A stretch of 64,000 bases of DNA, from positions 2,902 to 66,901 of the forward strand of contig JAZSBL010000030.1 in NCBI GenBank assembly GCA_045602385.1, given 5' to 3'. Position numbers and translations under genes: made by a program. Source of the stretch: Eubacteriales bacterium (GTDB lineage: Bacteria; Bacillota; Clostridia; Oscillospirales; CAG-272). Below the pieces are notes generated by a model, which worked only from the letters and a program-made list of their open reading frames with translations, was not told where the DNA came from and ran no database searches. Below, in pieces: positions 1 to 64,000 of this stretch. How positions within the stretch are numbered: the first letter of the stretch is position 1; each line of letters opens with the position of its first letter.

Positions 1-59
1 ACAATATAGAATATCAGGAAATCTACAACTCTCAGATCTCCGGAAAGGATGGCAAGTAA
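1..59 (+). CDS. 3' end of an upstream ABC exporter subunit (partial, runs off window start)
   Basis: Frame 3 reads ...NIEYQEIYNSQISGKDGK* with TAA at 57-59 and overlaps the ATG at 49. This tail resembles ABC exporter C-termini, and paired half-transporter genes commonly overlap this way. Confidence 0.45.
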   Translation, partial: NIEYQEIYNSQISGKDGK

Positions 60-2067
60 TATGGCACGTTCACTTTCCGAGCTTCAAAAGCAATATAACA
101 GCTCATCAAAGCCCGGCGGCCCCGGTGCGGGCAGAGGTCCCGGTATGGGCGGCGGTCACCGTGGCAGAGGCCCCGCAGGTATGGGCGGAAAGCCCAAGGA
201 CCTTAAAAAGGCAGTAGGCAGACTTCTCTCCTACGTGGGCAAATATAAGGTTCTCCTTGTTGTAGTTTTCATTTTTATGATGCTAAACACGGTAACCTCT
301 CTTGTCGGCGGATACCTTACAAGACCTATCGTTAACCGACTTACCGAATACGTCGGTCTTGAAGTCGATTCCGAAAGCCTTTCAAGCCCGATATATCAGG
401 CTCTTGATGGCGCCATCGTGTCGCTCAAGGACGGCGCGGTCGATCTCATAGGATCAATGGTGGGTGACGGCTTCAATCCCACAGCAACGGCGGTTATGTT
501 CTATATCGCATCGGCTCTGATAATTCTCGTCAGCATTTATCTTTTCACTATTCTCACGACCTATCTTCAGTCGAGAATAATGCTGACTATTTCACAGAAC
601 GCTATTGAAAAGATAAGAAATGACCTTTTCACCAAGCTCCAGAAGCTTCCCGTGCGCTACTTTGACACTCACCCGACGGGCGAGATAATGTCGCGCTTCA
701 CAAATGACGTTGATAATATCGACGTTATGTTCAACAACTCGCTTACAAGCATTGTTTCGGGCGTTATATCCCTTGTGGGTACGTTCGTATTCATGGTCAC
801 CACGAATATCTGGCTGACTATCATCACGGTTGTATTTATTCCCTTCTTCGCTATCGGCGGCGCAAAGATCGCAAGTGCATCCCGTAAGTATTATACGGGT
901 CAGCAGGCGGCTCTCGGTGCGGCAAACGGATATATCGAAGAAACAGTTACAGGTCAGAAGGTAGTAAAGGTATTCAACCATGAGGAGACCTGCTGTGAGG
1001 AGTTTGACATCCTTAACGAGGACCTCCGCGACAAGCAGATGAAGGCGCAGTTCTACGGCGGCATCATGGGCCCGATAATGCACAACACAAGTATGATAAG
1101 CTACTCCGTGACTATCGGTGTGGGCGGAATACTCATGGCAGCGGGTAAGCTTGACCCCGGCGCGCTCCAGCTCTTTGCGCAGTACTCAAAGCAGTTCTCA
1201 ATGCCGATAAATAATATCTCCCAGCAGACCGCAACAATTTTCTCGGCTCTTGCCGGCGCGGAGCGAGTATTTGCAGTCATGGACGAATCTCCCGAGCTTG
1301 CAGACAAGGAAGAATCCATCTCCATGCCCGATATGAAGGGCGACGTTATCTTTGAGGATGTAACATTCGGCTACAATCCCGACAAGGTGATCCTTAAAAA
1401 CATCACTCTTTACGCGCATCCCGGTCAGAAGATAGCATTCGTAGGTTCTACGGGCGCGGGTAAAACTACCGTAACAAATCTTCTCTCTCGCTTCTACGAC
1501 ATTGATTCGGGTAAGATAACTATTGACGGTGTTGATATTCACGACATCAAGCGCGATTCTCTCCGCTCCAATATCGCAATGGTTCTTCAGGATACATTCC
1601 TCTTTACAGGAACGGTTATGGAGAATATCCGCTACGGCAGACCCGATGCGACTGACGAAGAGGTAATCCAGGCGGCGAAGACCGCAAGCGCGCACAGCTT
1701 TATCATGCGACTTGAAAACGGCTACGACACCCTCCTTGAGGGTAACGGTGCAAATCTCTCGCAGGGTCAGCGCCAGCTTCTCAATATTGCCCGCGCGGCA
1801 ATTTCCAAGGCTCCCATTCTCGTTCTTGACGAGGCGACAAGCTCGGTCGACACAAGAACCGAGCGCCATATCGAGCACGGACTTGCGCGCCTTATGGCAA
1901 CAAGAACGACGTTCATTATCGCGCACCGTCTTTCCACCGTCCGCAACTCAAACGCCATTATGGTGCTTGAGCAGGGCGAGATAATCGAGCGCGGAACTCA
2001 CGAGCAGCTCCTTGAAATGAAGGGACGCTACTACGAGCTTTACACGGGCAAGCGCGAGCTTGACTAA
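49..2067 (+). CDS. ABC exporter, fused permease/ATPase (MDR/MsbA-like half transporter)
   Basis: 672-aa ORF with a TM exporter domain followed by an NBD: Walker A GSTGAGKTT, signature LSQGQRQ, Walker B ILVLDEATS, H-loop IIAHRLS. It has a Gly/Arg-rich N-terminal tail. Confidence 0.9.
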   Translation: MASNMARSLSELQKQYNSSSKPGGPGAGRGPGMGGGHRGRGPAGMGGKPKDLKKAVGRLLSYVGKYKVLLVVVFIFMMLNTVTSLVGGYLTRPIVNRLTEYVGLEVDSESLSSPIYQALDGAIVSLKDGAVDLIGSMVGDGFNPTATAVMFYIASALIILVSIYLFTILTTYLQSRIMLTISQNAIEKIRNDLFTKLQKLPVRYFDTHPTGEIMSRFTNDVDNIDVMFNNSLTSIVSGVISLVGTFVFMVTTNIWLTIITVVFIPFFAIGGAKIASASRKYYTGQQAALGAANGYIEETVTGQKVVKVFNHEETCCEEFDILNEDLRDKQMKAQFYGGIMGPIMHNTSMISYSVTIGVGGILMAAGKLDPGALQLFAQYSKQFSMPINNISQQTATIFSALAGAERVFAVMDESPELADKEESISMPDMKGDVIFEDVTFGYNPDKVILKNITLYAHPGQKIAFVGSTGAGKTTVTNLLSRFYDIDSGKITIDGVDIHDIKRDSLRSNIAMVLQDTFLFTGTVMENIRYGRPDATDEEVIQAAKTASAHSFIMRLENGYDTLLEGNGANLSQGQRQLLNIARAAISKAPILVLDEATSSVDTRTERHIEHGLARLMATRTTFIIAHRLSTVRNSNAIMVLEQGEIIERGTHEQLLEMKGRYYELYTGKRELD

Positions 2068-2083
2068 AGTGTCTGATAAGCAT

Positions 2084-2125
2084 AAAAAAGGCTACCCCGA
2101 AATCAGGGGGTAGCCTTTTGTGTTT
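2084..2125. terminator. Bidirectional rho-independent terminator between convergent genes
   Basis: Stem GGCTACCCC (2090-2098) pairs with GGGGTAGCC (2107-2115). An A-run lies upstream and a T-run downstream. Confidence 0.7.
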
Positions 2126-2134
2126 CTGATCAAG

Positions 2135-3091
2135 TTAAACCGTTTTTTGAATCCATTCGGCAATATCCGAAATGACCTCTTGTCCGATATGTTGCTCTAC
2201 GCCGTACTCTTGCTTTGCGAGCATAATATTGCCGTGTACCGAGGGCACGAATGCGTGATTCAAATTGTCGTACAGACGAAATTCTACGTTATCGCGATCC
2301 GACAAAAGCTGCTTATACGCATTAAAATCCCTCTCAACCGTAGCCTGAAAGTCCTTTTCGCCCTGCATAAAGAGCATCGGCTTTTTCGTCTTGCTCAAAT
2401 ACTCGGGTGCCGAATGCTCGCCCATTTCCTTGAAATAATACAGCGTCGCTCCGCCGCCTATCCTTTTTCTTTTCGCGTCGTCGTCTGAAAGATCATACAT
2501 TCCATCAAACATTGCGGAAAATTTAGCGTGTTGCTTTTTCATTATTTTTTGCACGAGTCCCTTTGAGGATCGCACGAGATCCTCCATCTGGTCTATCATA
2601 ATTTCTTCAAGCTTGCGGGGTGAACCTGCCATCATGATAAGTCCCTTATAATTTCCGCCCTTGTCATCAATTCGTGGAGCAAGCATAGCTCCCATGCTAT
2701 GTCCGATTATGAAAATATTTTCACGGTCAATGCGCGGATCGTTTTTAAGCATTTCAGTAGCAAGGATCGCATCCTCTATGGTCTCGGTTTTTACCGTGAC
2801 ATCCTTTTCCCTCAGAAGCTTGAATGCGTGAGCGAAGGTTCTTTTATCGTATCTTACCGATGCGATCCCGCTCTCCGCAAGACCGTCTGCCAGATCCTTG
2901 AAGGGTGTAAGCTTGCCTACCTTCTCGTCCATATTGCTGGCGCCCGATCCGTGCACCAAAACGACTGCGGGCACGGGTCGCTCTGCTCCACTCGGAAGTG
3001 TCAGCATGCCCTTCAGCGGATATTTCGTATCTTTTCCTATAATTATTTTTTCTCTTATCATAACATTCACTCCCAATAAATATTCTCTCAC
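2135..3091 (-). CDS. alpha/beta-fold hydrolase (esterase/peptidase S9-like)
   Basis: 318-aa ORF with nucleophile elbow GHSMGA, VLVHGSGASN near the N-terminus and a late NHAF histidine, the typical alpha/beta hydrolase layout. Confidence 0.8.
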   Translation of the reverse strand: MREYLLGVNVMIREKIIIGKDTKYPLKGMLTLPSGAERPVPAVVLVHGSGASNMDEKVGKLTPFKDLADGLAESGIASVRYDKRTFAHAFKLLREKDVTVKTETIEDAILATEMLKNDPRIDRENIFIIGHSMGAMLAPRIDDKGGNYKGLIMMAGSPRKLEEIMIDQMEDLVRSSKGLVQKIMKKQHAKFSAMFDGMYDLSDDDAKRKRIGGGATLYYFKEMGEHSAPEYLSKTKKPMLFMQGEKDFQATVERDFNAYKQLLSDRDNVEFRLYDNLNHAFVPSVHGNIMLAKQEYGVEQHIGQEVISDIAEWIQKTV

Positions 3092-3165
3092 TTAAAACAT
3101 ATCACAAAATTAGTTACTTGTATACATACCGTTGGTTGAGTTAATTCAATTCGTCAAAAAACATC

Positions 3166-3201
3166 GGAGCAACGACAAAAAAGATCGGCTTTTACAAGCC
3201 G
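3166..3201 (-). terminator. Rho-independent terminator after the 3213-3626 gene
   Basis: AGATCGGCTT (3172-3181) pairs with AAGCCGATCT (3186-3195), flanked by A6 and T6 runs. Confidence 0.7.
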
Positions 3202-3212
3202 ATCTTTTTTAT

Positions 3213-3626
3213 TTATCTGAAGCCGTCAATGACCGTCATTATCTCCTCAAGCTCCTCCTCGGTGAATACCGATTTATCGCCGTTGGAGATAAGTGTTATG
3301 CCGGACATATTCGTTTGTCCCGGATATGAGAGCATTATAGGGCCGTGAGTCACGGTCACCCTGTCGCCCGTATCATAGGAATCAAGCATTCCGCTCTCTA
3401 TCGGATACACCCACATAAGCACGCCGTGGTCGTCCATAAGCAATGCCCCGTTTTTATCCTTGCCGAAATAGAGTCTGCCGGAGGTCTTTCCCTCCTCTAC
3501 GGCTTCGTAGGATTCCCCCGTTGATGTATTGGCACCGTCCGCAGCATTTTCAGCACATGCCGAGAGCATAAGCAAGAATGCAAGGCAGGCGGCGACCATG
3601 CAAAATATAAATGTCCTTTTTTTCAT
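3213..3626 (-). CDS. small secreted lipoprotein, unknown function
   Basis: 137 aa. The N-terminus MKKRTFIFCMVAACLAFLLMLSAC has a signal peptide and a lipobox (LSAC). Confidence 0.6.
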   Translation of the reverse strand: MKKRTFIFCMVAACLAFLLMLSACAENAADGANTSTGESYEAVEEGKTSGRLYFGKDKNGALLMDDHGVLMWVYPIESGMLDSYDTGDRVTVTHGPIMLSYPGQTNMSGITLISNGDKSVFTEEELEEIMTVIDGFR

Positions 3627-3661
3627 GTTCGTCTACCTTCCTTGCAATTCATATTTGTCTT

Positions 3662-5635
3662 TTATCTTACTCTCTCTCCAAGAGGAGTTTCGGGGTCAAG
3701 GAATACAACTCTTACGGTCTCCTCACCCGATGCGAGAATCATACCGTTGGACTCAATGCCGCAAAGCGTTGCGGGCTTGAGGTTCGCCACAACGATAATT
3801 CTCTTGCCTATAAGATCCTCGGGCTGATACCACTTGGCAATACCCGACACTACCTGTCTTTGCTCGTAGCCGAGATCGATCTTAAGCTTCAACAGCTTCT
3901 TTGCCTTCGGTACCTTCTCACATTCAAGTATCTTTGCTGTGCGAAGCTCAACGTTCATGAAATCCTCGATGCCGATAAGAGCGCAGCCCTCGGGCTTTTC
4001 GGGAATAGCATCCGCCTTGGCCTTTGCCTCTGCCGCCTTCTTCTTTGCCTCCATCTCTGCCTCAAGCTCTGCAAGCATCTTGGCCTCGTCGATTCTTGCG
4101 AACATTACGCGTGAATCACCAACCGTATTACCTGCCTTGATAGCGCCGAACTTATCTGCCGAGCTTACACTGTCGTAGCTCTGAGCATCGGTCGCGAGAA
4201 GTGTCAATACCTCCTCTGCGGTCGCGGGAATAAAGGGCTTGAGAAGCACCGCTCCAAAGCGAATAGCTTCAAGAAGATTGTAGAGAACCGTTCCGAGTCT
4301 TGCTCTCTTTGTCTCATCCTTTGCAAGCGTCCAGGGTGTTGTTTCATCAATATATTTATTTGCGCGCGAGAGCATCTCAAAGATGCATTCAAGCGCGTCC
4401 GCGATGCGGAAGCCGTCCATATTCTTGACAACTCCCTCGTATGCCTTAACGCAAGCCGCCTTAAGCTCTGCGTCGATCTCCTCTGCCTCGCAAGGCTCCT
4501 GAATGACCTTGTCAAAATACTTCTTCTGCATATCAAGCGTACGCTTAACGAGGTTTCCGAGGTTGTTTACAAGGTCTGTATTGAATCTCTTGATTACGGT
4601 TTCATAGGTGATGCTTCCGTCGTTTGCAAAGGGCATCTCGGAGAGCGCGTAGTAACGGACTCCGTCAATACCGAAACGCTGTGCAAGCTCATCAGCATAA
4701 ATTACGTTTCCGCGGGACTTGGACATCTTGTCGGTGCCGAAGTTGAACCAAGGATGACCAAATATCTGCTTCGGGAGCGGAATATCAAGCGCCATAAGGA
4801 AGATAGGCCAATAGATCGTGTGGAAGCGGAGAATATCCTTTCCGATAACGTGGACGTCCGCGGGCCAATATTTCTTGAACTTTTCGCTCTGCTGTTCAAA
4901 GGACTTGTCGGGATTGTATCCGATAGCGGTAATATAGTTGGTAAGCGCGTCAAGCCATACGTAGGTCACGTGTCTGGGATCGAAATCTACCGGAATACCC
5001 CAAGTAAAGGACGTACGCGATACGCAAAGATCCTGAAGTCCTCCCTCGACCTTCAAGAAGTTGTTTACCATCTCCTTCTTGCGGCTCTCGGGCTGAATGA
5101 AATCGGGGTTCTCCTCAATGTGCTTAAGCAACCTGTCGGCGTACTTGCTCATCTTAAAGAAGTATGCCTCCTCCTCTGCTCTCTGCACGGGTCTGCCGCA
5201 GTCGGGGCACTTGCCGCCCTCTGCCTGAGTTTCGGTAAAGAATGACTCACAGGGAGTGCAATACCAGCCCTCATACTTTCCTTTATATATATCGCCCTGC
5301 TCGTAGAACTTCTTAAATATCTTTTTTACCGCCGCCTCGTGGTAATCGTCAGTCGTGCGGATAAAGTGGTCGTAGGACACGTTCATCTTGTCCCAAAGCT
5401 CGCGGATCTCACCTGCAACGCCGTCAACGTAAGCCTTGGGTGTGATGCCCGCCTCACGCGCGAGGTCCTCTATCTTCTGTCCGTGCTCGTCCGTACCCGT
5501 GCACATGAATACGTCAAAGCCCATCTCTCTTTTATATCTTGCCATAGCGTCTGTGGCGATAGCCTCGTAGGTATTGCCAAAGTGCGGCTTCTTGGATGCG
5601 TATGCAATTGCCGTTGTAATGTAGTACTTATTCAT
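3662..5635 (-). CDS. metG: methionine--tRNA ligase
   Basis: 657 aa. Class I motifs PHFGNTYE (HIGH-type) and KMSKS are present, with a CPDCG zinc knuckle and a C-terminal Trbp111/EMAP-like tRNA-binding domain (GIESNGMILA). Confidence 0.95.
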   Translation of the reverse strand: MNKYYITTAIAYASKKPHFGNTYEAIATDAMARYKREMGFDVFMCTGTDEHGQKIEDLAREAGITPKAYVDGVAGEIRELWDKMNVSYDHFIRTTDDYHEAAVKKIFKKFYEQGDIYKGKYEGWYCTPCESFFTETQAEGGKCPDCGRPVQRAEEEAYFFKMSKYADRLLKHIEENPDFIQPESRKKEMVNNFLKVEGGLQDLCVSRTSFTWGIPVDFDPRHVTYVWLDALTNYITAIGYNPDKSFEQQSEKFKKYWPADVHVIGKDILRFHTIYWPIFLMALDIPLPKQIFGHPWFNFGTDKMSKSRGNVIYADELAQRFGIDGVRYYALSEMPFANDGSITYETVIKRFNTDLVNNLGNLVKRTLDMQKKYFDKVIQEPCEAEEIDAELKAACVKAYEGVVKNMDGFRIADALECIFEMLSRANKYIDETTPWTLAKDETKRARLGTVLYNLLEAIRFGAVLLKPFIPATAEEVLTLLATDAQSYDSVSSADKFGAIKAGNTVGDSRVMFARIDEAKMLAELEAEMEAKKKAAEAKAKADAIPEKPEGCALIGIEDFMNVELRTAKILECEKVPKAKKLLKLKIDLGYEQRQVVSGIAKWYQPEDLIGKRIIVVANLKPATLCGIESNGMILASGEETVRVVFLDPETPLGERVR

Positions 5636-5706
5636 TTTGTCACCTTACACTGCGAATGGGCAGTGCCTTTCACAATTTACCGCTTATAATGTCACGGTTA
5701 TTAATC

Positions 5707-5735
5707 ATTATACCAAATCTAAAAATATTTTACAA
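5707..5735 (-). promoter_or_regulatory. Candidate sigma-A promoter for metG
   Basis: On the minus strand: TTGTAA, 17 nt, TATAAT. The leader to the AAGGTG RBS is about 65 nt. Confidence 0.5.
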
Positions 5736-5875
5736 TAGATATTTCAAAATTTCTGCGTTATTTTTGGAAAAGCTCCTGGTTTTTTGGCTTAAAGTAAATA
5801 ATAGTAATAATTTGCAAAAATAGGTAACAATGGAAATTATTAGGGTGTGTTTGTTAATTATCTATCACAGATTCT

Positions 5876-5891
5876 TGACAATTATTTGTCA
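5876..5891. promoter_or_regulatory. Inverted repeat TGACAA-N4-TTGTCA, candidate regulator site upstream of the BMC operon
   Basis: Perfect 6-4-6 palindrome TGACAATTATTTGTCA in the 515-nt intergenic region, about 80 nt upstream of the -35 of promoter P1. Confidence 0.35.
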
Positions 5892-5970
5892 GTGGCAAAT
5901 TTTTATAAATCACCCCAAAATTCGACGGCGCGATTTAGTGCATTTTTCACAGTACTCTTAAAAAAAGCTA

Positions 5971-5999
5971 TTGCAATTTAAAGAAAAATCTGCTATAAT
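5971..5999 (+). promoter_or_regulatory. Candidate sigma-A promoter P1 (extended -10) upstream of the BMC operon
   Basis: TTGCAA (5971-5976), 17 nt, TGcTATAAT (-10 at 5994-5999). Confidence 0.5.
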
Positions 6000-6084
6000 G
6001 ATGGCGTGAAAGTGTGTCTTGCGGTGCGCTTTGCGACAAAACGGGCGTTTTTTGCGCTCTTTTGCCGAAAAACGCAGCAAATTG

Positions 6085-6112
6085 TTGACAAGACCCACCG
6101 TGCAATTATAAT
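6085..6112 (+). promoter_or_regulatory. Candidate sigma-A promoter P2 for ackA and the BMC operon
   Basis: TTGACA (6085-6090), 16 nt, TATAAT (6107-6112). A small CTGCCG/CGGCAG hairpin lies in the leader at 6117-6133. Confidence 0.55.
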
Positions 6113-6153
6113 TTATCTGCCGAAATGCGGCAGCGGAAAGGAATCATGCAAAA

Positions 6154-7347
6154 ATGAAAATTCTTGTCATTAATGCAGGAAGCAGCTCGCTTAAATATCA
6201 GCTCTTTGATATGACAACGGGCGCTGTATTGGCCAGAGGCTTGTGCGAAAAGATCGGTCTTACCGGTGCTATCACTCATAAGCGTCCCGGCAAGCCTAAC
6301 TACGCAGAGGATTATCCTATGCCCACTCACAACGAAGCTATCGCTCTCGTTCTCAAGCTTCTTACGGATCCTGAGCTCGGAGTTATCGAAAGCGTCGATG
6401 AGATCAGCGCAGTAGGTCATCGCTTTGCACACGGAGGTAAGCTCAATAAGTCTTGTTTCCTTGGCGAAGAGGAGATCAAGTATATCGAGTCTATCATTCC
6501 GATCAACCCCCTCCACGGACCACCCGCGCTCAAGGGCGTTTCGGCTTGTAAGGCAGTCCTCCCGAACGTACCCCACGTAGGCGTATTCGATACGTCCTTC
6601 TATTCCAGCTTTGACGAGAAGGCATACATTTATCCCCTTCCTTATGAGTGGTATGAGAAGTACGGCGTTCGTCGCTACGGCTTCCACGGCACGTCGCACC
6701 GCTACGTATCCGCAAAGGCTTGTGAGTTCCTCGGCCTTGACTACAACAAGACAAAGATAGTTTCCTGCCACATCGGTTCAGGTTCTTCTATAACAGCTAT
6801 CGACTGCGGAGTTGCAGTTGATACATCAATGGGCTTTACCCCCCAGGACGGTCTTCCCATGGGAACACGCTGCGGCGGTATCGACCCCTCTATCGTTGAG
6901 TACGTTTGCAAGCAGAGCGGTATGACCGTATCCGAGGTAAACGACGCGCTCAACAAGAAGTCCGGACTTCTCGGAGTTTCCGGCGTATCCAACGACATGC
7001 GTGACGTCCGCGCAGCAGCCGCAGACGGTAACGCTCGCGCACAGCTCGCGGCAGATCTTCTTACACGCTATGCTAAGAAGATAATCGGCTCTTATGTGGC
7101 AGAGATGAACGGAATCGACGTTCTTATCTTCACAGCAGGCCTTGGCGAAAACGATGAGATCGCGCGCCAGGAGATCGGCGATAACATGGAATTCTTCGGC
7201 ATCAAGATCGACAGAGACGTCAATCTCAATGCTCCCAGAGGCGAGAACCTTGTTATCAGCACTCCCGACTCCAAGGTAAAGGTCGTTATCATTCCCACCG
7301 ACGAGGAATTCATGATCGCATCCGACACATACAACCTCGTCAAATAA
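6154..7347 (+). CDS. ackA: acetate/propionate kinase, first gene of the microcompartment operon (PduW-equivalent role likely)
   Basis: 397 aa. MKILVINAGSSSLKYQLFD N-terminus, GFHGTSHRYV and IIPTDEE motifs of the acetate kinase family. The gap to the next gene is 49 nt with no terminator. Confidence 0.93.
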   Translation: MKILVINAGSSSLKYQLFDMTTGAVLARGLCEKIGLTGAITHKRPGKPNYAEDYPMPTHNEAIALVLKLLTDPELGVIESVDEISAVGHRFAHGGKLNKSCFLGEEEIKYIESIIPINPLHGPPALKGVSACKAVLPNVPHVGVFDTSFYSSFDEKAYIYPLPYEWYEKYGVRRYGFHGTSHRYVSAKACEFLGLDYNKTKIVSCHIGSGSSITAIDCGVAVDTSMGFTPQDGLPMGTRCGGIDPSIVEYVCKQSGMTVSEVNDALNKKSGLLGVSGVSNDMRDVRAAAADGNARAQLAADLLTRYAKKIIGSYVAEMNGIDVLIFTAGLGENDEIARQEIGDNMEFFGIKIDRDVNLNAPRGENLVISTPDSKVKVVIIPTDEEFMIASDTYNLVK

Positions 7348-7396
7348 TTTTGAAAAATAAAAATTAAAATACACTTTTGCGAAAGGAAAAACAAAA

Positions 7397-8218
7397 ATGG
7401 CACAGTCATCCTTTGAAATCAAAAAAGAAATCTGCGACATTGGTAAGAGAATCTACGACCACGGCTTCGTAGCTGCCAATGACGGAAACATCTCTGTAAA
7501 AGTAGGACCTAACGAGTTCTACTGCACACCTACCGGTGTATCCAAGGGTTACATGACACCCGATATGATCATCAAGGTAGACGGCAAGGGCAACAAGATC
7601 GACGGTAAGCTCAATCCCTCCTCCGAGATCAAGATGCACATGAGAGTCTTCCAGGAGCGCCCCGACGTTAACGCTGTAGTTCACGCTCATCCCCCTGTTG
7701 CAACTGCATTCACAGTTGCAGGCGTTGAGCTTGACCAGTACATACTCCCCGAGGCGATCCTTACAATAGGTAACGTTCCTACCTGCGATTACGGTATGCC
7801 CTCCACAATGGAGATCCCGGATTCGCTTATGCCCTACATCCAGAAGCACGACGCGTTCCTTCTTAAGAACCACGGTGCTCTTACAGTAGGTAACACACTT
7901 CTCAGAGCTTGCTTCACAATGGAAGAGGTTGAGTTCAATGCAAAGATCAACCTTTACGCTCGTCAGATCGGTGTCGGCGCAAACGCTCACATCGAGGAGA
8001 TCTCCTGCCACGAGCTTGAGAGACTTATGGAGCTCCGTAAGAAAATGGGTCTTCCCGGTAAGCACCCCGGATGCAAGACATGCCCCAATAAGGGTACTCC
8101 CAACTGCAAGTGCGCTGACGGTAAGTGCAGCTGCGACAGCCACGGCACACAGGCAACAGGCGAGGATGCTCTCGTTGCTGAGATCACAAGAAAAGTTCTC
8201 GCTGCTCTCGGTAGATAA
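7397..8218 (+). CDS. class II aldolase (fuculose/rhamnulose-phosphate aldolase-like) with a Cys-rich linker and a C-terminal amphipathic helix
   Basis: 273 aa. Class II aldolase/adducin motifs AANDGNIS, VVHAHPP (zinc His) and LLKNHGALTVG. An extra tail of about 55 aa contains 6 Cys and then EDALVAEITRKVLAALGR. Confidence 0.85.
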   Translation: MAQSSFEIKKEICDIGKRIYDHGFVAANDGNISVKVGPNEFYCTPTGVSKGYMTPDMIIKVDGKGNKIDGKLNPSSEIKMHMRVFQERPDVNAVVHAHPPVATAFTVAGVELDQYILPEAILTIGNVPTCDYGMPSTMEIPDSLMPYIQKHDAFLLKNHGALTVGNTLLRACFTMEEVEFNAKINLYARQIGVGANAHIEEISCHELERLMELRKKMGLPGKHPGCKTCPNKGTPNCKCADGKCSCDSHGTQATGEDALVAEITRKVLAALGR

Positions 8219-8256
8219 TTCGTTTTCACGAAATCCAAGAGAAAGGAGAACCCAAT

Positions 8257-9723
8257 ATGCTTAAAAACTTATCTGAGGCGCAGATCAATGCGATCGTCGC
8301 AAACGTCGTCGCCGAAATGAGAAAGCCCGCCGCTCCCGCGGCACAGGCAGAAAAGAAGGCTTGGGACTCCACTCAGTATATGGGACGTAAGCTCATCGGA
8401 GTTTACGAAACCATGGAGGAGGCTATCGAGGTCGCAAACGCAGGATATACTGCAGTTCGCGCAATGAGCGTAGCGCAGAGAGAGAAGATCATTACCGCTA
8501 TAAGAGAGCTTACACGCGCAGAGGCGCAGACAATGGCGGCTCTCGGTGTTTCGGAAACAAAAATGGGCCGTGTTGACCACAAGTATGCAAAGCACGTGCT
8601 TGTTGCTGACAAGACTCCCGGAACCGAGGATATCATCGAGGAGGCTAAGACGGGCGACAGCGGTCTTACCCTCACCGAGATGGCTCCCTTCGGTGTAGTC
8701 GGTGCGATCACTCCCTCCACCAACCCTTCAGAAACAGTTATTTGTAACAGTATCGGTATGATAGCCGCAGGAAACGGCGTTGTTTTCAACCCCCACCCCG
8801 GCGCTATCGCTACCTCAAACTACGCAGTTGACCTTGTCAACCGCGCGGTTTACAGCGCGGGCGGCCCCCGCGTGCTCGTAGCGAGCGTGGTAAAGCCCAC
8901 TCTCGATACAGCAAACGTAATGTACAAGCATCCGTCAATCAAGCTTCTCGTTTGCACGGGAGGCCCCGGAGTGGTCAAAGCTGTCCTTTCCTCCGGTAAG
9001 AAGGCTATCGGCGCGGGCGCGGGTAACCCCCCCGTTATCGTCGATGACACGGCGGATATCGATAAGGCTGCAAAGGACATTATCGACGGCTGTACGTTTG
9101 ATAACAACCTTCCCTGCATCGCGGAAAAGGAAGTCTTCGTCTTTGAAAACGTCGCAGACAGACTCATCGCGGGCATGCAGAAGAACGGCTGTATAAAGCT
9201 CACTCGCGCTCAGGCGGACGAGCTTGCAAAGGTAGTTCTCGTTGAAAAGACCGACAAGTCGGGCAGAACGAAGAAGATCGTTAACCGTGACTGCGTCGGA
9301 CGTGATTGCAAGGTCATCCTTGAAAAGATCGGCATCAAGGTCGGTGACGACATAAGATGCGCTATCGCGGAGGTTCCCTTCGAGCACGAATTTGTCCAGG
9401 AGGAGCTTATGATGCCTATTCTGGGTATCGTTCGCGTCAAGGACATAGACGAAGCTATCAAGCTTGCGGTCAAGGCTGAGCACGGCAACCGCCATACAGC
9501 ACACATGCATTCCAAGAATATCGACAATCTCACGGCATTTGCACGCGCGGTTGAAACAACGATCTTCGTAAAGAATGCTCCCTCTTACGCAGGAATAGGC
9601 TTCGGCGGCGAGGGACACACGACCTTTACAATCGCAGGTCCTACCGGCGAGGGTATCACATCGGCGCGCTCCTTTACAAGAAAGCGCCGCTGCGTAATGG
9701 TCGACAGCTTCCGTATTATATAA
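8257..9723 (+). CDS. CoA-acylating aldehyde dehydrogenase (PduP/EutE family) with an N-terminal encapsulation peptide
   Basis: 488 aa. Catalytic-Cys context FDNNLPCIAEKE. N-terminal LSEAQINAIVANVVAEM followed by a Pro/Ala linker. Good RBS AAAGGAGA. Confidence 0.9.
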   Translation: MLKNLSEAQINAIVANVVAEMRKPAAPAAQAEKKAWDSTQYMGRKLIGVYETMEEAIEVANAGYTAVRAMSVAQREKIITAIRELTRAEAQTMAALGVSETKMGRVDHKYAKHVLVADKTPGTEDIIEEAKTGDSGLTLTEMAPFGVVGAITPSTNPSETVICNSIGMIAAGNGVVFNPHPGAIATSNYAVDLVNRAVYSAGGPRVLVASVVKPTLDTANVMYKHPSIKLLVCTGGPGVVKAVLSSGKKAIGAGAGNPPVIVDDTADIDKAAKDIIDGCTFDNNLPCIAEKEVFVFENVADRLIAGMQKNGCIKLTRAQADELAKVVLVEKTDKSGRTKKIVNRDCVGRDCKVILEKIGIKVGDDIRCAIAEVPFEHEFVQEELMMPILGIVRVKDIDEAIKLAVKAEHGNRHTAHMHSKNIDNLTAFARAVETTIFVKNAPSYAGIGFGGEGHTTFTIAGPTGEGITSARSFTRKRRCVMVDSFRII

Positions 9724-9762
9724 ATGGAAGCATCGCAAATTTACAGAAAGGACAGAAACAAA

Positions 9763-10989
9763 ATGGATATTACAGCTTCCCAGATCGAAAGCATAGTTCG
9801 CTCCGTGATAAGCTCCATGGGCGCAGGCGCGGCAGCTCCTAAGGCTGCAGGCGCGATCCCCACGACAGCTCGGGTTGCAATGCTTACCGGTACAAAGAAG
9901 ATTGAAGTACAAGAGCTTCCCATTCCTCCGCTCGGTGACGATGACATTCTCATCCGCGTTGAGGGTGCGGGAATCTGCGGCACAGACGTCCACGAATGGA
10001 AATCCGACCCGTTCGGCCTTATACCCGTTATCCTCGGTCACGAGGGCACCGGTGAGGTCGTTGCAGTCGGAAAGAACATCAAGGTCGACACCGCAGGAAA
10101 GCCTCTCGGAGTTGGCGACAAGATCGTTACCTCTGTTATCAGCTGCGGCGAATGCTACGCATGCCGCATGGTTCCCGGAAGAACCAACCTCTGTGACAAT
10201 CAGGGCGTTTTCGGACTTATCGGTGACAAGAGAGGTCAGAACGAGGGCAACCGCGTAAACGGTTGGTTCGCAGATTACATGGTCATCAAGGGCGGCCTCG
10301 GCGCTACATATTTCCAGGTCAACGAGCTTGACTTAAAGCAGAGAATGATCCTTGAGCTTGCTTGCGTTTGCGTTCACGCGCTTGAGAGAGGTCAGAAGAC
10401 AGGTCTTCTCAACTTTGGCTCCAAGGTTCTCGTTCAGGGCTGCGGACCTGTTGGTCTTGTTATGATCACGGTTCTCCGCGCTGCAGGTATCAACCACATC
10501 ATTGCGGTTGACGGTAACGAGGACAGACTTAAGGTTGCAGAGAAGATGGGCGCTAAGACGACTATCTGCTTCCGCCGTCCTGATGAGGACACTCTTGATA
10601 AGAGAGTCGCTAAGGTTAAAGCTATCGCTAACGGCGTTGGCGTTGACTTCGCTTACCAGTGCACAGGTGCTCCTGTTGCAGCTGCAGATATTTACAGCTA
10701 CATCCGCCGTGGCGGCGGCATGTGCGAAATGGGCTTCTTCGTAAACAACGGCGAGTATCAGGTCAACCCCCACCTCGCTATGTGTAACAAGGAGATAGAC
10801 ATCGTAGGCTCATGGGACTACTCCGCAGAGGATTACCCCAAGACAGTGGCATTCCTCAAGCAGTGCCGCGAGATGAATATCCCGATCGAGGATCTCATTA
10901 CTCACTCCTTCCCCCTCGACAAGATGAACGAGGCTATGGAAACAAATGTTGCTCAGGCAGGAATCAAGATCTGCTACATCAACGAGTAA
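9763..10989 (+). CDS. zinc-dependent medium-chain alcohol dehydrogenase with an N-terminal encapsulation peptide
   Basis: MDR motifs GICGTDVHEW, GHEGTGEVV and structural-zinc CGECYACR...NLC. ATG 9763 is preferred over 9724 because of the AAAGGA RBS. N-terminus ITASQIESIVRSVISSM plus an Ala/Gly/Pro linker. Confidence 0.85.
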   Translation: MDITASQIESIVRSVISSMGAGAAAPKAAGAIPTTARVAMLTGTKKIEVQELPIPPLGDDDILIRVEGAGICGTDVHEWKSDPFGLIPVILGHEGTGEVVAVGKNIKVDTAGKPLGVGDKIVTSVISCGECYACRMVPGRTNLCDNQGVFGLIGDKRGQNEGNRVNGWFADYMVIKGGLGATYFQVNELDLKQRMILELACVCVHALERGQKTGLLNFGSKVLVQGCGPVGLVMITVLRAAGINHIIAVDGNEDRLKVAEKMGAKTTICFRRPDEDTLDKRVAKVKAIANGVGVDFAYQCTGAPVAAADIYSYIRRGGGMCEMGFFVNNGEYQVNPHLAMCNKEIDIVGSWDYSAEDYPKTVAFLKQCREMNIPIEDLITHSFPLDKMNEAMETNVAQAGIKICYINE

Positions 10990-11004
10990 TAAGAGGGCGC
11001 AAGC

Positions 11005-11337
11005 ATGGCAGCTCTCGGTATGATAGAGGTCTACGGCTACACGACCTCAATAGTTGTTGCTGACGTCGTTGCTAAGACGGCTGACGTAAAAGTAGTAGCC
11101 ATTGACAAGAACAAGCCTGCAAATGCAGATGCTTGTCCCGTACCGCTCGTTATGGTAGTCAAGTTTGTTGGTAACGCTGGCGCAGTTCAGTCTGCGCACG
11201 ACGCGGGTGTTGCCGAGGCGGAGCGCCGCGGACTTTACATCACGTCAAAGGTTATCGCAGGCCTTGACGATCAGGTTCAGTGGTTTGCAGAGCTTACCGC
11301 AACGGGCAAGGATAAATTCCGAAATCTCGACAAATAA
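11005..11337 (+). CDS. divergent BMC-H shell protein with an insertion in the pore loop
   Basis: 110 aa. BMC-domain start ALGMIEVYGY...VVADVVAKTADVKVV. Where canonical hexamers have EKIGSG, this one has DKNKPANADACPVP. Confidence 0.75.
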   Translation: MAALGMIEVYGYTTSIVVADVVAKTADVKVVAIDKNKPANADACPVPLVMVVKFVGNAGAVQSAHDAGVAEAERRGLYITSKVIAGLDDQVQWFAELTATGKDKFRNLDK

Positions 11338-11391
11338 GTCGAAGAAACAAAATTATAAAAAAATAATTGAAAATAAAAGGAGAACACACTC

Positions 11392-11667
11392 ATGAATGAA
11401 GCACTTGGAATGGTAGAGACCAGAGGACTTGTAGCTGCTATCGAGGCAGCAGATGCTATGGTAAAGGCAGCGAACGTACAGCTTATCGGCTCCGAGAAGA
11501 TCGGTAGCGGACTCGTAAGCGTTATGGTTCGCGGCGACGTTGGCGCAGTTAAGGCTGCTGTTGAGGCAGGCGGCGCAGCTGCAGCTCGTCTTGGCGAGGT
11601 TGTTGCAACTCACGTTATTCCCCGCCCCCACACCGACGTTAACAAGCTTCTCCCCACACTTGGTTAA
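11392..11667 (+). CDS. BMC-H shell protein (PduA/EutM-like), copy 1
   Basis: 91 aa. [27 protein letters not shown]...[26 protein letters not shown] is a canonical Pfam00936-type hexamer sequence. Confidence 0.92.
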
Positions 11668-11668
11668 G

Positions 11669-11714
11669 TAAAAGTGAAGAGTGAAAAGTGAAGAGTTAAT
11701 GCTTCGCTTTTCAC
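11669..11714 (+). other. Tandem 13-14 nt direct repeat plus a 13-bp stem-loop right after a shell gene
   Basis: AAAAGTGAAGAG occurs twice. GTGAAAAGTGAAG (11681-11693) pairs with CTTCGCTTTTCAC (11702-11714) with one mismatch. There is no U-tract. Confidence 0.45.
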
Positions 11715-11744
11715 TCCCCAAATTACTTATTAAGGAGAAAAACT

Positions 11745-12029
11745 ATGGAAAACGCTATCGCTTTGCTTGAGGTTCAAGCTATGGTAACGGCTATCGTCGG
11801 TCTTGACGCAATGGTCAAGGCGGCGAACGTCAAGCTTATCCACGTTGAAAAGCGTCTTGGCGGCAGACTCGTAACAGTTGTTGTCGAGGGTTCTGTTTCC
11901 GCAGTTACCGCCGCTCTTGAGGCAGGCGTTGAGGCGGCAAAGACCGTTGGCAACGTTGCATGCGCAGAGGTTATCGCTCGTCCGCACGCAGACATCGTGA
12001 GATTTATCAAAACAGATAAGGGCGTTTAA
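11745..12029 (+). CDS. BMC-H shell protein
   Basis: 94 aa. [28 protein letters not shown]...RLVTVVVEGSVSAVTAALEAG is a BMC domain. Confidence 0.9.
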   Translation: MENAIALLEVQAMVTAIVGLDAMVKAANVKLIHVEKRLGGRLVTVVVEGSVSAVTAALEAGVEAAKTVGNVACAEVIARPHADIVRFIKTDKGV

Positions 12030-12118
12030 TTTTCCCTTATCCAAACACAAAAATTAATCGGGAAATCCCGAATAATCTAAATTTTTAAAAATTTTTATCC
12101 AAAAAGGAGAATTTTACT

Positions 12119-12394
12119 ATGAATGAAGCTCTTGGAATGGTAGAGACCAGAGGACTTGTAGCTGCTATCGAGGCAGCAGATGCTATGGTTAAGGCAGCAA
12201 ACGTACAGCTTATCGGCTCCGAGAAGATCGGTAGCGGACTCGTAAGCGTTATGGTTCGCGGCGACGTTGGTGCAGTTAAGGCTGCTGTTGAGGCAGGCGG
12301 CGCAGCTGCAGCAAACCTCGGTGAGGTTGTTGCAACTCACGTTATTCCCCGTCCTCACACCGACGTTAACAAGCTTCTCCCCACACTCGGCTAA
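12119..12394 (+). CDS. BMC-H shell protein (PduA/EutM-like), copy 2
   Basis: 91 aa. The protein differs from the 11392-11667 copy at 2 adjacent residues (AARLG vs AANLG). The DNA is near-identical with scattered synonymous changes. Confidence 0.92.
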
Positions 12395-12423
12395 TATAAG
12401 TCGAATCGGGAAAGTCCCGGGAC

Positions 12424-12453
12424 GTGTCCTGCCCGTATTCACGGGCGGGACAC
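12424..12453 (+). other. 12-bp GC-rich stem-loop after the shell-gene block
   Basis: GTGTCCTGCCCG (12424-12435) pairs with CGGGCGGGACAC (12442-12453), loop TATTCA, no U-tract. A small CGGGA-AAG-TCCCG hairpin lies at 12407-12419. Confidence 0.5.
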
Positions 12454-12560
12454 CCCGCACCCCTTAAAATATATCTCAAATTTTCGTATATCCGCGCTCA
12501 ATGACAGCTTTGAACGTCTTTATATGAAAATTTGCGAGAATTTCTGAAAGGAGTTCTATA

Positions 12561-13232
12561 ATGAGCATATCCAATATTGAAATCGAGGCTATCGTTAAAA
12601 AGATAGTTTCCGAGATGGAGGGCAGCGGCGCAAAGACATCCGCTCCCCAGAAAACAGGCTATGAGATCCCCGTAGGCATCTCCAATCGCCACATTCATCT
12701 TTCACAAGAGCATCTTGAAATACTTTTTGGCAAGGGTTATTCCCTTACCCACCTAAAGGATCTCTCCCAGCCCGGTCAGTACGCATGCAAGGAGACTCTT
12801 ACTATCGTAGGTCCTTCAATGCGCTCTATCGAGGGAGTCCGTGTTCTCGGCCCTGTCCGCCGCGCGAGCCAGGTCGAGATCTCGGTTACAGATTCATATA
12901 TCCTTAAGGTCAAGCCCCCCGTACGCGAGTCGGGCAAGATAGCAGGCTCTGCCCCCGTTACCATTATTGGTCCTAAGGGCATAGTTCAGCTCTCCGAGGG
13001 TTGTATCATCGCAAACAGACACATTCATATGTCCCCCGACGATGCCGCTCACTTTGGCGTTAAGGATGGAGACTATATCGATGTTGACGCGATGAGCGGA
13101 ACAAAGCGCACACGCTGGTTTGACGTCCAGGTCCGCGTTCACAAGGATTTCCGTCTTGAAATGCACGTCGACACAGACGATGCAAACGCAGTAGGCTTCA
13201 AGAACGGCTCCACCGTAGTTCCCGTTAAGTAA
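12561..13232 (+). CDS. pduL: phosphate propanoyltransferase (PduL-type phosphotransacylase) with an N-terminal encapsulation peptide
   Basis: 223 aa. The two PduL repeat signatures GISNRHIHLS and IANRHIHMS are present. N-terminus ISNIEIEAIVKKIVSEM plus a linker. Confidence 0.9.
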   Translation: MSISNIEIEAIVKKIVSEMEGSGAKTSAPQKTGYEIPVGISNRHIHLSQEHLEILFGKGYSLTHLKDLSQPGQYACKETLTIVGPSMRSIEGVRVLGPVRRASQVEISVTDSYILKVKPPVRESGKIAGSAPVTIIGPKGIVQLSEGCIIANRHIHMSPDDAAHFGVKDGDYIDVDAMSGTKRTRWFDVQVRVHKDFRLEMHVDTDDANAVGFKNGSTVVPVK

Positions 13233-13253
13233 TATTAAATGAGGTAATATAAG

Positions 13254-13514
13254 ATGTTAAGAGGAAAAGTAATAGGAAATATCGTATCTACGAATAAGCT
13301 TGACAAGCTCGTTGGCTTCAAGTTTCTTGAGATCCAGCTCATCGAGAACACGCAGCTGACCGACAAATACATAGTTGCGGTAGACCGCACTGTAAGCGCG
13401 GGAATCGGTGAAGAAGTTCTTATCACAACGGGAAGCGGAGCAAGAATGGCTCTTTGCGACGAGAACTGCCCTATCGACGCAGTTGTTGTCGGTGTTGTTG
13501 ATAAAAAACAGTAA
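13254..13514 (+). CDS. pduN: BMC-P vertex pentamer (EutN/PduN/CcmL family)
   Basis: 86 aa. MLRGKVIGNIVSTNK...FLEIQ...AVDRTVSAGIGEEVLITTGSGAR fits the EutN/CcmL fold pattern. Confidence 0.9.
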   Translation: MLRGKVIGNIVSTNKLDKLVGFKFLEIQLIENTQLTDKYIVAVDRTVSAGIGEEVLITTGSGARMALCDENCPIDAVVVGVVDKKQ

Positions 13515-13600
13515 TACGCCTGATCTCAAGCCGTTTTTAAGACTTGATATCATTAAAAATCAGCACAAAACCGCATGTGAGCGGTGAAAGGTATACGCGA

Positions 13601-14923
13601 ATGTCAATCACTGAAATCAAATCATTACTGCAAAACGCAGGCGTCGTAGGCGCAGGAGGCGCAGGCTTCCCCACCTACGCAAAGCTCTCTGAGGATGCAG
13701 ATATCCTTTGCATCAACGCCGCAGAGTGCGAGCCTCTGATCTACACCGACTTGACTATATCCCGTGAGGAAATGGCTAAGGTTGCGCGTGGAGCAGAGCT
13801 TATCATGGAAGCAACCAACATAAAGCATACATATCTTGCGATCAAGGGCTACCGCGCAGAGGCTATCGGCTATTCTGACGGTGAAGCTGTTGGCAAGAAC
13901 GTCACAATCAAATATCTTCCCAGCATCTATCCTATCGGAGATGAAATCGGTCTTATCTATGAGGCAACGGGCCGTCTTGTAAGACCCGGCAATCTCCCGA
14001 TCACCGCAGGCGTTATCGTTATGAACGCAGAAACGGTTTATAACGCATGCGAGGCAATCGAGTCGGGCAAGCCCGTTATCGAAAAATGGATCACCATCGG
14101 CGGAGACGTTCCGGAGAAGATAGCATTTAAGGCTCCTGTCGGAATGAAGATCTCCGAGATATTCAAGAAGCTCGGTGTAAAGGTCGACGAGAACCACTCG
14201 GTAATCGACGGCGGTCCGTCTATGGGTAATATTATCAATCCCGACCGCGCGGTAGTAAGAAAGACAACAAAATCGCTTCTTATTCTTCCCAATAACACGC
14301 GCGCGATCGAGGGCAAGCAGATAAGCATGGATGACATGCTCCGCAGAGCGGCTTCGGCTTGCTGCGGATGCACGCGTTGTACCGAAATGTGCCCCCGTCA
14401 CCAGCTTGGTTATCCTATCGAGCCCCACAAGATGATCCGCGCAGCCCTTAACACCGTTGTTGAGGATCACCCCGAGCTTGTAGCAACCGCCTCGCTTTGC
14501 TGCTCTTGCGGCGTTTGCGCAGAGGTGTGCTGCCAGAACATCTCCCCCAAGGACGTTATTCTCAGCCTCAAGAAGGTTCTTGCAAAGAACAAGATCAGGT
14601 TCGTGGCGGACAAGGATTACCCCGTAAATCCCGACCGTCCTTACAGACTTATAAAGTCAAGCAAATGGAGCGATATGCTCGGCGTGCTTAAATTTGACAA
14701 GATCCCGACTTATCTCCCCAAGGCTCTCACCGCATCCCGTGTTGAGATCGCCATGTCACAGCATATCGGGGCGCCCTCCGTTCCTTCTGTGAGCGTTGGA
14801 GACACAGTAAAGGCGGGCGATCTTATCGCGAATGCAGGCGCGGGACTTTCGGTTCCCCAGTACGCTTCGATCTCGGGCAAGGTAATATCCGTTGATCCCA
14901 CAAAGATCGTTATCGAGGCATAA
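13601..14923 (+). CDS. pduS: PduS/RnfC-like Fe-S flavoprotein
   Basis: GVVGAGGAGFPTYAKL (RnfC/PduS NADH-binding signature). Two 4Fe-4S motifs: CCGCTRCTEMCP and CCSCGVCAEVCC. ATG 13601 is preferred to the upstream alternative start at 13544. Confidence 0.8.
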   Translation: MSITEIKSLLQNAGVVGAGGAGFPTYAKLSEDADILCINAAECEPLIYTDLTISREEMAKVARGAELIMEATNIKHTYLAIKGYRAEAIGYSDGEAVGKNVTIKYLPSIYPIGDEIGLIYEATGRLVRPGNLPITAGVIVMNAETVYNACEAIESGKPVIEKWITIGGDVPEKIAFKAPVGMKISEIFKKLGVKVDENHSVIDGGPSMGNIINPDRAVVRKTTKSLLILPNNTRAIEGKQISMDDMLRRAASACCGCTRCTEMCPRHQLGYPIEPHKMIRAALNTVVEDHPELVATASLCCSCGVCAEVCCQNISPKDVILSLKKVLAKNKIRFVADKDYPVNPDRPYRLIKSSKWSDMLGVLKFDKIPTYLPKALTASRVEIAMSQHIGAPSVPSVSVGDTVKAGDLIANAGAGLSVPQYASISGKVISVDPTKIVIEA

Positions 14924-14974
14924 AAAAGACTAACAGAACTTATTTACATAGACAAAGAAAGGTATTGCACAAAA

Positions 14975-15520
14975 ATGTATCAGGCAGTTGGTGTAATTGA
15001 ACTTAAAAGTATATCCAAGGGCATCGAGGCTACAGATGCCGCCCTCAAAAGCGCAGGCGTAACTCTTGTTTCGGCTCGCGCCGCTTGTCCCGGTAAGTTT
15101 GAGATCATTCTCACGGGTACAATTTCAAACGTAACAAGCGCGGTTGACCACGTAAAGAGCCGCTTTGAGGATAAGCTTGTTGACGTATCGGTAATGGGCC
15201 GCATTGACGAGCAGGTAATTACCGCTCTCTTCGGTACTGTTCTTTCCGAAAAGAAAGGAAGCCTTGGCGTTATCGAGACCTTCTCCGCCGCTTCCATTAT
15301 CAAGGCTGCGGATATCGCAGTCAAGACCGCGCGTGTTGAGATATTCGAGCTTCGCGCATCCCGCGGCATGGGCGGTAAGGGCATCTGCCTTTTGACCGGT
15401 GAGGTTGGAGACGTAACAGCCGCAGTTGAGGCAGGCGCGCAGCACGCAAAGGATCAGGGCGTTTTCTGCAACTCCTCCGTCATAGCAGCTCCCCACGAGC
15501 TTCTCTGGAATCAGATCTAA
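14975..15520 (+). CDS. pduT: BMC-T tandem-domain shell protein (PduT-like) with Cys38
   Basis: 181 aa with two BMC domains (VGVIELKS... and LGVIETFS...). Cys38 sits in ARAACPGKF, the position I recall as the [4Fe-4S] pore ligand of PduT. Confidence 0.85.
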   Translation: MYQAVGVIELKSISKGIEATDAALKSAGVTLVSARAACPGKFEIILTGTISNVTSAVDHVKSRFEDKLVDVSVMGRIDEQVITALFGTVLSEKKGSLGVIETFSAASIIKAADIAVKTARVEIFELRASRGMGGKGICLLTGEVGDVTAAVEAGAQHAKDQGVFCNSSVIAAPHELLWNQI

Positions 15521-15560
15521 TTAGTCACTCCACGGCAACGTCTGTTTGGAAGTTTTCGCT

Positions 15561-15706
15561 CAAGCCTTTTTCAAAAGGCTTGGCTGAGCCGCCGAGCACG
15601 GCGGTCGCTCGTCGCAACGAGCGAAACTCCTAATCGTTCGAAAGCGCCACGAGGGGTGAATTTCGGCACTGCCGAAAGAGGGGAACACACAAGTGGGGGT
15701 TCCCCT
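15561..15706 (+). other. Highly structured GC-rich intra-operon spacer with at least five consecutive stem-loops
   Basis: Hairpins at 15561-15582, 15589-15604, 15605-15624, 15662-15676 and 15679-15706, within a 227-nt gap between pduT and the GRE gene. Confidence 0.5.
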
Positions 15707-15747
15707 GTCCAAAACACCCGCTAACATTCTCTCCAAAGGAGATTAAC

Positions 15748-18279
15748 ATGAGTCAAATCAAATTTGTAATCGAAAAAAGTCCGAGAATTCAAAGACTTAT
15801 CGATCATTTATATGCTAATATGCCCGAGATCGAGGCTGACAGAGCCGAGCTTGTAACCGAAAGCTACAAGGCGACCGAGGGCTTGCCGATAATCAAGCGC
15901 CGCTCCGCGGCGTTCCGCCACATTCTTGAGAATATTCCGATCGTCATTCGTCCCGACGAGCTCATCGTAGGAAGCAACTCGATAGCTCCCCGCGGATGCC
16001 AGACCTTCCCCGAGTATTCTTACGAGTGGCTTGAAAAGGAATATGACACAGTTGCTACACGTGAGGCAGACCCCTTCTATATCTCTCCCTCCACTGTCGA
16101 GAGACTCAAGAAGGTATATCCTTACTGGAAGGGCAAGACGGTCAGCGACCTTGCCGCCCAGAGCATGGATGAAAAGGTACTTGACGTCTTTTTGAATCAC
16201 GGTATATTCACGGTAGGCAACTACTTCTATAACGGTATCGGTCACATCAACGTAGACTACGCAAAGGTCATAAACTGCGGTCTTGAGGGCGTTATGGCAG
16301 AGACCCGCGAGGCTCTCTCCAAGCTCTACATAGGCAACGGCGATTACCTTAAGCGCAAGGCATTCCTTGAGGCCGTGCTTGAGAGCTGTGAGGGTGTTAT
16401 CACCTACGCAAATAGATATTCCGCGCTCGCAAAGAAGGAGGCGGACGCTTGTACCGACTCTATCCGCCGCGCAGAGCTTATCCGCATAAGCGAGACATGC
16501 GCACGCGTTCCCGCGAAGCCCGCAAGAAGCTTCTACGAGGCTTGCCAGAGCTTCTGGTTCATCCAGCAGCTTCTCCAGTGTGAGTCGAGCGGACACTCTA
16601 TCTCTCCCGGACGCTTTGACCAGTACATGTACCCCTTGTTCAAGAAGGATATTGACAGCGGACGTGAGACTATCACCTCCGCACAGGAATACCTTGACTG
16701 TATCTGGGTAAAGCTCAACGACCTCAACAAGGTCCGTGACGCGGCTTCTGCCGAGGGCTTTGCAGGCTACGGCCTCTTCCAGAACCTCATCGTAGGCGGC
16801 CAGAACGAGGACGGAGTTGACGTAACCAACGAGCTTTCTTACATGTGTATGGAAGCAACGGTTCACGTTCGTCTTCCCCAGCCCTCTCTCTCCATTCGCG
16901 TATGGAACAAGACCCCCCACGACCTGCTTATCAAGGCGGCGGCAGTTACCCGTGAGGGTCTTGGCGTTCCCGCTTTCTACAACGACGAGGTAATTATTCC
17001 CTCTATCATGTCAAGAGGTCTTACACTTGAGGATGCGCGTGACTACTGCATCATCGGATGCGTTGAGCCTCAGAAGGGCGCGCGCACAGACGGTTGGCAC
17101 GATGCGGCATTCTTCAATATGTGCCGTCCCCTCGAGCTTGTATTCTCAAACGGATACGACAAGGGCGAGCTTATCGGACTTCAGACCGGCGACGTTGAGA
17201 AAATGAAGACATTTGAGGAGTTCTTTGAGGCTTACAAGGCTCAGCAGCTCCACTTTATAGAAATGATGGTTCACGCGGACAACGCGGTTGACTATGCTCA
17301 CAGCGTTCGTTGTCCTCTCCCCTTCCAGTCCTCTCTTTGCAACGATTGCATCGAGCGCGGAGTATCTCTCCAGGAGGGCGGCGCGCACTATAACTTCACA
17401 GGTCCTCAGGGCTTCGGTATTGCTAATATGACCGATGCACTTCTCGCTATGAAGGTGCTTGTATTCGACGAGAAGAAGGTCACTATGCGCGAGATGAAGG
17501 AGGCGCTTGCCGATAACTTCGGTAAGGGACTTATCCCAAAGAAGGCTATCGAGCTTACAACAGAGGTCGCGCGTCAGCTTGACGCAAACGGAGTTGACGT
17601 AAACGAGGAAATGATCCGCGCTATCTATCAGAATATCACAAACGCGGAATCTGTTTCCGCAGAGAAGAAGGCAAGATATCAGGAAATTCTTGATATGATC
17701 GCCGCCCTTCCCAAGTACGGTAACGATATTCCCGAGGTTGACGATTTCGCGCGCGAGGTCGGCAACACATATACAAAGCCCTTTGCTAACTTCACAAACA
17801 ACCGCGGCGGCGTTTTCCAGGCAGGTCTTTACCCTGTTTCCGCAAACGTTCCGCTTGGATATCAGACAGGTGCTACCCCCGACGGCAGACTTGCCTTCAC
17901 GCCTATCGCCGACGGTGTAGGCCCCGCTTCGGGCAGAGACGTCAAGGGCCCGACTGCTACCGCAAACTCGGTTGCCCACCTTGACCACGGTATCGCATCC
18001 AACGGTACGCTCTTCAACCAGAAGTTCCACCCCTCCGCACTTGCGGGCATGGGCGGACTTGAAAAGTTCGTGGCTTACCTCCGCGGATACTTTGATCAGA
18101 AGGGTATGCACGTTCAGTATAACGTAGTATCAAGAGAAACTCTCCTTGATGCGCAGAAGAATCCCGATAAGTATAAGACGCTCGTCGTCCGCGTTGCCGG
18201 ATACAGCGCACTCTTTACAACCCTCTCCCGCTCACTCCAGGACGATATCATCAACCGTACCGAGCAGTCGGGAATTTAA
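15748..18279 (+). CDS. glycyl radical enzyme, most likely B12-independent 1,2-propanediol (diol) dehydratase
   Basis: 843 aa. Glycyl radical motif VRVAGYSALF (Gly818) and Cys loop IIGCVEP (Cys438/Glu440), with His166. Operon context: BMC shell, aldolase, PduL, PduP-like enzyme. Confidence 0.9.
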   Translation: MSQIKFVIEKSPRIQRLIDHLYANMPEIEADRAELVTESYKATEGLPIIKRRSAAFRHILENIPIVIRPDELIVGSNSIAPRGCQTFPEYSYEWLEKEYDTVATREADPFYISPSTVERLKKVYPYWKGKTVSDLAAQSMDEKVLDVFLNHGIFTVGNYFYNGIGHINVDYAKVINCGLEGVMAETREALSKLYIGNGDYLKRKAFLEAVLESCEGVITYANRYSALAKKEADACTDSIRRAELIRISETCARVPAKPARSFYEACQSFWFIQQLLQCESSGHSISPGRFDQYMYPLFKKDIDSGRETITSAQEYLDCIWVKLNDLNKVRDAASAEGFAGYGLFQNLIVGGQNEDGVDVTNELSYMCMEATVHVRLPQPSLSIRVWNKTPHDLLIKAAAVTREGLGVPAFYNDEVIIPSIMSRGLTLEDARDYCIIGCVEPQKGARTDGWHDAAFFNMCRPLELVFSNGYDKGELIGLQTGDVEKMKTFEEFFEAYKAQQLHFIEMMVHADNAVDYAHSVRCPLPFQSSLCNDCIERGVSLQEGGAHYNFTGPQGFGIANMTDALLAMKVLVFDEKKVTMREMKEALADNFGKGLIPKKAIELTTEVARQLDANGVDVNEEMIRAIYQNITNAESVSAEKKARYQEILDMIAALPKYGNDIPEVDDFAREVGNTYTKPFANFTNNRGGVFQAGLYPVSANVPLGYQTGATPDGRLAFTPIADGVGPASGRDVKGPTATANSVAHLDHGIASNGTLFNQKFHPSALAGMGGLEKFVAYLRGYFDQKGMHVQYNVVSRETLLDAQKNPDKYKTLVVRVAGYSALFTTLSRSLQDDIINRTEQSGI

Positions 18280-18299
18280 GGGGATGCGAGGGGATGCGA

Positions 18300-18332
18300 C
18301 GGGGAAACCCTTTTAGAAAAGGGTTCTCCCCG
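18300..18332 (+). other. Stem-loop of about 14 bp after the GRE gene, preceded by a 10-nt tandem repeat
   Basis: CGGGGAAACCCTTTT/AAAAGGGTTCTCCCCG pair with one bulge. GGGGATGCGA occurs twice at 18280-18299. Confidence 0.5.
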
Positions 18333-18403
18333 AACCCCTTCCTAAAACTTCAATAAGAATTCTTTTTTAGAAATTATAGCAAATCTTGAGAAAGGAGAAA
18401 GGC

Positions 18404-19201
18404 ATGAATAAGGATATTTATTCTGTTGGCGGAAGAATATTTGATATACAGAGATATTCTCTGCACGACGGACCCGGGATCAGAACCATCGTCTTTCTCA
18501 AGGGCTGTTATCTTCATTGCCGTTGGTGCTGCAACCCCGAGTCGCAGAGCTACAACATTGAAGAAATGACTCGCGCAGGCAAGCGCGAGATAATGGGCCG
18601 CGACGTGACCGTTGGCGAGCTTATGGACGAGCTGGCGCAGGACCGCAGATATTACGAAAGAAGCGGCGGCGGAATCACCCTTTCGGGCGGCGAGTGCATG
18701 GCTCAGCCCGACTTTGCCGAGGCGCTTTTGCGCGCCTGCCACGATTACGGCTTTAATACAGCGATAGAAACTACCGCGTGCGCGAGCCGTGAGGTAGTTG
18801 AACACCTTTTGCCCCACGTTGATTATTTCCTGATGGATATAAAGCACATGGATTCAAGAAAGCACGAGGAATTCACGGGCAAGGGCAACGAGCAGATACT
18901 CGAAAACGCAAAATTTATTGCAGAAAATGCAAGAAATCTTATAATTCGCGTACCCACAGTTCCCACGTTTAACGCAACGCCCGACGAGATCGCGGCGATC
19001 GCGCGATTCGCGTCAAGCCTTGACGGTGTAAGAGAGCTTCACCTGCTTCCCTACCATAGGCTTGGTCAGGACAAATACACAGGACTTGGCCGCCCCTACC
19101 CGATGGACGGCATTGAGCCACCAACCAATGAGCTTATGGCAGACCTACTCAAGGTCGCAAAAAGAGCCGCCCCCAATCTGCACGTGCAAATAGGAGGCTG
19201 A
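18404..19201 (+). CDS. glycyl radical enzyme activating enzyme (radical SAM), PflA-length
   Basis: Radical-SAM cluster motif CYLHCRWC and GGITLSGGE. ATG 18404 has an AAGGAG RBS; the ORF-track start at 18386 is TTG. No ferredoxin-like CxxCxxCxxxC insert is present. Confidence 0.9.
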   Translation: MNKDIYSVGGRIFDIQRYSLHDGPGIRTIVFLKGCYLHCRWCCNPESQSYNIEEMTRAGKREIMGRDVTVGELMDELAQDRRYYERSGGGITLSGGECMAQPDFAEALLRACHDYGFNTAIETTACASREVVEHLLPHVDYFLMDIKHMDSRKHEEFTGKGNEQILENAKFIAENARNLIIRVPTVPTFNATPDEIAAIARFASSLDGVRELHLLPYHRLGQDKYTGLGRPYPMDGIEPPTNELMADLLKVAKRAAPNLHVQIGG

Positions 19202-19202
19202 T

Positions 19203-19733
19203 ATGAGAAAAATATTATTGATTTTTTTATCGACATTTTTAGTTGCTTCATTATTTGTTTCTTGTGAGAAAACAACAGTACCTACCGCAACGGACTCTCT
19301 GACCGAGCTTCAGATCGAAAAACAAACGGAAAGCAACACTGCTGGTTCTACTGTGAGTGTCGGAGAATCCGACAGCCCTCTTGAAGGCTCTGCAAATTCG
19401 GAAATTGATAGCTTATATGGCACTTATTTCCGCAAAAACGACGATTCTCGACCCATTGCCGATGTTTTTACCATAACGCTGAATGCCGACGGGACCTATA
19501 ATTATTATGAAACCATGATAAGCAGTCACTTGGGATTCGGTAGGTATACCGTTGACGGTAATATAATTACAATTAGGGACGACGATATTCCGACCCTAAA
19601 CGGCAGCAAAACATATACTTTTAAATTTGAATACCGCGACGGGAAGCTTATATTTCTTGCTTCCGAGTCAGATAATTTTATGTACGTAAATCTTCCTGAC
19701 GGCGCGGAATTTGAACGCGCGCCACAAGAATAA
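19203..19733 (+). CDS. secreted lipoprotein of unknown function embedded in the BMC operon
   Basis: 176 aa. MRKILLIFLSTFLVASLFVSC has a signal peptide and lipobox. The ATG is 1 nt after the activase TGA and the GGAGG RBS lies inside the activase 3' end. Codon use is visibly more AT-rich. Confidence 0.6.
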   Translation: MRKILLIFLSTFLVASLFVSCEKTTVPTATDSLTELQIEKQTESNTAGSTVSVGESDSPLEGSANSEIDSLYGTYFRKNDDSRPIADVFTITLNADGTYNYYETMISSHLGFGRYTVDGNIITIRDDDIPTLNGSKTYTFKFEYRDGKLIFLASESDNFMYVNLPDGAEFERAPQE

Positions 19734-19760
19734 TTACACCTTTACGGAGGTTAAGTTAAA

Positions 19761-20132
19761 ATGTCACAGAATTTTGAATTTCAGGATAAAATGCGAATAG
19801 TACAGGAGCTTGTGCCGGGTCGACAGATCACACTTGCTCACATTATCGCAAATCCTGACCCCACGCTTTATCAGAAGCTTGGCCTTGACCCCAAGCTTGA
19901 TTATGAAAAGGCAGCTATCGGTGTTCTTACCGTCAGCCCCGCGGAAACCGCTGTTATTACTGCGGACATAGCCCTCAAATCCTCGGGCGCAGACCTCGGA
20001 TTTGTTGACAGATTTTCGGGCACACTCATAATCACCGGTAAGGTTGCAGAGGTCGAGGCGTCATTCTCCGCAATCACGGAATATTTCAGAAACACTCTCA
20101 AATTCTCCGTTTGCGAAATGACAAGAACGTAA
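19761..20132 (+). CDS. pduU: circularly permuted BMC shell protein (PduU/EutS-like)
   Basis: 123 aa. VPGRQITLAHIIANPD, AIGVLTVSPAETAVITADIALK and GFVDRFSGTLIITG match the PduU/EutS pattern. Confidence 0.85.
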   Translation: MSQNFEFQDKMRIVQELVPGRQITLAHIIANPDPTLYQKLGLDPKLDYEKAAIGVLTVSPAETAVITADIALKSSGADLGFVDRFSGTLIITGKVAEVEASFSAITEYFRNTLKFSVCEMTRT

Positions 20133-20191
20133 TACATACCAATAACAAATGACATTGTTCCATCAAGCCTCTTTTGAAGTTTTTTGGAATT

Positions 20192-20221
20192 CTTAAAACC
20201 TTTTTGCAAAAAGGTTTTAAG
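20192..20221 (+). other. Perfect 14-bp palindrome between pduU and pduV
   Basis: CTTAAAACCTTTTT-GC-AAAAAGGTTTTAAG. Confidence 0.5.
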
Positions 20222-20235
20222 CCGTCGGAGACAAA

Positions 20236-20667
20236 ATGAAAAAATTGATTTTGATGGGCAGAGTTGCCGCAGGTAAGACCACTCTGACTCAGGCCTTGAA
20301 GGGTGAGCAGATACACTACTGCAAGACCCAATATATAAATTACATGGACACGATAATCGATACTCCCGGAGAGTACACCGAGGTACATACTCTGGCGGCC
20401 GCGCTTGGAGTCTACTCCTACGAGGCTGACGTTATCGGTCTTGTAATAAGCGCAAACGAGCCCTTTTGTGTATTCCCGCCCAACTGCACACACCACGTCA
20501 ACCGCGACATTATAGGCATTATTTCGGGAATAGACAAGCCCGATGCAAACGTTCCGCTTGTCGAGCGATGGCTCTCAAATTGCGGAGTAAGCCCCGAAAA
20601 AATGTTTTACATCAGCTCGTATACGGGCGAGGGACTTGATAAAATTATCGCATATCTTAACGACTAA
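20236..20667 (+). CDS. pduV: EutP/PduV-family small GTPase
   Basis: 143 aa. P-loop GRVAAGKTT, then DTPGEY, with the size and order typical of EutP/PduV. Confidence 0.85.
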   Translation: MKKLILMGRVAAGKTTLTQALKGEQIHYCKTQYINYMDTIIDTPGEYTEVHTLAAALGVYSYEADVIGLVISANEPFCVFPPNCTHHVNRDIIGIISGIDKPDANVPLVERWLSNCGVSPEKMFYISSYTGEGLDKIIAYLND

Positions 20668-20691
20668 AATCAAATTGACGGAGGAGACGCT

Positions 20692-21483
20692 ATGTCTGCA
20701 ACCAAGACGATCTGCTTTGCCAACAACAAGGGCGGAAGCGGAAAATCAACCACCTGCGCGAATATCGGATATTCGCTCTCAACTCTCGGTAAAAAGGTCC
20801 TGCTTATCGACGCAGATATGCAGATGAACCTGACCTTACAGTTCTTTGACGACGAGCAGTCGCTTGAAATGGCAAAGAGCCAAAAGAATATTTACGTGGG
20901 TATTGTGGAGCAGAGAGATCTCACCGATTTTGCAAGAGCTACCGAGTATGAAAATCTCGACCTCATTCCCTCCTCTACTCTTATGAGCGGAATCGAGTTC
21001 CAGCTCTTTACCAAGTGGCAGCGCGAGTTCATTCTCCGTGAAGGTCTTAAAAAGATCAAGGAGTCGGGAAAATACGACTACATACTCATAGACGCTCCTC
21101 CGACACTTGGTTGCTGGGCAATGAACATTATGTGCGCGTCCGACTTCCTCGTAATTCCCGTTGAAGCGTCGCCCTGGGGACTCTTCGGACTTGCGAACAT
21201 GTTTGAATTCTATGAGCAGGTCAAGCTCATCTCCCCCTCGCTTGAGCTGATGGGTATCGCAATCACCAAGGCAAGCGAGCGCAAGAACTATTTCAAGCAG
21301 ACGATAGAAACGCTTTCGTCACTTGAAAACGTAAGGCTTTTTGAGTCGATAATCAGAGTTGACTCAAATATCGAGTGGTCACAGGACAACTCAAAGCCCG
21401 TTATGGTCTATAAGAAATCCAGCCGCGCGGCGGGTGAATATATGGAAATGGCAAAGGAGATTTTGAAATATGCCGATAGGTAA
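20692..21483 (+). CDS. ParA/MinD-superfamily ATPase (McdA-like by context)
   Basis: 263 aa. Deviant Walker A NKGGSGKST, A' LLIDADMQ, Walker B YILIDAPP. It starts 24 nt after pduV with a GGAGGA RBS, so it is co-transcribed with the BMC genes. Confidence 0.9.
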   Translation: MSATKTICFANNKGGSGKSTTCANIGYSLSTLGKKVLLIDADMQMNLTLQFFDDEQSLEMAKSQKNIYVGIVEQRDLTDFARATEYENLDLIPSSTLMSGIEFQLFTKWQREFILREGLKKIKESGKYDYILIDAPPTLGCWAMNIMCASDFLVIPVEASPWGLFGLANMFEFYEQVKLISPSLELMGIAITKASERKNYFKQTIETLSSLENVRLFESIIRVDSNIEWSQDNSKPVMVYKKSSRAAGEYMEMAKEILKYADR

Positions 21484-21895
21484 GGACAGCATTACAAAAA
21501 GAGTAGCCAAGCCGGCTGCGCCGGAGGCAAAAGCGGCAGAGCCCAAAGCTCCCGCAAAGAAGACCACAGCCCCCAAGGCAACCGCTAAAAAGGAAGAAAA
21601 TATAGCCCCCGAGCTTGTGGCAACCACAGCGGCGGCTCCCAAGAAGGCTCCTGCAAAGAAGGCAGCCACCACAACCGCAAAGAAGCCTGCAACGACATCT
21701 AAATCCACAACTGCAAAGAAACCTGCAGCTAAAAAGACCACCGCTTCAGAAAAGCTTACACCTCCTACCGCGGTTGAAACAACCGTACTTGCAAACATCT
21801 CCCCCGAAACCGTAAAGGCGGTTATCGGACACGAGGAAAACCGTGGATTTGAGAAGGTACAGGTAGGCGAAAAGATGCCCGTGCATCTTCTTTAA
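21470..21895 (+). CDS. Lys/Ala/Pro/Thr-rich, predicted disordered basic protein (candidate ParA partner/adaptor)
   Basis: 141 aa. An AAGGAG RBS lies about 10 nt upstream. It overlaps the ParA-like gene by 14 nt. I counted 25 Lys against 13 acidic residues. AKKx/KKPA-type repeats fill residues ~15-95 and the last ~45 aa are less biased. It ends just before the operon terminator. Confidence 0.65.
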   Translation: MPIGKDSITKRVAKPAAPEAKAAEPKAPAKKTTAPKATAKKEENIAPELVATTAAAPKKAPAKKAATTTAKKPATTSKSTTAKKPAAKKTTASEKLTPPTAVETTVLANISPETVKAVIGHEENRGFEKVQVGEKMPVHLL

Positions 21896-21907
21896 AATTC
21901 AATCATT

Positions 21908-21946
21908 AAAAGGGACAAAGCGCATAGCTTTGTCCCTTTTTTTATT
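21908..21946 (+). terminator. Rho-independent terminator ending the BMC operon
   Basis: AGGGACAAAGC (21911-21921) pairs with GCTTTGTCCCT (21927-21937), followed by T8. Confidence 0.8.
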
Positions 21947-22006
21947 TAAATTGCGATTTATCGGGAACTTCATGTCTACAAGTTACCATTTAAATACGCT
22001 TTGCGC

Positions 22007-22094
22007 CGTAGGGGTCGACGTCCTCGGCGACCCGCCTACATGGGATATAATTTAACTTTACGGCTACGGGCCGCCGAGGACGTCGGCCCCTACG
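22007..22094. repeat. GC-rich inverted repeat (28-nt arms), MITE/REP-like element
   Basis: CGTAGGGGTCGACGTCCTCGGCGACCCG (22007-22034) matches the reverse complement of 22067-22094 with 2 mismatches. The loop is 32 nt and AT-rich. The 9-nt direct repeat TACGCTTTG lies at 21995-22003 and 22109-22117. Confidence 0.6.
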
Positions 22095-22152
22095 ATTTAA
22101 GACCAATGTACGCTTTGATGACACACCGACAAATCAAAATTTGAAAATGTTG

Positions 22153-22181
22153 TTGACAATGATGCGGTTATATGATATAAT
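22153..22181 (+). promoter_or_regulatory. Consensus sigma-A promoter of the metal-resistance operon
   Basis: TTGACA (22153-22158), 17 nt, TATAAT (22176-22181). Confidence 0.65.
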
Positions 22182-22184
22182 AAC

Positions 22185-22210
22185 AACAGTTGAACAATTG
22201 TTCAACTGTT
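22185..22210. promoter_or_regulatory. 12-2-12 palindromic operator (ArsR/SmtB type)
   Basis: AACAGTTGAACA-AT-TGTTCAACTGTT is a perfect inverted repeat immediately downstream of the -10 and contains the TGAACA/TGTTCA core. Confidence 0.65.
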
Positions 22211-22229
22211 TATTTGAAGGAGGCATATT

Positions 22230-22589
22230 ATGTCACACGATAAAACAAACATTCCACTTTGTGTAACGCACGAGGCGCATCACGAGATAATCGACCGCAT
22301 AGAATTACCCGATGACGAGCATTTCTTTGAGCTTGCCGAGTTTTTCTCGGTGATCGGGGACAGCACGAGAATAAAGATACTTTATCTTCTCTTTGAGGGT
22401 GAAATGTGCGTATGCGACATCTCCGAAAAGCTCTCTATGAGCATGTCGGCTATATCGCATCAGCTCCGAGTGCTTAAAAACTCACGTCTTGTCAAGTACC
22501 GCAAAGAGGGCAAATCGGTCCTCTACTCTCTTGACGACGACCACGTAAAAACGATAATCAACATGGGCGTTGACCATATCAACGAATAA
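22230..22589 (+). CDS. ArsR/SmtB-family metal-sensing repressor (CadC-like)
   Basis: 119 aa. wHTH STRIKILYLL...CVCDISEKL...ISHQLRVLKNSRLV...GKSVLYSL with a CVC alpha3-type metal site. Confidence 0.9.
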   Translation: MSHDKTNIPLCVTHEAHHEIIDRIELPDDEHFFELAEFFSVIGDSTRIKILYLLFEGEMCVCDISEKLSMSMSAISHQLRVLKNSRLVKYRKEGKSVLYSLDDDHVKTIINMGVDHINE

Positions 22590-22605
22590 TAAGACGAGGT
22601 GTGTT

Positions 22606-22824
22606 ATGAGAAAGACATTCAGACTTGAGGATCTTGACTGCGCGCACTGCGCGGCTAAAATGGAGATCGCCATCTCCAAAATTGAGGGTGTTTACGAGGC
22701 GAAGATCGCCTTTATGACACAGAAGCTCACGATTGAAGCGGAAGAAAAGGATTTTGACCGCATCGTAAAGGATGCGCAGAAGGCAATCAAGAAAATAGAG
22801 CCCGACTGCCGTATAGTTTTTTAA
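22606..22824 (+). CDS. heavy-metal-associated (HMA) domain protein / metallochaperone
   Basis: About 72 aa from ATG 22606 (GAGGTG RBS). FRLEDLDCAHCAAKMEIAISKIEGV has the CxxC of the ferredoxin-like HMA fold. Confidence 0.8.
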   Translation: MRKTFRLEDLDCAHCAAKMEIAISKIEGVYEAKIAFMTQKLTIEAEEKDFDRIVKDAQKAIKKIEPDCRIVF

Positions 22825-22825
22825 T

Positions 22826-24715
22826 ATGAGAAGAAAAGACAAAAAACAGCTGATACGGATTATTATATCGGCGGTCTGCCTTGGAGCTGTGGTAGCGATA
22901 GATAAGATATGGGGCTTTCCCTTCTCTCTTACGCTTTTCGGCTTTGACTTTTTGCCGTTGATGATCTATCTTATTCCCTATGTACCCGTAGGCTATCCCG
23001 TATTGATCAGCGCGGGGAAAAATATCGCTCGCGGTCAGGTTTTTGACGAGAATTTTCTTATGTCGCTGGCAACCGTCGCCGCACTTGTCACAGGAGAATA
23101 TGCCGAGGCGGTATTCGTTATGCTCTTTTACCAGGTTGGCGAGCTTTTCGAGCATATTGCCGTCGGAAAGAGCCGCGACTCGATAAAATCCCTGCTCTCT
23201 ATCCGCGCAGACACCGCTTTTGTTGAAAACGAGAACGGCGAGCTCTTCGAGGTAGACTGCGAGGAGATAAATGTCGGCGATATTATCACCGTCAAATCGG
23301 GCGGCAAGATACCGCTTGACGGCGTCATCGTTGAGGGCAGAAGCTCACTTAATACAGTTGCGCTCACCGGAGAATCCCTGCCCAGAGCGGTCGAGATCGG
23401 CGACGAGGCACTCAGCGGATGTGTTAACGAGGGCGGTGTACTCAAAATCCGCGTTACAAAGCCTTCCCGGGAATCCACCGTATCTAAAATTCTCGCGCTT
23501 GTAGAATCGTCCGCTGAAAACAAATCCAAAAGCGAGGACTTTATCACAAAATTCGCACGCGTATATACCCCCACAGTCGTTATTCTGGCGGCTCTGCTTG
23601 CAGTATTGCCCCCTGTCATTACAGGTATAAATGACGGCGGCGTATGGCGCGAGTGGGTGATGCGCGCCATGACATTCCTTGTAATTTCATGCCCCTGCGC
23701 GCTTGTTATTTCGGTTCCGCTCTCCTATTTTGGCGGAATCGGAGCGGCATCAAAAAAAGGCATACTTATTAAAGGCTCTAACTACCTTGATGCGCTCTCA
23801 CACTGCGACACGGTGGTTTTTGACAAGACAGGAACACTCACCCGCGGCGCCTTCTCAGTCACAGAGGTCATATGTCACGATAACAACAATAACGCAGAGC
23901 TTCTCTCCCTTGCATTGGCGGCTGAAAAATACTCCACCCACCCGATAGCTGCGGCTATCCGCCGCTACGGTGAGGAAAACAGATATATTCCCTGTGCCGA
24001 GCTATCCGACATAGAGGAAATATCGGGACTTGGTGTAAAAGTCTGCTACAACGGCGAGATTCTACTTGTAGGCAACGAAAGGCTTATGAGTGAGAATAAT
24101 ATAAAAGCTGAATCAACAAGCATTGGAGCAAGCGTGTTCGTCGCTCTCGGGGACAGGTGCCTCGGATCGCTCCATCTCTCCGACGATCCCAAGGATAACG
24201 CGCATGATGCTATACTTGCACTCCGCAAAAACGGCATTTCCAAGACGGTAATGCTTAGCGGTGACAAGGAAAGCGAGGCGCAAAGAATATCAAATACGCT
24301 CTCCCTTGACTCCTACCGCGCCGAGCTTCTCCCCGCAGACAAGGTATATGCGCTTGAAGGCATTATGAACGAATCAAAGGGGCTTTGCGCCTACGTGGGC
24401 GACGGAATCAACGACGCACCCGTGCTTGCACGTGCCGACGTTGGAATCGCCATGGGCGCTCTTGGCTCGGATGCGGCGATCGAGGCGGCAGATATTGTTC
24501 TTATGAATGATAACCTTGAAAAAATAAACGATGCAGTAATTCTTTCAAGAAGAACACGCCGCATCGTTATCCAAAATATTGTTTTTGCCCTTGGCGTAAA
24601 GGCCTTGGCTCTGGTTTTGGGTGCGCTTGGTATCGTAGGCCTTGGCGTTGCGATATTTGCGGACGTCGGCGTTGCGGTAATAGCGATATTGAACTCTATG
24701 AGAAACTTAAAATAA
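22826..24715 (+). CDS. heavy-metal P1B-type ATPase (Cd/Zn/Co-type)
   Basis: 629 aa with TGES, SCPCALV (CPC), DKTGTLT, STHP and GDGINDAP. The HMA domain is encoded separately just upstream. Confidence 0.93.
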   Translation: MRRKDKKQLIRIIISAVCLGAVVAIDKIWGFPFSLTLFGFDFLPLMIYLIPYVPVGYPVLISAGKNIARGQVFDENFLMSLATVAALVTGEYAEAVFVMLFYQVGELFEHIAVGKSRDSIKSLLSIRADTAFVENENGELFEVDCEEINVGDIITVKSGGKIPLDGVIVEGRSSLNTVALTGESLPRAVEIGDEALSGCVNEGGVLKIRVTKPSRESTVSKILALVESSAENKSKSEDFITKFARVYTPTVVILAALLAVLPPVITGINDGGVWREWVMRAMTFLVISCPCALVISVPLSYFGGIGAASKKGILIKGSNYLDALSHCDTVVFDKTGTLTRGAFSVTEVICHDNNNNAELLSLALAAEKYSTHPIAAAIRRYGEENRYIPCAELSDIEEISGLGVKVCYNGEILLVGNERLMSENNIKAESTSIGASVFVALGDRCLGSLHLSDDPKDNAHDAILALRKNGISKTVMLSGDKESEAQRISNTLSLDSYRAELLPADKVYALEGIMNESKGLCAYVGDGINDAPVLARADVGIAMGALGSDAAIEAADIVLMNDNLEKINDAVILSRRTRRIVIQNIVFALGVKALALVLGALGIVGLGVAIFADVGVAVIAILNSMRNLK

Positions 24716-24723
24716 AGAAATTA

Positions 24724-24756
24724 CCCCCTTGGAGAAAACTCCAAGGGGATTTTTCG
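24724..24756. terminator. Bidirectional terminator between convergent genes
   Basis: CCCCTTGGAG (24725-24734) pairs with CTCCAAGGGG (24739-24748), followed by a T-run. Confidence 0.75.
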
Positions 24757-25626
24757 TTATTTTTCAATTGTAATTATGTAGCAACCCGTGTTATCGGGCG
24801 AGATAACGCATGACTGAAATTCGGCGGGCATAATGACCGTATCCCCAACCGTCTGCCTTGAAACAAGATAGCCGTCTATCTCATACCACTCCCCGACTTC
24901 AAAAGATGAAATGTATTCCTCAAGCGTCAGGTGATTGTTATATATCACGCTCGCGTGCGGCGCGCCTACGTAACGGATATGCCAGGGCTCGTATCTGATG
25001 CCTGTTATTTCCTCACCGTAAGAGGGATAGCGGATTATAAAGCCGTATTCATGCGCGTGAGAATTGACAAACCTGCCCGAGGGCGACTTCAAAAAGGCGT
25101 CCCCCGCGTAATACGCCACGTAAACGTCAAGGGCAAGACCGCTTTGGTGCTCGCTTGCTCCGGGCACGGTTGCCGTTTTGGGGTCCTCCCGATATAGCAT
25201 TTCCTGCTCCTCGCGACTGCGGAAGTCACTTGAAACGTAAAGCTTGTTCCCTGTTCTCTCCTTCACTGCCGCAGAAAGTCTTGCATAAGCGTCGATCATA
25301 GGTCTGCTCATAAACACAGTCGTATCATTGTACTCAACCACGTCGGGGACAAAGGTGCCCCGTAGCATATACTCAGTGTTAACCAGCATCAGGCTTTGCT
25401 CAAAGCTCACGTTTTCGCGCGCCGCAAGCTCGGTTATTGAATATTCCGCAAAACCGCTTTGATCTATCCGCTCTACCTTTTCGGGAATGCGAAACCACCC
25501 AAGCTTTTCCGATAGCGCGTATATCTTGTGATAATTCAAGACAAATGCAAGCACCGCCGACAAAAGAAGCGCGGCGGCAATTGCAATTATGATTATAGTT
25601 TTTGCTTTTTTACTTAAAATCTTCAT
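24757..25626 (-). CDS. VanY-like D-Ala-D-Ala carboxypeptidase (peptidase M15B), membrane anchored
   Basis: 289 aa with an N-terminal TM helix, SEHQSGLALD and EPWHIRYVG zinc-peptidase motifs. Confidence 0.8.
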   Translation of the reverse strand: MKILSKKAKTIIIIAIAAALLLSAVLAFVLNYHKIYALSEKLGWFRIPEKVERIDQSGFAEYSITELAARENVSFEQSLMLVNTEYMLRGTFVPDVVEYNDTTVFMSRPMIDAYARLSAAVKERTGNKLYVSSDFRSREEQEMLYREDPKTATVPGASEHQSGLALDVYVAYYAGDAFLKSPSGRFVNSHAHEYGFIIRYPSYGEEITGIRYEPWHIRYVGAPHASVIYNNHLTLEEYISSFEVGEWYEIDGYLVSRQTVGDTVIMPAEFQSCVISPDNTGCYIITIEK

Positions 25627-27026
25627 TCTTCTACCGAGACGCCGCTGTAATCTATCGGCTCAAGCCTTGGGCAATCCGCAAACGCATCTCGTCCCACCTT
25701 GTCGGTTCCGCCAAGCGACACTGAAACAAGAGATTTGCAACCGCAAAATGCCGATGCCTTGATCTCTTTCAATGACTGTGGGCACTCAACGCTTTTGATC
25801 GCGCCGCAACCGTAGAAGGCCTGCATACCGATAACCTCAAGTGATGCGCCAAGCTTTAATGCGGAAATATTGTCACAACCGAAATAAGCATCGTCACCAA
25901 TCGTCTTTACCTTATCGGGGATAGCTACCGCGCCAAGAGAGCGGCAAGCGTAAAAGGATCTGACCCCGATAGCTTCAAGCGATTCGGGGAGATTTATCTC
26001 GGTTATATACCGACATGAATAAAATGCTTTATCGGGAATTTTCGTGCAGCCCTCAGCAACCGTTACTCTGCGAAGCGTGTCGGGCACAAGCTCATCATTA
26101 TAATCCGCGCTTGCGGCGTCAAATATTCTACCTATATAGTCTCCCTCTCCAAGCGTCAACGTAATGGAGTTGAGGGCAGTGCAGGCATAAAGCGCGCCCT
26201 TAGCAACGCTTTTCGCGCTTGAAATATTTATATCGTACAGAGATCTGCAAAAAGCAAATGCATACTCATCTATATTACAAACGCCGTTGCACGAAACGTA
26301 TACAAGGTCATAGCACTGATAAAAAGCAAGCTTTCCGATGCTTGTAACACTATCGGGCAGAACCACGGCAGAAAGAGCCTTGGCGTCTCTGAACGCCTCG
26401 TCGGGAACGCTATTACACCTATCGCCTATTATTACCATATCAAGGCTTGCGGGAAGCGCGACCGCGTTCTTGTCGGGCTCGTCAGCGCCAAATGCGTATC
26501 CTACGAACTGATTTTCATGACCGTCGCCAATAAAGGGCAGACGAATCGTTGAAAGTCCACCGCATCCGTTGAATGCGCCCTGCGCGATCACGTCCACCGT
26601 ATCTGGCACGTATACCGCACGAATGAGATCACCGGAAAACGCATTTGCGGCTATCTCGGCAACCGCCGCGCCGTCTATTGCTTCGGGTATCACTACAATA
26701 GGCTCCTCGCCTATATATTCAACTATTTTTACTTTTCCCTCAACCGTCTCGTACAAGAAGGATTCCTTACCCGTCGGCTGATTGGAATTGAATGCAAGAG
26801 CGGCATTCTCCTTATACTCGGAATACCTATCGTAAAGCTCGCTATTCACTCCCGTATCCTTCGCGGGCTCAAACGTCGGCTCGGTCGAAGTTTCCGCGCC
26901 CTGCTCGGGTTCACTTGAACACGCGGCAAGAGAGAGTGAAAGGCATAAAAGAAGCGCAAGCCCAAAAGCCGTTATTTTTACAAGATCAAATTTCCTCTTC
27001 ATTGTCGCACTGCTCCTTTTTTTCAC
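25623..27026 (-). CDS. BspA-type leucine-rich-repeat surface lipoprotein
   Basis: Signal peptide with lipobox LSLAAC. Many ~23-aa repeats of the form AF.xC.xL.xI.LP.S. The start may be the second Met, at 27002. Confidence 0.75.
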   Translation of the reverse strand: MKKRSSATMKRKFDLVKITAFGLALLLCLSLSLAACSSEPEQGAETSTEPTFEPAKDTGVNSELYDRYSEYKENAALAFNSNQPTGKESFLYETVEGKVKIVEYIGEEPIVVIPEAIDGAAVAEIAANAFSGDLIRAVYVPDTVDVIAQGAFNGCGGLSTIRLPFIGDGHENQFVGYAFGADEPDKNAVALPASLDMVIIGDRCNSVPDEAFRDAKALSAVVLPDSVTSIGKLAFYQCYDLVYVSCNGVCNIDEYAFAFCRSLYDINISSAKSVAKGALYACTALNSITLTLGEGDYIGRIFDAASADYNDELVPDTLRRVTVAEGCTKIPDKAFYSCRYITEINLPESLEAIGVRSFYACRSLGAVAIPDKVKTIGDDAYFGCDNISALKLGASLEVIGMQAFYGCGAIKSVECPQSLKEIKASAFCGCKSLVSVSLGGTDKVGRDAFADCPRLEPIDYSGVSVEE

Positions 27027-27507
27027 TTGATGCCCTTACAAGATGATATCCCAGCGCGAACGCAAAGGGCAGCACCTGCGCGCAGAACCAACCGATGCTC
27101 TGCTCCAGCATCAATACAGCGTCCTCATCACCGTTGTTTATAATTCCCTCTAAGCCGTTGCTCTCTGCCCATACGTAAGGAAGCATCACTCCGTAGGTGA
27201 ATAATATCGCCACTGTTATTATTATCGACTTGTCGATCTGCGAAGATACCTTTACGTACCCGAATTTGTAGCCGACCGTCAGCGCTATTGCAACCAAAAT
27301 CACAGGCGGCAAGAGTGATGTGTACTTCAAAAGCCAGATGGTGTTATCCATCTTTCCCTTCTCCTCAAGCTCGACTATCTTTTCGGGCACGAAGTTCAGA
27401 TACAACGTTAAAAGTCCGTACATTATCGCGCAAGCCAGCACAGAAAATATTACAATTTTTAATATCCTTAGCACAATCTTTCTTGCGCTTTTCTTTTCGT
27501 TTTCCAT
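26986..27507 (-). CDS. integral membrane protein, unknown function
   Basis: 173 aa with four clear hydrophobic segments. I recognise no family motif. Confidence 0.55.
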   Translation of the reverse strand: MENEKKSARKIVLRILKIVIFSVLACAIMYGLLTLYLNFVPEKIVELEEKGKMDNTIWLLKYTSLLPPVILVAIALTVGYKFGYVKVSSQIDKSIIITVAILFTYGVMLPYVWAESNGLEGIINNGDEDAVLMLEQSIGWFCAQVLPFAFALGYHLVRASSEKKEQCDNEEEI

Positions 27508-27518
27508 TTTACTATTCC

Positions 27519-27746
27519 TTATATCTGCTTGTGAACGCTCTTATACTCGTCGTAATAGCGGTAATAGGGACAACCCCTTGTGTTTCCGCCCAGGAAGTCT
27601 ATCATCTCATCCTCGTCAAGCGACATGGAGCAAACGTACTCTCCCCATTCCTCATCATAGTCGTAAAATTCGCAGCTTTCACAATTCCTGCTCACATATT
27701 TCGGAGTGGCCGCAGTTGTTTTTATATTCTTTTCCATTCGTATCAA
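27519..27746 (-). CDS. small Cys-containing conserved hypothetical protein
   Basis: 75 aa with CESCEFYDYDEEWGEYVC...GCPYYRYYDEY. It overlaps the stop of cdd by 4 nt, which suggests translational coupling. Confidence 0.55.
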   Translation of the reverse strand: MIRMEKNIKTTAATPKYVSRNCESCEFYDYDEEWGEYVCSMSLDEDEMIDFLGGNTRGCPYYRYYDEYKSVHKQI

Positions 27747-28153
27747 AGCGTTTCCTTTTTAAAGGATTCGGGCAAAAGCTCTGCCAAGGTATATGTCTTG
27801 ATCTCCTTGCCGTCATACAGCAAAATCTCAAAATCAGGCCCACAAAACTCTGCAATTACCTGTCTGCATATTCCACACGGAGCGCAGATATCGCCTATCT
27901 TCTCTCCGCGTCTTGCGCCAACGATGGATATCGCTCTGAAATCTCTCTTTCCCTCGTTTACCGCCTTGAATATTGCCGTTCTTTCGGCACAGTTCGTCGC
28001 GCCGTAGGACGCGTTTTCAATATTCGCGCCCTCGTATATCTCGCCGTCAGAGCAAAGAAGTGCCGCTCCGACGCAAAAGCTTGAATAGGGCGAGTATGCC
28101 TTGAGCCGTGCATCGCAAGCTCTCTTCACAAGCATTTCCTTATCGTATTTCAT
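27743..28153 (-). CDS. cdd: cytidine deaminase
   Basis: 136 aa with zinc motifs CAERTAIF and CAPCGICRQ. It has the size of the homotetrameric Cdd type. Confidence 0.9.
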   Translation of the reverse strand: MKYDKEMLVKRACDARLKAYSPYSSFCVGAALLCSDGEIYEGANIENASYGATNCAERTAIFKAVNEGKRDFRAISIVGARRGEKIGDICAPCGICRQVIAEFCGPDFEILLYDGKEIKTYTLAELLPESFKKETL

Positions 28154-28169
28154 TTTTCTACCTGCCTTT

Positions 28170-28760
28170 TTATTTTTCAGAACCCTCTACGTAGTAAGCC
28201 GCCTCGGAATCGGCGCAATTGAGGAAAAACGCAAGCGGGAACATTTCCATCGCCTTTCCCACGTTGCCGTGATTCTCCTTATCAGCCGAGAAGCCCATGT
28301 GGTATCTTATCGCAAACGCCTCGTCGCGTGTAAGTCGCATATATCCCGAAATGATATAGACCGATTTTTCGCCGTGACCGTAAGGAAGCGAGTCGTCTAT
28401 TGTGTAAAACGGCACAGACTCCCACTTGCCCATATCGTTCTTTACGTTTCTGAACGATACGTTGTAGAAATTGATCTTGCATAAGTCATGCAGAAGCGCC
28501 GCGATAGCAATGCTTTCCTCGCTGTACTCAATGCCGTATACCTCGTTGATCCTCGGACGCTTCATAATGTCGCAAAGGCAGTCGTATACGTTCAGGCTAT
28601 GCTCCACAAGTCCGCCCTCGTAGTTTCCGTGAAAGCGCGTTGATGCGGGAGCGGTAAAGAAATCACTTGAGCTTGAAAGCAAAAAGTCAAGCAGCTTATC
28701 CGCTCCGTCTCTCTTTATCTTCTCCTTGTATATCTCAATAAATCTTTCCTTGTTTGTCAT
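28170..28760 (-). CDS. HD-domain phosphohydrolase
   Basis: 196 aa with H...LLHDLCK (the HD motif) and later His/Asp residues. Confidence 0.75.
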   Translation of the reverse strand: MTNKERFIEIYKEKIKRDGADKLLDFLLSSSSDFFTAPASTRFHGNYEGGLVEHSLNVYDCLCDIMKRPRINEVYGIEYSEESIAIAALLHDLCKINFYNVSFRNVKNDMGKWESVPFYTIDDSLPYGHGEKSVYIISGYMRLTRDEAFAIRYHMGFSADKENHGNVGKAMEMFPLAFFLNCADSEAAYYVEGSEK

Positions 28761-28825
28761 AGTGCCCCCTATATCAATTTAAATATAATTATACAATTAT
28801 ATTTTACCAAAGCGGCGGAGCTTTG

Positions 28826-31543
28826 TCAATACCCTCTCTTGCCAAAAAACAACCGCCACAAAAGCTTGCGGATAAGTTCAAAAGGAAAGACGCAAAGTGC
28901 CATAAGCGCGGTCACTCCAAGCTCCCGAAGAGTCAGAGGCGCGGTTCGCAATACAGCTCCGCCGAGATACACGAATATTATCTGCAAAAAAAGCACCGCC
29001 GACATGATAAAAATAAAGGCAGGATTCTTGGTTATTCCCGAAAAGAGCTTAAGCCTGTCGGTCCGTGAATTGAAGCAGTTGAATACCGAGGCAAAGATAA
29101 AGAGGGCAAAAAAGCCTGTCAGGAGATAAATGTTGTCCCCCGCAGGGCGAAAAATACTGGTTATTTCGGGTATTTTTAAAAAGGCAATACACAACGCCAC
29201 GGTAAACGCGCCCGACAGTATAATCTCGTTTATCATATATCCGCAAAGGATAGGCTCATCTCGTCTTTTGGGGCTTTCCTTCATGTATGAGGCGAGAGGC
29301 GCCTCACCCGCAAACGCAAGTCCACCCAATGTATCCATGATTATATTTATCCAAAGCATCTGCACCACCGTTACAGGCGAGTCAAATCCCAAAAACGGAC
29401 AGAATATCGACACGCCGACTGCAGACAGATTCATGGTCAGCTGGAGAGATATAAACTTCCTGATGCTCTTGAAAACCGTTCTGCCGTAAAGAACCGCGCG
29501 CGCAATAGAGGCAAGATTATTGTCAATTATGATTATATCTCCCGCATCCTTTGCCACCTGCGTTCCGCTACCCATAGAGAAGCCGACGTCCGCGCGCTTA
29601 AGCGCGGGCGCATCGTTTATGCCGTCTCCCGTCATACCAACGACAAGATCAAGCTCCTGCGACAGACGGACAAGTCGGCTTTTATCATTTGGTAAAGCTC
29701 TCGCCACCGCCGCAAGCCGCGGCAGAACATCCACTACCTCACTGTCCGACATAAGAGAAAGGTCGTTGCCGCTTAGCACAATATCCCTTCCACCTCTTAT
29801 TATTCCGCATTTCCTTGCTATATTTTCCGCCGTGTCCTTATTATCTCCCGTTATCATCACAACGCCTATTCCCGCGCCCGAAAGCTCCTCGACCGCCCTT
29901 TTTGCTTCAGGTCTTATTTTGTCCTCAAGCGTAGCGATACAGACAAGCGTCAGTCCGTCAAACGCTCCCGCATCTCGGCATGACGATATATATTCTCCCT
30001 CGCCCTCCGCAATAGCAATGACTCTCTTGCCTTGCACGGTAAGCGAGGAGCATACCGCCTCACATTCGCTTCTGTTAAGGGGACGTATATCCCCACTCTC
30101 GTTAATATATCCGCTGACACGCGGCAAGATCCTTTCGGGCGCGCCTTTTATTAATATCCTCCGTTTTCCCGACCTGCTTATCAGCGCGGCGGAGTATTTT
30201 CTTGCACTGTCAAACAGAAGCCTGTCTATCACCTCATACACGGGCTTTTTTATCTCGCCGTCCATTACCGATAGCATGACCGCCCTGTCGGTCGAATTTC
30301 CGCCGAGAGCATCTTTTCTGCCGCCTTTGTTGCGACCCGCAACGCTCGATGAATTAGCATACGCGCCCAAAAGATAGGCATCGTATATACGCTCACACGG
30401 GCGAAGTCGGTCGGGTGAAGAAAAGCGCTTGCCATTACCAAGATATATCTCGCCTACCGACAGCTTGCCCTCTGTAAGAGTTCCCGTCTTGTCGGTAAAC
30501 AAAATATTCATACTTCCCGCAGCCTCAATCCCGACAGGCTTTCGCACAAGCACGTTATCTCGCACCATTCGCTTGATATTTGACGACAGCACGACCGCGA
30601 TCATCATCGGAAGCCCCTCGGGAACGGCTACAACAATGACGGTAAGCGCAAGCGTGAGGGCGTGAAAAAGATGCGAGAAAAGATAGGAGAACGAGGTCAA
30701 TTTGTATTTGATTATTTCGGTGTCAAAGGCGCTGTCTATCACAAAAATATTGAAAAGATAAACAAGCGCGACCAATACCGCCAGAATATATCCAAGCAGG
30801 CTTATTTGTCCCGCAAGCTTTTCAAGTCTTATTTTCAGCGGACTTGAGCGAGTGTCGGTCTGTATTTCCCGTGATATTCCTCCAAGCATAGTCGAATCCC
30901 CTACCCTTGAAACCCTGATAATCCCACTACCCGAAATTACCGTACATCCCCTCAGGCAGTAATACGGTGATGACGGGCTGAAATCATCCGTATCAGCGCG
31001 CGTACGCGCCCGCTTTTTTATTTCTCTGCTCTCCCCCGTCATTGCCGACTGATCGCTTTTAAGCTCCCCCGAAATAAGAACGCCGTCTGCGGCTATTTGC
31101 TCTCCTGCTCCCACTACCAAAAGATCTCCCACAACCACGTCGCCAATTCCTATCTCAAATACCTCGGCTGAGCGTATAACTCTGCAAAGTGTCTGTCCAA
31201 CCTCGCCGCAAAGCCTGTCAAACGCCCCTTCAGAGCCATGCTCCGACAAGGTAGAAATAAATGTAGCAAGCAGAATGGATACCGCTATACCCGCGGTTTC
31301 CACCCAATTTGCGCGTTTAAACATAAAAATCACGTTGATTATAAGCGCGCCGATAAGTATTTTTACGACAGGGTCGCCAAGGTTTTCAAAAAACTTGCGC
31401 ATAAAGCTCTTTCTTTTGGCGGGTGACAGTATATTTCTGCCATGCGCCCTCCTTGACTGCTCCACCTCATGCACCGATAGCCCCCGCAGACTCTCAGCTT
31501 TATCTGCAACCTCTGTTTTATTCATTACGTTTATGATCATCAC
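28826..31543 (-). CDS. P2-type cation-transporting ATPase (Ca2+-ATPase-like)
   Basis: 905 aa with MTGES, DKTGTLT, TGDNKDTA, GDGINDAPALK and about ten TM segments. Confidence 0.9.
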   Translation of the reverse strand: MMIINVMNKTEVADKAESLRGLSVHEVEQSRRAHGRNILSPAKRKSFMRKFFENLGDPVVKILIGALIINVIFMFKRANWVETAGIAVSILLATFISTLSEHGSEGAFDRLCGEVGQTLCRVIRSAEVFEIGIGDVVVGDLLVVGAGEQIAADGVLISGELKSDQSAMTGESREIKKRARTRADTDDFSPSSPYYCLRGCTVISGSGIIRVSRVGDSTMLGGISREIQTDTRSSPLKIRLEKLAGQISLLGYILAVLVALVYLFNIFVIDSAFDTEIIKYKLTSFSYLFSHLFHALTLALTVIVVAVPEGLPMMIAVVLSSNIKRMVRDNVLVRKPVGIEAAGSMNILFTDKTGTLTEGKLSVGEIYLGNGKRFSSPDRLRPCERIYDAYLLGAYANSSSVAGRNKGGRKDALGGNSTDRAVMLSVMDGEIKKPVYEVIDRLLFDSARKYSAALISRSGKRRILIKGAPERILPRVSGYINESGDIRPLNRSECEAVCSSLTVQGKRVIAIAEGEGEYISSCRDAGAFDGLTLVCIATLEDKIRPEAKRAVEELSGAGIGVVMITGDNKDTAENIARKCGIIRGGRDIVLSGNDLSLMSDSEVVDVLPRLAAVARALPNDKSRLVRLSQELDLVVGMTGDGINDAPALKRADVGFSMGSGTQVAKDAGDIIIIDNNLASIARAVLYGRTVFKSIRKFISLQLTMNLSAVGVSIFCPFLGFDSPVTVVQMLWINIIMDTLGGLAFAGEAPLASYMKESPKRRDEPILCGYMINEIILSGAFTVALCIAFLKIPEITSIFRPAGDNIYLLTGFFALFIFASVFNCFNSRTDRLKLFSGITKNPAFIFIMSAVLFLQIIFVYLGGAVLRTAPLTLRELGVTALMALCVFPFELIRKLLWRLFFGKRGY

Positions 31544-31721
31544 TCCCTTTAAGTTTGTCCTAAAAGCAATATATGAAAACGATAATAGCGTAATGCATAA
31601 AAAATTTCCGCCTTAAACCTGAATCGTTGTAGAATAATCGGCGAAAAGATTTCCAAAACATATTTACTTATTGAGAAAAACATGGTATAATGTATGTGTA
31701 TATGTATATTTTTACGGAGGT

Positions 31722-32882
31722 ATGCAAATGCGTAGCTGCACCCTTAAAACTACCATAAACTTTGAAAGCAACGCTCTTTCGCGTCTTGCTGCCCTTGAAT
31801 ATAAGAAGGTCTTTATTATTGCCGATCCCTTCACCGTGTCCAGCGGTCTTATAAAGGCGGCGACAAAGCACCTTGAGGCGTCCAAAATTGAATACACAAT
31901 CTACTCTGACGTAGTTCCCGACCCCTCGATCGAAAAGGTAGTCGCAGGCGTTGCGGCTCTCGTTCAGGACAAGGCCCCCTGTCTTATCGCGGTTGGCGGC
32001 GGCTCTGCTATCGACCTTGCAAAATCCGTGCGCCTTTTCGCGCACCGTATGCAACCCGATTATGCGCCCTACTTCATTGCTATCCCCACGACAAGCGGCA
32101 CAGGTAGTGAGGTAACCTCATTTGCCGTAATTACCGACACCCAGAAGAACGTCAAGCACGCGCTTATAGACGAATTCCTTCTTCCCAACGAGGCGATTCT
32201 CGATGTTGAGATGGTAAAGAGCGTTCCCGCATCCATTGCGGCAGACACCGGAATGGACGTTATGGCGCACGCACTTGAGGCATACGTAAGCACAGAAGCG
32301 GACTACTTCTCAGATATGTATGCAGAAAAGGCAACCTCGCTTTGCAAGCACTATCTTGTGCGCTCCTACAACTATCCCAAGACACATGAAAACAAGGCAA
32401 GAGAAAAGATGCACGTTGCTTCCTGCCTCGCGGGCGTTGCATTCAACGCGGTATCTCTTGGAATCTGCCACAGTATAGCGCACCAGCTCGGCGCACAGTT
32501 CCACATTCCTCACGGACGCGCCAATGCGATTGTTCTCCCCAACGTAATACTTTACAACTCAGAGCTTACGCCTACCACGTTCGTACTGAGCGACCCGGCG
32601 CCCTGCGTATCAAAGTACGCGAACATGTCCCGCCGTATCGGCCTTATCGGATACGACGATATTGCATGCGTAAAATCGCTTACCTTCTTCATCCGTTCAA
32701 TGCAGATCGAAATGGGTATGCCCATACGTGTACGCGATGCTATACCGAAGGTTACATACGAGGAGTACGAATCCAAGCTTGACGCCATGGCAGACGCGGC
32801 CCTGCTTGACAGATGTACGCCTACCAACCCCCGTGTCCCCACAAAGGCGGATATAATTGAAATACTCAGAGAGATCTGGTAA
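31722..32882 (+). CDS. iron-containing (group III) alcohol dehydrogenase
   Basis: GGGSAIDLAK and the His cluster HSIAHQLG...HG. ATG 31722 follows a GGAGG RBS. TGGTATAAT (extended -10) lies at 31683-31691. Confidence 0.85.
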   Translation: MQMRSCTLKTTINFESNALSRLAALEYKKVFIIADPFTVSSGLIKAATKHLEASKIEYTIYSDVVPDPSIEKVVAGVAALVQDKAPCLIAVGGGSAIDLAKSVRLFAHRMQPDYAPYFIAIPTTSGTGSEVTSFAVITDTQKNVKHALIDEFLLPNEAILDVEMVKSVPASIAADTGMDVMAHALEAYVSTEADYFSDMYAEKATSLCKHYLVRSYNYPKTHENKAREKMHVASCLAGVAFNAVSLGICHSIAHQLGAQFHIPHGRANAIVLPNVILYNSELTPTTFVLSDPAPCVSKYANMSRRIGLIGYDDIACVKSLTFFIRSMQIEMGMPIRVRDAIPKVTYEEYESKLDAMADAALLDRCTPTNPRVPTKADIIEILREIW

Positions 32883-32884
32883 GA

Positions 32885-32930
32885 TAAAAAAAGCACTTAC
32901 GGTTTTTAATGCCGTAAGTGCTTTTCTTTT
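32885..32930. terminator. Bidirectional terminator between convergent genes
   Basis: AAGCACTTACGG (32891-32902) pairs with CCGTAAGTGCTT (32912-32923), with A-run and T-run flanks. Confidence 0.7.
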
Positions 32931-34092
32931 ATGTTCTATCGACCGTTGTGACTGTGAAATACTCCGGATTATGTTCACTTATCCTTTGCGCTATATCTCG
33001 TTTGAGATCATTATCGCTCATTTTAAGCTCAAAGGGTGCGCTTATATCAAAGATAAGATTGGTATGCGTAACACCGCGAACAAAGCGGAAGTCGTGTATA
33101 TCAAGCCTCTCGTCTATCTCCTTGACAAGACCCCTTGTCACTTCCCTCATATGGCTGACCTCCTCATCGTTTGTAACGATGGGGTCCATGTGTATATTGG
33201 ACTGTATGCCAAGCTCGGTGTTAAGTCTGCGCTCTATCATATCTATCATATCGTGCGAATCAAATACGCTCTTGTCGCCGTCCACCTCGATATGCAAAGT
33301 TACTATCGTCTGTCCCGGTCCGTAGCTATGCACCACCATGTCGTGTATTCCGAGCGCGTCGGGAAATTCGGATACGATCCTTTTGACGTTCTCAACGACC
33401 TCAGGGTCTGCAGACTCTCCAAGTATAGCATTCTTGGTTTCATTGAGTATCTTGATGCCCGCTATGAAGATAACGACCGCGACCGCAATTCCCATATATC
33501 CGTCGGCGTCAAAGCCCGTAAATTTGAAAACCAGCATCGCAACAAGCACCGCCGCGGTCGCAATTGCGTCGCTCAGGGAATCCGCAGCAGTAGCCTTCAT
33601 TACCGACGAATTGATCTTGTCAGCCAGCCTGCGGTTAAAATAGCACAGCCAAAGCTTTATAAGCACCGATACGCCGAGAACGATTATCATTATCCAAGAG
33701 AATGTCGTTTTGACCTCAGGAGAAAGTATTTTCTTTGCGGACTCCGTCAAAAGATCAACGCTTACGTGCAGTATCAGGAATGATACTATCATAGACGCGA
33801 CGTATTCTATTCTCGCGTGTCCGAACGGATGGTCGCGGTCGGCAGGCTTTGCGGCCATCTTGAAGCTGATAAAGGAAATTATCTGCGAGCCCGCATCGGA
33901 CAGATTGTTGATTCCGTCCGCCATCAGAGATATTGCTCCGAACAAAAAGCCCACGGTATATTTTCCTATCGCTAAAATAAGATTAAATATTATTCCCACA
34001 ACGCTGCCAAGCGTTCCGTACGCCCGCCTTACCGCGGGAGATTTTATGTCTTCGCTATCCTTTATGAACAGCTTTATAAGTAAATTAGTCAA
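32929..34092 (-). CDS. cation diffusion facilitator (CDF) metal efflux transporter
   Basis: 387 aa with six TM segments, the HPFGHARIEY and ADSLSDA motifs, and a C-terminal cytoplasmic dimerisation domain. Confidence 0.88.
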   Translation of the reverse strand: MTNLLIKLFIKDSEDIKSPAVRRAYGTLGSVVGIIFNLILAIGKYTVGFLFGAISLMADGINNLSDAGSQIISFISFKMAAKPADRDHPFGHARIEYVASMIVSFLILHVSVDLLTESAKKILSPEVKTTFSWIMIIVLGVSVLIKLWLCYFNRRLADKINSSVMKATAADSLSDAIATAAVLVAMLVFKFTGFDADGYMGIAVAVVIFIAGIKILNETKNAILGESADPEVVENVKRIVSEFPDALGIHDMVVHSYGPGQTIVTLHIEVDGDKSVFDSHDMIDMIERRLNTELGIQSNIHMDPIVTNDEEVSHMREVTRGLVKEIDERLDIHDFRFVRGVTHTNLIFDISAPFELKMSDNDLKRDIAQRISEHNPEYFTVTTVDRT

Positions 34093-34136
34093 ATTAATCC
34101 CTCACTTTATTGCGGTGGAATCGCAAGACTGCGGGA

Positions 34137-35693
34137 TCAGTCCTCCCCGTCCTCGGTTCCCCAATATTTTTTATCCAAGCTGCGATACTGTATCGCCTCC
34201 GCTATATGAGGCGCCATAATTATCTCGCTTCGGTCAAGATCGGCTATGGTTCTGGCAACACGCATTATACGGTCGTAGCCGCGCGCGGAAAGCCCCATAG
34301 AATCATATGCCATATGTAAAAGCTTCATAGCCATCTCGTCTGCCTTACAATATTTGCGTATTCCCGCAGAATCAAGAGAGGCATTGTTCAAATAAACATC
34401 GCCCTCCATTCTCTTTTGACCGAACTCGCGTGCGGCAATAACTCTTGCCCTTATATCCTCGCTGCGCTCCGCCTTGCCCGAATTGTCCGATATCTCGGAA
34501 TAGCTGAGGCTCGGCAGCTCTATCTGAATGTCTATTCTGTCAAGCATAGGTCCGCTTATACGGGAAATATATCTCTTTACGTCAATAGGCTTGCAGGTGC
34601 ATTTGCGCGTAGGATGTCCGAAGTAACCGCAACGGCAAGGGTTCATCGCTCCAACGAGCATAAAGCTGCACGGGAAGGTCACACGTCCGCTGGCTCTCGT
34701 GATAGTTACCTTTCTATCCTCAAGCGGCTGACGGAGCGCATCAGTCACCTGTTTTGGAAACTCGGGAAGCTCGTCAAGGAACAAAACACCGTTATCGGCA
34801 AGCGACACCTCGCCCGGCATAGGATTTACTCCGCCGCCGACCAGACTTACCGCGCTCATCGTATGGTGAGGTGAGCGGAAGGGTCGCGCAGAAATAAGGG
34901 ATACCCCATCGGGGAGAGTTCCCGATACCGAGTGTACCTTTGTCGTTTCGATAGCCTCGGTAAAGCTCAGAGGAGGCAGAATCGTCGGCAATCTCTTTGC
35001 AAGCATGGATTTTCCGGTTCCGGGAGGGCCGATAAGGAGGATATTGTGTCCGCCTGTGGCGGCTATCTCCATGGCGCGCTTTGCCTGCGCCTGTCCCTTA
35101 ACGTCGGAAAAATCAATATTGTAATTAGATGTAAGCGAGAAGAAATCATTTCTATCGTATTCCACGGGCGAGATTGGCTCGGTTCCGTTGAGATGTCCTA
35201 CAAGACTTTTCATATCCTTTACGGGATAGACCCTGATCCCCTCCACTGCCGCCGCCTCGCGCGCATTTTGCGCGGGCGCGTAAAACTCCTCAAAGCCCGC
35301 GTCGCGCGCCGCCACGCACATGGATAGCACACCGCGAACCTCTCGAAGCTCGCCTGAAAGCGAAAGCTCTCCAACAAAGCACTTTTTAGATATATCAAGG
35401 TCACTTTTGACTATTCCCGCGCACTTCATGATTCCAAGCAATATGGAAACGTCGTATGCGGATCCCTCTTTCTTACGGTCCGCGGGCGCAAGATTGAGCA
35501 TAAAGGACATCTCCGGAAAACGGTAGCCGCTGTTAAGGCAGGCCGTCCTTACCCTTTCCTTCGCCTCTTTGACCGCCGCGTCGGGAAGACCGACAAGCTC
35601 AAAATTGGGAAGTCTTGGCTGGGCATCAGCCTCAACCGTTACGATATATCCGTCAATGCCGAAAATTCCCGCGCTGAAAACCTGTGATAGCAT
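34137..35693 (-). CDS. YifB/ComM-family Mg-chelatase-like AAA+ protein
   Basis: Starts MLSQVFSAGIFGIDGY. Walker A GPPGTGKSM, Walker B LFLDELPEF, C-terminal ChlI-like domain. The ORF-track start at 35846 is an upstream extension. Confidence 0.88.
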   Translation of the reverse strand: MLSQVFSAGIFGIDGYIVTVEADAQPRLPNFELVGLPDAAVKEAKERVRTACLNSGYRFPEMSFMLNLAPADRKKEGSAYDVSILLGIMKCAGIVKSDLDISKKCFVGELSLSGELREVRGVLSMCVAARDAGFEEFYAPAQNAREAAAVEGIRVYPVKDMKSLVGHLNGTEPISPVEYDRNDFFSLTSNYNIDFSDVKGQAQAKRAMEIAATGGHNILLIGPPGTGKSMLAKRLPTILPPLSFTEAIETTKVHSVSGTLPDGVSLISARPFRSPHHTMSAVSLVGGGVNPMPGEVSLADNGVLFLDELPEFPKQVTDALRQPLEDRKVTITRASGRVTFPCSFMLVGAMNPCRCGYFGHPTRKCTCKPIDVKRYISRISGPMLDRIDIQIELPSLSYSEISDNSGKAERSEDIRARVIAAREFGQKRMEGDVYLNNASLDSAGIRKYCKADEMAMKLLHMAYDSMGLSARGYDRIMRVARTIADLDRSEIIMAPHIAEAIQYRSLDKKYWGTEDGED

Positions 35694-35839
35694 TTTTTTG
35701 ATTCCTCGCTTTGCAAAGCATATATGAAAATTATACCATAAAAATTCCCAAAACGCAATAATGTGACGCCATCTTTTTGTGTTATGACCATCTAAAACGA
35801 TTATTTTGCAAAAGAAAGAGCAAAGTACTCTCAAAGCTC

Positions 35840-35868
35840 TTGACAATTTAGCATTTATGAGTTATAAT
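35840..35868 (+). promoter_or_regulatory. Consensus sigma-A promoter
   Basis: TTGACA (35840-35845), 17 nt, TATAAT (35863-35868). Confidence 0.55.
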
Positions 35869-35911
35869 TACCATGTATATTTTTGTAATACTTGTATCCC
35901 GGAGGTCTATA

Positions 35912-36718
35912 ATGAAAAAGATCATAGCTTTTATGTTGACTATGCTCCTTGCTCTCTCCCTTTTTGCGTGTGTCGCAGAGGAAGAAACCGACAGCAGTAT
36001 AGATGATTACGCAGCGCCCAACTACACCCACAGACTTACAGCCGAGCAGGGTGGGGGTACTGTTACATTCACAGACGGACACGCAGAGAGCGCGGTCATT
36101 TCCGATTACACCGGCCCCTCAAAGCTCCACACCGTCGTTATTCCCGAAAAGATCTCCGAGGCTGACAGAGAGGTCAGCGCGATTGGTGAGCGCGCCTTCT
36201 ATCAGACCCCCACAATCAAAGAGGTAATTCTCCCCGATACGGTTACGTCCATCGGCGCTATGGCGTTCGCAGGCTGCACCGGCCTTGAGAGGATCGAAAT
36301 ACCCGCAGCGGTAACTACAATAGACGAATCCGCTTTCTACGGTTGCACGTCTCTTAAGACTGTCGTTTTCAAGGGTAAAGAGCTTAAGACTATCGGTGAC
36401 TTTGCCTTCCTTGATTGCACCGCACTCGCAGAGATCGAGCTTCCTGAGGGACTTAAGTCGATCGGCAGGTGGGCATTTGGTGATTGCAAGGCAATAACAA
36501 AGCTTACCATGCCCTCCACTCTCAAATCTATTGAGACTCTTGCATTCTGCGGCTGTGAAGGACTCAACGCTCCCGGCGCGCTTACACTTTCCGAGTCCAT
36601 TGAAAACATAAAAGAATATGCTTTCAGCGGTATCGACAAGGCCAACATCGTTGTTCCCGAAAACTCTGTTACAGCAGATTCCTTTGCCAAGATGGACCAA
36701 GAGAATGAAAACGAATAA
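35912..36718 (+). CDS. BspA-type leucine-rich-repeat lipoprotein
   Basis: ATG 35912 follows a GGAGG RBS. MKKIIAFMLTMLLALSLFAC has a lipobox. LRR repeats of the form AF..C..L..I.IP are present. Confidence 0.75.
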   Translation: MKKIIAFMLTMLLALSLFACVAEEETDSSIDDYAAPNYTHRLTAEQGGGTVTFTDGHAESAVISDYTGPSKLHTVVIPEKISEADREVSAIGERAFYQTPTIKEVILPDTVTSIGAMAFAGCTGLERIEIPAAVTTIDESAFYGCTSLKTVVFKGKELKTIGDFAFLDCTALAEIELPEGLKSIGRWAFGDCKAITKLTMPSTLKSIETLAFCGCEGLNAPGALTLSESIENIKEYAFSGIDKANIVVPENSVTADSFAKMDQENENE

Positions 36719-36730
36719 TCGATCATAACA

Positions 36731-36767
36731 TAAAACGGATTACCGACACGGTAATCCGTTTTTTTAT
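36731..36767. terminator. Bidirectional terminator
   Basis: ACGGATTACCG (36735-36745) pairs with CGGTAATCCGT (36749-36759), followed by T7. Confidence 0.7.
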
Positions 36768-37789
36768 TCTGCTTCGTCGTCCTGCATCTTGTGCTCGATA
36801 GCAACTACTATCGCCATCTCCGCCGCAAGGATCGAGTCTGCCGATAACGTACAGCCAGCCGCTCTCTCGTGACCGCCTCCACCGTAATGCGCGCAGATCT
36901 CGGATACGTCAAAATCGCAGGATGAGCGCATCGAAACGCGGAATTTATTATCCTCCGTCGGCTGCTTGATAACCGCCGCGACCTCAACACCCTTTACGCA
37001 ACGCGCAACGTCTATAAGTGTCTCAAGATTCTCATCGGTAGCTCCGTACTGATTCTTAAGATCATAAGGAAAGGCTATCATGGCAATGCGACCGCCCGCA
37101 TAGAAATTCATTCGCTCAAATCCCGCATGCTCTACCTGCATCTGCTTTAAGGTCTTAATGCCAAATAGCTTGTGGTTTATATCAGCCGTATCAACTCCCA
37201 ATGCAAGAAGTCTTGCAGCAAGAGTGTGCGACGAGGGCGAGGTGTTATTATACCTGAAGCACCCCGTATCAGCGCTGAGCGCGGTATATATCAGCTCACA
37301 TACACGGCGGGGCATATCTGTACCCGCGCGCTTGAAAAGCATATCCAGAATTTTACAAAGCACCTCTCCGCAAGAAGATGCGCCGGGCAGAATATAGTTG
37401 TCCGCATAGGCCGTTCCCTTTGCATGGTGATCGATCATCAGATCTATTTTGTCCTTGTAGATCTCATAAAGCGAGCCAAGCTGAGAAGGCGACGCGGTAT
37501 CCACGCTAACAATAAGGTCTGGTGTAAAATCCGCGGGAATATTCTCGTGCAAGCTACTGCTTTGCGTGTCGCTCATGGCAAACAAAAGCCTTTCCGGGAC
37601 CTCTGTGGGCGAGATACACCATGCGCTCTTGCCAATCGATTTCAGCGCGTGGCGAAGCGCAAAGGCAGAACCCGTAGCATCTCCGTCCGGATTGACGTGA
37701 AAGAGTATCAAGACCCTTTCTGCTCCCCAAAGCTTATCCGCCGCTTCTTGTGCAGTCAGCGCGCGAAACTCACTCTTTTCTTCAATCAT
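36764..37789 (-). CDS. nrnA: DHH/DHHA1 phosphoesterase (NrnA-like oligoribonuclease/pAp phosphatase)
   Basis: Motifs HVNPDGDATGS, VDT, MIDHH and GGGGHERAAG. The start is uncertain; ATG 37789 has a GGAGAG RBS and 37801 and 37837 are also possible. It lies downstream of rbfA, as is usual. Confidence 0.8.
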   Translation of the reverse strand: MIEEKSEFRALTAQEAADKLWGAERVLILFHVNPDGDATGSAFALRHALKSIGKSAWCISPTEVPERLLFAMSDTQSSSLHENIPADFTPDLIVSVDTASPSQLGSLYEIYKDKIDLMIDHHAKGTAYADNYILPGASSCGEVLCKILDMLFKRAGTDMPRRVCELIYTALSADTGCFRYNNTSPSSHTLAARLLALGVDTADINHKLFGIKTLKQMQVEHAGFERMNFYAGGRIAMIAFPYDLKNQYGATDENLETLIDVARCVKGVEVAAVIKQPTEDNKFRVSMRSSCDFDVSEICAHYGGGGHERAAGCTLSADSILAAEMAIVVAIEHKMQDDEAE

Positions 37790-38156
37790 CGCTCTCTCCA
37801 TCGTTCTCGTCGGGATCAGTGATCGTGATTCCCTCAAGTATCTTTGAAATCTTTGCTCCGTACTCTATAGAGCCGTCCTCAATAAAGGTTATCTCAGGGG
37901 TAATACGAAGATTCATTCTCTTGGCGATCTGTCCGCGAATAAATCCCGCGCTTGACTGAAGCCCGCGCTTGATCTCCTTCTTATCGCCCATAAGAGCGGA
38001 ATAATATACCTTCGCAAATTTAAGGTCGGGTGTTACCTCTGCCGCTGTCACGCTGATAAACGCGCCAGACACTCTGGGGTCCTTCACGTCTCTGAGTATC
38101 ATTGCGACCTCTTTTTGAAATTCATCGTTTATTCTTCCCTGTCTGTATTTTGCCAT
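37782..38156 (-). CDS. rbfA: ribosome-binding factor A
   Basis: 124 aa. MAKYRQGRINDEFQKEVAMILRD...DPRV...VTAAEVTPDLKFAKVYYS is the typical RbfA sequence. Confidence 0.9.
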   Translation of the reverse strand: MAKYRQGRINDEFQKEVAMILRDVKDPRVSGAFISVTAAEVTPDLKFAKVYYSALMGDKKEIKRGLQSSAGFIRGQIAKRMNLRITPEITFIEDGSIEYGAKISKILEGITITDPDENDGESDD

Positions 38157-39121
38157 TTTATCTCTCCATTCGATTCCTGAATATATTGATTGTTTATATT
38201 GTCTCTTTGTTCTAATGATTCCATTCCTAATCCGGAATAGAATATTTCGCGCACAAGGTCATCCGGGCACTTCAGACCTATAAGCGCAACGTCTCTTATG
38301 TAGGGCGTGATCTCATATTTGAAGATACCATCCGAATTTTTCACGTTGTGCAAAACTCCGACGTACTCTGATATATCGGTAACGTACCCTGTAAGACGGT
38401 CAAGCTTTGTATTATCGGCATTGAAAAAGGCCTCAAGCTCTATGCCCTCATCATAATGTATCACCTTTACGGTAAGCGTGCGATCCTGCGCATGCTCCCT
38501 TGCTGCAAGCGCCATCATAAGAAGCATTGCAAATATATGACCGCCTGCATAGCGCATTCCCGCCACGCAAAGCATTCTGTTTTCGCGGTCGCTTTGAATC
38601 TCTATCCTGACGCCCGCCAGATCGGACACCGCCTTTATTCCGTCATATATAAACGATTTGCCGAGATTTGCATACTCGATCAAACTCTCCGCCACACTTG
38701 CGCTGTTCAGATACCGCGAATAATCAACCTCTGACGGCTGATCGCCAAATCGGCTGTACGCAAGATCATATATGCGGTCTGAGAGCGACGACATTCCTAC
38801 TGTATGCGACATGTTCTTTCTGAGCCATACAGGGTCGCAGGAATGCATCTCTATTACCAATCCGAGACTCTCCGCACCGCAAAGGCCCTTGATAACGATA
38901 AGCGGGACATCTACCCCGTCGCGTATTCCCATAATTGCAAAGCTTCTGCTTCTGTTTTCGCCCCATGCATCGGCTAAAAATTCGTTTTCACCCTCACACA
39001 TAGTCAGCTGCGAGAACAGATCCCTCTTCAACGGCCTGCGACTGACCCTTGATGCAATTATATCTCCAAATCCGCGTCGGGATGCCGCAAAAACGTATAT
39101 ATCGTCAATAAATTCAAGCAA
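38129..39121 (-). CDS. hypothetical protein
   Basis: 330-aa ORF, co-oriented with rbfA and overlapping it by 28 nt. I recognise no motif. Confidence 0.45.
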   Translation of the reverse strand: MLEFIDDIYVFAASRRGFGDIIASRVSRRPLKRDLFSQLTMCEGENEFLADAWGENRSRSFAIMGIRDGVDVPLIVIKGLCGAESLGLVIEMHSCDPVWLRKNMSHTVGMSSLSDRIYDLAYSRFGDQPSEVDYSRYLNSASVAESLIEYANLGKSFIYDGIKAVSDLAGVRIEIQSDRENRMLCVAGMRYAGGHIFAMLLMMALAAREHAQDRTLTVKVIHYDEGIELEAFFNADNTKLDRLTGYVTDISEYVGVLHNVKNSDGIFKYEITPYIRDVALIGLKCPDDLVREIFYSGLGMESLEQRDNINNQYIQESNGEIKWQNTDREE

Positions 39122-39227
39122 TTGTATAAAATGCTCCTCAGTCTTACGTAAATCTGCCGAAAAAACTTCGGCATTGTAATTATAACCTATTTTGTCCCTT
39201 TTGTCAAGCGGATAAAGACCACACCGC

Positions 39228-39860
39228 CTATCTCGTAAGCTCTTTTATGTAATTCTCTGCCCTGTGCGCATCAACTCTCGAATATCTCCCGCGCACACCT
39301 ATATTTATAATATCCCCCACATGCCTGAAGCCAAATGACTTGGGCGGCAGATGAGTCACTATATCATCATAATTTTTTATTCGGCAAAAGCCCTGCCATC
39401 GCTCATTTTCCATAGGCACTCTGCCCCATATCACTCTTGGACAACCAAACCCGTAGCCAAACAGATTTGATCTTATATCGGGCCGATTGTACCATATAAA
39501 TTCATGGCAAAGCAGGGCCAATGCCGCGCCGTGACTGTACCCCACAGTAATTATCCTTCGAACACTGAGATCCAATAGCGCACCCTCAATGTACGGTAAA
39601 ACACTACGCCACACACGCAAAAAACCACCGTGAACGTACCAGGATTCACATTCTCTCACACACTCGCGGCGAGCCTCGGTTACCGCAAAATCAAAATTAT
39701 TTTCCCAATCGTCTGCTCCGTCGCTTTTTTCGAAGAAAACATACAGACTGTCCCCCTCGCGCCCTATGGCAAAGCTGCCACTATTTTCAACCGTTAGATA
39801 CTCCGCGTAAAGACAACGAGAAAGCATTTCTGCAAGAAAAGATCCGTCTGCTTTTTTCAT
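39228..39860 (-). CDS. putative lipase_3-like alpha/beta hydrolase
   Basis: 210 aa. VGYSHGAALALL resembles a GxSxG nucleophile elbow, with a later D...H. This is a weak call. Confidence 0.45.
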   Translation of the reverse strand: MKKADGSFLAEMLSRCLYAEYLTVENSGSFAIGREGDSLYVFFEKSDGADDWENNFDFAVTEARRECVRECESWYVHGGFLRVWRSVLPYIEGALLDLSVRRIITVGYSHGAALALLCHEFIWYNRPDIRSNLFGYGFGCPRVIWGRVPMENERWQGFCRIKNYDDIVTHLPPKSFGFRHVGDIINIGVRGRYSRVDAHRAENYIKELTR

Positions 39861-39929
39861 TTTATATTATCCCCCTCTCTCGCTTCGATCATATGCTATT
39901 ATATGCCTTATAAAGGGGAAATGTTTTGA

Positions 39930-39975
39930 TTTAAATAAAAGTAACGGCTCGTCCAAAGCGCGCGAGCCGTTACTC
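39930..39975 (-). terminator. Rho-independent terminator after icd
   Basis: GTAACGGCTCG (39941-39951) pairs with CGAGCCGTTAC (39963-39973). On the minus strand it is followed by TTTTATTT. Confidence 0.65.
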
Positions 39976-39981
39976 ATATAT

Positions 39982-41184
39982 TTATAATCTTTCGCGTATA
40001 GCCTTGATAAACTCAAGAGAATTTACCGCTACCGCTTGAGTTTCATCGCTGACAAGACCAACAAGATCCTTTGTCATAATGCCGTCGTCAAGCGTCTTGA
40101 TGCACGCCGCCTCAAGTCTTTTTGCAAAATTACAAAGCTCGCGAAGTCCGTCAAGCTCTCCGCGCTTATAAAGCGCGCCCGTCCACGCGAATATCGTCGC
40201 CATCGGGTTTGTAGAGGTCTCCTCGCCCTTCAGATATCTGTAATAATGACGTGTGACCGTTCCGTGCGCCGCCTCGTACTCGTAGTTGCCGTCGGGCGAT
40301 ACCAGAACGCTCGTCATCATGGCAAGTGAGCCGAATGCGGTCGATACCATGTCGCTCATCACGTCACCGTCATAGTTCTTGCAAGCCCAGATAAATCCGC
40401 CCTTGCTGCGCATCACTCTTGCGACCGCGTCATCTATAAGGGTATAGAAATACTCGATTCCCGCAGCCTCAAAATCCGCTTTGTAATCAGACTCGTATAT
40501 CTCCTCAAAAATAAGCTTGAAGGTCTGATCGTACTGCTTTGATATAGTGTCCTTGGTTGAAAACCAAAGATCCTGCTTGGTGGCAAGAGCGTATTTAAAG
40601 CAGGAATGAGCGAATGAGCGTATCGAGGAGTCCTTATTGTACTGTCCCTGAAGCACGCCTGCGCACTCAAAATCATAGACTGTTTCGCGGTAGGTTTCTT
40701 CGCCTTGCGCGTTTGTAAAGACAAGCTCCGCCTTTCCCTGCTCGCAGACTCTCAGCTCGGTCGCCTTATATACGTCACCGTATGCGTGGCGCGCGATAGT
40801 GATAGGCTTCTGCCAGTTTCTCACCGCAGGCTTTATCGAATCAATAAGAATAGGCGCACGGAACACCGTTCCGTCAAGAATCGCTCTTATCGTTCCGTTG
40901 GGGCTCTTCCACATTTTTTTGAGGTTGTATTCCTCTACTCTTTGCTTATTCGGGGTTATGGTAGCGCATTTTACCGATACGCCGTATTTTTTATTTGCCT
41001 CAGCCGCCTGAACAGTTACAAGGTCGTCAGTCGCGTCTCTGTTTTCAAGCGACAGATCGTAATACTCGGTCTTAAGATCAACAAAAGGAAGGATAAGCTC
41101 ATCCTTGATCATTTTCCAAAGTATTCTGGTCATTTCGTCGCCGTCCATTTCAACAAGCGGCGTCGTCATCTTTATCTTCGACAT
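39982..41184 (-). CDS. icd: NADP-dependent isocitrate dehydrogenase (eukaryote-like ~400-aa type)
   Basis: 400 aa. [13 protein letters not shown]..., TITPNKQRV and SPNGTIR motifs characteristic of the type II homodimeric IDH. Confidence 0.93.
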
Positions 41185-41195
41185 GGTATTCCTCT

Positions 41196-43124
41196 TTATC
41201 GGTTGGTTTTTGTGTACGGAAGAAGTCCGCCGGCGCGAAGTATTCCTCTCTGCCTTTCAGAAAAATCGCCTGCGACAATATACTCCTTGCCCGTTGTAAT
41301 ATTCTTAACTGTCATTTTCCCACTTTTAAGTGCATCAAACACACCGCAAAGTTCAAGCGAGTCGCCCTCACTCAGCTCATCGTAATCATGGGGATTTTCA
41401 AGTGTCAAGGGGATTATTCCCGCATTTATCAGGTTTGCCGCGTGTATTCTGGCAAAGCTCTTGGCAATCACCGCGCGAACGCCAAGGTAAAGCGGAACGA
41501 GCGCCGCGTGCTCTCGCGATGACCCTTGTCCGTAATTCACGCCGCCGAGAATAATGCTCTGCCCCGCCGCCAAGGCTCTCTCGGGGAAGCTATCGTCACA
41601 TACGCCGAAGCAGAATTTTGAAAGATACGGGATATTTGAGCGGTACGGCAGTATCTTTGCCCCCGCGGGCATAATGTGGTCGGTGGTTATATTATCGCCC
41701 ACCTTCAAGGTAAGGCTCGCCTTGATGTTGTCCTCAAGCGGAGTGGTTTCGGGAAAAGGCTTTATGTTCGGTCCGCGGAGTATCGGCAAAGAATCCGCCT
41801 CTCTCTCATCTGCGGGCTCAATAACCGCGCTATCGTCTATCTTGAAGCGCTCAGGCATCCCTATCTCGGGATATTCGCCAAGCACTCTTGGGTCGGTTAT
41901 ATATCCCGTGATCGCGCTGGCCGCCGCTATTTCGGGAGAAACGAGATAAACTCCGGCGTCACGCGTTCCGCTTCTTCCCTCAAAATTGCGATTGAAGGTG
42001 CGAAGCGATACTCCGCCCGATTCGGGTGAAAATCCCATTCCGATACATGGGCCACAGGCGCACTCAAGTACTCTCGCGCCCGATGCGATTATATCCGAAA
42101 GCGCGCCGCAATCCGCAAGCATTGAAAGCACCTGCTTTGAGCCCGGAGAAACCGAAAGGCTTACCGAATCGGCTATTTTTTTGCCTTTAAGAATATCCGC
42201 CACTCTTAGCATATCTCTTAGTGACGAGTTTGTGCATGAGCCGATGCAAACCTGATTGACCTTGACTGACGAAAGCTCACTCGCCTTCTTTATATTATCG
42301 GGACTGTGAGGACATGCCATCAGCGGCTCAAGCTCTGAAAGATTTATATCTATTACTCTGTCGTAAACCGCATCGGGATCGGAGCTGAGAGGAATATACA
42401 CATCACCTCTGCCCTCCGCCTCCAAAAATGCCTTTGTTATTTCATCAGACGGGAATATCGACGTGGTCGCGCCAAGCTCTGTTCCCATATTCGTAATAGT
42501 CGCGCGCTCGGGCACCGAAAGAGTCTTTATTCCCTCGCCGCCCCACTCAATTATTGCTCCGACTCCTCCCTTTACCGAAAGGATGCGGAGTATCTCAAGG
42601 CTCACGTCCTTCGCGCTGACCCAAGGACGAAGCTTGCCCGTGAGATTGACCTTGTACATTTTCGGCATAGTGATATAATACGCGCCGCCACCCATTGCGA
42701 CAGCGACGTCCATTCCGCCTGCGCCAAACGCAAGCATACCGATACCGCCGCCGGTCGGAGTGTGGCTGTCAGAGCCGATAAGCGTCTTGCCCGGCACGCC
42801 GAAGCGCTCAAGATGTACCTGATGGCAAATTCCGTTTCCCGGGCGTGAAAAGCGCAAACCGAATTTCTTTGCAACCGACTGTATATATCTGTGATCATCG
42901 GCATTTTCAAATCCGGATTGCAAGGTGTTGTGGTCTATATACGCCACCGAAAGCTCGGTGCGCACCCTCTTGATACCTATCGCCTCAAACTCCAGATACG
43001 CCATCGTTCCCGTCGCGTCCTGAGTCAACGTCTGGTCTATTTTAAGCGCGATCTCACTACCCACCGTCATCTCACCTGAGATCAGATGCTCCTTTATAAT
43101 TTTTTGTGCTATTGTAAGTCCCAT
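41196..43124 (-). CDS. aconitate hydratase (short ~640-aa clostridial type)
   Basis: Fe-S ligand contexts [16 protein letters not shown] and CGPCIGMG, with a swivel domain at the C-terminus. Confidence 0.92.
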
Positions 43125-43139
43125 GACTGTTACCTCTTA

Positions 43140-43805
43140 TTATGTCTGTGCCTGTGCAATCTTCTGCATTATACTTTCGCGGGCGTTGATTATATGATCT
43201 ACCATAAGCTTCTCGGCAAGCTCTCCGTTGCGCGTAACTATTGCATCGTATATCGCCTTATGCTCGCCGAGAGATTTTTTGGCTCTCTCGCTCTGCTCGA
43301 TCGAAGCCTTACGGAATTTCACTATCTTTTTATGAAGCTCTGCCAAGGTGGACTGCACTGGCATACTACCCGACATTCTGTACAACACGCTGTGGAAATT
43401 GCTGTCGCAGCTTATCGTACGATCATCGTCGCCCTTCATAATGTAAAACTCCTGAAGGTCAACTACGTCACGCAGCTCCTTTATTTCCTTGTCGCTTGCC
43501 CTTGCCGCGGCAAGACGGGCAGCGTAGCCCTCAATACGTATTCTCATTTCGTATATATCGGCGATATCCTCTGCAGAAATTCCTACGATGACCGCGCCCT
43601 TGGTCGACATCTTAACGATCCCTTCCTGCTCAAGTCTGCGAAGCGCCTCTCTTATCGGAGTTCTGCTCACCCCGAGGATTTCGGCAAGCTTCATCTCGGT
43701 AAAAACCTCTCCCTTGTGGTAATTTCCTGCCAAGATATCGTGCTCCAACCTCTCAAACACCTGATCTGCCAAGGATACTATCTTATGCTCTGTACTCAAC
43801 ATCAT
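43140..43805 (-). CDS. GntR/FadR-family (FCD domain) transcriptional regulator
   Basis: 221 aa. wHTH LAEILGVSRTPIREALRRLEQEGIV followed by an all-helical FCD-type C-terminal domain. Confidence 0.88.
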   Translation of the reverse strand: MMLSTEHKIVSLADQVFERLEHDILAGNYHKGEVFTEMKLAEILGVSRTPIREALRRLEQEGIVKMSTKGAVIVGISAEDIADIYEMRIRIEGYAARLAAARASDKEIKELRDVVDLQEFYIMKGDDDRTISCDSNFHSVLYRMSGSMPVQSTLAELHKKIVKFRKASIEQSERAKKSLGEHKAIYDAIVTRNGELAEKLMVDHIINARESIMQKIAQAQT

Positions 43806-43823
43806 TTTCTAAACTCCAATCCA

Positions 43824-45200
43824 TCATATTCTCTTGAATCTGCCAAGCGACAGCTCCTCAAGCTTGGTTTCAAGCTCATAAGTCGACATGGCCGCGACTC
43901 TGCCGCCCTCGTATTCCTTGTCGATCCATTCCTTCATCTTAACCACAAGCGCATCCTTTTTATCCACGCGCTCCGATTCGGTGAGCTTATAGTTTTCATT
44001 GATCCAATATGCGATACCCGCGAGTCCGGAGGTCTTGCTCACCTGAACGCCCGCAGAACGGTTCAAAATCTTTTTCGTGTTGAATATATTATAAATTTCC
44101 TCATCCTTTAAAAGCCCGTCAGCGTGGATTCCCGCGCGTGTTATGTTGAAATCTCTGCCTACGAATGGGGTCATGGGAGGAATTTTGTATCCCATTTCCT
44201 CACTGAAATAGTTGGCAATATCCGTAATAGCCGTTGTGTCCATGCCATCAAGCGAGCCGCGGAGCGACGCGTATTCAAATATCATCGCCTCAAGCGGAAT
44301 ATTACCCGTGCGCTCGCCTATTCCAAGCAAGGAGCAGTTGACCGCGCTCGCGCCGTAGAGCCATGCGGTGCTTGCGTTTGCTACCGCCTTGTAGAAATCG
44401 TTGTGACCGTGCCACTCAAGCATCTCGCTCTCAACGTCCGAATAGTGCTGGAGTCCGTAGATTATACCCGGAACGCTTCTGGGGAGCGCGACCTCGGTAT
44501 AAGGCACGCCGTAGCCCATCGTATCACATGCGCGAATCTTGACGGGAATATTTGCGTCCCTCGACATCTTCATAAGCTCGTTTACAAAAGGCACTACGAA
44601 GCCGTAGAAATCAGCTCTTGTAATATCCTCAAGGTGACACCTCGGCATTACGCCGGCCTCAAATGCGTCGTATACTGTTTCAAGGTATTTTTTCATGCAC
44701 TCACTGCGACTCATCTTCATTTTCTTAAATATATGATAGTCGCTGCAGCTGACTAGAATTCCCGTTTCGCGTATACCAAGGTCGCGTACCAGCTTAAAGT
44801 CCTCTCTTGAGGCTCTTATCCATGTGGTTATTTCGGGAAAGCGGAGTCCAAGCTCACGGCATTTTTCTATCGCTTCCCTATCCTTTTGACTGTAAATAAA
44901 GAACTCGGTCTGCCTGATTATTCCGTAAGGACCGCCAAGCCTTGACATAAGCTTATAAAGGTTTACTATCTGATCTACGGTATAGGGATTGACCGATTGC
45001 TGACCGTCTCTGAAGGACGTGTCGGTTATCCATATTTCTTCCGGCATGTTTATCGGCACACGGCGATGGTTGAACGCCACCTTGGGTACCGATTCGTAAT
45101 CATATATATCTCTGTAAAGATTAGGCTCCTCTACGTCCTGGAGCTGATAGCGGTATTGCTTTTGCTCAAGCAGATTGGTTTTATTAGATATCTCAAGCAT
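43824..45200 (-). CDS. homocitrate-synthase-like enzyme, probable Re-citrate synthase
   Basis: 458 aa. DRE-TIM/HMGL-like motifs ITDTSFRDGQQS and HGHNDF. It heads an operon with aconitase and IDH, the arrangement known for clostridial Re-citrate synthase. Confidence 0.75.
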   Translation of the reverse strand: MLEISNKTNLLEQKQYRYQLQDVEEPNLYRDIYDYESVPKVAFNHRRVPINMPEEIWITDTSFRDGQQSVNPYTVDQIVNLYKLMSRLGGPYGIIRQTEFFIYSQKDREAIEKCRELGLRFPEITTWIRASREDFKLVRDLGIRETGILVSCSDYHIFKKMKMSRSECMKKYLETVYDAFEAGVMPRCHLEDITRADFYGFVVPFVNELMKMSRDANIPVKIRACDTMGYGVPYTEVALPRSVPGIIYGLQHYSDVESEMLEWHGHNDFYKAVANASTAWLYGASAVNCSLLGIGERTGNIPLEAMIFEYASLRGSLDGMDTTAITDIANYFSEEMGYKIPPMTPFVGRDFNITRAGIHADGLLKDEEIYNIFNTKKILNRSAGVQVSKTSGLAGIAYWINENYKLTESERVDKKDALVVKMKEWIDKEYEGGRVAAMSTYELETKLEELSLGRFKRI

Positions 45201-45289
45201 CGTTCTCTCTCCTTTTGTCTATTGCGCGTTGTATTCAAATTATCTATTAAAATATTCCTTATTTTTCTTCACGACCAGGAATGTATACA

Positions 45290-45318
45290 ATTATACAATT
45301 ATTCACTCTCGTTGTCAA
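45290..45318 (-). promoter_or_regulatory. Consensus sigma-A promoter of the citrate-synthase/aconitase/IDH operon
   Basis: On the minus strand: TTGACA (45313-45318), 17 nt, TATAAT (45290-45295). It is followed by TTGTATAATTGTATACA containing the palindrome TGTATACA. Confidence 0.55.
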
Positions 45319-45409
45319 GAGTTTTCTGAAAATTATATAAAAAAGAGATTATGATTTTTTTTCAAGTCCTAAAAAGTCAATTATTATAATAAAGCGCAAA
45401 AAGTAACGA

Positions 45410-45438
45410 TTGACAGGATGTGTCTGATATGATATAAT
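45410..45438 (+). promoter_or_regulatory. Consensus sigma-A promoter for the SDR gene
   Basis: TTGACA (45410-45415), 17 nt, TATAAT (45433-45438). Confidence 0.55.
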
Positions 45439-45527
45439 TCAAATAAGGACAATATTATAACATTTTCAAGTACTTATCGTATTATATCGGTAAGGCGAGC
45501 AATAAAAAAACATAAAGGAGAAAAACA

Positions 45528-46331
45528 ATGAGCTTTTTGAAGGACAAGGTAGCAATTATCACGGGCGGCGGCAGAGCAGAGCCTCTTGATGACGGCTCTG
45601 CCGGATCCATTGGATACGGTATAGCGATTGCGTATGCCAAGGAGGGCGCGAATCTCGTTTTGACGGGACGAAATATGCAGAAGCTGACAGACGCTAAGGA
45701 AGAGCTTGAGCGACTGTACGGCGTTAAGGTTCTGGCAATTGCCGCAGATGTAAATGCTAATACAGACGGCGAGGCGGTAGCACGCGGGGTTGTAGAAAAG
45801 ACTATATCCGAATTCGGCAGAATTGACGTGCTGATCAACAACGCGCAGGCATCAGCTTCGGGCGTAAGACTTTGTGACCATACCACAGAGCAGTTTGATC
45901 TTGCTATATATTCGGGACTTTATGCCGCATTCTACTATATGAAGGCATGCTATCCATATCTCAAGGAAACAAAGGGAACAGTTATCAACTTCGCATCCGG
46001 AGCGGGACTTTTCGGCAACTTCGGTCAGTGCGCGTATGCTGCGGCAAAGGAAGGAATAAGAGGTCTTTCGCGCGTTGCTGCAACCGAATGGGGTCCCGAC
46101 GGAATAAACGTAAACGTCGTATGTCCTCTTGCTTGGACGTCTCAGCTTGAAAAATGGAAGAAGTATAACCCCGAAGCGTTTGAAGCTAACGTAAAGATGC
46201 CCCCGATGGGACATTTCGGGCACAGCGAAAATGAGATCGGTCGCGCCTGCGTTCAGCTTGCATCCCCGGACTTTAAATTTATGTCAGGTGAGACCCTCAC
46301 CCTTGAGGGAGGCCTCGGACAGAGACCTTAA
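45528..46331 (+). CDS. short-chain dehydrogenase/reductase (SDR)
   Basis: 267 aa. Rossmann motif ITGGG...GIA, NNAQ, and catalytic YAAAK. Confidence 0.88.
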   Translation: MSFLKDKVAIITGGGRAEPLDDGSAGSIGYGIAIAYAKEGANLVLTGRNMQKLTDAKEELERLYGVKVLAIAADVNANTDGEAVARGVVEKTISEFGRIDVLINNAQASASGVRLCDHTTEQFDLAIYSGLYAAFYYMKACYPYLKETKGTVINFASGAGLFGNFGQCAYAAAKEGIRGLSRVAATEWGPDGINVNVVCPLAWTSQLEKWKKYNPEAFEANVKMPPMGHFGHSENEIGRACVQLASPDFKFMSGETLTLEGGLGQRP

Positions 46332-46361
46332 TTCAATAAAGGCATTAAATATTAATCCCAA

Positions 46362-46408
46362 AGATCCCACGGTTTTAGAGATAAAGCCGTGGGATTTTCA
46401 TCTTTTTG
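46362..46408 (+). terminator. Rho-independent terminator
   Basis: ATCCCACGG (46364-46372) pairs with CCGTGGGAT (46387-46395), followed by T-rich sequence. Confidence 0.6.
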
Positions 46409-46480
46409 AATACAAAATTAAAATATGGCATATTGCATAAAATATTCACTTAAATTTTATCACTTGTTTACAAAACACAA

Positions 46481-46509
46481 TTGACATTTTATGAAAAAGA
46501 AAGTATAAT
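46481..46509 (+). promoter_or_regulatory. Consensus sigma-A promoter
   Basis: TTGACA (46481-46486), 17 nt, TATAAT (46504-46509). Confidence 0.55.
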
Positions 46510-46556
46510 TATGCGGTTTTGTAAAAAAGATTCAGAAAAGGAGACACATTAAATCC

Positions 46557-47972
46557 ATGCAAACTGTAATTGACAGTATAAAATCAGCGATAAACACCGT
46601 GATACCCAGTACGGAAATAAGCGGTGGCGATCTTGATACACTTCTTATGTCGTTCGCTATATTGGGTATGCTTTTGGTCGTAGGAACTATACTCCGTCTT
46701 TACGTACCCTTTATAAAGAAATTCTTTCTCCCCGCATCACTTATCGCGGGCGTGGTCGGCCTTTTGCTCGGCCCCAGCGTCCTCGGCCTCATTCCCAAGA
46801 ATATAGTTAACTGTTGGTCAAGCCTCTCGGGCAAGCTTATCGTATTGGTATTCGCCCCCATGCTCATGGGCAAGAAGCAGGCATCCGGTAAGAAGTACGC
46901 GAGAAAGACCTTTAACGGAATATGCTTTGCATACGGCTGCTCCATGGCACAGTATGCTATCCCGCTTTTGTTGACCGCACTTCTCTTCACCCCCCTATTT
47001 GGAACAAACTCACTCTTTGGAATAAGCTTTGAGTCGGGATGGTGCGGAGGTCACGGCACCGCGGCAGGAATGAGCTCTGTTTTTGAGAGCCTTGGTTGGA
47101 CAGAAGGTCAATCCATCGCTGTTACCAACGCTACGTTCGGATTGCTTTGCGGCGTATTCGGTGGAATCGTGCTTGTAAACATTGCGGCAAGACGCGGATG
47201 GGCAAAGCATATCGGCAGCGGAAACTCCCTTAGCATCAAGAACACAGAGACCGAGCTTTATACCGACGAAAATAAAGCTACCGACACAAAGATTGCCGTA
47301 TCCGGCAAGGTAATTGATAACTTCGCCTTCCACGCCGCTATTCTTTCAATCGCGATCTTCCTTGGTTGGATAATCTCCTACCTCCTTAAGACCTATCTCC
47401 ACATTTCTCTGCAGTGGTTCACCACGTCAATGCTGGCGGGCGGACTTGTTCAGCTTGTGCTCAACAGAACGAAGTGGGGCGATGCGGTTGATACAAAGGT
47501 TTATTCCAGAATTCAGGGTATCGCTCTTGAATTCCTTGTTGCAGGCGCGGTAGCATCGCTTAACCTCCAGGTTATCGCAGATAATATCGTTCCCATCGCA
47601 ATCGCAACCGTTATCATTTTTGCATTCATGGTCGCATACACACTCTTCTACGCAAGAGGAATATTCGGCAAAGACTGGTTTGAGAGCAGTATCCTTAATT
47701 ACGGCATGTGCTCCGGCGTTGTCGCAACGGGTATGCTTCTTTTGAAGGTCTGTGACCCCGAGAATAAATCCGAGGCACTTCCCCTCTATGCAATACGAGC
47801 CCCCTTCATCTCGCTGATTGTGGGCGGAGGTATAATTACCACGACAATGCCCGTGTGGGTAGATCAGTTCGGAATTCTTCCCGTGGCGCTTGTCTCCCTT
47901 GGCGCATTCATTGTCCTTTCTCTGCTCCCAATTATATGCAGAACCTGGTATAAGAAAGGTAAAGAAGAATAA
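46557..47972 (+). CDS. polytopic membrane transporter, possibly Na+/glutamate symporter (GltS/ESS-like)
   Basis: 471 aa with about 12 hydrophobic segments. The N-terminal pattern LLVVGTILR...FIKKFFLPASLIAGVVGLLLGP resembles GltS. The family assignment is tentative. Confidence 0.5.
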   Translation: MQTVIDSIKSAINTVIPSTEISGGDLDTLLMSFAILGMLLVVGTILRLYVPFIKKFFLPASLIAGVVGLLLGPSVLGLIPKNIVNCWSSLSGKLIVLVFAPMLMGKKQASGKKYARKTFNGICFAYGCSMAQYAIPLLLTALLFTPLFGTNSLFGISFESGWCGGHGTAAGMSSVFESLGWTEGQSIAVTNATFGLLCGVFGGIVLVNIAARRGWAKHIGSGNSLSIKNTETELYTDENKATDTKIAVSGKVIDNFAFHAAILSIAIFLGWIISYLLKTYLHISLQWFTTSMLAGGLVQLVLNRTKWGDAVDTKVYSRIQGIALEFLVAGAVASLNLQVIADNIVPIAIATVIIFAFMVAYTLFYARGIFGKDWFESSILNYGMCSGVVATGMLLLKVCDPENKSEALPLYAIRAPFISLIVGGGIITTTMPVWVDQFGILPVALVSLGAFIVLSLLPIICRTWYKKGKEE

Positions 47973-47987
47973 TTTTTACACACATTT

Positions 47988-48021
47988 CCTCGCTCCGCTC
48001 TAACGGAGCGGGGATTTTTTC
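47988..48021 (+). terminator. Rho-independent terminator
   Basis: CCTCGCTCCG (47988-47997) pairs with CGGAGCGGGG (48004-48013) at 9 of 10 positions, followed by T6. Confidence 0.7.
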
Positions 48022-48071
48022 TTACCCGCATAAAAATATTTAGCGAAGTGTACTAAATTTGTAAAAACGTG

Positions 48072-48100
48072 TTGACTAGGCGCGAAACAAGTGATAAAAT
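48072..48100 (+). promoter_or_regulatory. Candidate sigma-A promoter
   Basis: TTGACT (48072-48077), 17 nt, TAAAAT (48095-48100). Confidence 0.5.
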
Positions 48101-48132
48101 GTAGGTGTAAAAATTTTAATTTGGAGGATCAA

Positions 48133-50328
48133 ATGCAACTTACCAAAATTCTTTCACTTCTCCTCGTGCTCGTTATGCTGCTCAGCGCAGTTGCCTGCGA
48201 TATGTTTGGCAACGATGCAGAAAGCGAAAACGCAAACGAGACAACTGCTACCGAAGCAAAAGAAACAACCGCCAAGGAAGAAGAACCCTCTGACGAGGAA
48301 GAAGACCCCTCTGACGAGGAAGAAGAAACCACTACCAAGGAAGAAGAAACCACTACCAAGGAAGAGGAATCCACTACCAAGGAAGAAGAGTCCACCGCGA
48401 ACATACAGACTATAACCATCGCAGAAGCACTTGAGCTTTGCGGAGAGCCCGGCAACAAAACCACCGAGAGATACTACATTCGCGCGACTATTAAGTCCAT
48501 TTCCAACTCTCAGTACGGCTCTATGGTCATCTACGATGAGACCGGAGAGATCTCGGTATACGGAACGTACAGCGCAGACGGCTCAAAATATTTCAATGAG
48601 CTCGACCCCATGCCTAACAAGGGCGACGAGGTTCTTCTCTACTGTATCCTCCAGAACTATAACGGAACAAAAGAGGTCCAGAACGCAAGACTTATCGAGC
48701 TTGTTCCCGGTGATAACACCGTAGACCTCACACAGTATAAAAACGCAACCATCGCAGAAGCAAGAGCTGCCGAAGTTGGCGAAAAGCTTATCGTAAGCGG
48801 TACTGTTGCAGGCATTACATACGCTAACGGACACAAACCCAGCGGCGTTGTTCTCGTAAACGGCGCAGATTCCATCTACGTATACAGCAATGACCTTGCG
48901 GGCAGAGTTAAGGTCGGTAGCCGTGTAGAGGTTGCCGCATCCAAGACCTATTGGATCCTTGAAACAGAGCAATCCAATGCTGCAGCGCACGGATATAAGG
49001 GATGCAATCAGCTTGAGGACGTAACCGTTATCTCGGTTACCGACGGCGAGGACAATTGGACGAACGGTCCCATTCCGACAACAACAATCAAAGAGATCAT
49101 GGATACTCCGTTCTCCACTGACATTACAACACAGGTGTTTAAGACAACTGCCCTTGTTACAAAGGCTCCCGGCAACGGATTTACTAACTACTATCTCAAC
49201 GACCTTGACGAAACCACCGGTTCTTACGTTTACACACAGTGCAACGGCAACGACTTCGCTTGGATTGATGCGTTTGACGGCAAGATCTGCACAGTATACT
49301 TTATGGTCATCAACGCAAAGTCCGAGGTTAAGGGATGCACATACCGCTTCCTCCCCTTGAAGATCGTTGACGAAAATTACACCTTCGATACCAACGACAC
49401 GGCAGCGTTTGTAACGGAGTACCACGGCGCAACACAGTTCGCGGCAAGCTACACAGGTAACCCCGCACTTGAGCTTAAAACAAGTGTATCCTCCGCTCTT
49501 CTCGGCTTCGAGAACGCAACACTCTCTTATGCATCAAGCGACGAGAGCGTTATCAAGATCGAGGTTGTTGATGGCAAACCGATCATGAACTGCCTAAAGA
49601 CAGGTACTGCTACAATCGCGGTAACAGGCTTCTACGGCGGCATTTCGTATAGCACCACCGTTACAGTGACTGTTGATATTCCCACCGAGGAAATTCCCTC
49701 TGTCAACGTTAAGGCTGCAATCGACGCGGCTGTAGGCGAAGAAGTCACCGTTAAGGGCATAGTCGGTCCTTCCCTTGTAAACCAGACAGGCTTCTATCTC
49801 ATCGACGAGAGCGGCGTTATCGCGGTTTGCATGACCGAGGAGGAGCTTGCAAAGGTGCAGCTTGGCCAGGAGATCATTCTCAAGGGTACAAGAGCAACCA
49901 GAACAAAGGGCGGTGCCAATTATTTTGGTCAGACCAACCTTGACGCTTGTGAGATCCTTGTAAACAACTACGGCTCTCACGATTACTCAACCACAACCTT
50001 CATCGAGGGTAAGACCGCGGCTGACTTCTACGCGCTTAACGTCAAGGAGGACCACGGAACCGAGGTTTACGTAATCACGGTTACCGTTGAGGTTGTTGAA
50101 ACCGCATACTACACCAACATGAAGCTTACATCCGGTTCAACCAGCATCTCCCTCTACTGCTCCAGCGCTAGCCAGTACAGCTTCCTCAAGGCTTACGCGG
50201 GACAGGAAGTAACTGTGGAGATAGCTCCTTGTAACTGGAACGACAAGAGCTACTACGCGGGATGCGTTCTTGCTGTAAGAAATGCAGACGGAACAAAGAC
50301 CTATAACGAGCTCAACTTCTCAAAGTAA
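48133..50328 (+). CDS. large surface lipoprotein with an acidic Glu/Thr-rich linker and repeated OB-fold-like modules
   Basis: ATG 48133 follows a GGAGGA RBS. Lipobox LLSAVAC. EEETTTK-type repeats are followed by three segments resembling the OB-fold modules of extracellular nucleases (e.g. VGEEVTVKGIV...GFYLIDESG). Confidence 0.7.
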   Translation: MQLTKILSLLLVLVMLLSAVACDMFGNDAESENANETTATEAKETTAKEEEPSDEEEDPSDEEEETTTKEEETTTKEEESTTKEEESTANIQTITIAEALELCGEPGNKTTERYYIRATIKSISNSQYGSMVIYDETGEISVYGTYSADGSKYFNELDPMPNKGDEVLLYCILQNYNGTKEVQNARLIELVPGDNTVDLTQYKNATIAEARAAEVGEKLIVSGTVAGITYANGHKPSGVVLVNGADSIYVYSNDLAGRVKVGSRVEVAASKTYWILETEQSNAAAHGYKGCNQLEDVTVISVTDGEDNWTNGPIPTTTIKEIMDTPFSTDITTQVFKTTALVTKAPGNGFTNYYLNDLDETTGSYVYTQCNGNDFAWIDAFDGKICTVYFMVINAKSEVKGCTYRFLPLKIVDENYTFDTNDTAAFVTEYHGATQFAASYTGNPALELKTSVSSALLGFENATLSYASSDESVIKIEVVDGKPIMNCLKTGTATIAVTGFYGGISYSTTVTVTVDIPTEEIPSVNVKAAIDAAVGEEVTVKGIVGPSLVNQTGFYLIDESGVIAVCMTEEELAKVQLGQEIILKGTRATRTKGGANYFGQTNLDACEILVNNYGSHDYSTTTFIEGKTAADFYALNVKEDHGTEVYVITVTVEVVETAYYTNMKLTSGSTSISLYCSSASQYSFLKAYAGQEVTVEIAPCNWNDKSYYAGCVLAVRNADGTKTYNELNFSK
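48277..48399 (+). repeat. In-frame 21-nt tandem repeats (about 6 units)
   Basis: GAAGAAGANCCCTCTGACGAG occurs twice, then GAAGAAGAAACCACTACCAAG and variants 3-4 times. They encode EEEPSDE/EEDPSDE/EEETTTK/EEETTTK/EEESTTK/EEEST. Confidence 0.85.
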
Positions 50329-50342
50329 TCAACTAAAATAAC

Positions 50343-50376
50343 AAAAAAGAGCAGACGCAAGTCTGCTCTTTTTCTT
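50343..50376. terminator. Bidirectional terminator
   Basis: AAGAGCAGAC (50347-50356) pairs with GTCTGCTCTT (50361-50370), loop GCAA, with A-run and T-run flanks. Confidence 0.75.
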
Positions 50377-50378
50377 TA

Positions 50379-51403
50379 TTAAATTATCTCGGCAAGCGCC
50401 TCGATATCCTCTTTTGTCGTTGCCCAGCTTGTGCAGAAGCGCACGGCGCAGTGCTTCTCGTCGACTCTCTCCCATATCTCAAATCGAACAAGGGGCGAAA
50501 GATCGGCGATCTTCTCGTCCGAAAGGATGATAAACTGCTGATTTGTCGGCGATTTCTTAAAGAAAGTATATCCCTTTTCTGCAAACAGACACTTTAAGTC
50601 CTCGGCGCGATCGATCGCATTTTTACTTATCTCAAAATACAAATTATCGGTAAAAAGCGTGTCGAACTGAACGCTAAGCAGTCTTCCCTTTGCCAAAAGC
50701 GCGCCATTCTGCTTGACCGTTGTGAAAAAATGCCTCGGCGCATTATTGTGTGTGAAGACCACCGCCTCACCGCAAAGCGCGCCTACCTTTGTGCCGCCGA
50801 TGTAAAAGACGTCGCAAAGATTTGCAATATCACGGAGCGTAACGTCACTCTCACGGCTCATAAGTCCGTATCCAAGCCTCGCGCCGTCGATAAAAAGCGG
50901 AATGTCATGTCGGCGGCATAGCGAGTATATCTCCTCAAGCTCTGCTTTGGCGTATATCGTGCCATATTCGGTCGGATACGAGATGTAGACCATTCCGGGG
51001 ATACCATATGCTCGTGCGCCCCGTCGGCGTAGAAGGAAGAAATAAGCACCTCTACGTCTGCGGCCTTTAATTTGCCGTCATAGCCCGGAACAGTCAACAC
51101 CTTGTGACCCGAGGCCTCGATAGCTCCCGCCTCGTGTGCGCTGATATGGCCGGTCGTAGCGGCAATAACGCCCTCATAATTCTTGAGCATCGAATCTATC
51201 ACTATTCTGTTGGTCTGCGTACCGCCGGTAAGGAATCTCACGTCCGCGCCCTCGCGCCCAACCGCCGCGCGTATCTTCTCTCTCGCGATCTCGGTGTATT
51301 TATCGTTGCCGTATCCGGGACAGGGCTCCATATTGGAATTAACAAGCGCCTCCAGGATCTTAGGATGCGCGCCCACGTTATAATCACATTCAAAAGATAG
51401 CAT
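50379..51403 (-). pseudogene. low-specificity threonine aldolase / beta-eliminating lyase, disrupted by a 1-nt frameshift
   Basis: The N-terminal half (51403 down to about 50995, ...ADGAHEHMVSPE) and the C-terminal half (from 50993, MVYISYPTEYGTIY...GGTKVG) are contiguous in homologues but lie in different frames. One extra A at GGAATGG (minus strand, ~50990-50996) would restore the frame. Confidence 0.75.
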
Positions 51404-51483
51404 AATGCCTCCTGTTATAATCACTAAAACAACTTTAAATATATAATATCAAAAATTGATCCCAAAGTCAAGCCAAATACAAC

Positions 51484-51511
51484 AAAAACCCCCCATAACG
51501 GGGGGCTTTTA
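51484..51511 (-). terminator. Rho-independent terminator after the giant surface-protein gene
   Basis: On the minus strand: GCCCCCC-GTTA-TGGGGGG followed by TTTTTGTT. Confidence 0.65.
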
Positions 51512-51563
51512 TTGCTTCTAAAATTGAACGTATCAATTTTAAAAAATATTTGTTTTGCTTATC

Positions 51564-54500
51564 TTAGGGGTGATAGTACTCCATAGCTATACACGCGCCA
51601 AGATCCTTATAGTAAAGGGTTATATGGTCACCGGTAGCTATCTGTTCATTCAACGGTCCAACCATCGTACCGTCGGTGTACGCCAATCCTCCGCCACTCG
51701 TCTGGAATATAGGCGCCCATCTTCCGCTCTGCTGATATATAGTATTGGCCGCATAATCAAGCGCGAGATTCTGGAAGGATGTGGTGTTATTGTCATGGTG
51801 CGACTGCATGATCATGACGCCATCCTTTTCAAAGCTTGCGTTGCACATGCCTGCTCCGTCAAAGCCCATACCTGCGTTACCCATTGCAACCATCATCATG
51901 TTGATCGTCTCAACACCCTGGATTTTATTTGTAGTTACAAATCCAAACGCATTATTGCCCAAAGCCTTACCGATAAGAGGACTCATCGCTCTTATCTGTG
52001 CCGCCATCTGCGTCTGACCAACCGCTACGAACCATGCCTCCTGGCCTGTTACGTAGGTTGAGATCTCGCTTGCGGCATCCGCTTTAACTACAACACCGCA
52101 ATTGCGCTCCATTGCATAATTGACGTGCGGAGCCTGCGCAAGTATTACAGGACCGCCGTTCTTGGAAAGGGAGGAATCTACAATATTTACATCAAGATTG
52201 GGGATATAGTCCCATGTTACCTCTTGCTCTCCGCCGCGATCCTGCTGATGCTCGTTAAGACTCCACAGGAAGAGGTGACCCTGCCATGAGTTGTAGAATC
52301 TAACCTTGTTAAGGTTAAGCTCACTTCCCATGTTCTCTACTATGACGGAGGTCATGTAAGCGTCAATATTGACGTTTGTCATATTGATGGTAGTCTCACC
52401 GACCTTGTAGCAAACAAGACCTCTCATGTGTCTTTCACTTGCGGACTGGTCGTTGGAGTTCGGGTCGTCGTCTCTTGTCGCAATATCTCTTATATTAACA
52501 ACGTAGTCGCGGAATGCCTGTTTTGTTTTCTTGGTTGCGATCTCGTCGTGAGCCGCGCTGGTAAGTCTTATTCTGAAAAGGTCTGACGATGAATAATCGT
52601 CATCGTTGTTAGCTACGCCCTTGGGTGTTACGCAAGGTACATCGTAGGAGTAAACGCTGAAATAGTTTCCGTAGATCGAGAAGCTCTTCTCCTCAGGACG
52701 GAGATCACGGCGGAACAATCCAACGTGATCAAACAGGCCCTGATTTACGCCCTTGCTGTCGATGTAGAAGTATTCGGACGGAAGGTCCTCCTCTCCAACG
52801 TCAAGATTGCAATGCAATACGATAGACGCAAGTCTGTCGGGTCTGCTCACACCCTTGGTGGCAAGGAATCTATCAACTGCGGCTACCTGCGTAACAGAGT
52901 TTTCGCTGCCAAAGCATTCCTGAGTAATATCATGGGAGCTGTTTGTCATCATATTAAGCTCCCACGCCTCGTATACGTTGTATCCGTCAACTACCTTTAC
53001 GGTGTGCGTCTTAACGATATCGGGGTTTGAAGGATCGTATCTTGAAGGATCCTCGGGACGGATCTCAAGTGTAAATGTGCTACCTATTGCCGCCTCTGTA
53101 AAGTCGTAGGAGTTATCCGCAGGATTAAATGCTACGTATGCCGAGTAATCGGACAAAAGCTCTCCGTCCTTGTAAACGTTTACAGTAGTTCTCTCTGTTC
53201 TGCCGTCCGTTTCTATGATATTATAATTTTCGTCAAGAATAACAACGTTGAGATAGAAGTAGAACTTGTTATCATCACCAACGTAGTAGGGGCTGCTGCC
53301 ATCTCTGAAGTTATTCTTGTAGCTTTCACGGGCTACAAGCTCGTCGGGCTTAAGCGTACCGAAGATAAATCCGGTGTTACCCTCAACCTCTGCTTTATCT
53401 CTGACCTCGATCTCAATCTCACCGGTTTTACCCATGTAACTAACAACAAGCTTTGTTTTACCAACCTGTGCGCTGCTGGGCCACTCTGCAATTTTCAGCT
53501 TTGTATTTTCATCCGTAAGTCTCACGTATGTGACCGCGCCGTCAGTGTACGTTACCTTGACCAAAAGTCCGGAAACGTCATACTTGTCTGAACCGGTATA
53601 GATAACAGTACGTACTGTTCCGGGAACGATCTCAACCTTGGAAACACCCTTTACAGTAACGATTACCGTGGTTTTATACTTTACTCCCTTAGCATCGGTA
53701 TAAGTAATGTCTATATGCTGATCTCCGACCTTCGTGGGGTCAATATCGTTGTGCGTAATAGCTGCATCTTCCTTTACGCTGACAAGATATGTATCTCCGT
53801 TATCATAAACGAACGCAACCTTCATGTCGCTGAGATCCAGCTCCTGTCCCTGGAATATGGACGGAGGAATAGATCCCGTAATAGCATGGATATACTGAAG
53901 CTTAATGATCTTAAGTTCTCTCTCTATCGTGCCCGCATCCTCGTGTGTAATGGTGATCTTTACGCCGTTAGCAACGGACTCCTCTTTCGTTGTGATACCC
54001 TTTATATCGGAGAGCTTCTTCTGCTCCTCTGCCTTTACATTGCCCGCAACGTCGGTGTAGGTAACCTTGATCATAATATTATCAAAGTCTACCGCATGTC
54101 CGTCTCTGACTGTATCAAAGTCCGCATCAAAGAATTCAATCTTGGATATGCCGATAATATCGTAAACGTATTGGTATTCAACTACTCCGGGAATGGATAC
54201 GTCAAGGTATCCCTTACCAACTGTGCCTGTGTTAGCTGTGCCAACTACAACGCCGTCCGCAATTCTAAAGGTGCGGATAATGGGCTCAAAGCCCTCAGTC
54301 GAGAAGGTTACCGTAACCTCTATGCCGGACGCATCGAGAGTTTCACCCTTCTTAACCTGAGTAGCAACTCCTCTTACAGTAGTGCTGCTAACGGGAAGAA
54401 CTGTAACGTTAACGGTTGTTTCCTCGGTTTTTCCGTTAAACGTGTAGGTCGCCTTCAGCACTGCATTACCTGCCGCAGTGGTAACCACGTCAGTGATAGT

Positions 54501-56168
54501 GGCTGTGACCTTCTTTCGGGTGTTATTATCAAAGTTAGCAAATACCGTCACGCTTGATTCGTCATAATCTCCGCCAAGCTCAACGTACTTGTCGTATGCG
54601 GTAATTTCAATGCTTACAAGATCGGGAGGTGTGGTCGTGATTATGATATCGTCCGTGAAGGTTCCCCACTCACCCGTGTAAGTAACGGTAAGGGTCTTAT
54701 TCTCCTCGGAATCCTTATCCAAGGTATCAACGTTAGTTGTAATACCTGTTTCGAGCAGAACCTCGGAGCCCTTTTCATCGTCGAATATACCGTATACGGC
54801 TATATCGTCAACCGAAATGGGGTCTCCGGCCTGAATGACCGTGTTCTCCTTATCGGCTCTTATCGCCACAACTGTGCAGATCTTGACCGTGTATGTTATA
54901 GTCTTGTCAAGATATGTAATGCTTATAGTCTGCTCACCGGGCTTGCTTGTATCGATCGTTCCGTCGATCTTAAGCGCGCTTGCACTCAAGGTCTCATTCG
55001 TTCCGTCGGTGTAGCTTGCGTATACCTGAAGTCCACTGATATCAAAGGCTTCGCCCTTAAGCATCTCCTTCTTTATACCGGACTGCACCTGAATCTGGCT
55101 TGCACCGACAACCTCTACGGTTGCGGTAGCTGTCAGTCCTGCATGAGAGAATACAAGCTGCTGATCTCCAACCTTAGTTGTGTCAACCGTGCATGTAATA
55201 TTCGATGCGTTAAGCTCGTCCTTGGTTGTGCCATCGGTATAATAGAGCCAGCCCTTAAGCTCAGGAGCCGCGTATGCGTCACCAATCTTTACCTTTTCGG
55301 GGTAAGAGCCCTTGTTGATCTCTATGTGATCGGGAGCTATAACCTCTACAGGAAATTCAATTGTCTTGTCCTTGTATGTAACTGTAAGCTGCTTTACGCC
55401 GGCAGTTGAAGTATCAATTGTACCAACTGTAAGATCCTTGTACTCCTTGTCGGCGGTTACGTCGTTAGTGTAAGTAACCAAAACCTGAATTCCGGCAACG
55501 TCAAGAGTCTGACCTACCTTGATCTTGGATGCAACTGTGCCTGTGATGACGGTAATATCCTTTACACCGATAACGTTAAACTTAACGGTGTCTGTCATCG
55601 TGGGATCCGCATTGTAGGTTACCGTCATTGTCTTCTCTCCGGCAACAGTTGTATCAACTGTGGAGAGTGTATACTGATCCTTGTTAAGGATCTCTTCTCT
55701 GCCCGTGCTGTATATCGCGATTACCTGAAGGGTATCGAGCTTAAGCTCATCGAATACGTAGCAATTGGTATCCTCAACTGCAATATTAGCATCAATACCG
55801 ATAACGTATGCAGTTGCCTCAGGGTCAACGACCGCTATGCGGAATGTTGTGCTGACACTCTGGTATGTTACCTTAACGGTCTTCATACCAACCTCGGAGG
55901 TGTCTACTGCGCCGACAGTTACGTCAGCAAATCCAACGGTCTTGCTTGTTCCGTCACTGTAATTTACCTTTACCTGAATGCCCGAAAAATCGGGGATCGC
56001 ATCCAGATTTACCTGTGCGGGGGTAGTTCCCTCGACAACCTCAATAGAGGTTACCGTTACCTCGGCTGAGGGCCCGTCCTCGGTCTCCTCCTCCGGCTTT
56101 GCGCATGCGGCAAGGCAAACCAATACCGCAAGCATTGCTATAAATAAGATTAATAATTTGCGTTTCAT
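51564..56168 (-). CDS. giant surface lipoprotein with about 11 Ig-like (Big_3-type) repeats and a ~610-aa uncharacterised C-terminal domain
   Basis: 1534 aa. Signal peptide with lipobox LVCLAAC. Repeats of ~81 aa each end in a ...G.K.LTVTY.....F.V.V pattern. Confidence 0.85.
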   Translation of the reverse strand: MKRKLLILFIAMLAVLVCLAACAKPEEETEDGPSAEVTVTSIEVVEGTTPAQVNLDAIPDFSGIQVKVNYSDGTSKTVGFADVTVGAVDTSEVGMKTVKVTYQSVSTTFRIAVVDPEATAYVIGIDANIAVEDTNCYVFDELKLDTLQVIAIYSTGREEILNKDQYTLSTVDTTVAGEKTMTVTYNADPTMTDTVKFNVIGVKDITVITGTVASKIKVGQTLDVAGIQVLVTYTNDVTADKEYKDLTVGTIDTSTAGVKQLTVTYKDKTIEFPVEVIAPDHIEINKGSYPEKVKIGDAYAAPELKGWLYYTDGTTKDELNASNITCTVDTTKVGDQQLVFSHAGLTATATVEVVGASQIQVQSGIKKEMLKGEAFDISGLQVYASYTDGTNETLSASALKIDGTIDTSKPGEQTISITYLDKTITYTVKICTVVAIRADKENTVIQAGDPISVDDIAVYGIFDDEKGSEVLLETGITTNVDTLDKDSEENKTLTVTYTGEWGTFTDDIIITTTPPDLVSIEITAYDKYVELGGDYDESSVTVFANFDNNTRKKVTATITDVVTTAAGNAVLKATYTFNGKTEETTVNVTVLPVSSTTVRGVATQVKKGETLDASGIEVTVTFSTEGFEPIIRTFRIADGVVVGTANTGTVGKGYLDVSIPGVVEYQYVYDIIGISKIEFFDADFDTVRDGHAVDFDNIMIKVTYTDVAGNVKAEEQKKLSDIKGITTKEESVANGVKITITHEDAGTIERELKIIKLQYIHAITGSIPPSIFQGQELDLSDMKVAFVYDNGDTYLVSVKEDAAITHNDIDPTKVGDQHIDITYTDAKGVKYKTTVIVTVKGVSKVEIVPGTVRTVIYTGSDKYDVSGLLVKVTYTDGAVTYVRLTDENTKLKIAEWPSSAQVGKTKLVVSYMGKTGEIEIEVRDKAEVEGNTGFIFGTLKPDELVARESYKNNFRDGSSPYYVGDDNKFYFYLNVVILDENYNIIETDGRTERTTVNVYKDGELLSDYSAYVAFNPADNSYDFTEAAIGSTFTLEIRPEDPSRYDPSNPDIVKTHTVKVVDGYNVYEAWELNMMTNSSHDITQECFGSENSVTQVAAVDRFLATKGVSRPDRLASIVLHCNLDVGEEDLPSEYFYIDSKGVNQGLFDHVGLFRRDLRPEEKSFSIYGNYFSVYSYDVPCVTPKGVANNDDDYSSSDLFRIRLTSAAHDEIATKKTKQAFRDYVVNIRDIATRDDDPNSNDQSASERHMRGLVCYKVGETTINMTNVNIDAYMTSVIVENMGSELNLNKVRFYNSWQGHLFLWSLNEHQQDRGGEQEVTWDYIPNLDVNIVDSSLSKNGGPVILAQAPHVNYAMERNCGVVVKADAASEISTYVTGQEAWFVAVGQTQMAAQIRAMSPLIGKALGNNAFGFVTTNKIQGVETINMMMVAMGNAGMGFDGAGMCNASFEKDGVMIMQSHHDNNTTSFQNLALDYAANTIYQQSGRWAPIFQTSGGGLAYTDGTMVGPLNEQIATGDHITLYYKDLGACIAMEYYHP
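53400..56066 (-). repeat. Coding array of about 11 diverged ~81-aa Ig-like domain repeats
   Basis: Protein residues ~35-923 show recurring V..I.V......V.G..LD.SG..V.V.Y.DG.......L.....DTS..G...L.V.Y. The repeats are diverged at the DNA level. Confidence 0.7.
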
Positions 56169-56324
56169 TTTTAATATCCTTTCGTATAGGCATTTTAAAA
56201 ATTAAAATGTTTGATTTTGTTCAGGTTAAGTCGTGCGACTGAACCCAAAGGCTTCGCCCTGATTCTATTTACAACCTCCTTTACAACGTATTTTTTATTG
56301 GTAGCTTTGTTTGCATGTCAACAC

Positions 56325-56720
56325 TTACGGGGAAATGATAAGAATCGAGTCCTCGGCGTTACTGCCATCCTTAGCTATGATTCTTACCTTTAGCATTCCG
56401 GGGGTGGTAAACGTTACTACGCCGTACTCGTCTACGCTTGCCACGTGCGACTGCTCATAAGCGAAGTCTACTTCTGTATTTGATGCGTCATCGGGATAAA
56501 CGTGATAATCTAACTTTATACGTCTCTCTCCCTTTTCATTTGGCGTTACAATGATGTAATCGCCATGCGTATCGCTGTATTTTTGTCCCTCGTTGGTTAT
56601 CTCTACACGCTCAACGGGGATAACCTCCTCAAACACCTTGAACTGCAATCCGAAGAAGCTTACAAGTGCTATTGCCGCTATATATATAAGGGCTATTAAA
56701 ATTACTACTGATTTTTTCAT
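56325..56720 (-). CDS. membrane-anchored small Ig-like (Big_2-like) domain protein
   Basis: 131 aa with an N-terminal TM helix followed by a single beta-rich domain (VASVDEYGVVTFTTPGMLKVRIIAKDGS). Confidence 0.6.
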   Translation of the reverse strand: MKKSVVILIALIYIAAIALVSFFGLQFKVFEEVIPVERVEITNEGQKYSDTHGDYIIVTPNEKGERRIKLDYHVYPDDASNTEVDFAYEQSHVASVDEYGVVTFTTPGMLKVRIIAKDGSNAEDSILIISP

Positions 56721-56722
56721 AA

Positions 56723-58381
56723 TTATTTCTCCTTATAATAAAGCTTAACCATCGAGAAGAACATCCATGTTCTGTATACCAGCACCGCAAGGGCAACCGA
56801 TACCAGCTTGACATAGACATATCCGGATTTTTCGAATAAGAGGAAGAATACCACTCCCGCCGTAAGGAAAGAGACAAGGAACGCGGAAACAGTGGATTTC
56901 ATTTCGTTGGCGTTAGAAACCGTGCTTCCAACGCTCGCGTAAAGCTGTGTCTGGGGGTTCATAAGGTCAAGCTGTGCCGAATAGAACATGTGCGCGATGA
57001 AGATAAATGCCACTCCGGCAATCATGTGCGCAATGTCAGCCGCGGGAAGCGGAAGCGTAAGCACAAGCACAGGTGTCGTTGCAAGTATTGCGCAAAGTCC
57101 AAACGTTGTATTGGGCAAGAGCTTTGCAACTATCGGCAAGTTGTAATTCGAGGGAAGCGTCTTTATAAGGTAGCTGCTCTGTCCGTCTCTTGAGAAAATA
57201 CTTGAGATAGAACAGTTTGCGTTCAATGCGACCAAAAGCATGATAAGCAAATTGAAGGCAATTATCATGTGGTCTCCCATCTCTCTTGTCTTCATAGCAA
57301 GGAATATCTTGTTAAGAAGGAAGATGAGCATCGGGATAGATATAAGAATTCCCACGTTCGCAAATATAGCGTTTGTATTTTTGACCGTAACAAGGAAATT
57401 GGTGTAAACAGAGGATACGACCTTGTTCTTGACTCTGTTTTTCTTGGGCTTTACAGGCTTCTTGAGGTACTCAAAGGGCGTACTCGCCATCTTGTAAAAC
57501 AGGGGGCGAACGACCAGGAGACCTACACCGAGAATTCCAAGCGTGGAGCCTGCCAGAATAAGAAATCTGAAGAAGGTTCTGTCAAGCGGGAAGTAAATTG
57601 CAAGATCCTTTACCTCACCGAGAAGCATACGGGTAAAGTCGTAAAGATAGCTGAACGTCTGCGCGTATGCGGTAAGGAAGTCCTGAATTTCCCAATATAT
57701 TGAGCTCCATGCCGCAACAAGGTCAATGTTTGCGGGGATCAAGGAGATGGCGAAGAAGAGCGCAGCCGCCGCGCCGACAACGGTCGCAGCCAACGTCGTG
57801 ATCTGAAGCCATTTATGCTGTCTGAAAAAGTTTGCTATCCACATTGCGGGAATCGAGAGGATCGCGCCGATCGCAACCGTAAAGAGCGATACCCAGATCA
57901 TGCAGAAGAGCATCCATACGTACGCGCCTGCGGAATATCCGTGGGTGATAAAGTACGCAATGAACATAGGAACGAGGAAAGAGAGATTTCTCTTTATCTC
58001 GAAAATAAAGAATATAACAAGCTTTGAAAGGTACACCTGCAAGGGGGTACACGGAAGCGTGAGGAGAACCGCGTTATCTCTTGCATAGTACATTGATTTG
58101 GTAAGACCTACCGTACAGGATATTACCGAAAGGCCAAGCATTACCGAAAATACAAGTGAAATTACCGTATCGGGAATCGGGAGGCCCTGGAACGAAAACA
58201 GGCCAAGCGTTTTCGATACAAGCAAGAATGCAATACAAAGACCAGTTACAGCCGCCAATTTTACTACTGCGCCGACTACCGACAGCAGTACAGAGAAAAA
58301 TTTTGAATTTTCTGCCTTAAGGCGCTTGAAGTTCATCTGCTCCTTGAGCTGCATCATTACAAGGATGAACAGACTCTTCAT
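56723..58381 (-). CDS. polytopic ABC-2-like permease
   Basis: 552 aa with at least 12 hydrophobic segments. It overlaps the upstream ATPase gene by 4 nt (ATGA) and ends 2 nt before the next gene's start. Confidence 0.6.
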   Translation of the reverse strand: MKSLFILVMMQLKEQMNFKRLKAENSKFFSVLLSVVGAVVKLAAVTGLCIAFLLVSKTLGLFSFQGLPIPDTVISLVFSVMLGLSVISCTVGLTKSMYYARDNAVLLTLPCTPLQVYLSKLVIFFIFEIKRNLSFLVPMFIAYFITHGYSAGAYVWMLFCMIWVSLFTVAIGAILSIPAMWIANFFRQHKWLQITTLAATVVGAAAALFFAISLIPANIDLVAAWSSIYWEIQDFLTAYAQTFSYLYDFTRMLLGEVKDLAIYFPLDRTFFRFLILAGSTLGILGVGLLVVRPLFYKMASTPFEYLKKPVKPKKNRVKNKVVSSVYTNFLVTVKNTNAIFANVGILISIPMLIFLLNKIFLAMKTREMGDHMIIAFNLLIMLLVALNANCSISSIFSRDGQSSYLIKTLPSNYNLPIVAKLLPNTTFGLCAILATTPVLVLTLPLPAADIAHMIAGVAFIFIAHMFYSAQLDLMNPQTQLYASVGSTVSNANEMKSTVSAFLVSFLTAGVVFFLLFEKSGYVYVKLVSVALAVLVYRTWMFFSMVKLYYKEK

Positions 58382-60663
58382 GAATTAGCCTCCTCAGCCT
58401 CATTTTCGGGCTCTTCGTAAGGAACGTGCTCGTCGTTTCCGTCGTAAATAATGTCAAGATAGAACTTTTCAAGCTCTATTCCCTTCTCGTTAAGCTCTTT
58501 CATGGAAGTGAACGCGCGGAGCTGACCCTTCTTGATAATTGCGATCTTGTCACAAAGCTTTTCAACAACGTCAATAATGTGGGAGCTGAAGAATACGATA
58601 TTACCCTTTGCGGCATGCTCCTTCATGCACTCCTTAACCTCGTGAATACTGGTCGGGTCAAGACCGGTAAGCGGCTCGTCAAGGATCCATACCTTAGGAT
58701 TGTGAACGAGAGCAGACATAATGGTTATCTTCTGCTTCATACCGTGGGAGTAGGTCTTCATCTGGTTGTCAAATGCACCGGTAAGCTGGAAGAGGTCTAC
58801 GTACTTTTCAATGAATGCATCGCGGTCCTCGCGGCTTACCTCAAAGAGGTCTGCTATGTAGTTTATGTATTCTCTACCGGTGAGGTTCTCGTAAAGCGCG
58901 TAATGGTCGGGGACGAACGCGGTGTTCATCTTTGCCGCAACCGACTGCTTCTCTACGTCAAAGCCGCAGATCTCGATATTACCGGATGTTATGGTCTGAA
59001 TTCCAACCATGCTCTTGATAATAGTAGACTTACCCGCGCCGTTGGGGCCCAGGAAGCCGAATATTTCGCCGCCCTTTACTTCAAAGGAAACGTTATTTAC
59101 AGAATAGTGCTTGTTGCTTCCGTATCTCTTGGAGAAGTTACGGAGAACGAGGCTGGGCTCCTCATTACCGCTTATCGATGCGGTCTCGGGCTTTCCGCCA
59201 AGGTATTTCTTAAGATCTTTCTTCATTCTTCTATAATCCCTTTCTCTCTTAGTTCTGTCTTCGTCTGCATCCAGTGCGTTAAACATCATTCCGTAAAGGA
59301 ACCATGCCAGCACGGACAACGCCGCGTATACCGCAAAGAATACTACCTGATATACGGGGTAGAAGGTCAGCTCATAGCCGTTGACGGTCACCGTAGCGGT
59401 TAAATCGCGGGTGTTCTCCGCCCAAAGACCAAGCTTTGATACGATAAAATCACTGTTTGTGTAGAAGAAGTCGCATTCTTCGCCGTTTCTTGCGGTAAGA
59501 TATGCGTTGGTGAAAAGCATCGAGCCGTAATAAACGGCAAGCGTTATCATCGCGTATACCCACTGTATGAATTTGGGGCGCTTGAATACCTTAAGCGAAA
59601 TTATAAGCAGCGGCATTCCAAATGCTGCGTAGTGGTTTACCCAGTAGGAAACACGCTCTGTTCCGATTGCATTCCAGTCTACCATCGCGTGGGGGAATAT
59701 CATCGCCATCAACGCGCCGACAACTCCGATAAACAAGCTGAAGTTAAACAATCTCTTCATTTTGAATATCAGACAAAGAGGAATAAGGAACATCGCCGTG
59801 TTACAAAGGTGAAGCGGCCAGTTCTTAAGCTCCGCGAACTGCCAAAGCTCCCATCTGCCTATGTATACCCAAAGGAAAGCCAGGGACATATATATAAGGA
59901 TCATTCTGTTCTTTTCAACAGGATTCCTCTTAAGCAGCAGATATCCAATCAAGGGAAGCGCTATTGCCATATAGAGCATAAATCTGTGCTCGGGCGTAAC
60001 GTCGTAAAGCTTGATCGCAGGGTCAATTCCAACGAAGAAAGCCTGAAGCACGTAGCAAGGCATGATCGCCAGAAGAGCCATGATAAGGCCGTAGAAAAAG
60101 TTTCCAAAATCCTTAAGCTTTACGGGGACCTCAAATCTCTTCTCGGAGATTATGTTGCCCGCAATAATACCAAGTCCCACGGCAATCTCCGCAGCCATTA
60201 TCCAGAGTCTTGCGGATGAAAGCGCGTAAGCCTCTGTGCCGACCGTTCCGATCGCATATGTCTCGAAGCAGACGAGAAGCACAACGAAGAGAGGCAAGCA
60301 GAACAGGTTCACAATTCTGTGCAGCGTTTTGTACTTAAAGAATGCGCTGAGCACCGTAAGCACGATCGCCGCATAAGAGAACCACAAAAGCAATACAGCA
60401 AGAGCGGTCTGCGCCTCATTGAGCTCGCCCGCACTGTTAAAGGGCGACAGAGTATCGTAAAGTCCCTTTAAATTATAAATTGCGGGCTTCAGGTAGAGGT
60501 ATCTGAAAAAGGATACCAAAAACAGAGCCGCCGCAAGGGGCTTTTGCACGTACGCAATATTAACCTTAAATCGCTTTAGGATGAACCAAAGTCCTACCAA
60601 CAATAATGCGGCACAAACAGAGCCGGCCGCAAACGTCAAATTAATCACACCCAATAACCTCAC
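58378..60663 (-). CDS. fusion protein: N-terminal polytopic YwaF/TMEM164-like membrane domain plus C-terminal ABC ATPase
   Basis: Residues ~1-462 are hydrophobic and include WPLHLC. A charged linker follows, then an NBD with Walker A GPNGAGKST, signature YSHGMKQK and Walker B WILDEPLTGLD. The true start may be GTG 60648 (GAGG RBS). Confidence 0.8.
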   Translation of the reverse strand: MRLLGVINLTFAAGSVCAALLLVGLWFILKRFKVNIAYVQKPLAAALFLVSFFRYLYLKPAIYNLKGLYDTLSPFNSAGELNEAQTALAVLLLWFSYAAIVLTVLSAFFKYKTLHRIVNLFCLPLFVVLLVCFETYAIGTVGTEAYALSSARLWIMAAEIAVGLGIIAGNIISEKRFEVPVKLKDFGNFFYGLIMALLAIMPCYVLQAFFVGIDPAIKLYDVTPEHRFMLYMAIALPLIGYLLLKRNPVEKNRMILIYMSLAFLWVYIGRWELWQFAELKNWPLHLCNTAMFLIPLCLIFKMKRLFNFSLFIGVVGALMAMIFPHAMVDWNAIGTERVSYWVNHYAAFGMPLLIISLKVFKRPKFIQWVYAMITLAVYYGSMLFTNAYLTARNGEECDFFYTNSDFIVSKLGLWAENTRDLTATVTVNGYELTFYPVYQVVFFAVYAALSVLAWFLYGMMFNALDADEDRTKRERDYRRMKKDLKKYLGGKPETASISGNEEPSLVLRNFSKRYGSNKHYSVNNVSFEVKGGEIFGFLGPNGAGKSTIIKSMVGIQTITSGNIEICGFDVEKQSVAAKMNTAFVPDHYALYENLTGREYINYIADLFEVSREDRDAFIEKYVDLFQLTGAFDNQMKTYSHGMKQKITIMSALVHNPKVWILDEPLTGLDPTSIHEVKECMKEHAAKGNIVFFSSHIIDVVEKLCDKIAIIKKGQLRAFTSMKELNEKGIELEKFYLDIIYDGNDEHVPYEEPENEAEEANS

Positions 60664-60719
60664 ATTTTGGATTTTTCGGATAAAATACTGATTAGATTCA
60701 CCATCATTATCACGGTCAA

Positions 60720-60748
60720 ATTATACCCCAAAAATGCTAAAAAGTCAA
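60720..60748 (-). promoter_or_regulatory. Consensus sigma-A promoter for the ABC/Ig-protein operon
   Basis: On the minus strand: TTGACT (60743-60748), 17 nt, TATAAT (60720-60725). Confidence 0.55.
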
Positions 60749-61189
60749 CATTTTCGAAAACCGTTCGATATTATCGCTAAAATGCCACCCTTGTTTTGAC
60801 GTGTTTTTGTTTATTTTGCCAATTGACTTTTATTCGTGTACACATTTCGTTAATATGTATTTTTACAATCGACTAATTTAATACACATTTTCCACTTGTT
60901 TCTTTCAAAAACCGCCCAAAATAATTGTAATAAATGGTAATTAATGTAATTTAGAGCCATTTTTGAAGCAGTTTTTTACATTTTTTGGAAAATGTATCTT
61001 TTGCCTCATCTGTAAAGTTATGTTAAGTAAAAATTAAGTCTGATGAAACTTATGTTCGATGACTTTGCAAACCTATTTATATATAATATAAATAGTTCAC
61101 TGCAAGCGTGAATATTTACACGCAAAACACACCGTCAAACAGAAAAATCTTGCCCCCTTCCCGCACTTTATTCGACTCGGATCAATCAA

Positions 61190-61226
61190 AACAATCACAA
61201 AAGAGGAGCAGACGTTGTCTGCTCCC
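61190..61226 (-). terminator. Rho-independent terminator after the 61249-62091 gene
   Basis: GGAGCAGAC (61205-61213) pairs with GTCTGCTCC (61217-61225). On the minus strand it is followed by TCTTTTGT. Confidence 0.65.
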
Positions 61227-61248
61227 CATCTCTTTTTATAAGTTATAT

Positions 61249-62091
61249 TTAGCCCAAAGGCTTTTTCTGCGCCCTTCTCTGCTCTTTTTTTCGTTTGACG
61301 ACGCGCGCAATAGCCTTGATTCCCATCGCAACCGATAGAACTATAAGCGCGGCCAAAGTGAAGCCTCCAATATAAAAGAACAAACACCACGGATATGGCA
61401 CCGTGCTCTGTACGACCCTGTATAACGGAAGGTAACCTTCCTCGTATTGACTGACGTAAAACATGTTAAAGGAAGCGTCCGCGGCCCAACCCTTGCTGTA
61501 GACAAACTCGTTTAGCGCGACAGCGCTTAAAAGACAGCAGACAAACACAGGGAACGCCTTAAGGAGCGTCTTCAGCTCCGCCTTAACACTATTTGTATAA
61601 TAGAGGAATATTCCTATTGTCAGCATCGAGCCGTGACATACCATCGTCTGAATATTTACACCGGTAAGCTCAATAAATACGTCACCGGGGTAGATCATAA
61701 CGGCAGTTCCCGCAAAGACCGCGTAGGTCGCAAGGAAGCAGCAAAGCGCATCTCTAAGTTTACCGCGGGTTACACCCACCAAAAGCCCGATATACATCGG
61801 CATTGAGCAGAATTGCCACGGGAAGGACCTCCAAGGAAAAATATATTCCGTCCAGTCACCAAGAGAATATCCTATTAAAATCATTTTATAGATTTCAAGA
61901 ACAAACACGATGATCGCTGTAATAACGATTGTCGGATACACGCTCTTGATAATCCCTTTTTTATATAGGAAGCAAAGCAGTGCGGCAATGACTAAAACAA
62001 GCGACCAACACAAAATATGGTACCAACCATACATTTGTGGGGGGTCCGCCATTGCGCACATAGCCTCCCAAACTCTTTCAAAGAAATCCAT
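61249..62091 (-). CDS. YwaF/TMEM164-like polytopic membrane protein (stand-alone paralogue of the ABC-fused domain)
   Basis: About 280 aa from ATG 62091 (GGAG RBS), starting MDFFERVW. FPWQFCSMPMY...YPG aligns with WPLHLCNTAMF...FP of the fusion protein. The ORF-track start at 62364 is an upstream extension. Confidence 0.6.
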   Translation of the reverse strand: MDFFERVWEAMCAMADPPQMYGWYHILCWSLVLVIAALLCFLYKKGIIKSVYPTIVITAIIVFVLEIYKMILIGYSLGDWTEYIFPWRSFPWQFCSMPMYIGLLVGVTRGKLRDALCCFLATYAVFAGTAVMIYPGDVFIELTGVNIQTMVCHGSMLTIGIFLYYTNSVKAELKTLLKAFPVFVCCLLSAVALNEFVYSKGWAADASFNMFYVSQYEEGYLPLYRVVQSTVPYPWCLFFYIGGFTLAALIVLSVAMGIKAIARVVKRKKEQRRAQKKPLG

Positions 62092-62124
62092 ATTTGCTCC
62101 ATTGTTTTTATTGTCAACCAATCT

Positions 62125-62153
62125 ATTATACCACCAAAAAAGAAAATATGCAA
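62125..62153 (-). promoter_or_regulatory. Candidate promoter (extended -10) for the 61249-62091 gene
   Basis: On the minus strand: TTGCAT (62148-62153), 17 nt, TGgTATAAT (-10 at 62125-62130). Confidence 0.5.
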
Positions 62154-62318
62154 CATTTATTTTCCTTTTATGATTTTTCATGCTAACTCTAAGAAAAACG
62201 AGTTCCCCGCAGAAGACAGTAACGCGGATTTCATAAATGAAAGCCCCCCAAAAACCGTCAGCTGCATTTTGTAAGCATTGTATTTTTATCCGCATGCCCT
62301 GCGCCGCAGAAAAAGCAC

Positions 62319-62347
62319 TTGATATTCTTTGAAGTTTATGATATAAT
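62319..62347 (+). promoter_or_regulatory. Candidate sigma-A promoter for the acyltransferase gene
   Basis: TTGATA (62319-62324), 17 nt, TATAAT (62342-62347). Confidence 0.5.
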
Positions 62348-62384
62348 GACCATGTCTTTTTCAAAATAACAATTCGAGGTGTTT

Positions 62385-63671
62385 ATGATTCAAAACAACA
62401 ATATAGACGTAAACTATAAAAATAAAAAGCGATACAACACCGCAAAATATCCGATCCGACAGCCCCTGTTCTTCGTTTGGCTGATATGGATTCTTTCAAA
62501 AATACTTCTAATCGGTAAAAAATATAAGGTTGAAAAGGTCAATATGGAGGGACTTAAACCGCCCTACATGGTGCTATCCAACCATATGTATTTCGTTGAC
62601 TTTGAGCTTGCGGCGCTTGCAACCTATCCGCACAGAGTCAATAACGTGGTAAACCTCGACGGATATTACCGCCGCGCCTGGCTCATGGAGCTTATCGGTG
62701 CTATCGGAACGTGCAAGTTTACCAACGACGTTCACCTTGTCAAGTCGATATATAAGACCCTTCGCCGCGGTGACGTGCTTTGCATGTATCCCGAGGCGCG
62801 TTATTCCCCCTGCGGAATAACCTCATATATTCCCGACTCGGTAGGCGCGCTTGTAAAGCGCGCAAAGGTGCCCGTAGTAACGATCGTTCACCACGGAAAT
62901 CACCTGGCATATCCCTTCTGGAACTTCAGAAAGCCCCGTAAGGTGCCGCTCCATACGGTTGCGACCAAGACTCTGACCCCGGAGGACATCGAAAAAATGT
63001 CGGTAGACGAGATCAATGCGCATCTGCGCGCTGCCCTCTCCTACGACGACTACAAATACCAGAAGGATAACGGCATACTTATCACAGAGCCCGACCGCGC
63101 CGAGGGCATGCACAAGATACTTTATCAGTGCCCGCACTGTATGGCGCAGTCCAAGATGAGCTCCAAGGGCGCGGAGATCTTCTGCACCGAGTGCGGAAAG
63201 CGCTAGACGCTCAGCGAGGACGGCGAGCTTGAGGCAAACGACGGCAACACCGAATTTAACCGTGTTCCCGATTGGTTCTTGTGGCAGCGCGAGCAGGTAA
63301 AGGCAGAGATCGAGCGCGGGGGGTATAGCTTCTGTGACGACGTTGAGGTCTATTCACAGCCGCGTGCGATGGGATTCGTCCATTTGGGAGAAGGAAAGGT
63401 CTCCCACGATCCCGATCGCGGCTTTGTTCTGGACGGCAACCACAGAGACGCTGACTATCATATCGAGCGCGCGCCTATACAGACAAACAGCCTGCACATC
63501 GAGTACGATTGGTGCTATCTGAAGCCCTTTGACTGCATAGATATCTCCACCGAAAACGACTCATTCCTCTGCTATCCCAAGAAGCAAAACGTAGTTACAA
63601 AGCTCGCATTCGCAACAGAGATAATATACGAAATGCACGCCCAGAGAAACAAAAAGGCAAGAGGAAGATAA
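62385..63671 (+). pseudogene. PlsC-family (lysophospholipid) acyltransferase with a zinc-ribbon C-terminal domain, interrupted by one in-frame TAG
   Basis: H(X)4D motif NHMYFVD and YPEARYS. ORFs 62379-63206 and 63279-63671 are in the same frame. The only interruption is TAG at 63204-63206 in CTECGKR*TLSEDGEL. Confidence 0.75.
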
Positions 63672-63687
63672 CCCCCAAAAAAAGGAG

Positions 63688-63719
63688 AAAAGGATGGACT
63701 TGTGTCCATCCTTTTTTAT
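63688..63719. terminator. Bidirectional terminator between convergent genes
   Basis: AGGATGGAC (63691-63699) pairs with GTCCATCCT (63704-63712), loop TTGT, followed by T6. Confidence 0.7.
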
Positions 63720-63726
63720 CGTTTTA

Positions 63727-63882
63727 TTACTCCTCAACCTCGAAAGCGTCCTTATCAAGGCCGCAGACGGGGCAGAGGAAGTCAGCGGGGACGTCCTCCC
63801 AAGCCGTGCCGGGAGCGATGCCGTTATCGGGATCGCCAAGCGCGGGATCGTATTCATAACCACAGGGGCAAATGTATTTCAT
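63727..63882 (-). CDS. rubredoxin (51 aa; below the ORF-track size cut-off)
   Basis: The minus strand translates to [51 protein letters not shown]. It has the conserved YDP..GDPDNG..PGT.(F/W).D.P core and the CPVCG second knuckle. Confidence 0.85.
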
Positions 63883-63946
63883 AGTTTTAATTCCTTTCTT
63901 GTTTTGATATCATTAGTATTGCCAAAAAGGCAAGATTTATTTGTTT

Positions 63947-64000
63947 TCAGGCGTCCATTACCTCAAATTGTGAGCCTGGCACCTTGCAAAGAGGACAATA
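63947..64000 (-). CDS. 3' end of a gene with a rubredoxin-like C-terminal knuckle (rubrerythrin-like?), partial
   Basis: The minus strand reads ...YCPLCKVPGSQFEVMDA* with TGA at 63947-63949. The CPxCxxxxxxF pattern resembles rubrerythrin/rubredoxin-type C-termini. Only 17 codons are visible. Confidence 0.4.
   Translation of the reverse strand, partial: YCPLCKVPGSQFEVMDA

Follow-up and report, generated by a model that had tools for sequence, protein, structure and literature searches.

Among the closest described systems is McdAB of the Halothiobacillus neapolitanus (H. neapolitanus) alpha-carboxysome, whose McdA has the signature lysine and whose McdB is monomeric, about 95% disordered and encoded just downstream of McdA in the cso operon. 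The N-terminal 20 residues of this McdB, with Lys7, are necessary and sufficient for McdA binding, and the protein, which like the one described here has a basic N-terminus, shows no DNA binding on its own (PMC12139897). Carboxysome binding is described as driven by a C-terminal aromatic residue of McdB, and putative McdB-like proteins of GRM and PDU loci are described as carrying Tyr or Phe within their last 4-5 residues (PMC11321042, PMC8359340). MacCready 2020 makes no mention of other BMCs, and the PDU microcompartments of Salmonella are independent of ParA, MinD and heterologous McdAB (PMC12866334).

ParA was listed among the ancillary Pfams of BMC loci in 2014, and MacCready 2021 and Basalla 2024 report, from sequence, putative McdA/McdB-like genes inside PDU and GRM loci or beside them, so that the idea was not new when a first, sequence-only reading of the present DNA put it forward; the ParA-adaptor arrangement in such operons is already predicted from sequence, and the pair described here adds to the predicted kind. 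In the literature up to 2026 we found no experimental study of a ParA/adaptor system for a metabolosome, which agrees with what that reading had stated. For the spacing and inheritance of catabolic microcompartments we know of one proposal only, the idea, reportedly dating from 2010, that PduV filaments move them.

Gene order and linkage of the pair in the microcompartment operon

The window, by which we mean the whole 64-kb stretch of DNA that was analysed, from a gut bacterium, contains a GRM5-like microcompartment operon of the fucose/rhamnose type with 19 genes (6154 to 21895). Its first part comprises genes for acetate kinase, a class II aldolase, AldDH, Zn-ADH, four BMC-H-type proteins and a PduL-type PTAC; its middle EutN, a PduS-like gene, a two-BMC-domain shell protein (scored as BMC-T) and the glycyl-radical enzyme with its activase; and its end a 176-aa lipoprotein-like ORF, a BMC gene, PduV, ParA and a small partner, hereafter the adaptor. 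The PduV/EutP-family small GTPase gene (20236..20667, + strand; PF10662 1e-45, TIGR02528 1e-38) is separated by 24 nt from the gene for a 263-aa ParA/MinD-family ATPase (20692..21483, + strand; Pfam AAA_31 2.5e-52, CbiA 1.7e-18), which has its own ribosome-binding site, GGAGGAG, read from the sequence 5 nt before the ATG (20680..20686, + strand). The adaptor ORF (21470..21895, + strand; 141 aa, pI 10.0, 359 homologues) begins with a 14-nt overlap of its start with the ParA stop (ATGCCGATAGGTAA), and its ribosome-binding site, AAGGAG, lies within the ParA coding sequence, 10 nt before the ATG (21454..21459, + strand); AAGGAG or CAGGAGG is found there in 38 of 38 loci. The pair is followed by one intrinsic terminator (21908..21950, + strand), with a 14-bp stem (21908..21940) containing 6 G-C pairs and a T run, which closes the operon. 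The sequence-only reading had described this end of the operon, including the gap, the overlap, both ribosome-binding sites and the strong terminator, as well as the NKGGSGKST box of the ATPase and a 141-aa partner with 25 Lys against 13 acidic residues, and all of these were confirmed.

The ParA and adaptor genes are translationally coupled and, as far as the layout of the operon allows a prediction, transcribed together with PduV and the genes for shell and core, which would mean that both proteins are made when the organelle is made. The GTPase directly upstream of ParA is a second putative positioning NTPase of the operon. The same arrangement is strongly conserved in the window's clade. 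In all 37 species-level related loci whose sequence reaches upstream, the adaptor follows ParA with a start/stop overlap. PduV precedes ParA in 36 of the 36 related loci that reach that far, and genes for BMC proteins, the activase and the glycyl-radical enzyme precede PduV-ParA wherever the contig extends far enough. The genes downstream of the pair vary, and it therefore belongs with the operon.

No ParB domain was detected in any ORF of the 64-kb window, nor was a second ParA, and matches to parS (TGTTNCACGTGAAACA) stayed at chance level, with one match bearing 3 mismatches, inside the glycyl-radical enzyme gene, against 1.5 expected; the absence of a ParB-type gene and of parS had been noted from the sequence before. 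An Rfam scan of the region from 5.5 to 23 kb gave only matches within noise. The 64 kb around the pair are ordinary chromosome.

Features of the ATPase and its small partner

The ATPase carries the deviant Walker A box K13-GGSGK18-ST (20728..20751, + strand; N12 to T20, NKGGSGKST) with its signature lysine, and the pattern KGGxxK[ST] is invariant in both sets of family members compared (16 and 22 sequences), as are the Walker A' and B acidic residues D40, D42, D129 and D134 in the same alignments. To judge by these residues, the protein is apparently a catalytically competent ParA/MinD ATPase. A further segment, R222-VDSNIEWSQD-232 (21355..21387, + strand), is a signature common to the family. 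An AF2 model (pLDDT 84.6, pTM 0.88) gave TM scores of 0.83-0.89 to ParA/Soj structures against 0.82-0.84 to McdA, a structure score that does not discriminate between them. A sequence search of the PDB ranked ParA/Soj proteins best (6e-34 to 2e-21), with Cyanothece McdA (6non, 6noo) at 9e-15; by sequence the ATPase is thus closer to Soj-type ParAs than to the solved cyanobacterial McdA, and comparison with that Cyanothece protein revealed no specific relationship to characterised McdA. The best plasmid ParA was 41% identical (in a 2.6-Mb record) and the best phage ParA 36%, and the PHROGs match was to the generic ParA family only; a plasmid or phage origin was rejected on these values. The sequence-only reading had asked whether the ATPase stands apart from plasmid ParA and Soj: at these identities it is not close to the former, but its E values place it nearer to Soj (6e-34) than to McdA (9e-15).

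One segment distinguishes the family from Soj. The stretch PRNVRLSE, which we take to contain the DNA-binding arginine of B. subtilis Soj (Arg189), corresponds in position to RVDSNIEWSQD, where Glu228, invariant across the family, occupies the site of the arginine; the model has pLDDT <50 in this segment. Because the arginine segment is replaced, any nucleoid binding by the ATPase must use other basic residues, and those left for it, if it occurs, are K193, R197, K198, K202, K241, K242 and R245. Three observations concern relatives of the ATPase: an apparent ParA-partner fusion (P0211, 357 aa) is an assembly artefact with an internal duplication; a 43% identical sequence (P0248) is a probable chimera, its N-terminal half resembling the family and its C-terminal half Soj, and was left out; and some relatives at 35-45% identity bear N-terminal HTH extensions.

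The small ORF is, by the evidence of its sequence, a real gene, since it is intact in 38 species-level genomes (93-151 aa) and the variation at its third codon positions greatly exceeds that at the other two. Within the conserved blocks the first two codon positions have the lowest entropy; the C-terminal block gives 0.62, 0.42 and 1.39 for positions 1, 2 and 3. The protein has 25 Lys, 2 Arg, 13 Asp+Glu, 1 Phe and neither Trp nor Tyr; A, K, T and P together make up 63% of its residues, and its net charge is +14 (median +9.5 over 96 family members). Searches against Pfam, NCBIfam, PHROGs and a PDB profile returned no match passing cut-offs, and composition-level matches to Hc2 and H1-like DNA-binding proteins (E 0.0015-0.009) fell far short of them. 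Modelling by AF2 from a 120-sequence alignment gave a mean pLDDT of 53.5 with helices at residues 8-11 and 112-119 only, and the adaptor is accordingly predicted to be largely disordered. A ribbon-helix-helix or centromere-binding partner was rejected, as the same modelling gave no fold.

Three conserved blocks, an N-terminus, a mid motif and a C-terminal block, are arranged around disordered tracts of variable length. Residues 1-14 (MPIGKDSITKRVAK; 21470..21511, + strand) form a basic N-terminus that is invariant in 97 of 120 homologues and includes the short helix modelled at residues 8-11; its core, x[VI]G[KR]xS[IL]x[KR], is retained in distant Lachnospiraceae partners, and we infer that it is the peptide that binds ParA and stimulates its ATPase. 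The mid motif (residues 42-57, EENIAPELVATTAAAP; 21593..21640, + strand) shows almost no variation across most of the clade and is missing from its most divergent members. The Lys/Ala/Pro/Thr tract ranges from almost absent, in 61-aa partners, up to 216 aa, and a few partners, namely L052, L083 and L036, are close to neutral.

The C-terminal block (residues 101-141; 21770..21892, + strand) is clade-specific, contains a short amphipathic helix, PETVKAVI (112-119), and is presumably the cargo-binding end. It finishes in the tail M136-PVHLL-141 (21875..21892, + strand), an instance of the family-wide motif [ML]Px[H/F/Y]L[LM]. A tail of the form [LM]Px[YFH]L[LM] was present in 96 of 96 unique partners, but it had served as a selection criterion for collecting them. 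At position -3 of the tail the closest 120 homologues have His (84), Phe (30) or Tyr (6), and nearly all Lachnospiraceae partners have Tyr or Phe; the window's adaptor has His139 there, with Glu134 five residues earlier. Trp occurs anywhere in the partner in only 1 of 96 family members, and the window's adaptor has none. The sequence-only reading had suggested a new adaptor class, which this probably is not, since Tyr or Phe at position -3 in many relatives, though not in the window's adaptor itself, matches the published signature of non-carboxysome McdB-like proteins. Its description of the partner as adaptor-like fared better, in that the N-terminus is invariant and basic, the middle disordered in the AF2 model and the C-terminal anchor conserved. 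The block 'VLANxSPETVxAVIGH' was found only in the BMC-embedded Oscillospirales-type clade.

A candidate positioning module and its alternatives

We propose that the ATPase and adaptor form a McdAB-like positioning module for the glycyl-radical (fucose/rhamnose) microcompartment, and would put the probability of this reading at roughly 0.6; that the cargo is a BMC and that the module binds the nucleoid are both inferred within it. ATP-bound ParA dimers would coat a cellular matrix, most likely the nucleoid, and the N-terminal peptide of the adaptor would dock on the ParA dimer, leading to ATP hydrolysis and release. The C-terminal block, with its tail, would grip the outside of the BMC shell, and the variable Lys/Ala/Pro/Thr tract would serve as a flexible, multivalent tether. 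BMCs covered with adaptor would thereby lower the amount of ParA around them and travel up the gradients so formed, a movement that would keep them apart and share them out to daughter cells.

The locus is thus a concrete, sequence-defined candidate positioning system for a glycyl-radical metabolosome. The motifs R.DS.[IV]EW[SA]QD in the ATPase, x[VI]G[KR]xS[IL]x[KR] at the adaptor N-terminus and [ML]Px[YFH]L[LM] at its tail make the system searchable and show that it is present in cultivable gut genera, and hence testable. If confirmed, it would extend ParA-based organelle positioning from carboxysomes to the metabolosomes of the gut microbiota, and would offer a short peptide tag for sending proteins to the outside of such shells.

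The ATPase and adaptor family extends across Clostridia, including Blautia, Robinsoniella and others, where it recurs in or near BMC loci or beside rhamnose/propanediol genes and also among unrelated neighbours. One locus (L050) has the order glycyl-radical enzyme, activase, BMC, PduV, ParA, adaptor; a Lachnospiraceae GRM5 locus has BMC-T-DeoR-ParA-adaptor-FeADH; and in a third (L127) BMC-BMC-PduV is followed by two unrelated genes and then by ParA-adaptor, with an additional 9.5-kb insertion in two loci of the same species (L124 and L109). Elsewhere an adaptor-less ParA adjoins rhamnulokinase and RhaA, with PduC 8 kb beyond, and stand-alone pairs are followed by an Fe-ADH 70-74% identical to the Fe-ADH beside a BMC locus. 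Shell or PduV genes lie near 13 of 23 informative ParA clusters (90% identity), a count taken over the available flanks of a biased sample. Many homologous Lachnospiraceae pairs, with ParA 62-70% identical and the same partner termini, have no BMC gene within 10 kb; such pairs include those of Blautia, Robinsoniella, L046, L047 and most of 80 metagenome loci. A 50% identical relative (P0244) adjoins an integrase and a PemK toxin. The sequence-only reading had held that a pair common away from BMC loci and absent from related BMC loci would count against it, and of these the former was observed, in Lachnospiraceae, and the latter was not, the pair being present in 37 of 37.

These stand-alone copies bring in the first alternative, a general-purpose orphan ParA/adaptor module of Clostridia whose tail binds a ubiquitous cellular target rather than the BMC shell, so that its presence in the BMC operons of some lineages is secondary or the clade-specific helix couples BMCs to that target; an FtsZ-binding protein is a candidate target. 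We regard this as possible though unlikely. The same N- and C-terminal adaptor motifs do occur in pairs among unrelated neighbours, 'VLANxSPETVxAVIGH' is limited to the BMC-embedded clade, so that shell specificity might reside in this block instead of the tail, and a few stand-alone loci have division or cell-wall genes within 10 kb (FtsW and a PBP at L046; FtsEX, PcsB and MreB at L047; a SPOR amidase at L048). The tail, E-[LM]-P-x-[YF]-L-L, presumably resembles the C-terminal peptide of FtsZ, D-I-P-x-F-L-R, a likeness that we treat as a lead only. However, the division-gene neighbours differ from locus to locus and are several kb distant, a division or housekeeping role would sit oddly with a pair that closes a substrate-specific catabolic operon in each of 37 loci, and the pair is linked to BMC or deoxy-sugar genes in five or more distinct arrangements.

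It seems quite unlikely to us that the adaptor represents a mechanistically distinct class, which binds the nucleoid by its H1-like tract and hooks its target by the FtsZ-peptide-like tail. Were this true, metabolosomes of gut Clostridia, including the cultivable Blautia and Robinsoniella, would be spaced and inherited through a ParA system unlike McdAB in which partner touches DNA, with possible coupling to the divisome.

Nucleoid binding by the adaptor has a further version, in which its H1-like Lys/Ala/Pro tract attaches BMCs to the DNA and ParA modulates or resets this tether in place of supplying the DNA-bound gradient. The charge of the adaptor and of its family (+14; median +9.5, n=96), the Hc2/H1-like proteins as its sole, sub-cut-off and composition-level database matches, and an ATPase that does not have the Soj-type DNA-binding arginine motif are all consistent with this version, yet it is an improbable one: the tract is almost absent in the 61-aa partners and a few partners are near neutral, and the ATPase keeps several conserved basic residues at positions that we take to be DNA-contact sites in H. 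pylori Soj. The failure of H. neapolitanus McdB alone to bind DNA (PMC12139897) also argues against it.

That the small protein is instead an internal BMC scaffold or cargo condenser of the CsoS2 or CcmM kind, with ParA acting in assembly or nucleotide-dependent maturation, is in our judgement very improbable. A disordered, repetitive, basic protein from a BMC operon could suit such a role, and its amphipathic helix (112-119) recalls an encapsulation peptide, but both the overlap with ParA, which is strictly conserved, and the invariant N-terminus persist where no BMC gene lies nearby, and no known BMC scaffold pairs with a ParA. Lastly, a DNA partition cassette (a type Ib-like ParA with a small centromere-binding protein) as the remnant of a plasmid or integrative element is largely refuted, for although the layout of a small ParA and then a small protein with a flexible basic N-terminus is ParF/ParG-like, and the family's more distant relatives include the one beside integrase and PemK genes and those with HTH extensions, the model of the partner contains neither a ribbon-helix-helix nor any other fold, the flanking 64 kb are chromosomal with no parS-like repeat array, and identities to plasmid and phage ParA of at most 41% stand beside BMC operon synteny across 37 species.

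Comparison with known systems

The type Ib systems ParF/ParG and delta/omega of pSM19035 likewise combine a small ParA with a small partner; in those known systems the ATPase is stimulated by the flexible, basic tail at the partner's N-terminus. They differ from the pair described here in context, which here is chromosomal, in the ribbon-helix-helix that AF2 does not predict in our partner, and in similarity of the ATPase, which matched delta at 1e-14 and ParF at 1e-9. Chromosomal Soj/ParA proteins provide the best matches (8ray, 6e-34 and TM 0.88-0.89; H. pylori Soj; T. thermophilus Soj) and are of the same size as the ATPase, with no N-terminal extension. In contrast to the Soj/ParA-Spo0J/ParB-parS systems, the pair has no ParB and no parS, its partner is something other than a ParB, the whole family has RVDSNIEWSQD where Soj has PRNVRLSE, and the gene lies in a catabolic operon rather than in an origin-proximal soj-spo0J locus. 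PduV, a Ras-like GTPase proposed to move PDU microcompartments, has its gene at the 3' end of metabolosome operons. In the present operon this gene lies directly upstream of ParA, and both may serve organelle dynamics, although PduV has an unrelated fold (PF10662) and is present in many BMC loci that do not have the ParA pair.

The likeness to the McdAB system of the H. neapolitanus alpha-carboxysome is one of organisation. In both, a ParA-type ATPase with the classical KGGxxK[ST] box is followed directly, inside the organelle operon, by a small, almost fully disordered adaptor with a basic N-terminus and a short conserved anchor motif near its C-terminal end, and neither has ParB or parS. As expected of McdA, the ATPase gene is accompanied by one for a small disordered partner and lies in or near a BMC operon, and as expected of McdB, that partner is a small protein encoded directly downstream, with a conserved charged N-terminus, disorder and a biased, repetitive composition; the invariant C-terminal Trp of carboxysome McdB is absent from it. 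In place of a Trp-acidic motif it has the tail [ML]Px[H/F/Y]L[LM], its low-complexity tract is an H1-like one of Lys/Ala/Pro/Thr, and homology between the two proteins is undetectable. The putative cargo here is a catabolic glycyl-radical metabolosome of a Gram-positive anaerobe.

The putative McdA/B-like genes of GRM and PDU loci (MacCready 2021, section 2.9 and Fig. 8f; Basalla 2024, Fig. 4) are similar in their GRM locus and gene order, and their McdB-like proteins similarly have no Trp; these are described as having a conserved aromatic residue among the final 4-5 positions, with an acidic residue close to it. The present family mostly ends in ELPxYLL or MPxFLL, whereas in the window's adaptor His takes the place of the aromatic residue. 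The published text on the GRM/PDU genes describes neither the N-terminal and mid motifs nor the ParA signature nor the numerous stand-alone copies. Judged by that published description, the present family is likely identical to these McdA/B-like genes.

The closing genes of a GRM5-like operon

The bacterial microcompartment (BMC) operon comprises 19 genes on one strand, running from 6154 to 21895 of the window. It opens with acetate kinase, a class II aldolase of the fuculose/rhamnulose-phosphate type, aldehyde dehydrogenase, and a Zn alcohol dehydrogenase, followed by four BMC-H-type shell genes, a PduL-type phosphotransacylase, an EutN pentamer protein, a PduS-like flavoprotein, and a shell protein with two BMC domains, scored as BMC-T. 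An 843-aa glycyl-radical enzyme (GRE), its activase (AE), a 176-aa lipoprotein-like ORF, and a 123-aa BMC protein come next, and the operon ends with a PduV/EutP GTPase (20236..20667), a 263-aa ParA-type ATPase (20692..21483, + strand), and a 141-aa ORF (21470..21895, + strand; hereafter the partner or adaptor). In the terms of Axen et al. 2014 this is a GRM5-like locus, predicted to serve fucose/rhamnose.

All checked details of the sequence-only reading were confirmed: the ParA gene starts 24 nt after PduV with GGAGGAG upstream and encodes a deviant Walker A motif (N12-KGGSGKST); the small ORF overlaps it by 14 nt, with AAGGAG 10 nt ahead of its ATG; the small protein has 25 Lys, 13 acidic residues, one Phe, and no Trp or Tyr (pI 10.0); and a terminator with a 14-bp stem (21908..21940) closes the operon. 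As had also been stated, there is no ParB-type gene and no obvious parS, with the ParB domain absent across the 64-kb window and the parS search of the window at chance level; a second ParA is likewise absent from these 64 kb.

To assess linkage, the window's proteins were compared by tblastn with 38 loci, using scan patterns derived from the window's own clade, so that the result says nothing on more distant relatives. The partner lies directly after ParA (73–98% identical to that of the window) in 37 of 37 loci with upstream sequence, and ParA follows PduV in all 36 that reach PduV. The upstream order is the same (BMC gene, GRE activase, GRE, BMC-T, PduS, EutN, PTAC, BMC-H genes), while the genes downstream of the pair differ, being ArsR and a P-type ATPase in some loci and others elsewhere; this variation indicates that the pair belongs with the BMC operon. 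The analysis thereby adds strict synteny of the pair with the operon in 37 species.

Other features of the region were recorded. The 176-aa ORF (19203..19733, + strand), which separates the GRE activase from a BMC shell gene, has a signal-peptide/lipoprotein-like N-terminus and a weak NlpE-like match as its sole Pfam match; it is sporadic in relatives, occurring in loci L002, L003, and L015 (40–53% identity) and lacking in the closest relative, L001. A perfect 30-nt palindrome (CTTAAAACCTTTTTG/CAAAAAGGTTTTAAG, 20192..20221) lies in the 103 nt that separate pduV from the gene of the 123-aa BMC protein, whereas the closest relative has only a few nt there; the palindrome could form an RNA stem-loop setting expression of the PduV-ParA-adaptor operon tail. 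Beyond the operon terminator, the AT-rich spacer leading to the arsR promoter holds a GC-rich 28-nt inverted repeat (22007..22034 / 22067..22094; 93% complementary, 32 nt apart) that has no second copy in the window and no significant Rfam match. At 22153..22210, a perfect sigma-70 promoter (TTGACA, 17 nt, TATAAT, upstream TG) and then a perfect 26-nt palindrome (AACAGTTGAACAA/TTGTTCAACTGTT), probably an ArsR/SmtB repressor operator, stand directly ahead of an ArsR/SmtB regulator gene (22230..22589) and a heavy-metal P-type ATPase. Farther away, two overlapping ORFs (50379..50993 and 50858..51424, − strand) each correspond to half of a beta-eliminating lyase (PF01212), likely reflecting a frameshifted gene or a sequencing error.

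Conservation of the small ORF and its ATPase

The homolog search with the small ORF returned 359 matches at E<=1e-3. The best 120 of these are 100–152 aa long, nearly all align across the whole query, and only one carries a Pfam domain. Their alignments contain three conserved blocks: an N-terminus, MPIGKDSITKRVAK, identical in 97 of the 120 listed homologs; a mid motif, E(K/E)NIAPELVATxAAAP; and a C-terminus, V(D/E)TxVLANxSPETVxAVxGHxE...EKVQxGxKMPx(H/F/Y)LL. These blocks are separated by Lys/Ala/Pro/Thr tracts that differ in length through in-frame indels. In a scan of one genome per species, the small ORF occurred in 38 genomes, all uncultured MAGs (Clostridia, Eubacteriales, Oscillospiraceae) mostly from animal gut or faeces, and was intact in every one (93–151 aa); its start, ATGCCGATAGGTAA, which overlaps the ParA stop, is the same in 36, the other two being single-base variants. 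Codon-position entropies were 0.15, 0.12, and 0.80 (positions 1, 2, and 3) for codons 6–14, beyond the overlap, and 0.62, 0.42, and 1.39 for the C-terminal block. Within the conserved blocks the third codon position varies much more than the other two, a pattern that points to purifying selection on the frame; on this evidence the small ORF is a genuine gene, conserved and under protein-level selection. An antisense ORF of 135 aa (21391..21798) was dismissed as a low-complexity shadow.

The sequence-only reading had proposed a disorder prediction for the partner, and AlphaFold2 with the 120-sequence alignment gave a mean pLDDT of 53.5 with only two short helices (residues 8–11 and 112–119); in this model the small protein is essentially disordered, and neither a ribbon-helix-helix nor another DNA-binding fold is present. 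Comparison with Pfam, NCBIfam, PHROGs, and PDB yielded solely composition-level Hc2/H1 matches far under threshold.

The ParA family shows no variation in the signature lysine of Walker A, the aspartates of Walker A', or the Walker B motif. The AlphaFold2 model of the ATPase is confident (pLDDT 84.6, pTM 0.88) and superposes with TM scores of 0.83–0.89 on ParA/Soj structures and 0.82–0.84 on Cyanothece McdA, so that the fold does not discriminate between them. The sequence is closer to Soj-type ParAs (8ray, 6e-34; H. pylori Soj, 6e-23; T. thermophilus Soj, 2e-21) than to the solved McdA (9e-15). Among 1.8 billion cluster representatives, we recovered one 50%-cluster representative at 61% identity and single proteins at 50%, 45%, 43%, and 42%; further matches were ordinary ParAs at 31–39%. 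These searches show a tight and isolated family at the sequence level. A plasmid ParA origin, named beforehand as counting against positioning, was not found, with best identities of 41% among plasmid records and 36% among phage records. The diagnostic segment of the family, R-x-D-S-x-[IV]-E-W-[SA]-Q-D, stands where Soj has PRNVRLSE(A/C)PS, and its Glu aligns with the Soj arginine that we take to be a DNA-binding residue. This segment (residues 225–234) is the sole poorly modelled region of the structure, and the conserved basic residues K193, R197, K198, K202, K241, K242, and R245 near it could form a DNA-binding face.

A wider family within and outside microcompartment loci

Using a profile of the nearest outgroups of the window's ParA, we found many 263-aa ParAs, 62–70% identical to it, in Lachnospiraceae and other Clostridia, including Blautia sp. 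(140 blocks of the sequence collection, contigs up to 3 Mb) and Robinsoniella peoriensis. Nearly all are followed, with overlapping stop and start, by a basic low-complexity ORF of 61–216 aa that shares only two features with the window's partner: an N-terminal core, x[VI]G[KR]xS[IL]x[KR], and a tail, [EDK][LM]Px[YFH]L[LM]-COOH. The 96 unique partners gathered by selection on these two motifs have a median net charge of +9.5, Trp is absent in all but one, and their most frequent tails are ELPVYLL, KMPDFLL, and ELPIYLL. The R. peoriensis homolog (L042, 10779..11429) reaches 216 aa with about 12 tandem EPVKKA repeats, which shows that great lengthening of the linker is compatible with constant ends. 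On a 4.3-kb contig (L051, 1468..4258), a ParA of 50% identity (P0244) and a partner starting VSVGKASIARAV lie beside a phage-type integrase and a PemK toxin; the module may occasionally be carried by mobile elements.

Linkage to BMC genes recurs in different arrangements: GRE-AE-BMC-PduV-ParA-partner (L050); BMC-T-DeoR-ParA-partner-FeADH, closing a Lachnospiraceae GRM5 locus (L044, L045); and BMC-BMC-PduV, two unrelated genes, then ParA-partner (L127, 1291..6950), with the pair 3 kb from the operon end. Three further human-gut loci of the L127 species (L124, L109, L130; pair 95–99.5% identical among all four) have an extra 9.5-kb sugar ABC-transporter block between a TetR gene and ParA, placing the BMC genes just beyond the 10-kb flank; as the insertion hides these genes, 'stand-alone' counts from 10-kb flanks are upper bounds. 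Elsewhere the pair precedes an Fe-ADH resembling that beside the L044 BMC locus (70–74% identity in L042 and L049, 69% in L129 and L065), and no related gene lies within 10 kb in Blautia-type loci, L046, L047, and most human-gut metagenome loci. A partner-less ParA subgroup (L048, 10001..10789; L066, 9968..10789; also L062, L064, L071) lies directly upstream of deoxy-sugar genes: FGGY sugar-kinase genes neighbor it in L048, where RhaA follows the kinase and PduC (B12 diol dehydratase large subunit) is 8 kb downstream, and in L066, where an AraC-type regulator, checked with Pfam, precedes the kinase; a similar regulator ORF directly follows ParA in L062, L064, and L071.

In a sample biased towards the window's clade, 13 of 23 informative ParA clusters at 90% identity, and 5 of 13 at 85%, had shell or PduV genes in the examined DNA. 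Since BMC loci make up less than about 1% of a genome, chance falls far short of explaining adjacency that recurs in such varied arrangements. The sequence-only reading had counted a pair common away from BMC loci and absent from related ones against its proposal; homologous pairs are indeed often unlinked, but related BMC loci keep the pair in 37 of 37 cases. Given the stand-alone copies, a BMC cargo for the whole ParA-partner family is something we infer rather than demonstrate.

Predicted positioning function and known systems

An apparently active ParA and a disordered basic partner are translationally coupled, in the window's clade the pair is co-transcribed with the organelle genes of a predicted operon, and across deep divergence the partner is conserved at its two ends only. 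Partners of ParA/MinD proteins generally engage the ATPase via a basic N-terminal peptide. In H. neapolitanus McdB, residues 1–20, which include Lys7 within a short helix, are both required and sufficient to bind McdA and stimulate its DNA release (PMC12139897). According to a second study (PMC11321042), the extreme McdB C-terminus, with its aromatic and nearby acidic residues, binds the carboxysome; in S. elongatus, Tyr in place of the native Trp gave near-wild-type positioning and Phe a weaker association, and in H. neapolitanus neither restored positioning. By analogy, adaptor residues 1–14 would bind the ATP-bound ParA dimer, the tail together with the C-terminal block would grip the BMC shell, and the Lys/Ala/Pro/Thr tract would serve as a flexible, multivalent linker; ParA would bind the nucleoid, and Brownian-ratchet motion would space the BMCs. 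PduV, encoded directly upstream, may join the same process. We assign a probability of roughly 0.6 to McdAB-like positioning of microcompartments by the pair.

The conserved tail might instead bind a ubiquitous target, which we consider unlikely: it resembles what we take to be the C-terminal peptide of FtsZ, D-I-P-x-F-L-R, and division or cell-wall genes occur close to a few of the stand-alone loci, but a division function is hard to reconcile with a position inside a substrate-specific operon. Direct DNA binding by the adaptor's H1-like tract, with ParA modulating the tether, is less probable still, and a role of the partner as an internal BMC scaffold appears remote. That the pair is a relic DNA-partition cassette is barely credible, being largely excluded by its context and by the absence of both a DNA-binding fold and relatives on plasmids.

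The McdAB-like role suggested by the sequence-only reading is partly supported: it was right in kind, but it was not new as an idea. Axen et al. 2014 list ParA (PF01656) among ancillary Pfams of BMC loci, and MacCready et al. 2021 (PMC8359340) describe four BMC operons other than those of carboxysomes that contain or adjoin McdA- and/or McdB-like genes; a Tyr falls among the final four residues of the McdB-like proteins. Basalla et al. 2024 (PMC11321042) name PDU and GRM, and show Tyr or Phe within the final five positions. The statement that no metabolosome positioning system of this kind has been characterized experimentally agrees with the literature up to 2026, in which we found none; a 2026 study reports that the Pdu BMCs of Salmonella are positioned independently of ParA, MinD, and heterologous McdAB, and asks for further work (PMC12866334). 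As the ParA-adaptor family fits the published C-terminal signature, it is probably the same group as the published PDU/GRM McdB-like genes, set against their text description, and the suggested new adaptor class is not demonstrable; the window's adaptor differs from that signature in having His at the aromatic position. The pair belongs to a known, so far only predicted, kind of system, to which we add sequence definitions of the ATPase family and two adaptor motifs, evidence of protein-level selection on the small ORF, and homologous pairs in cultivable gut genera.
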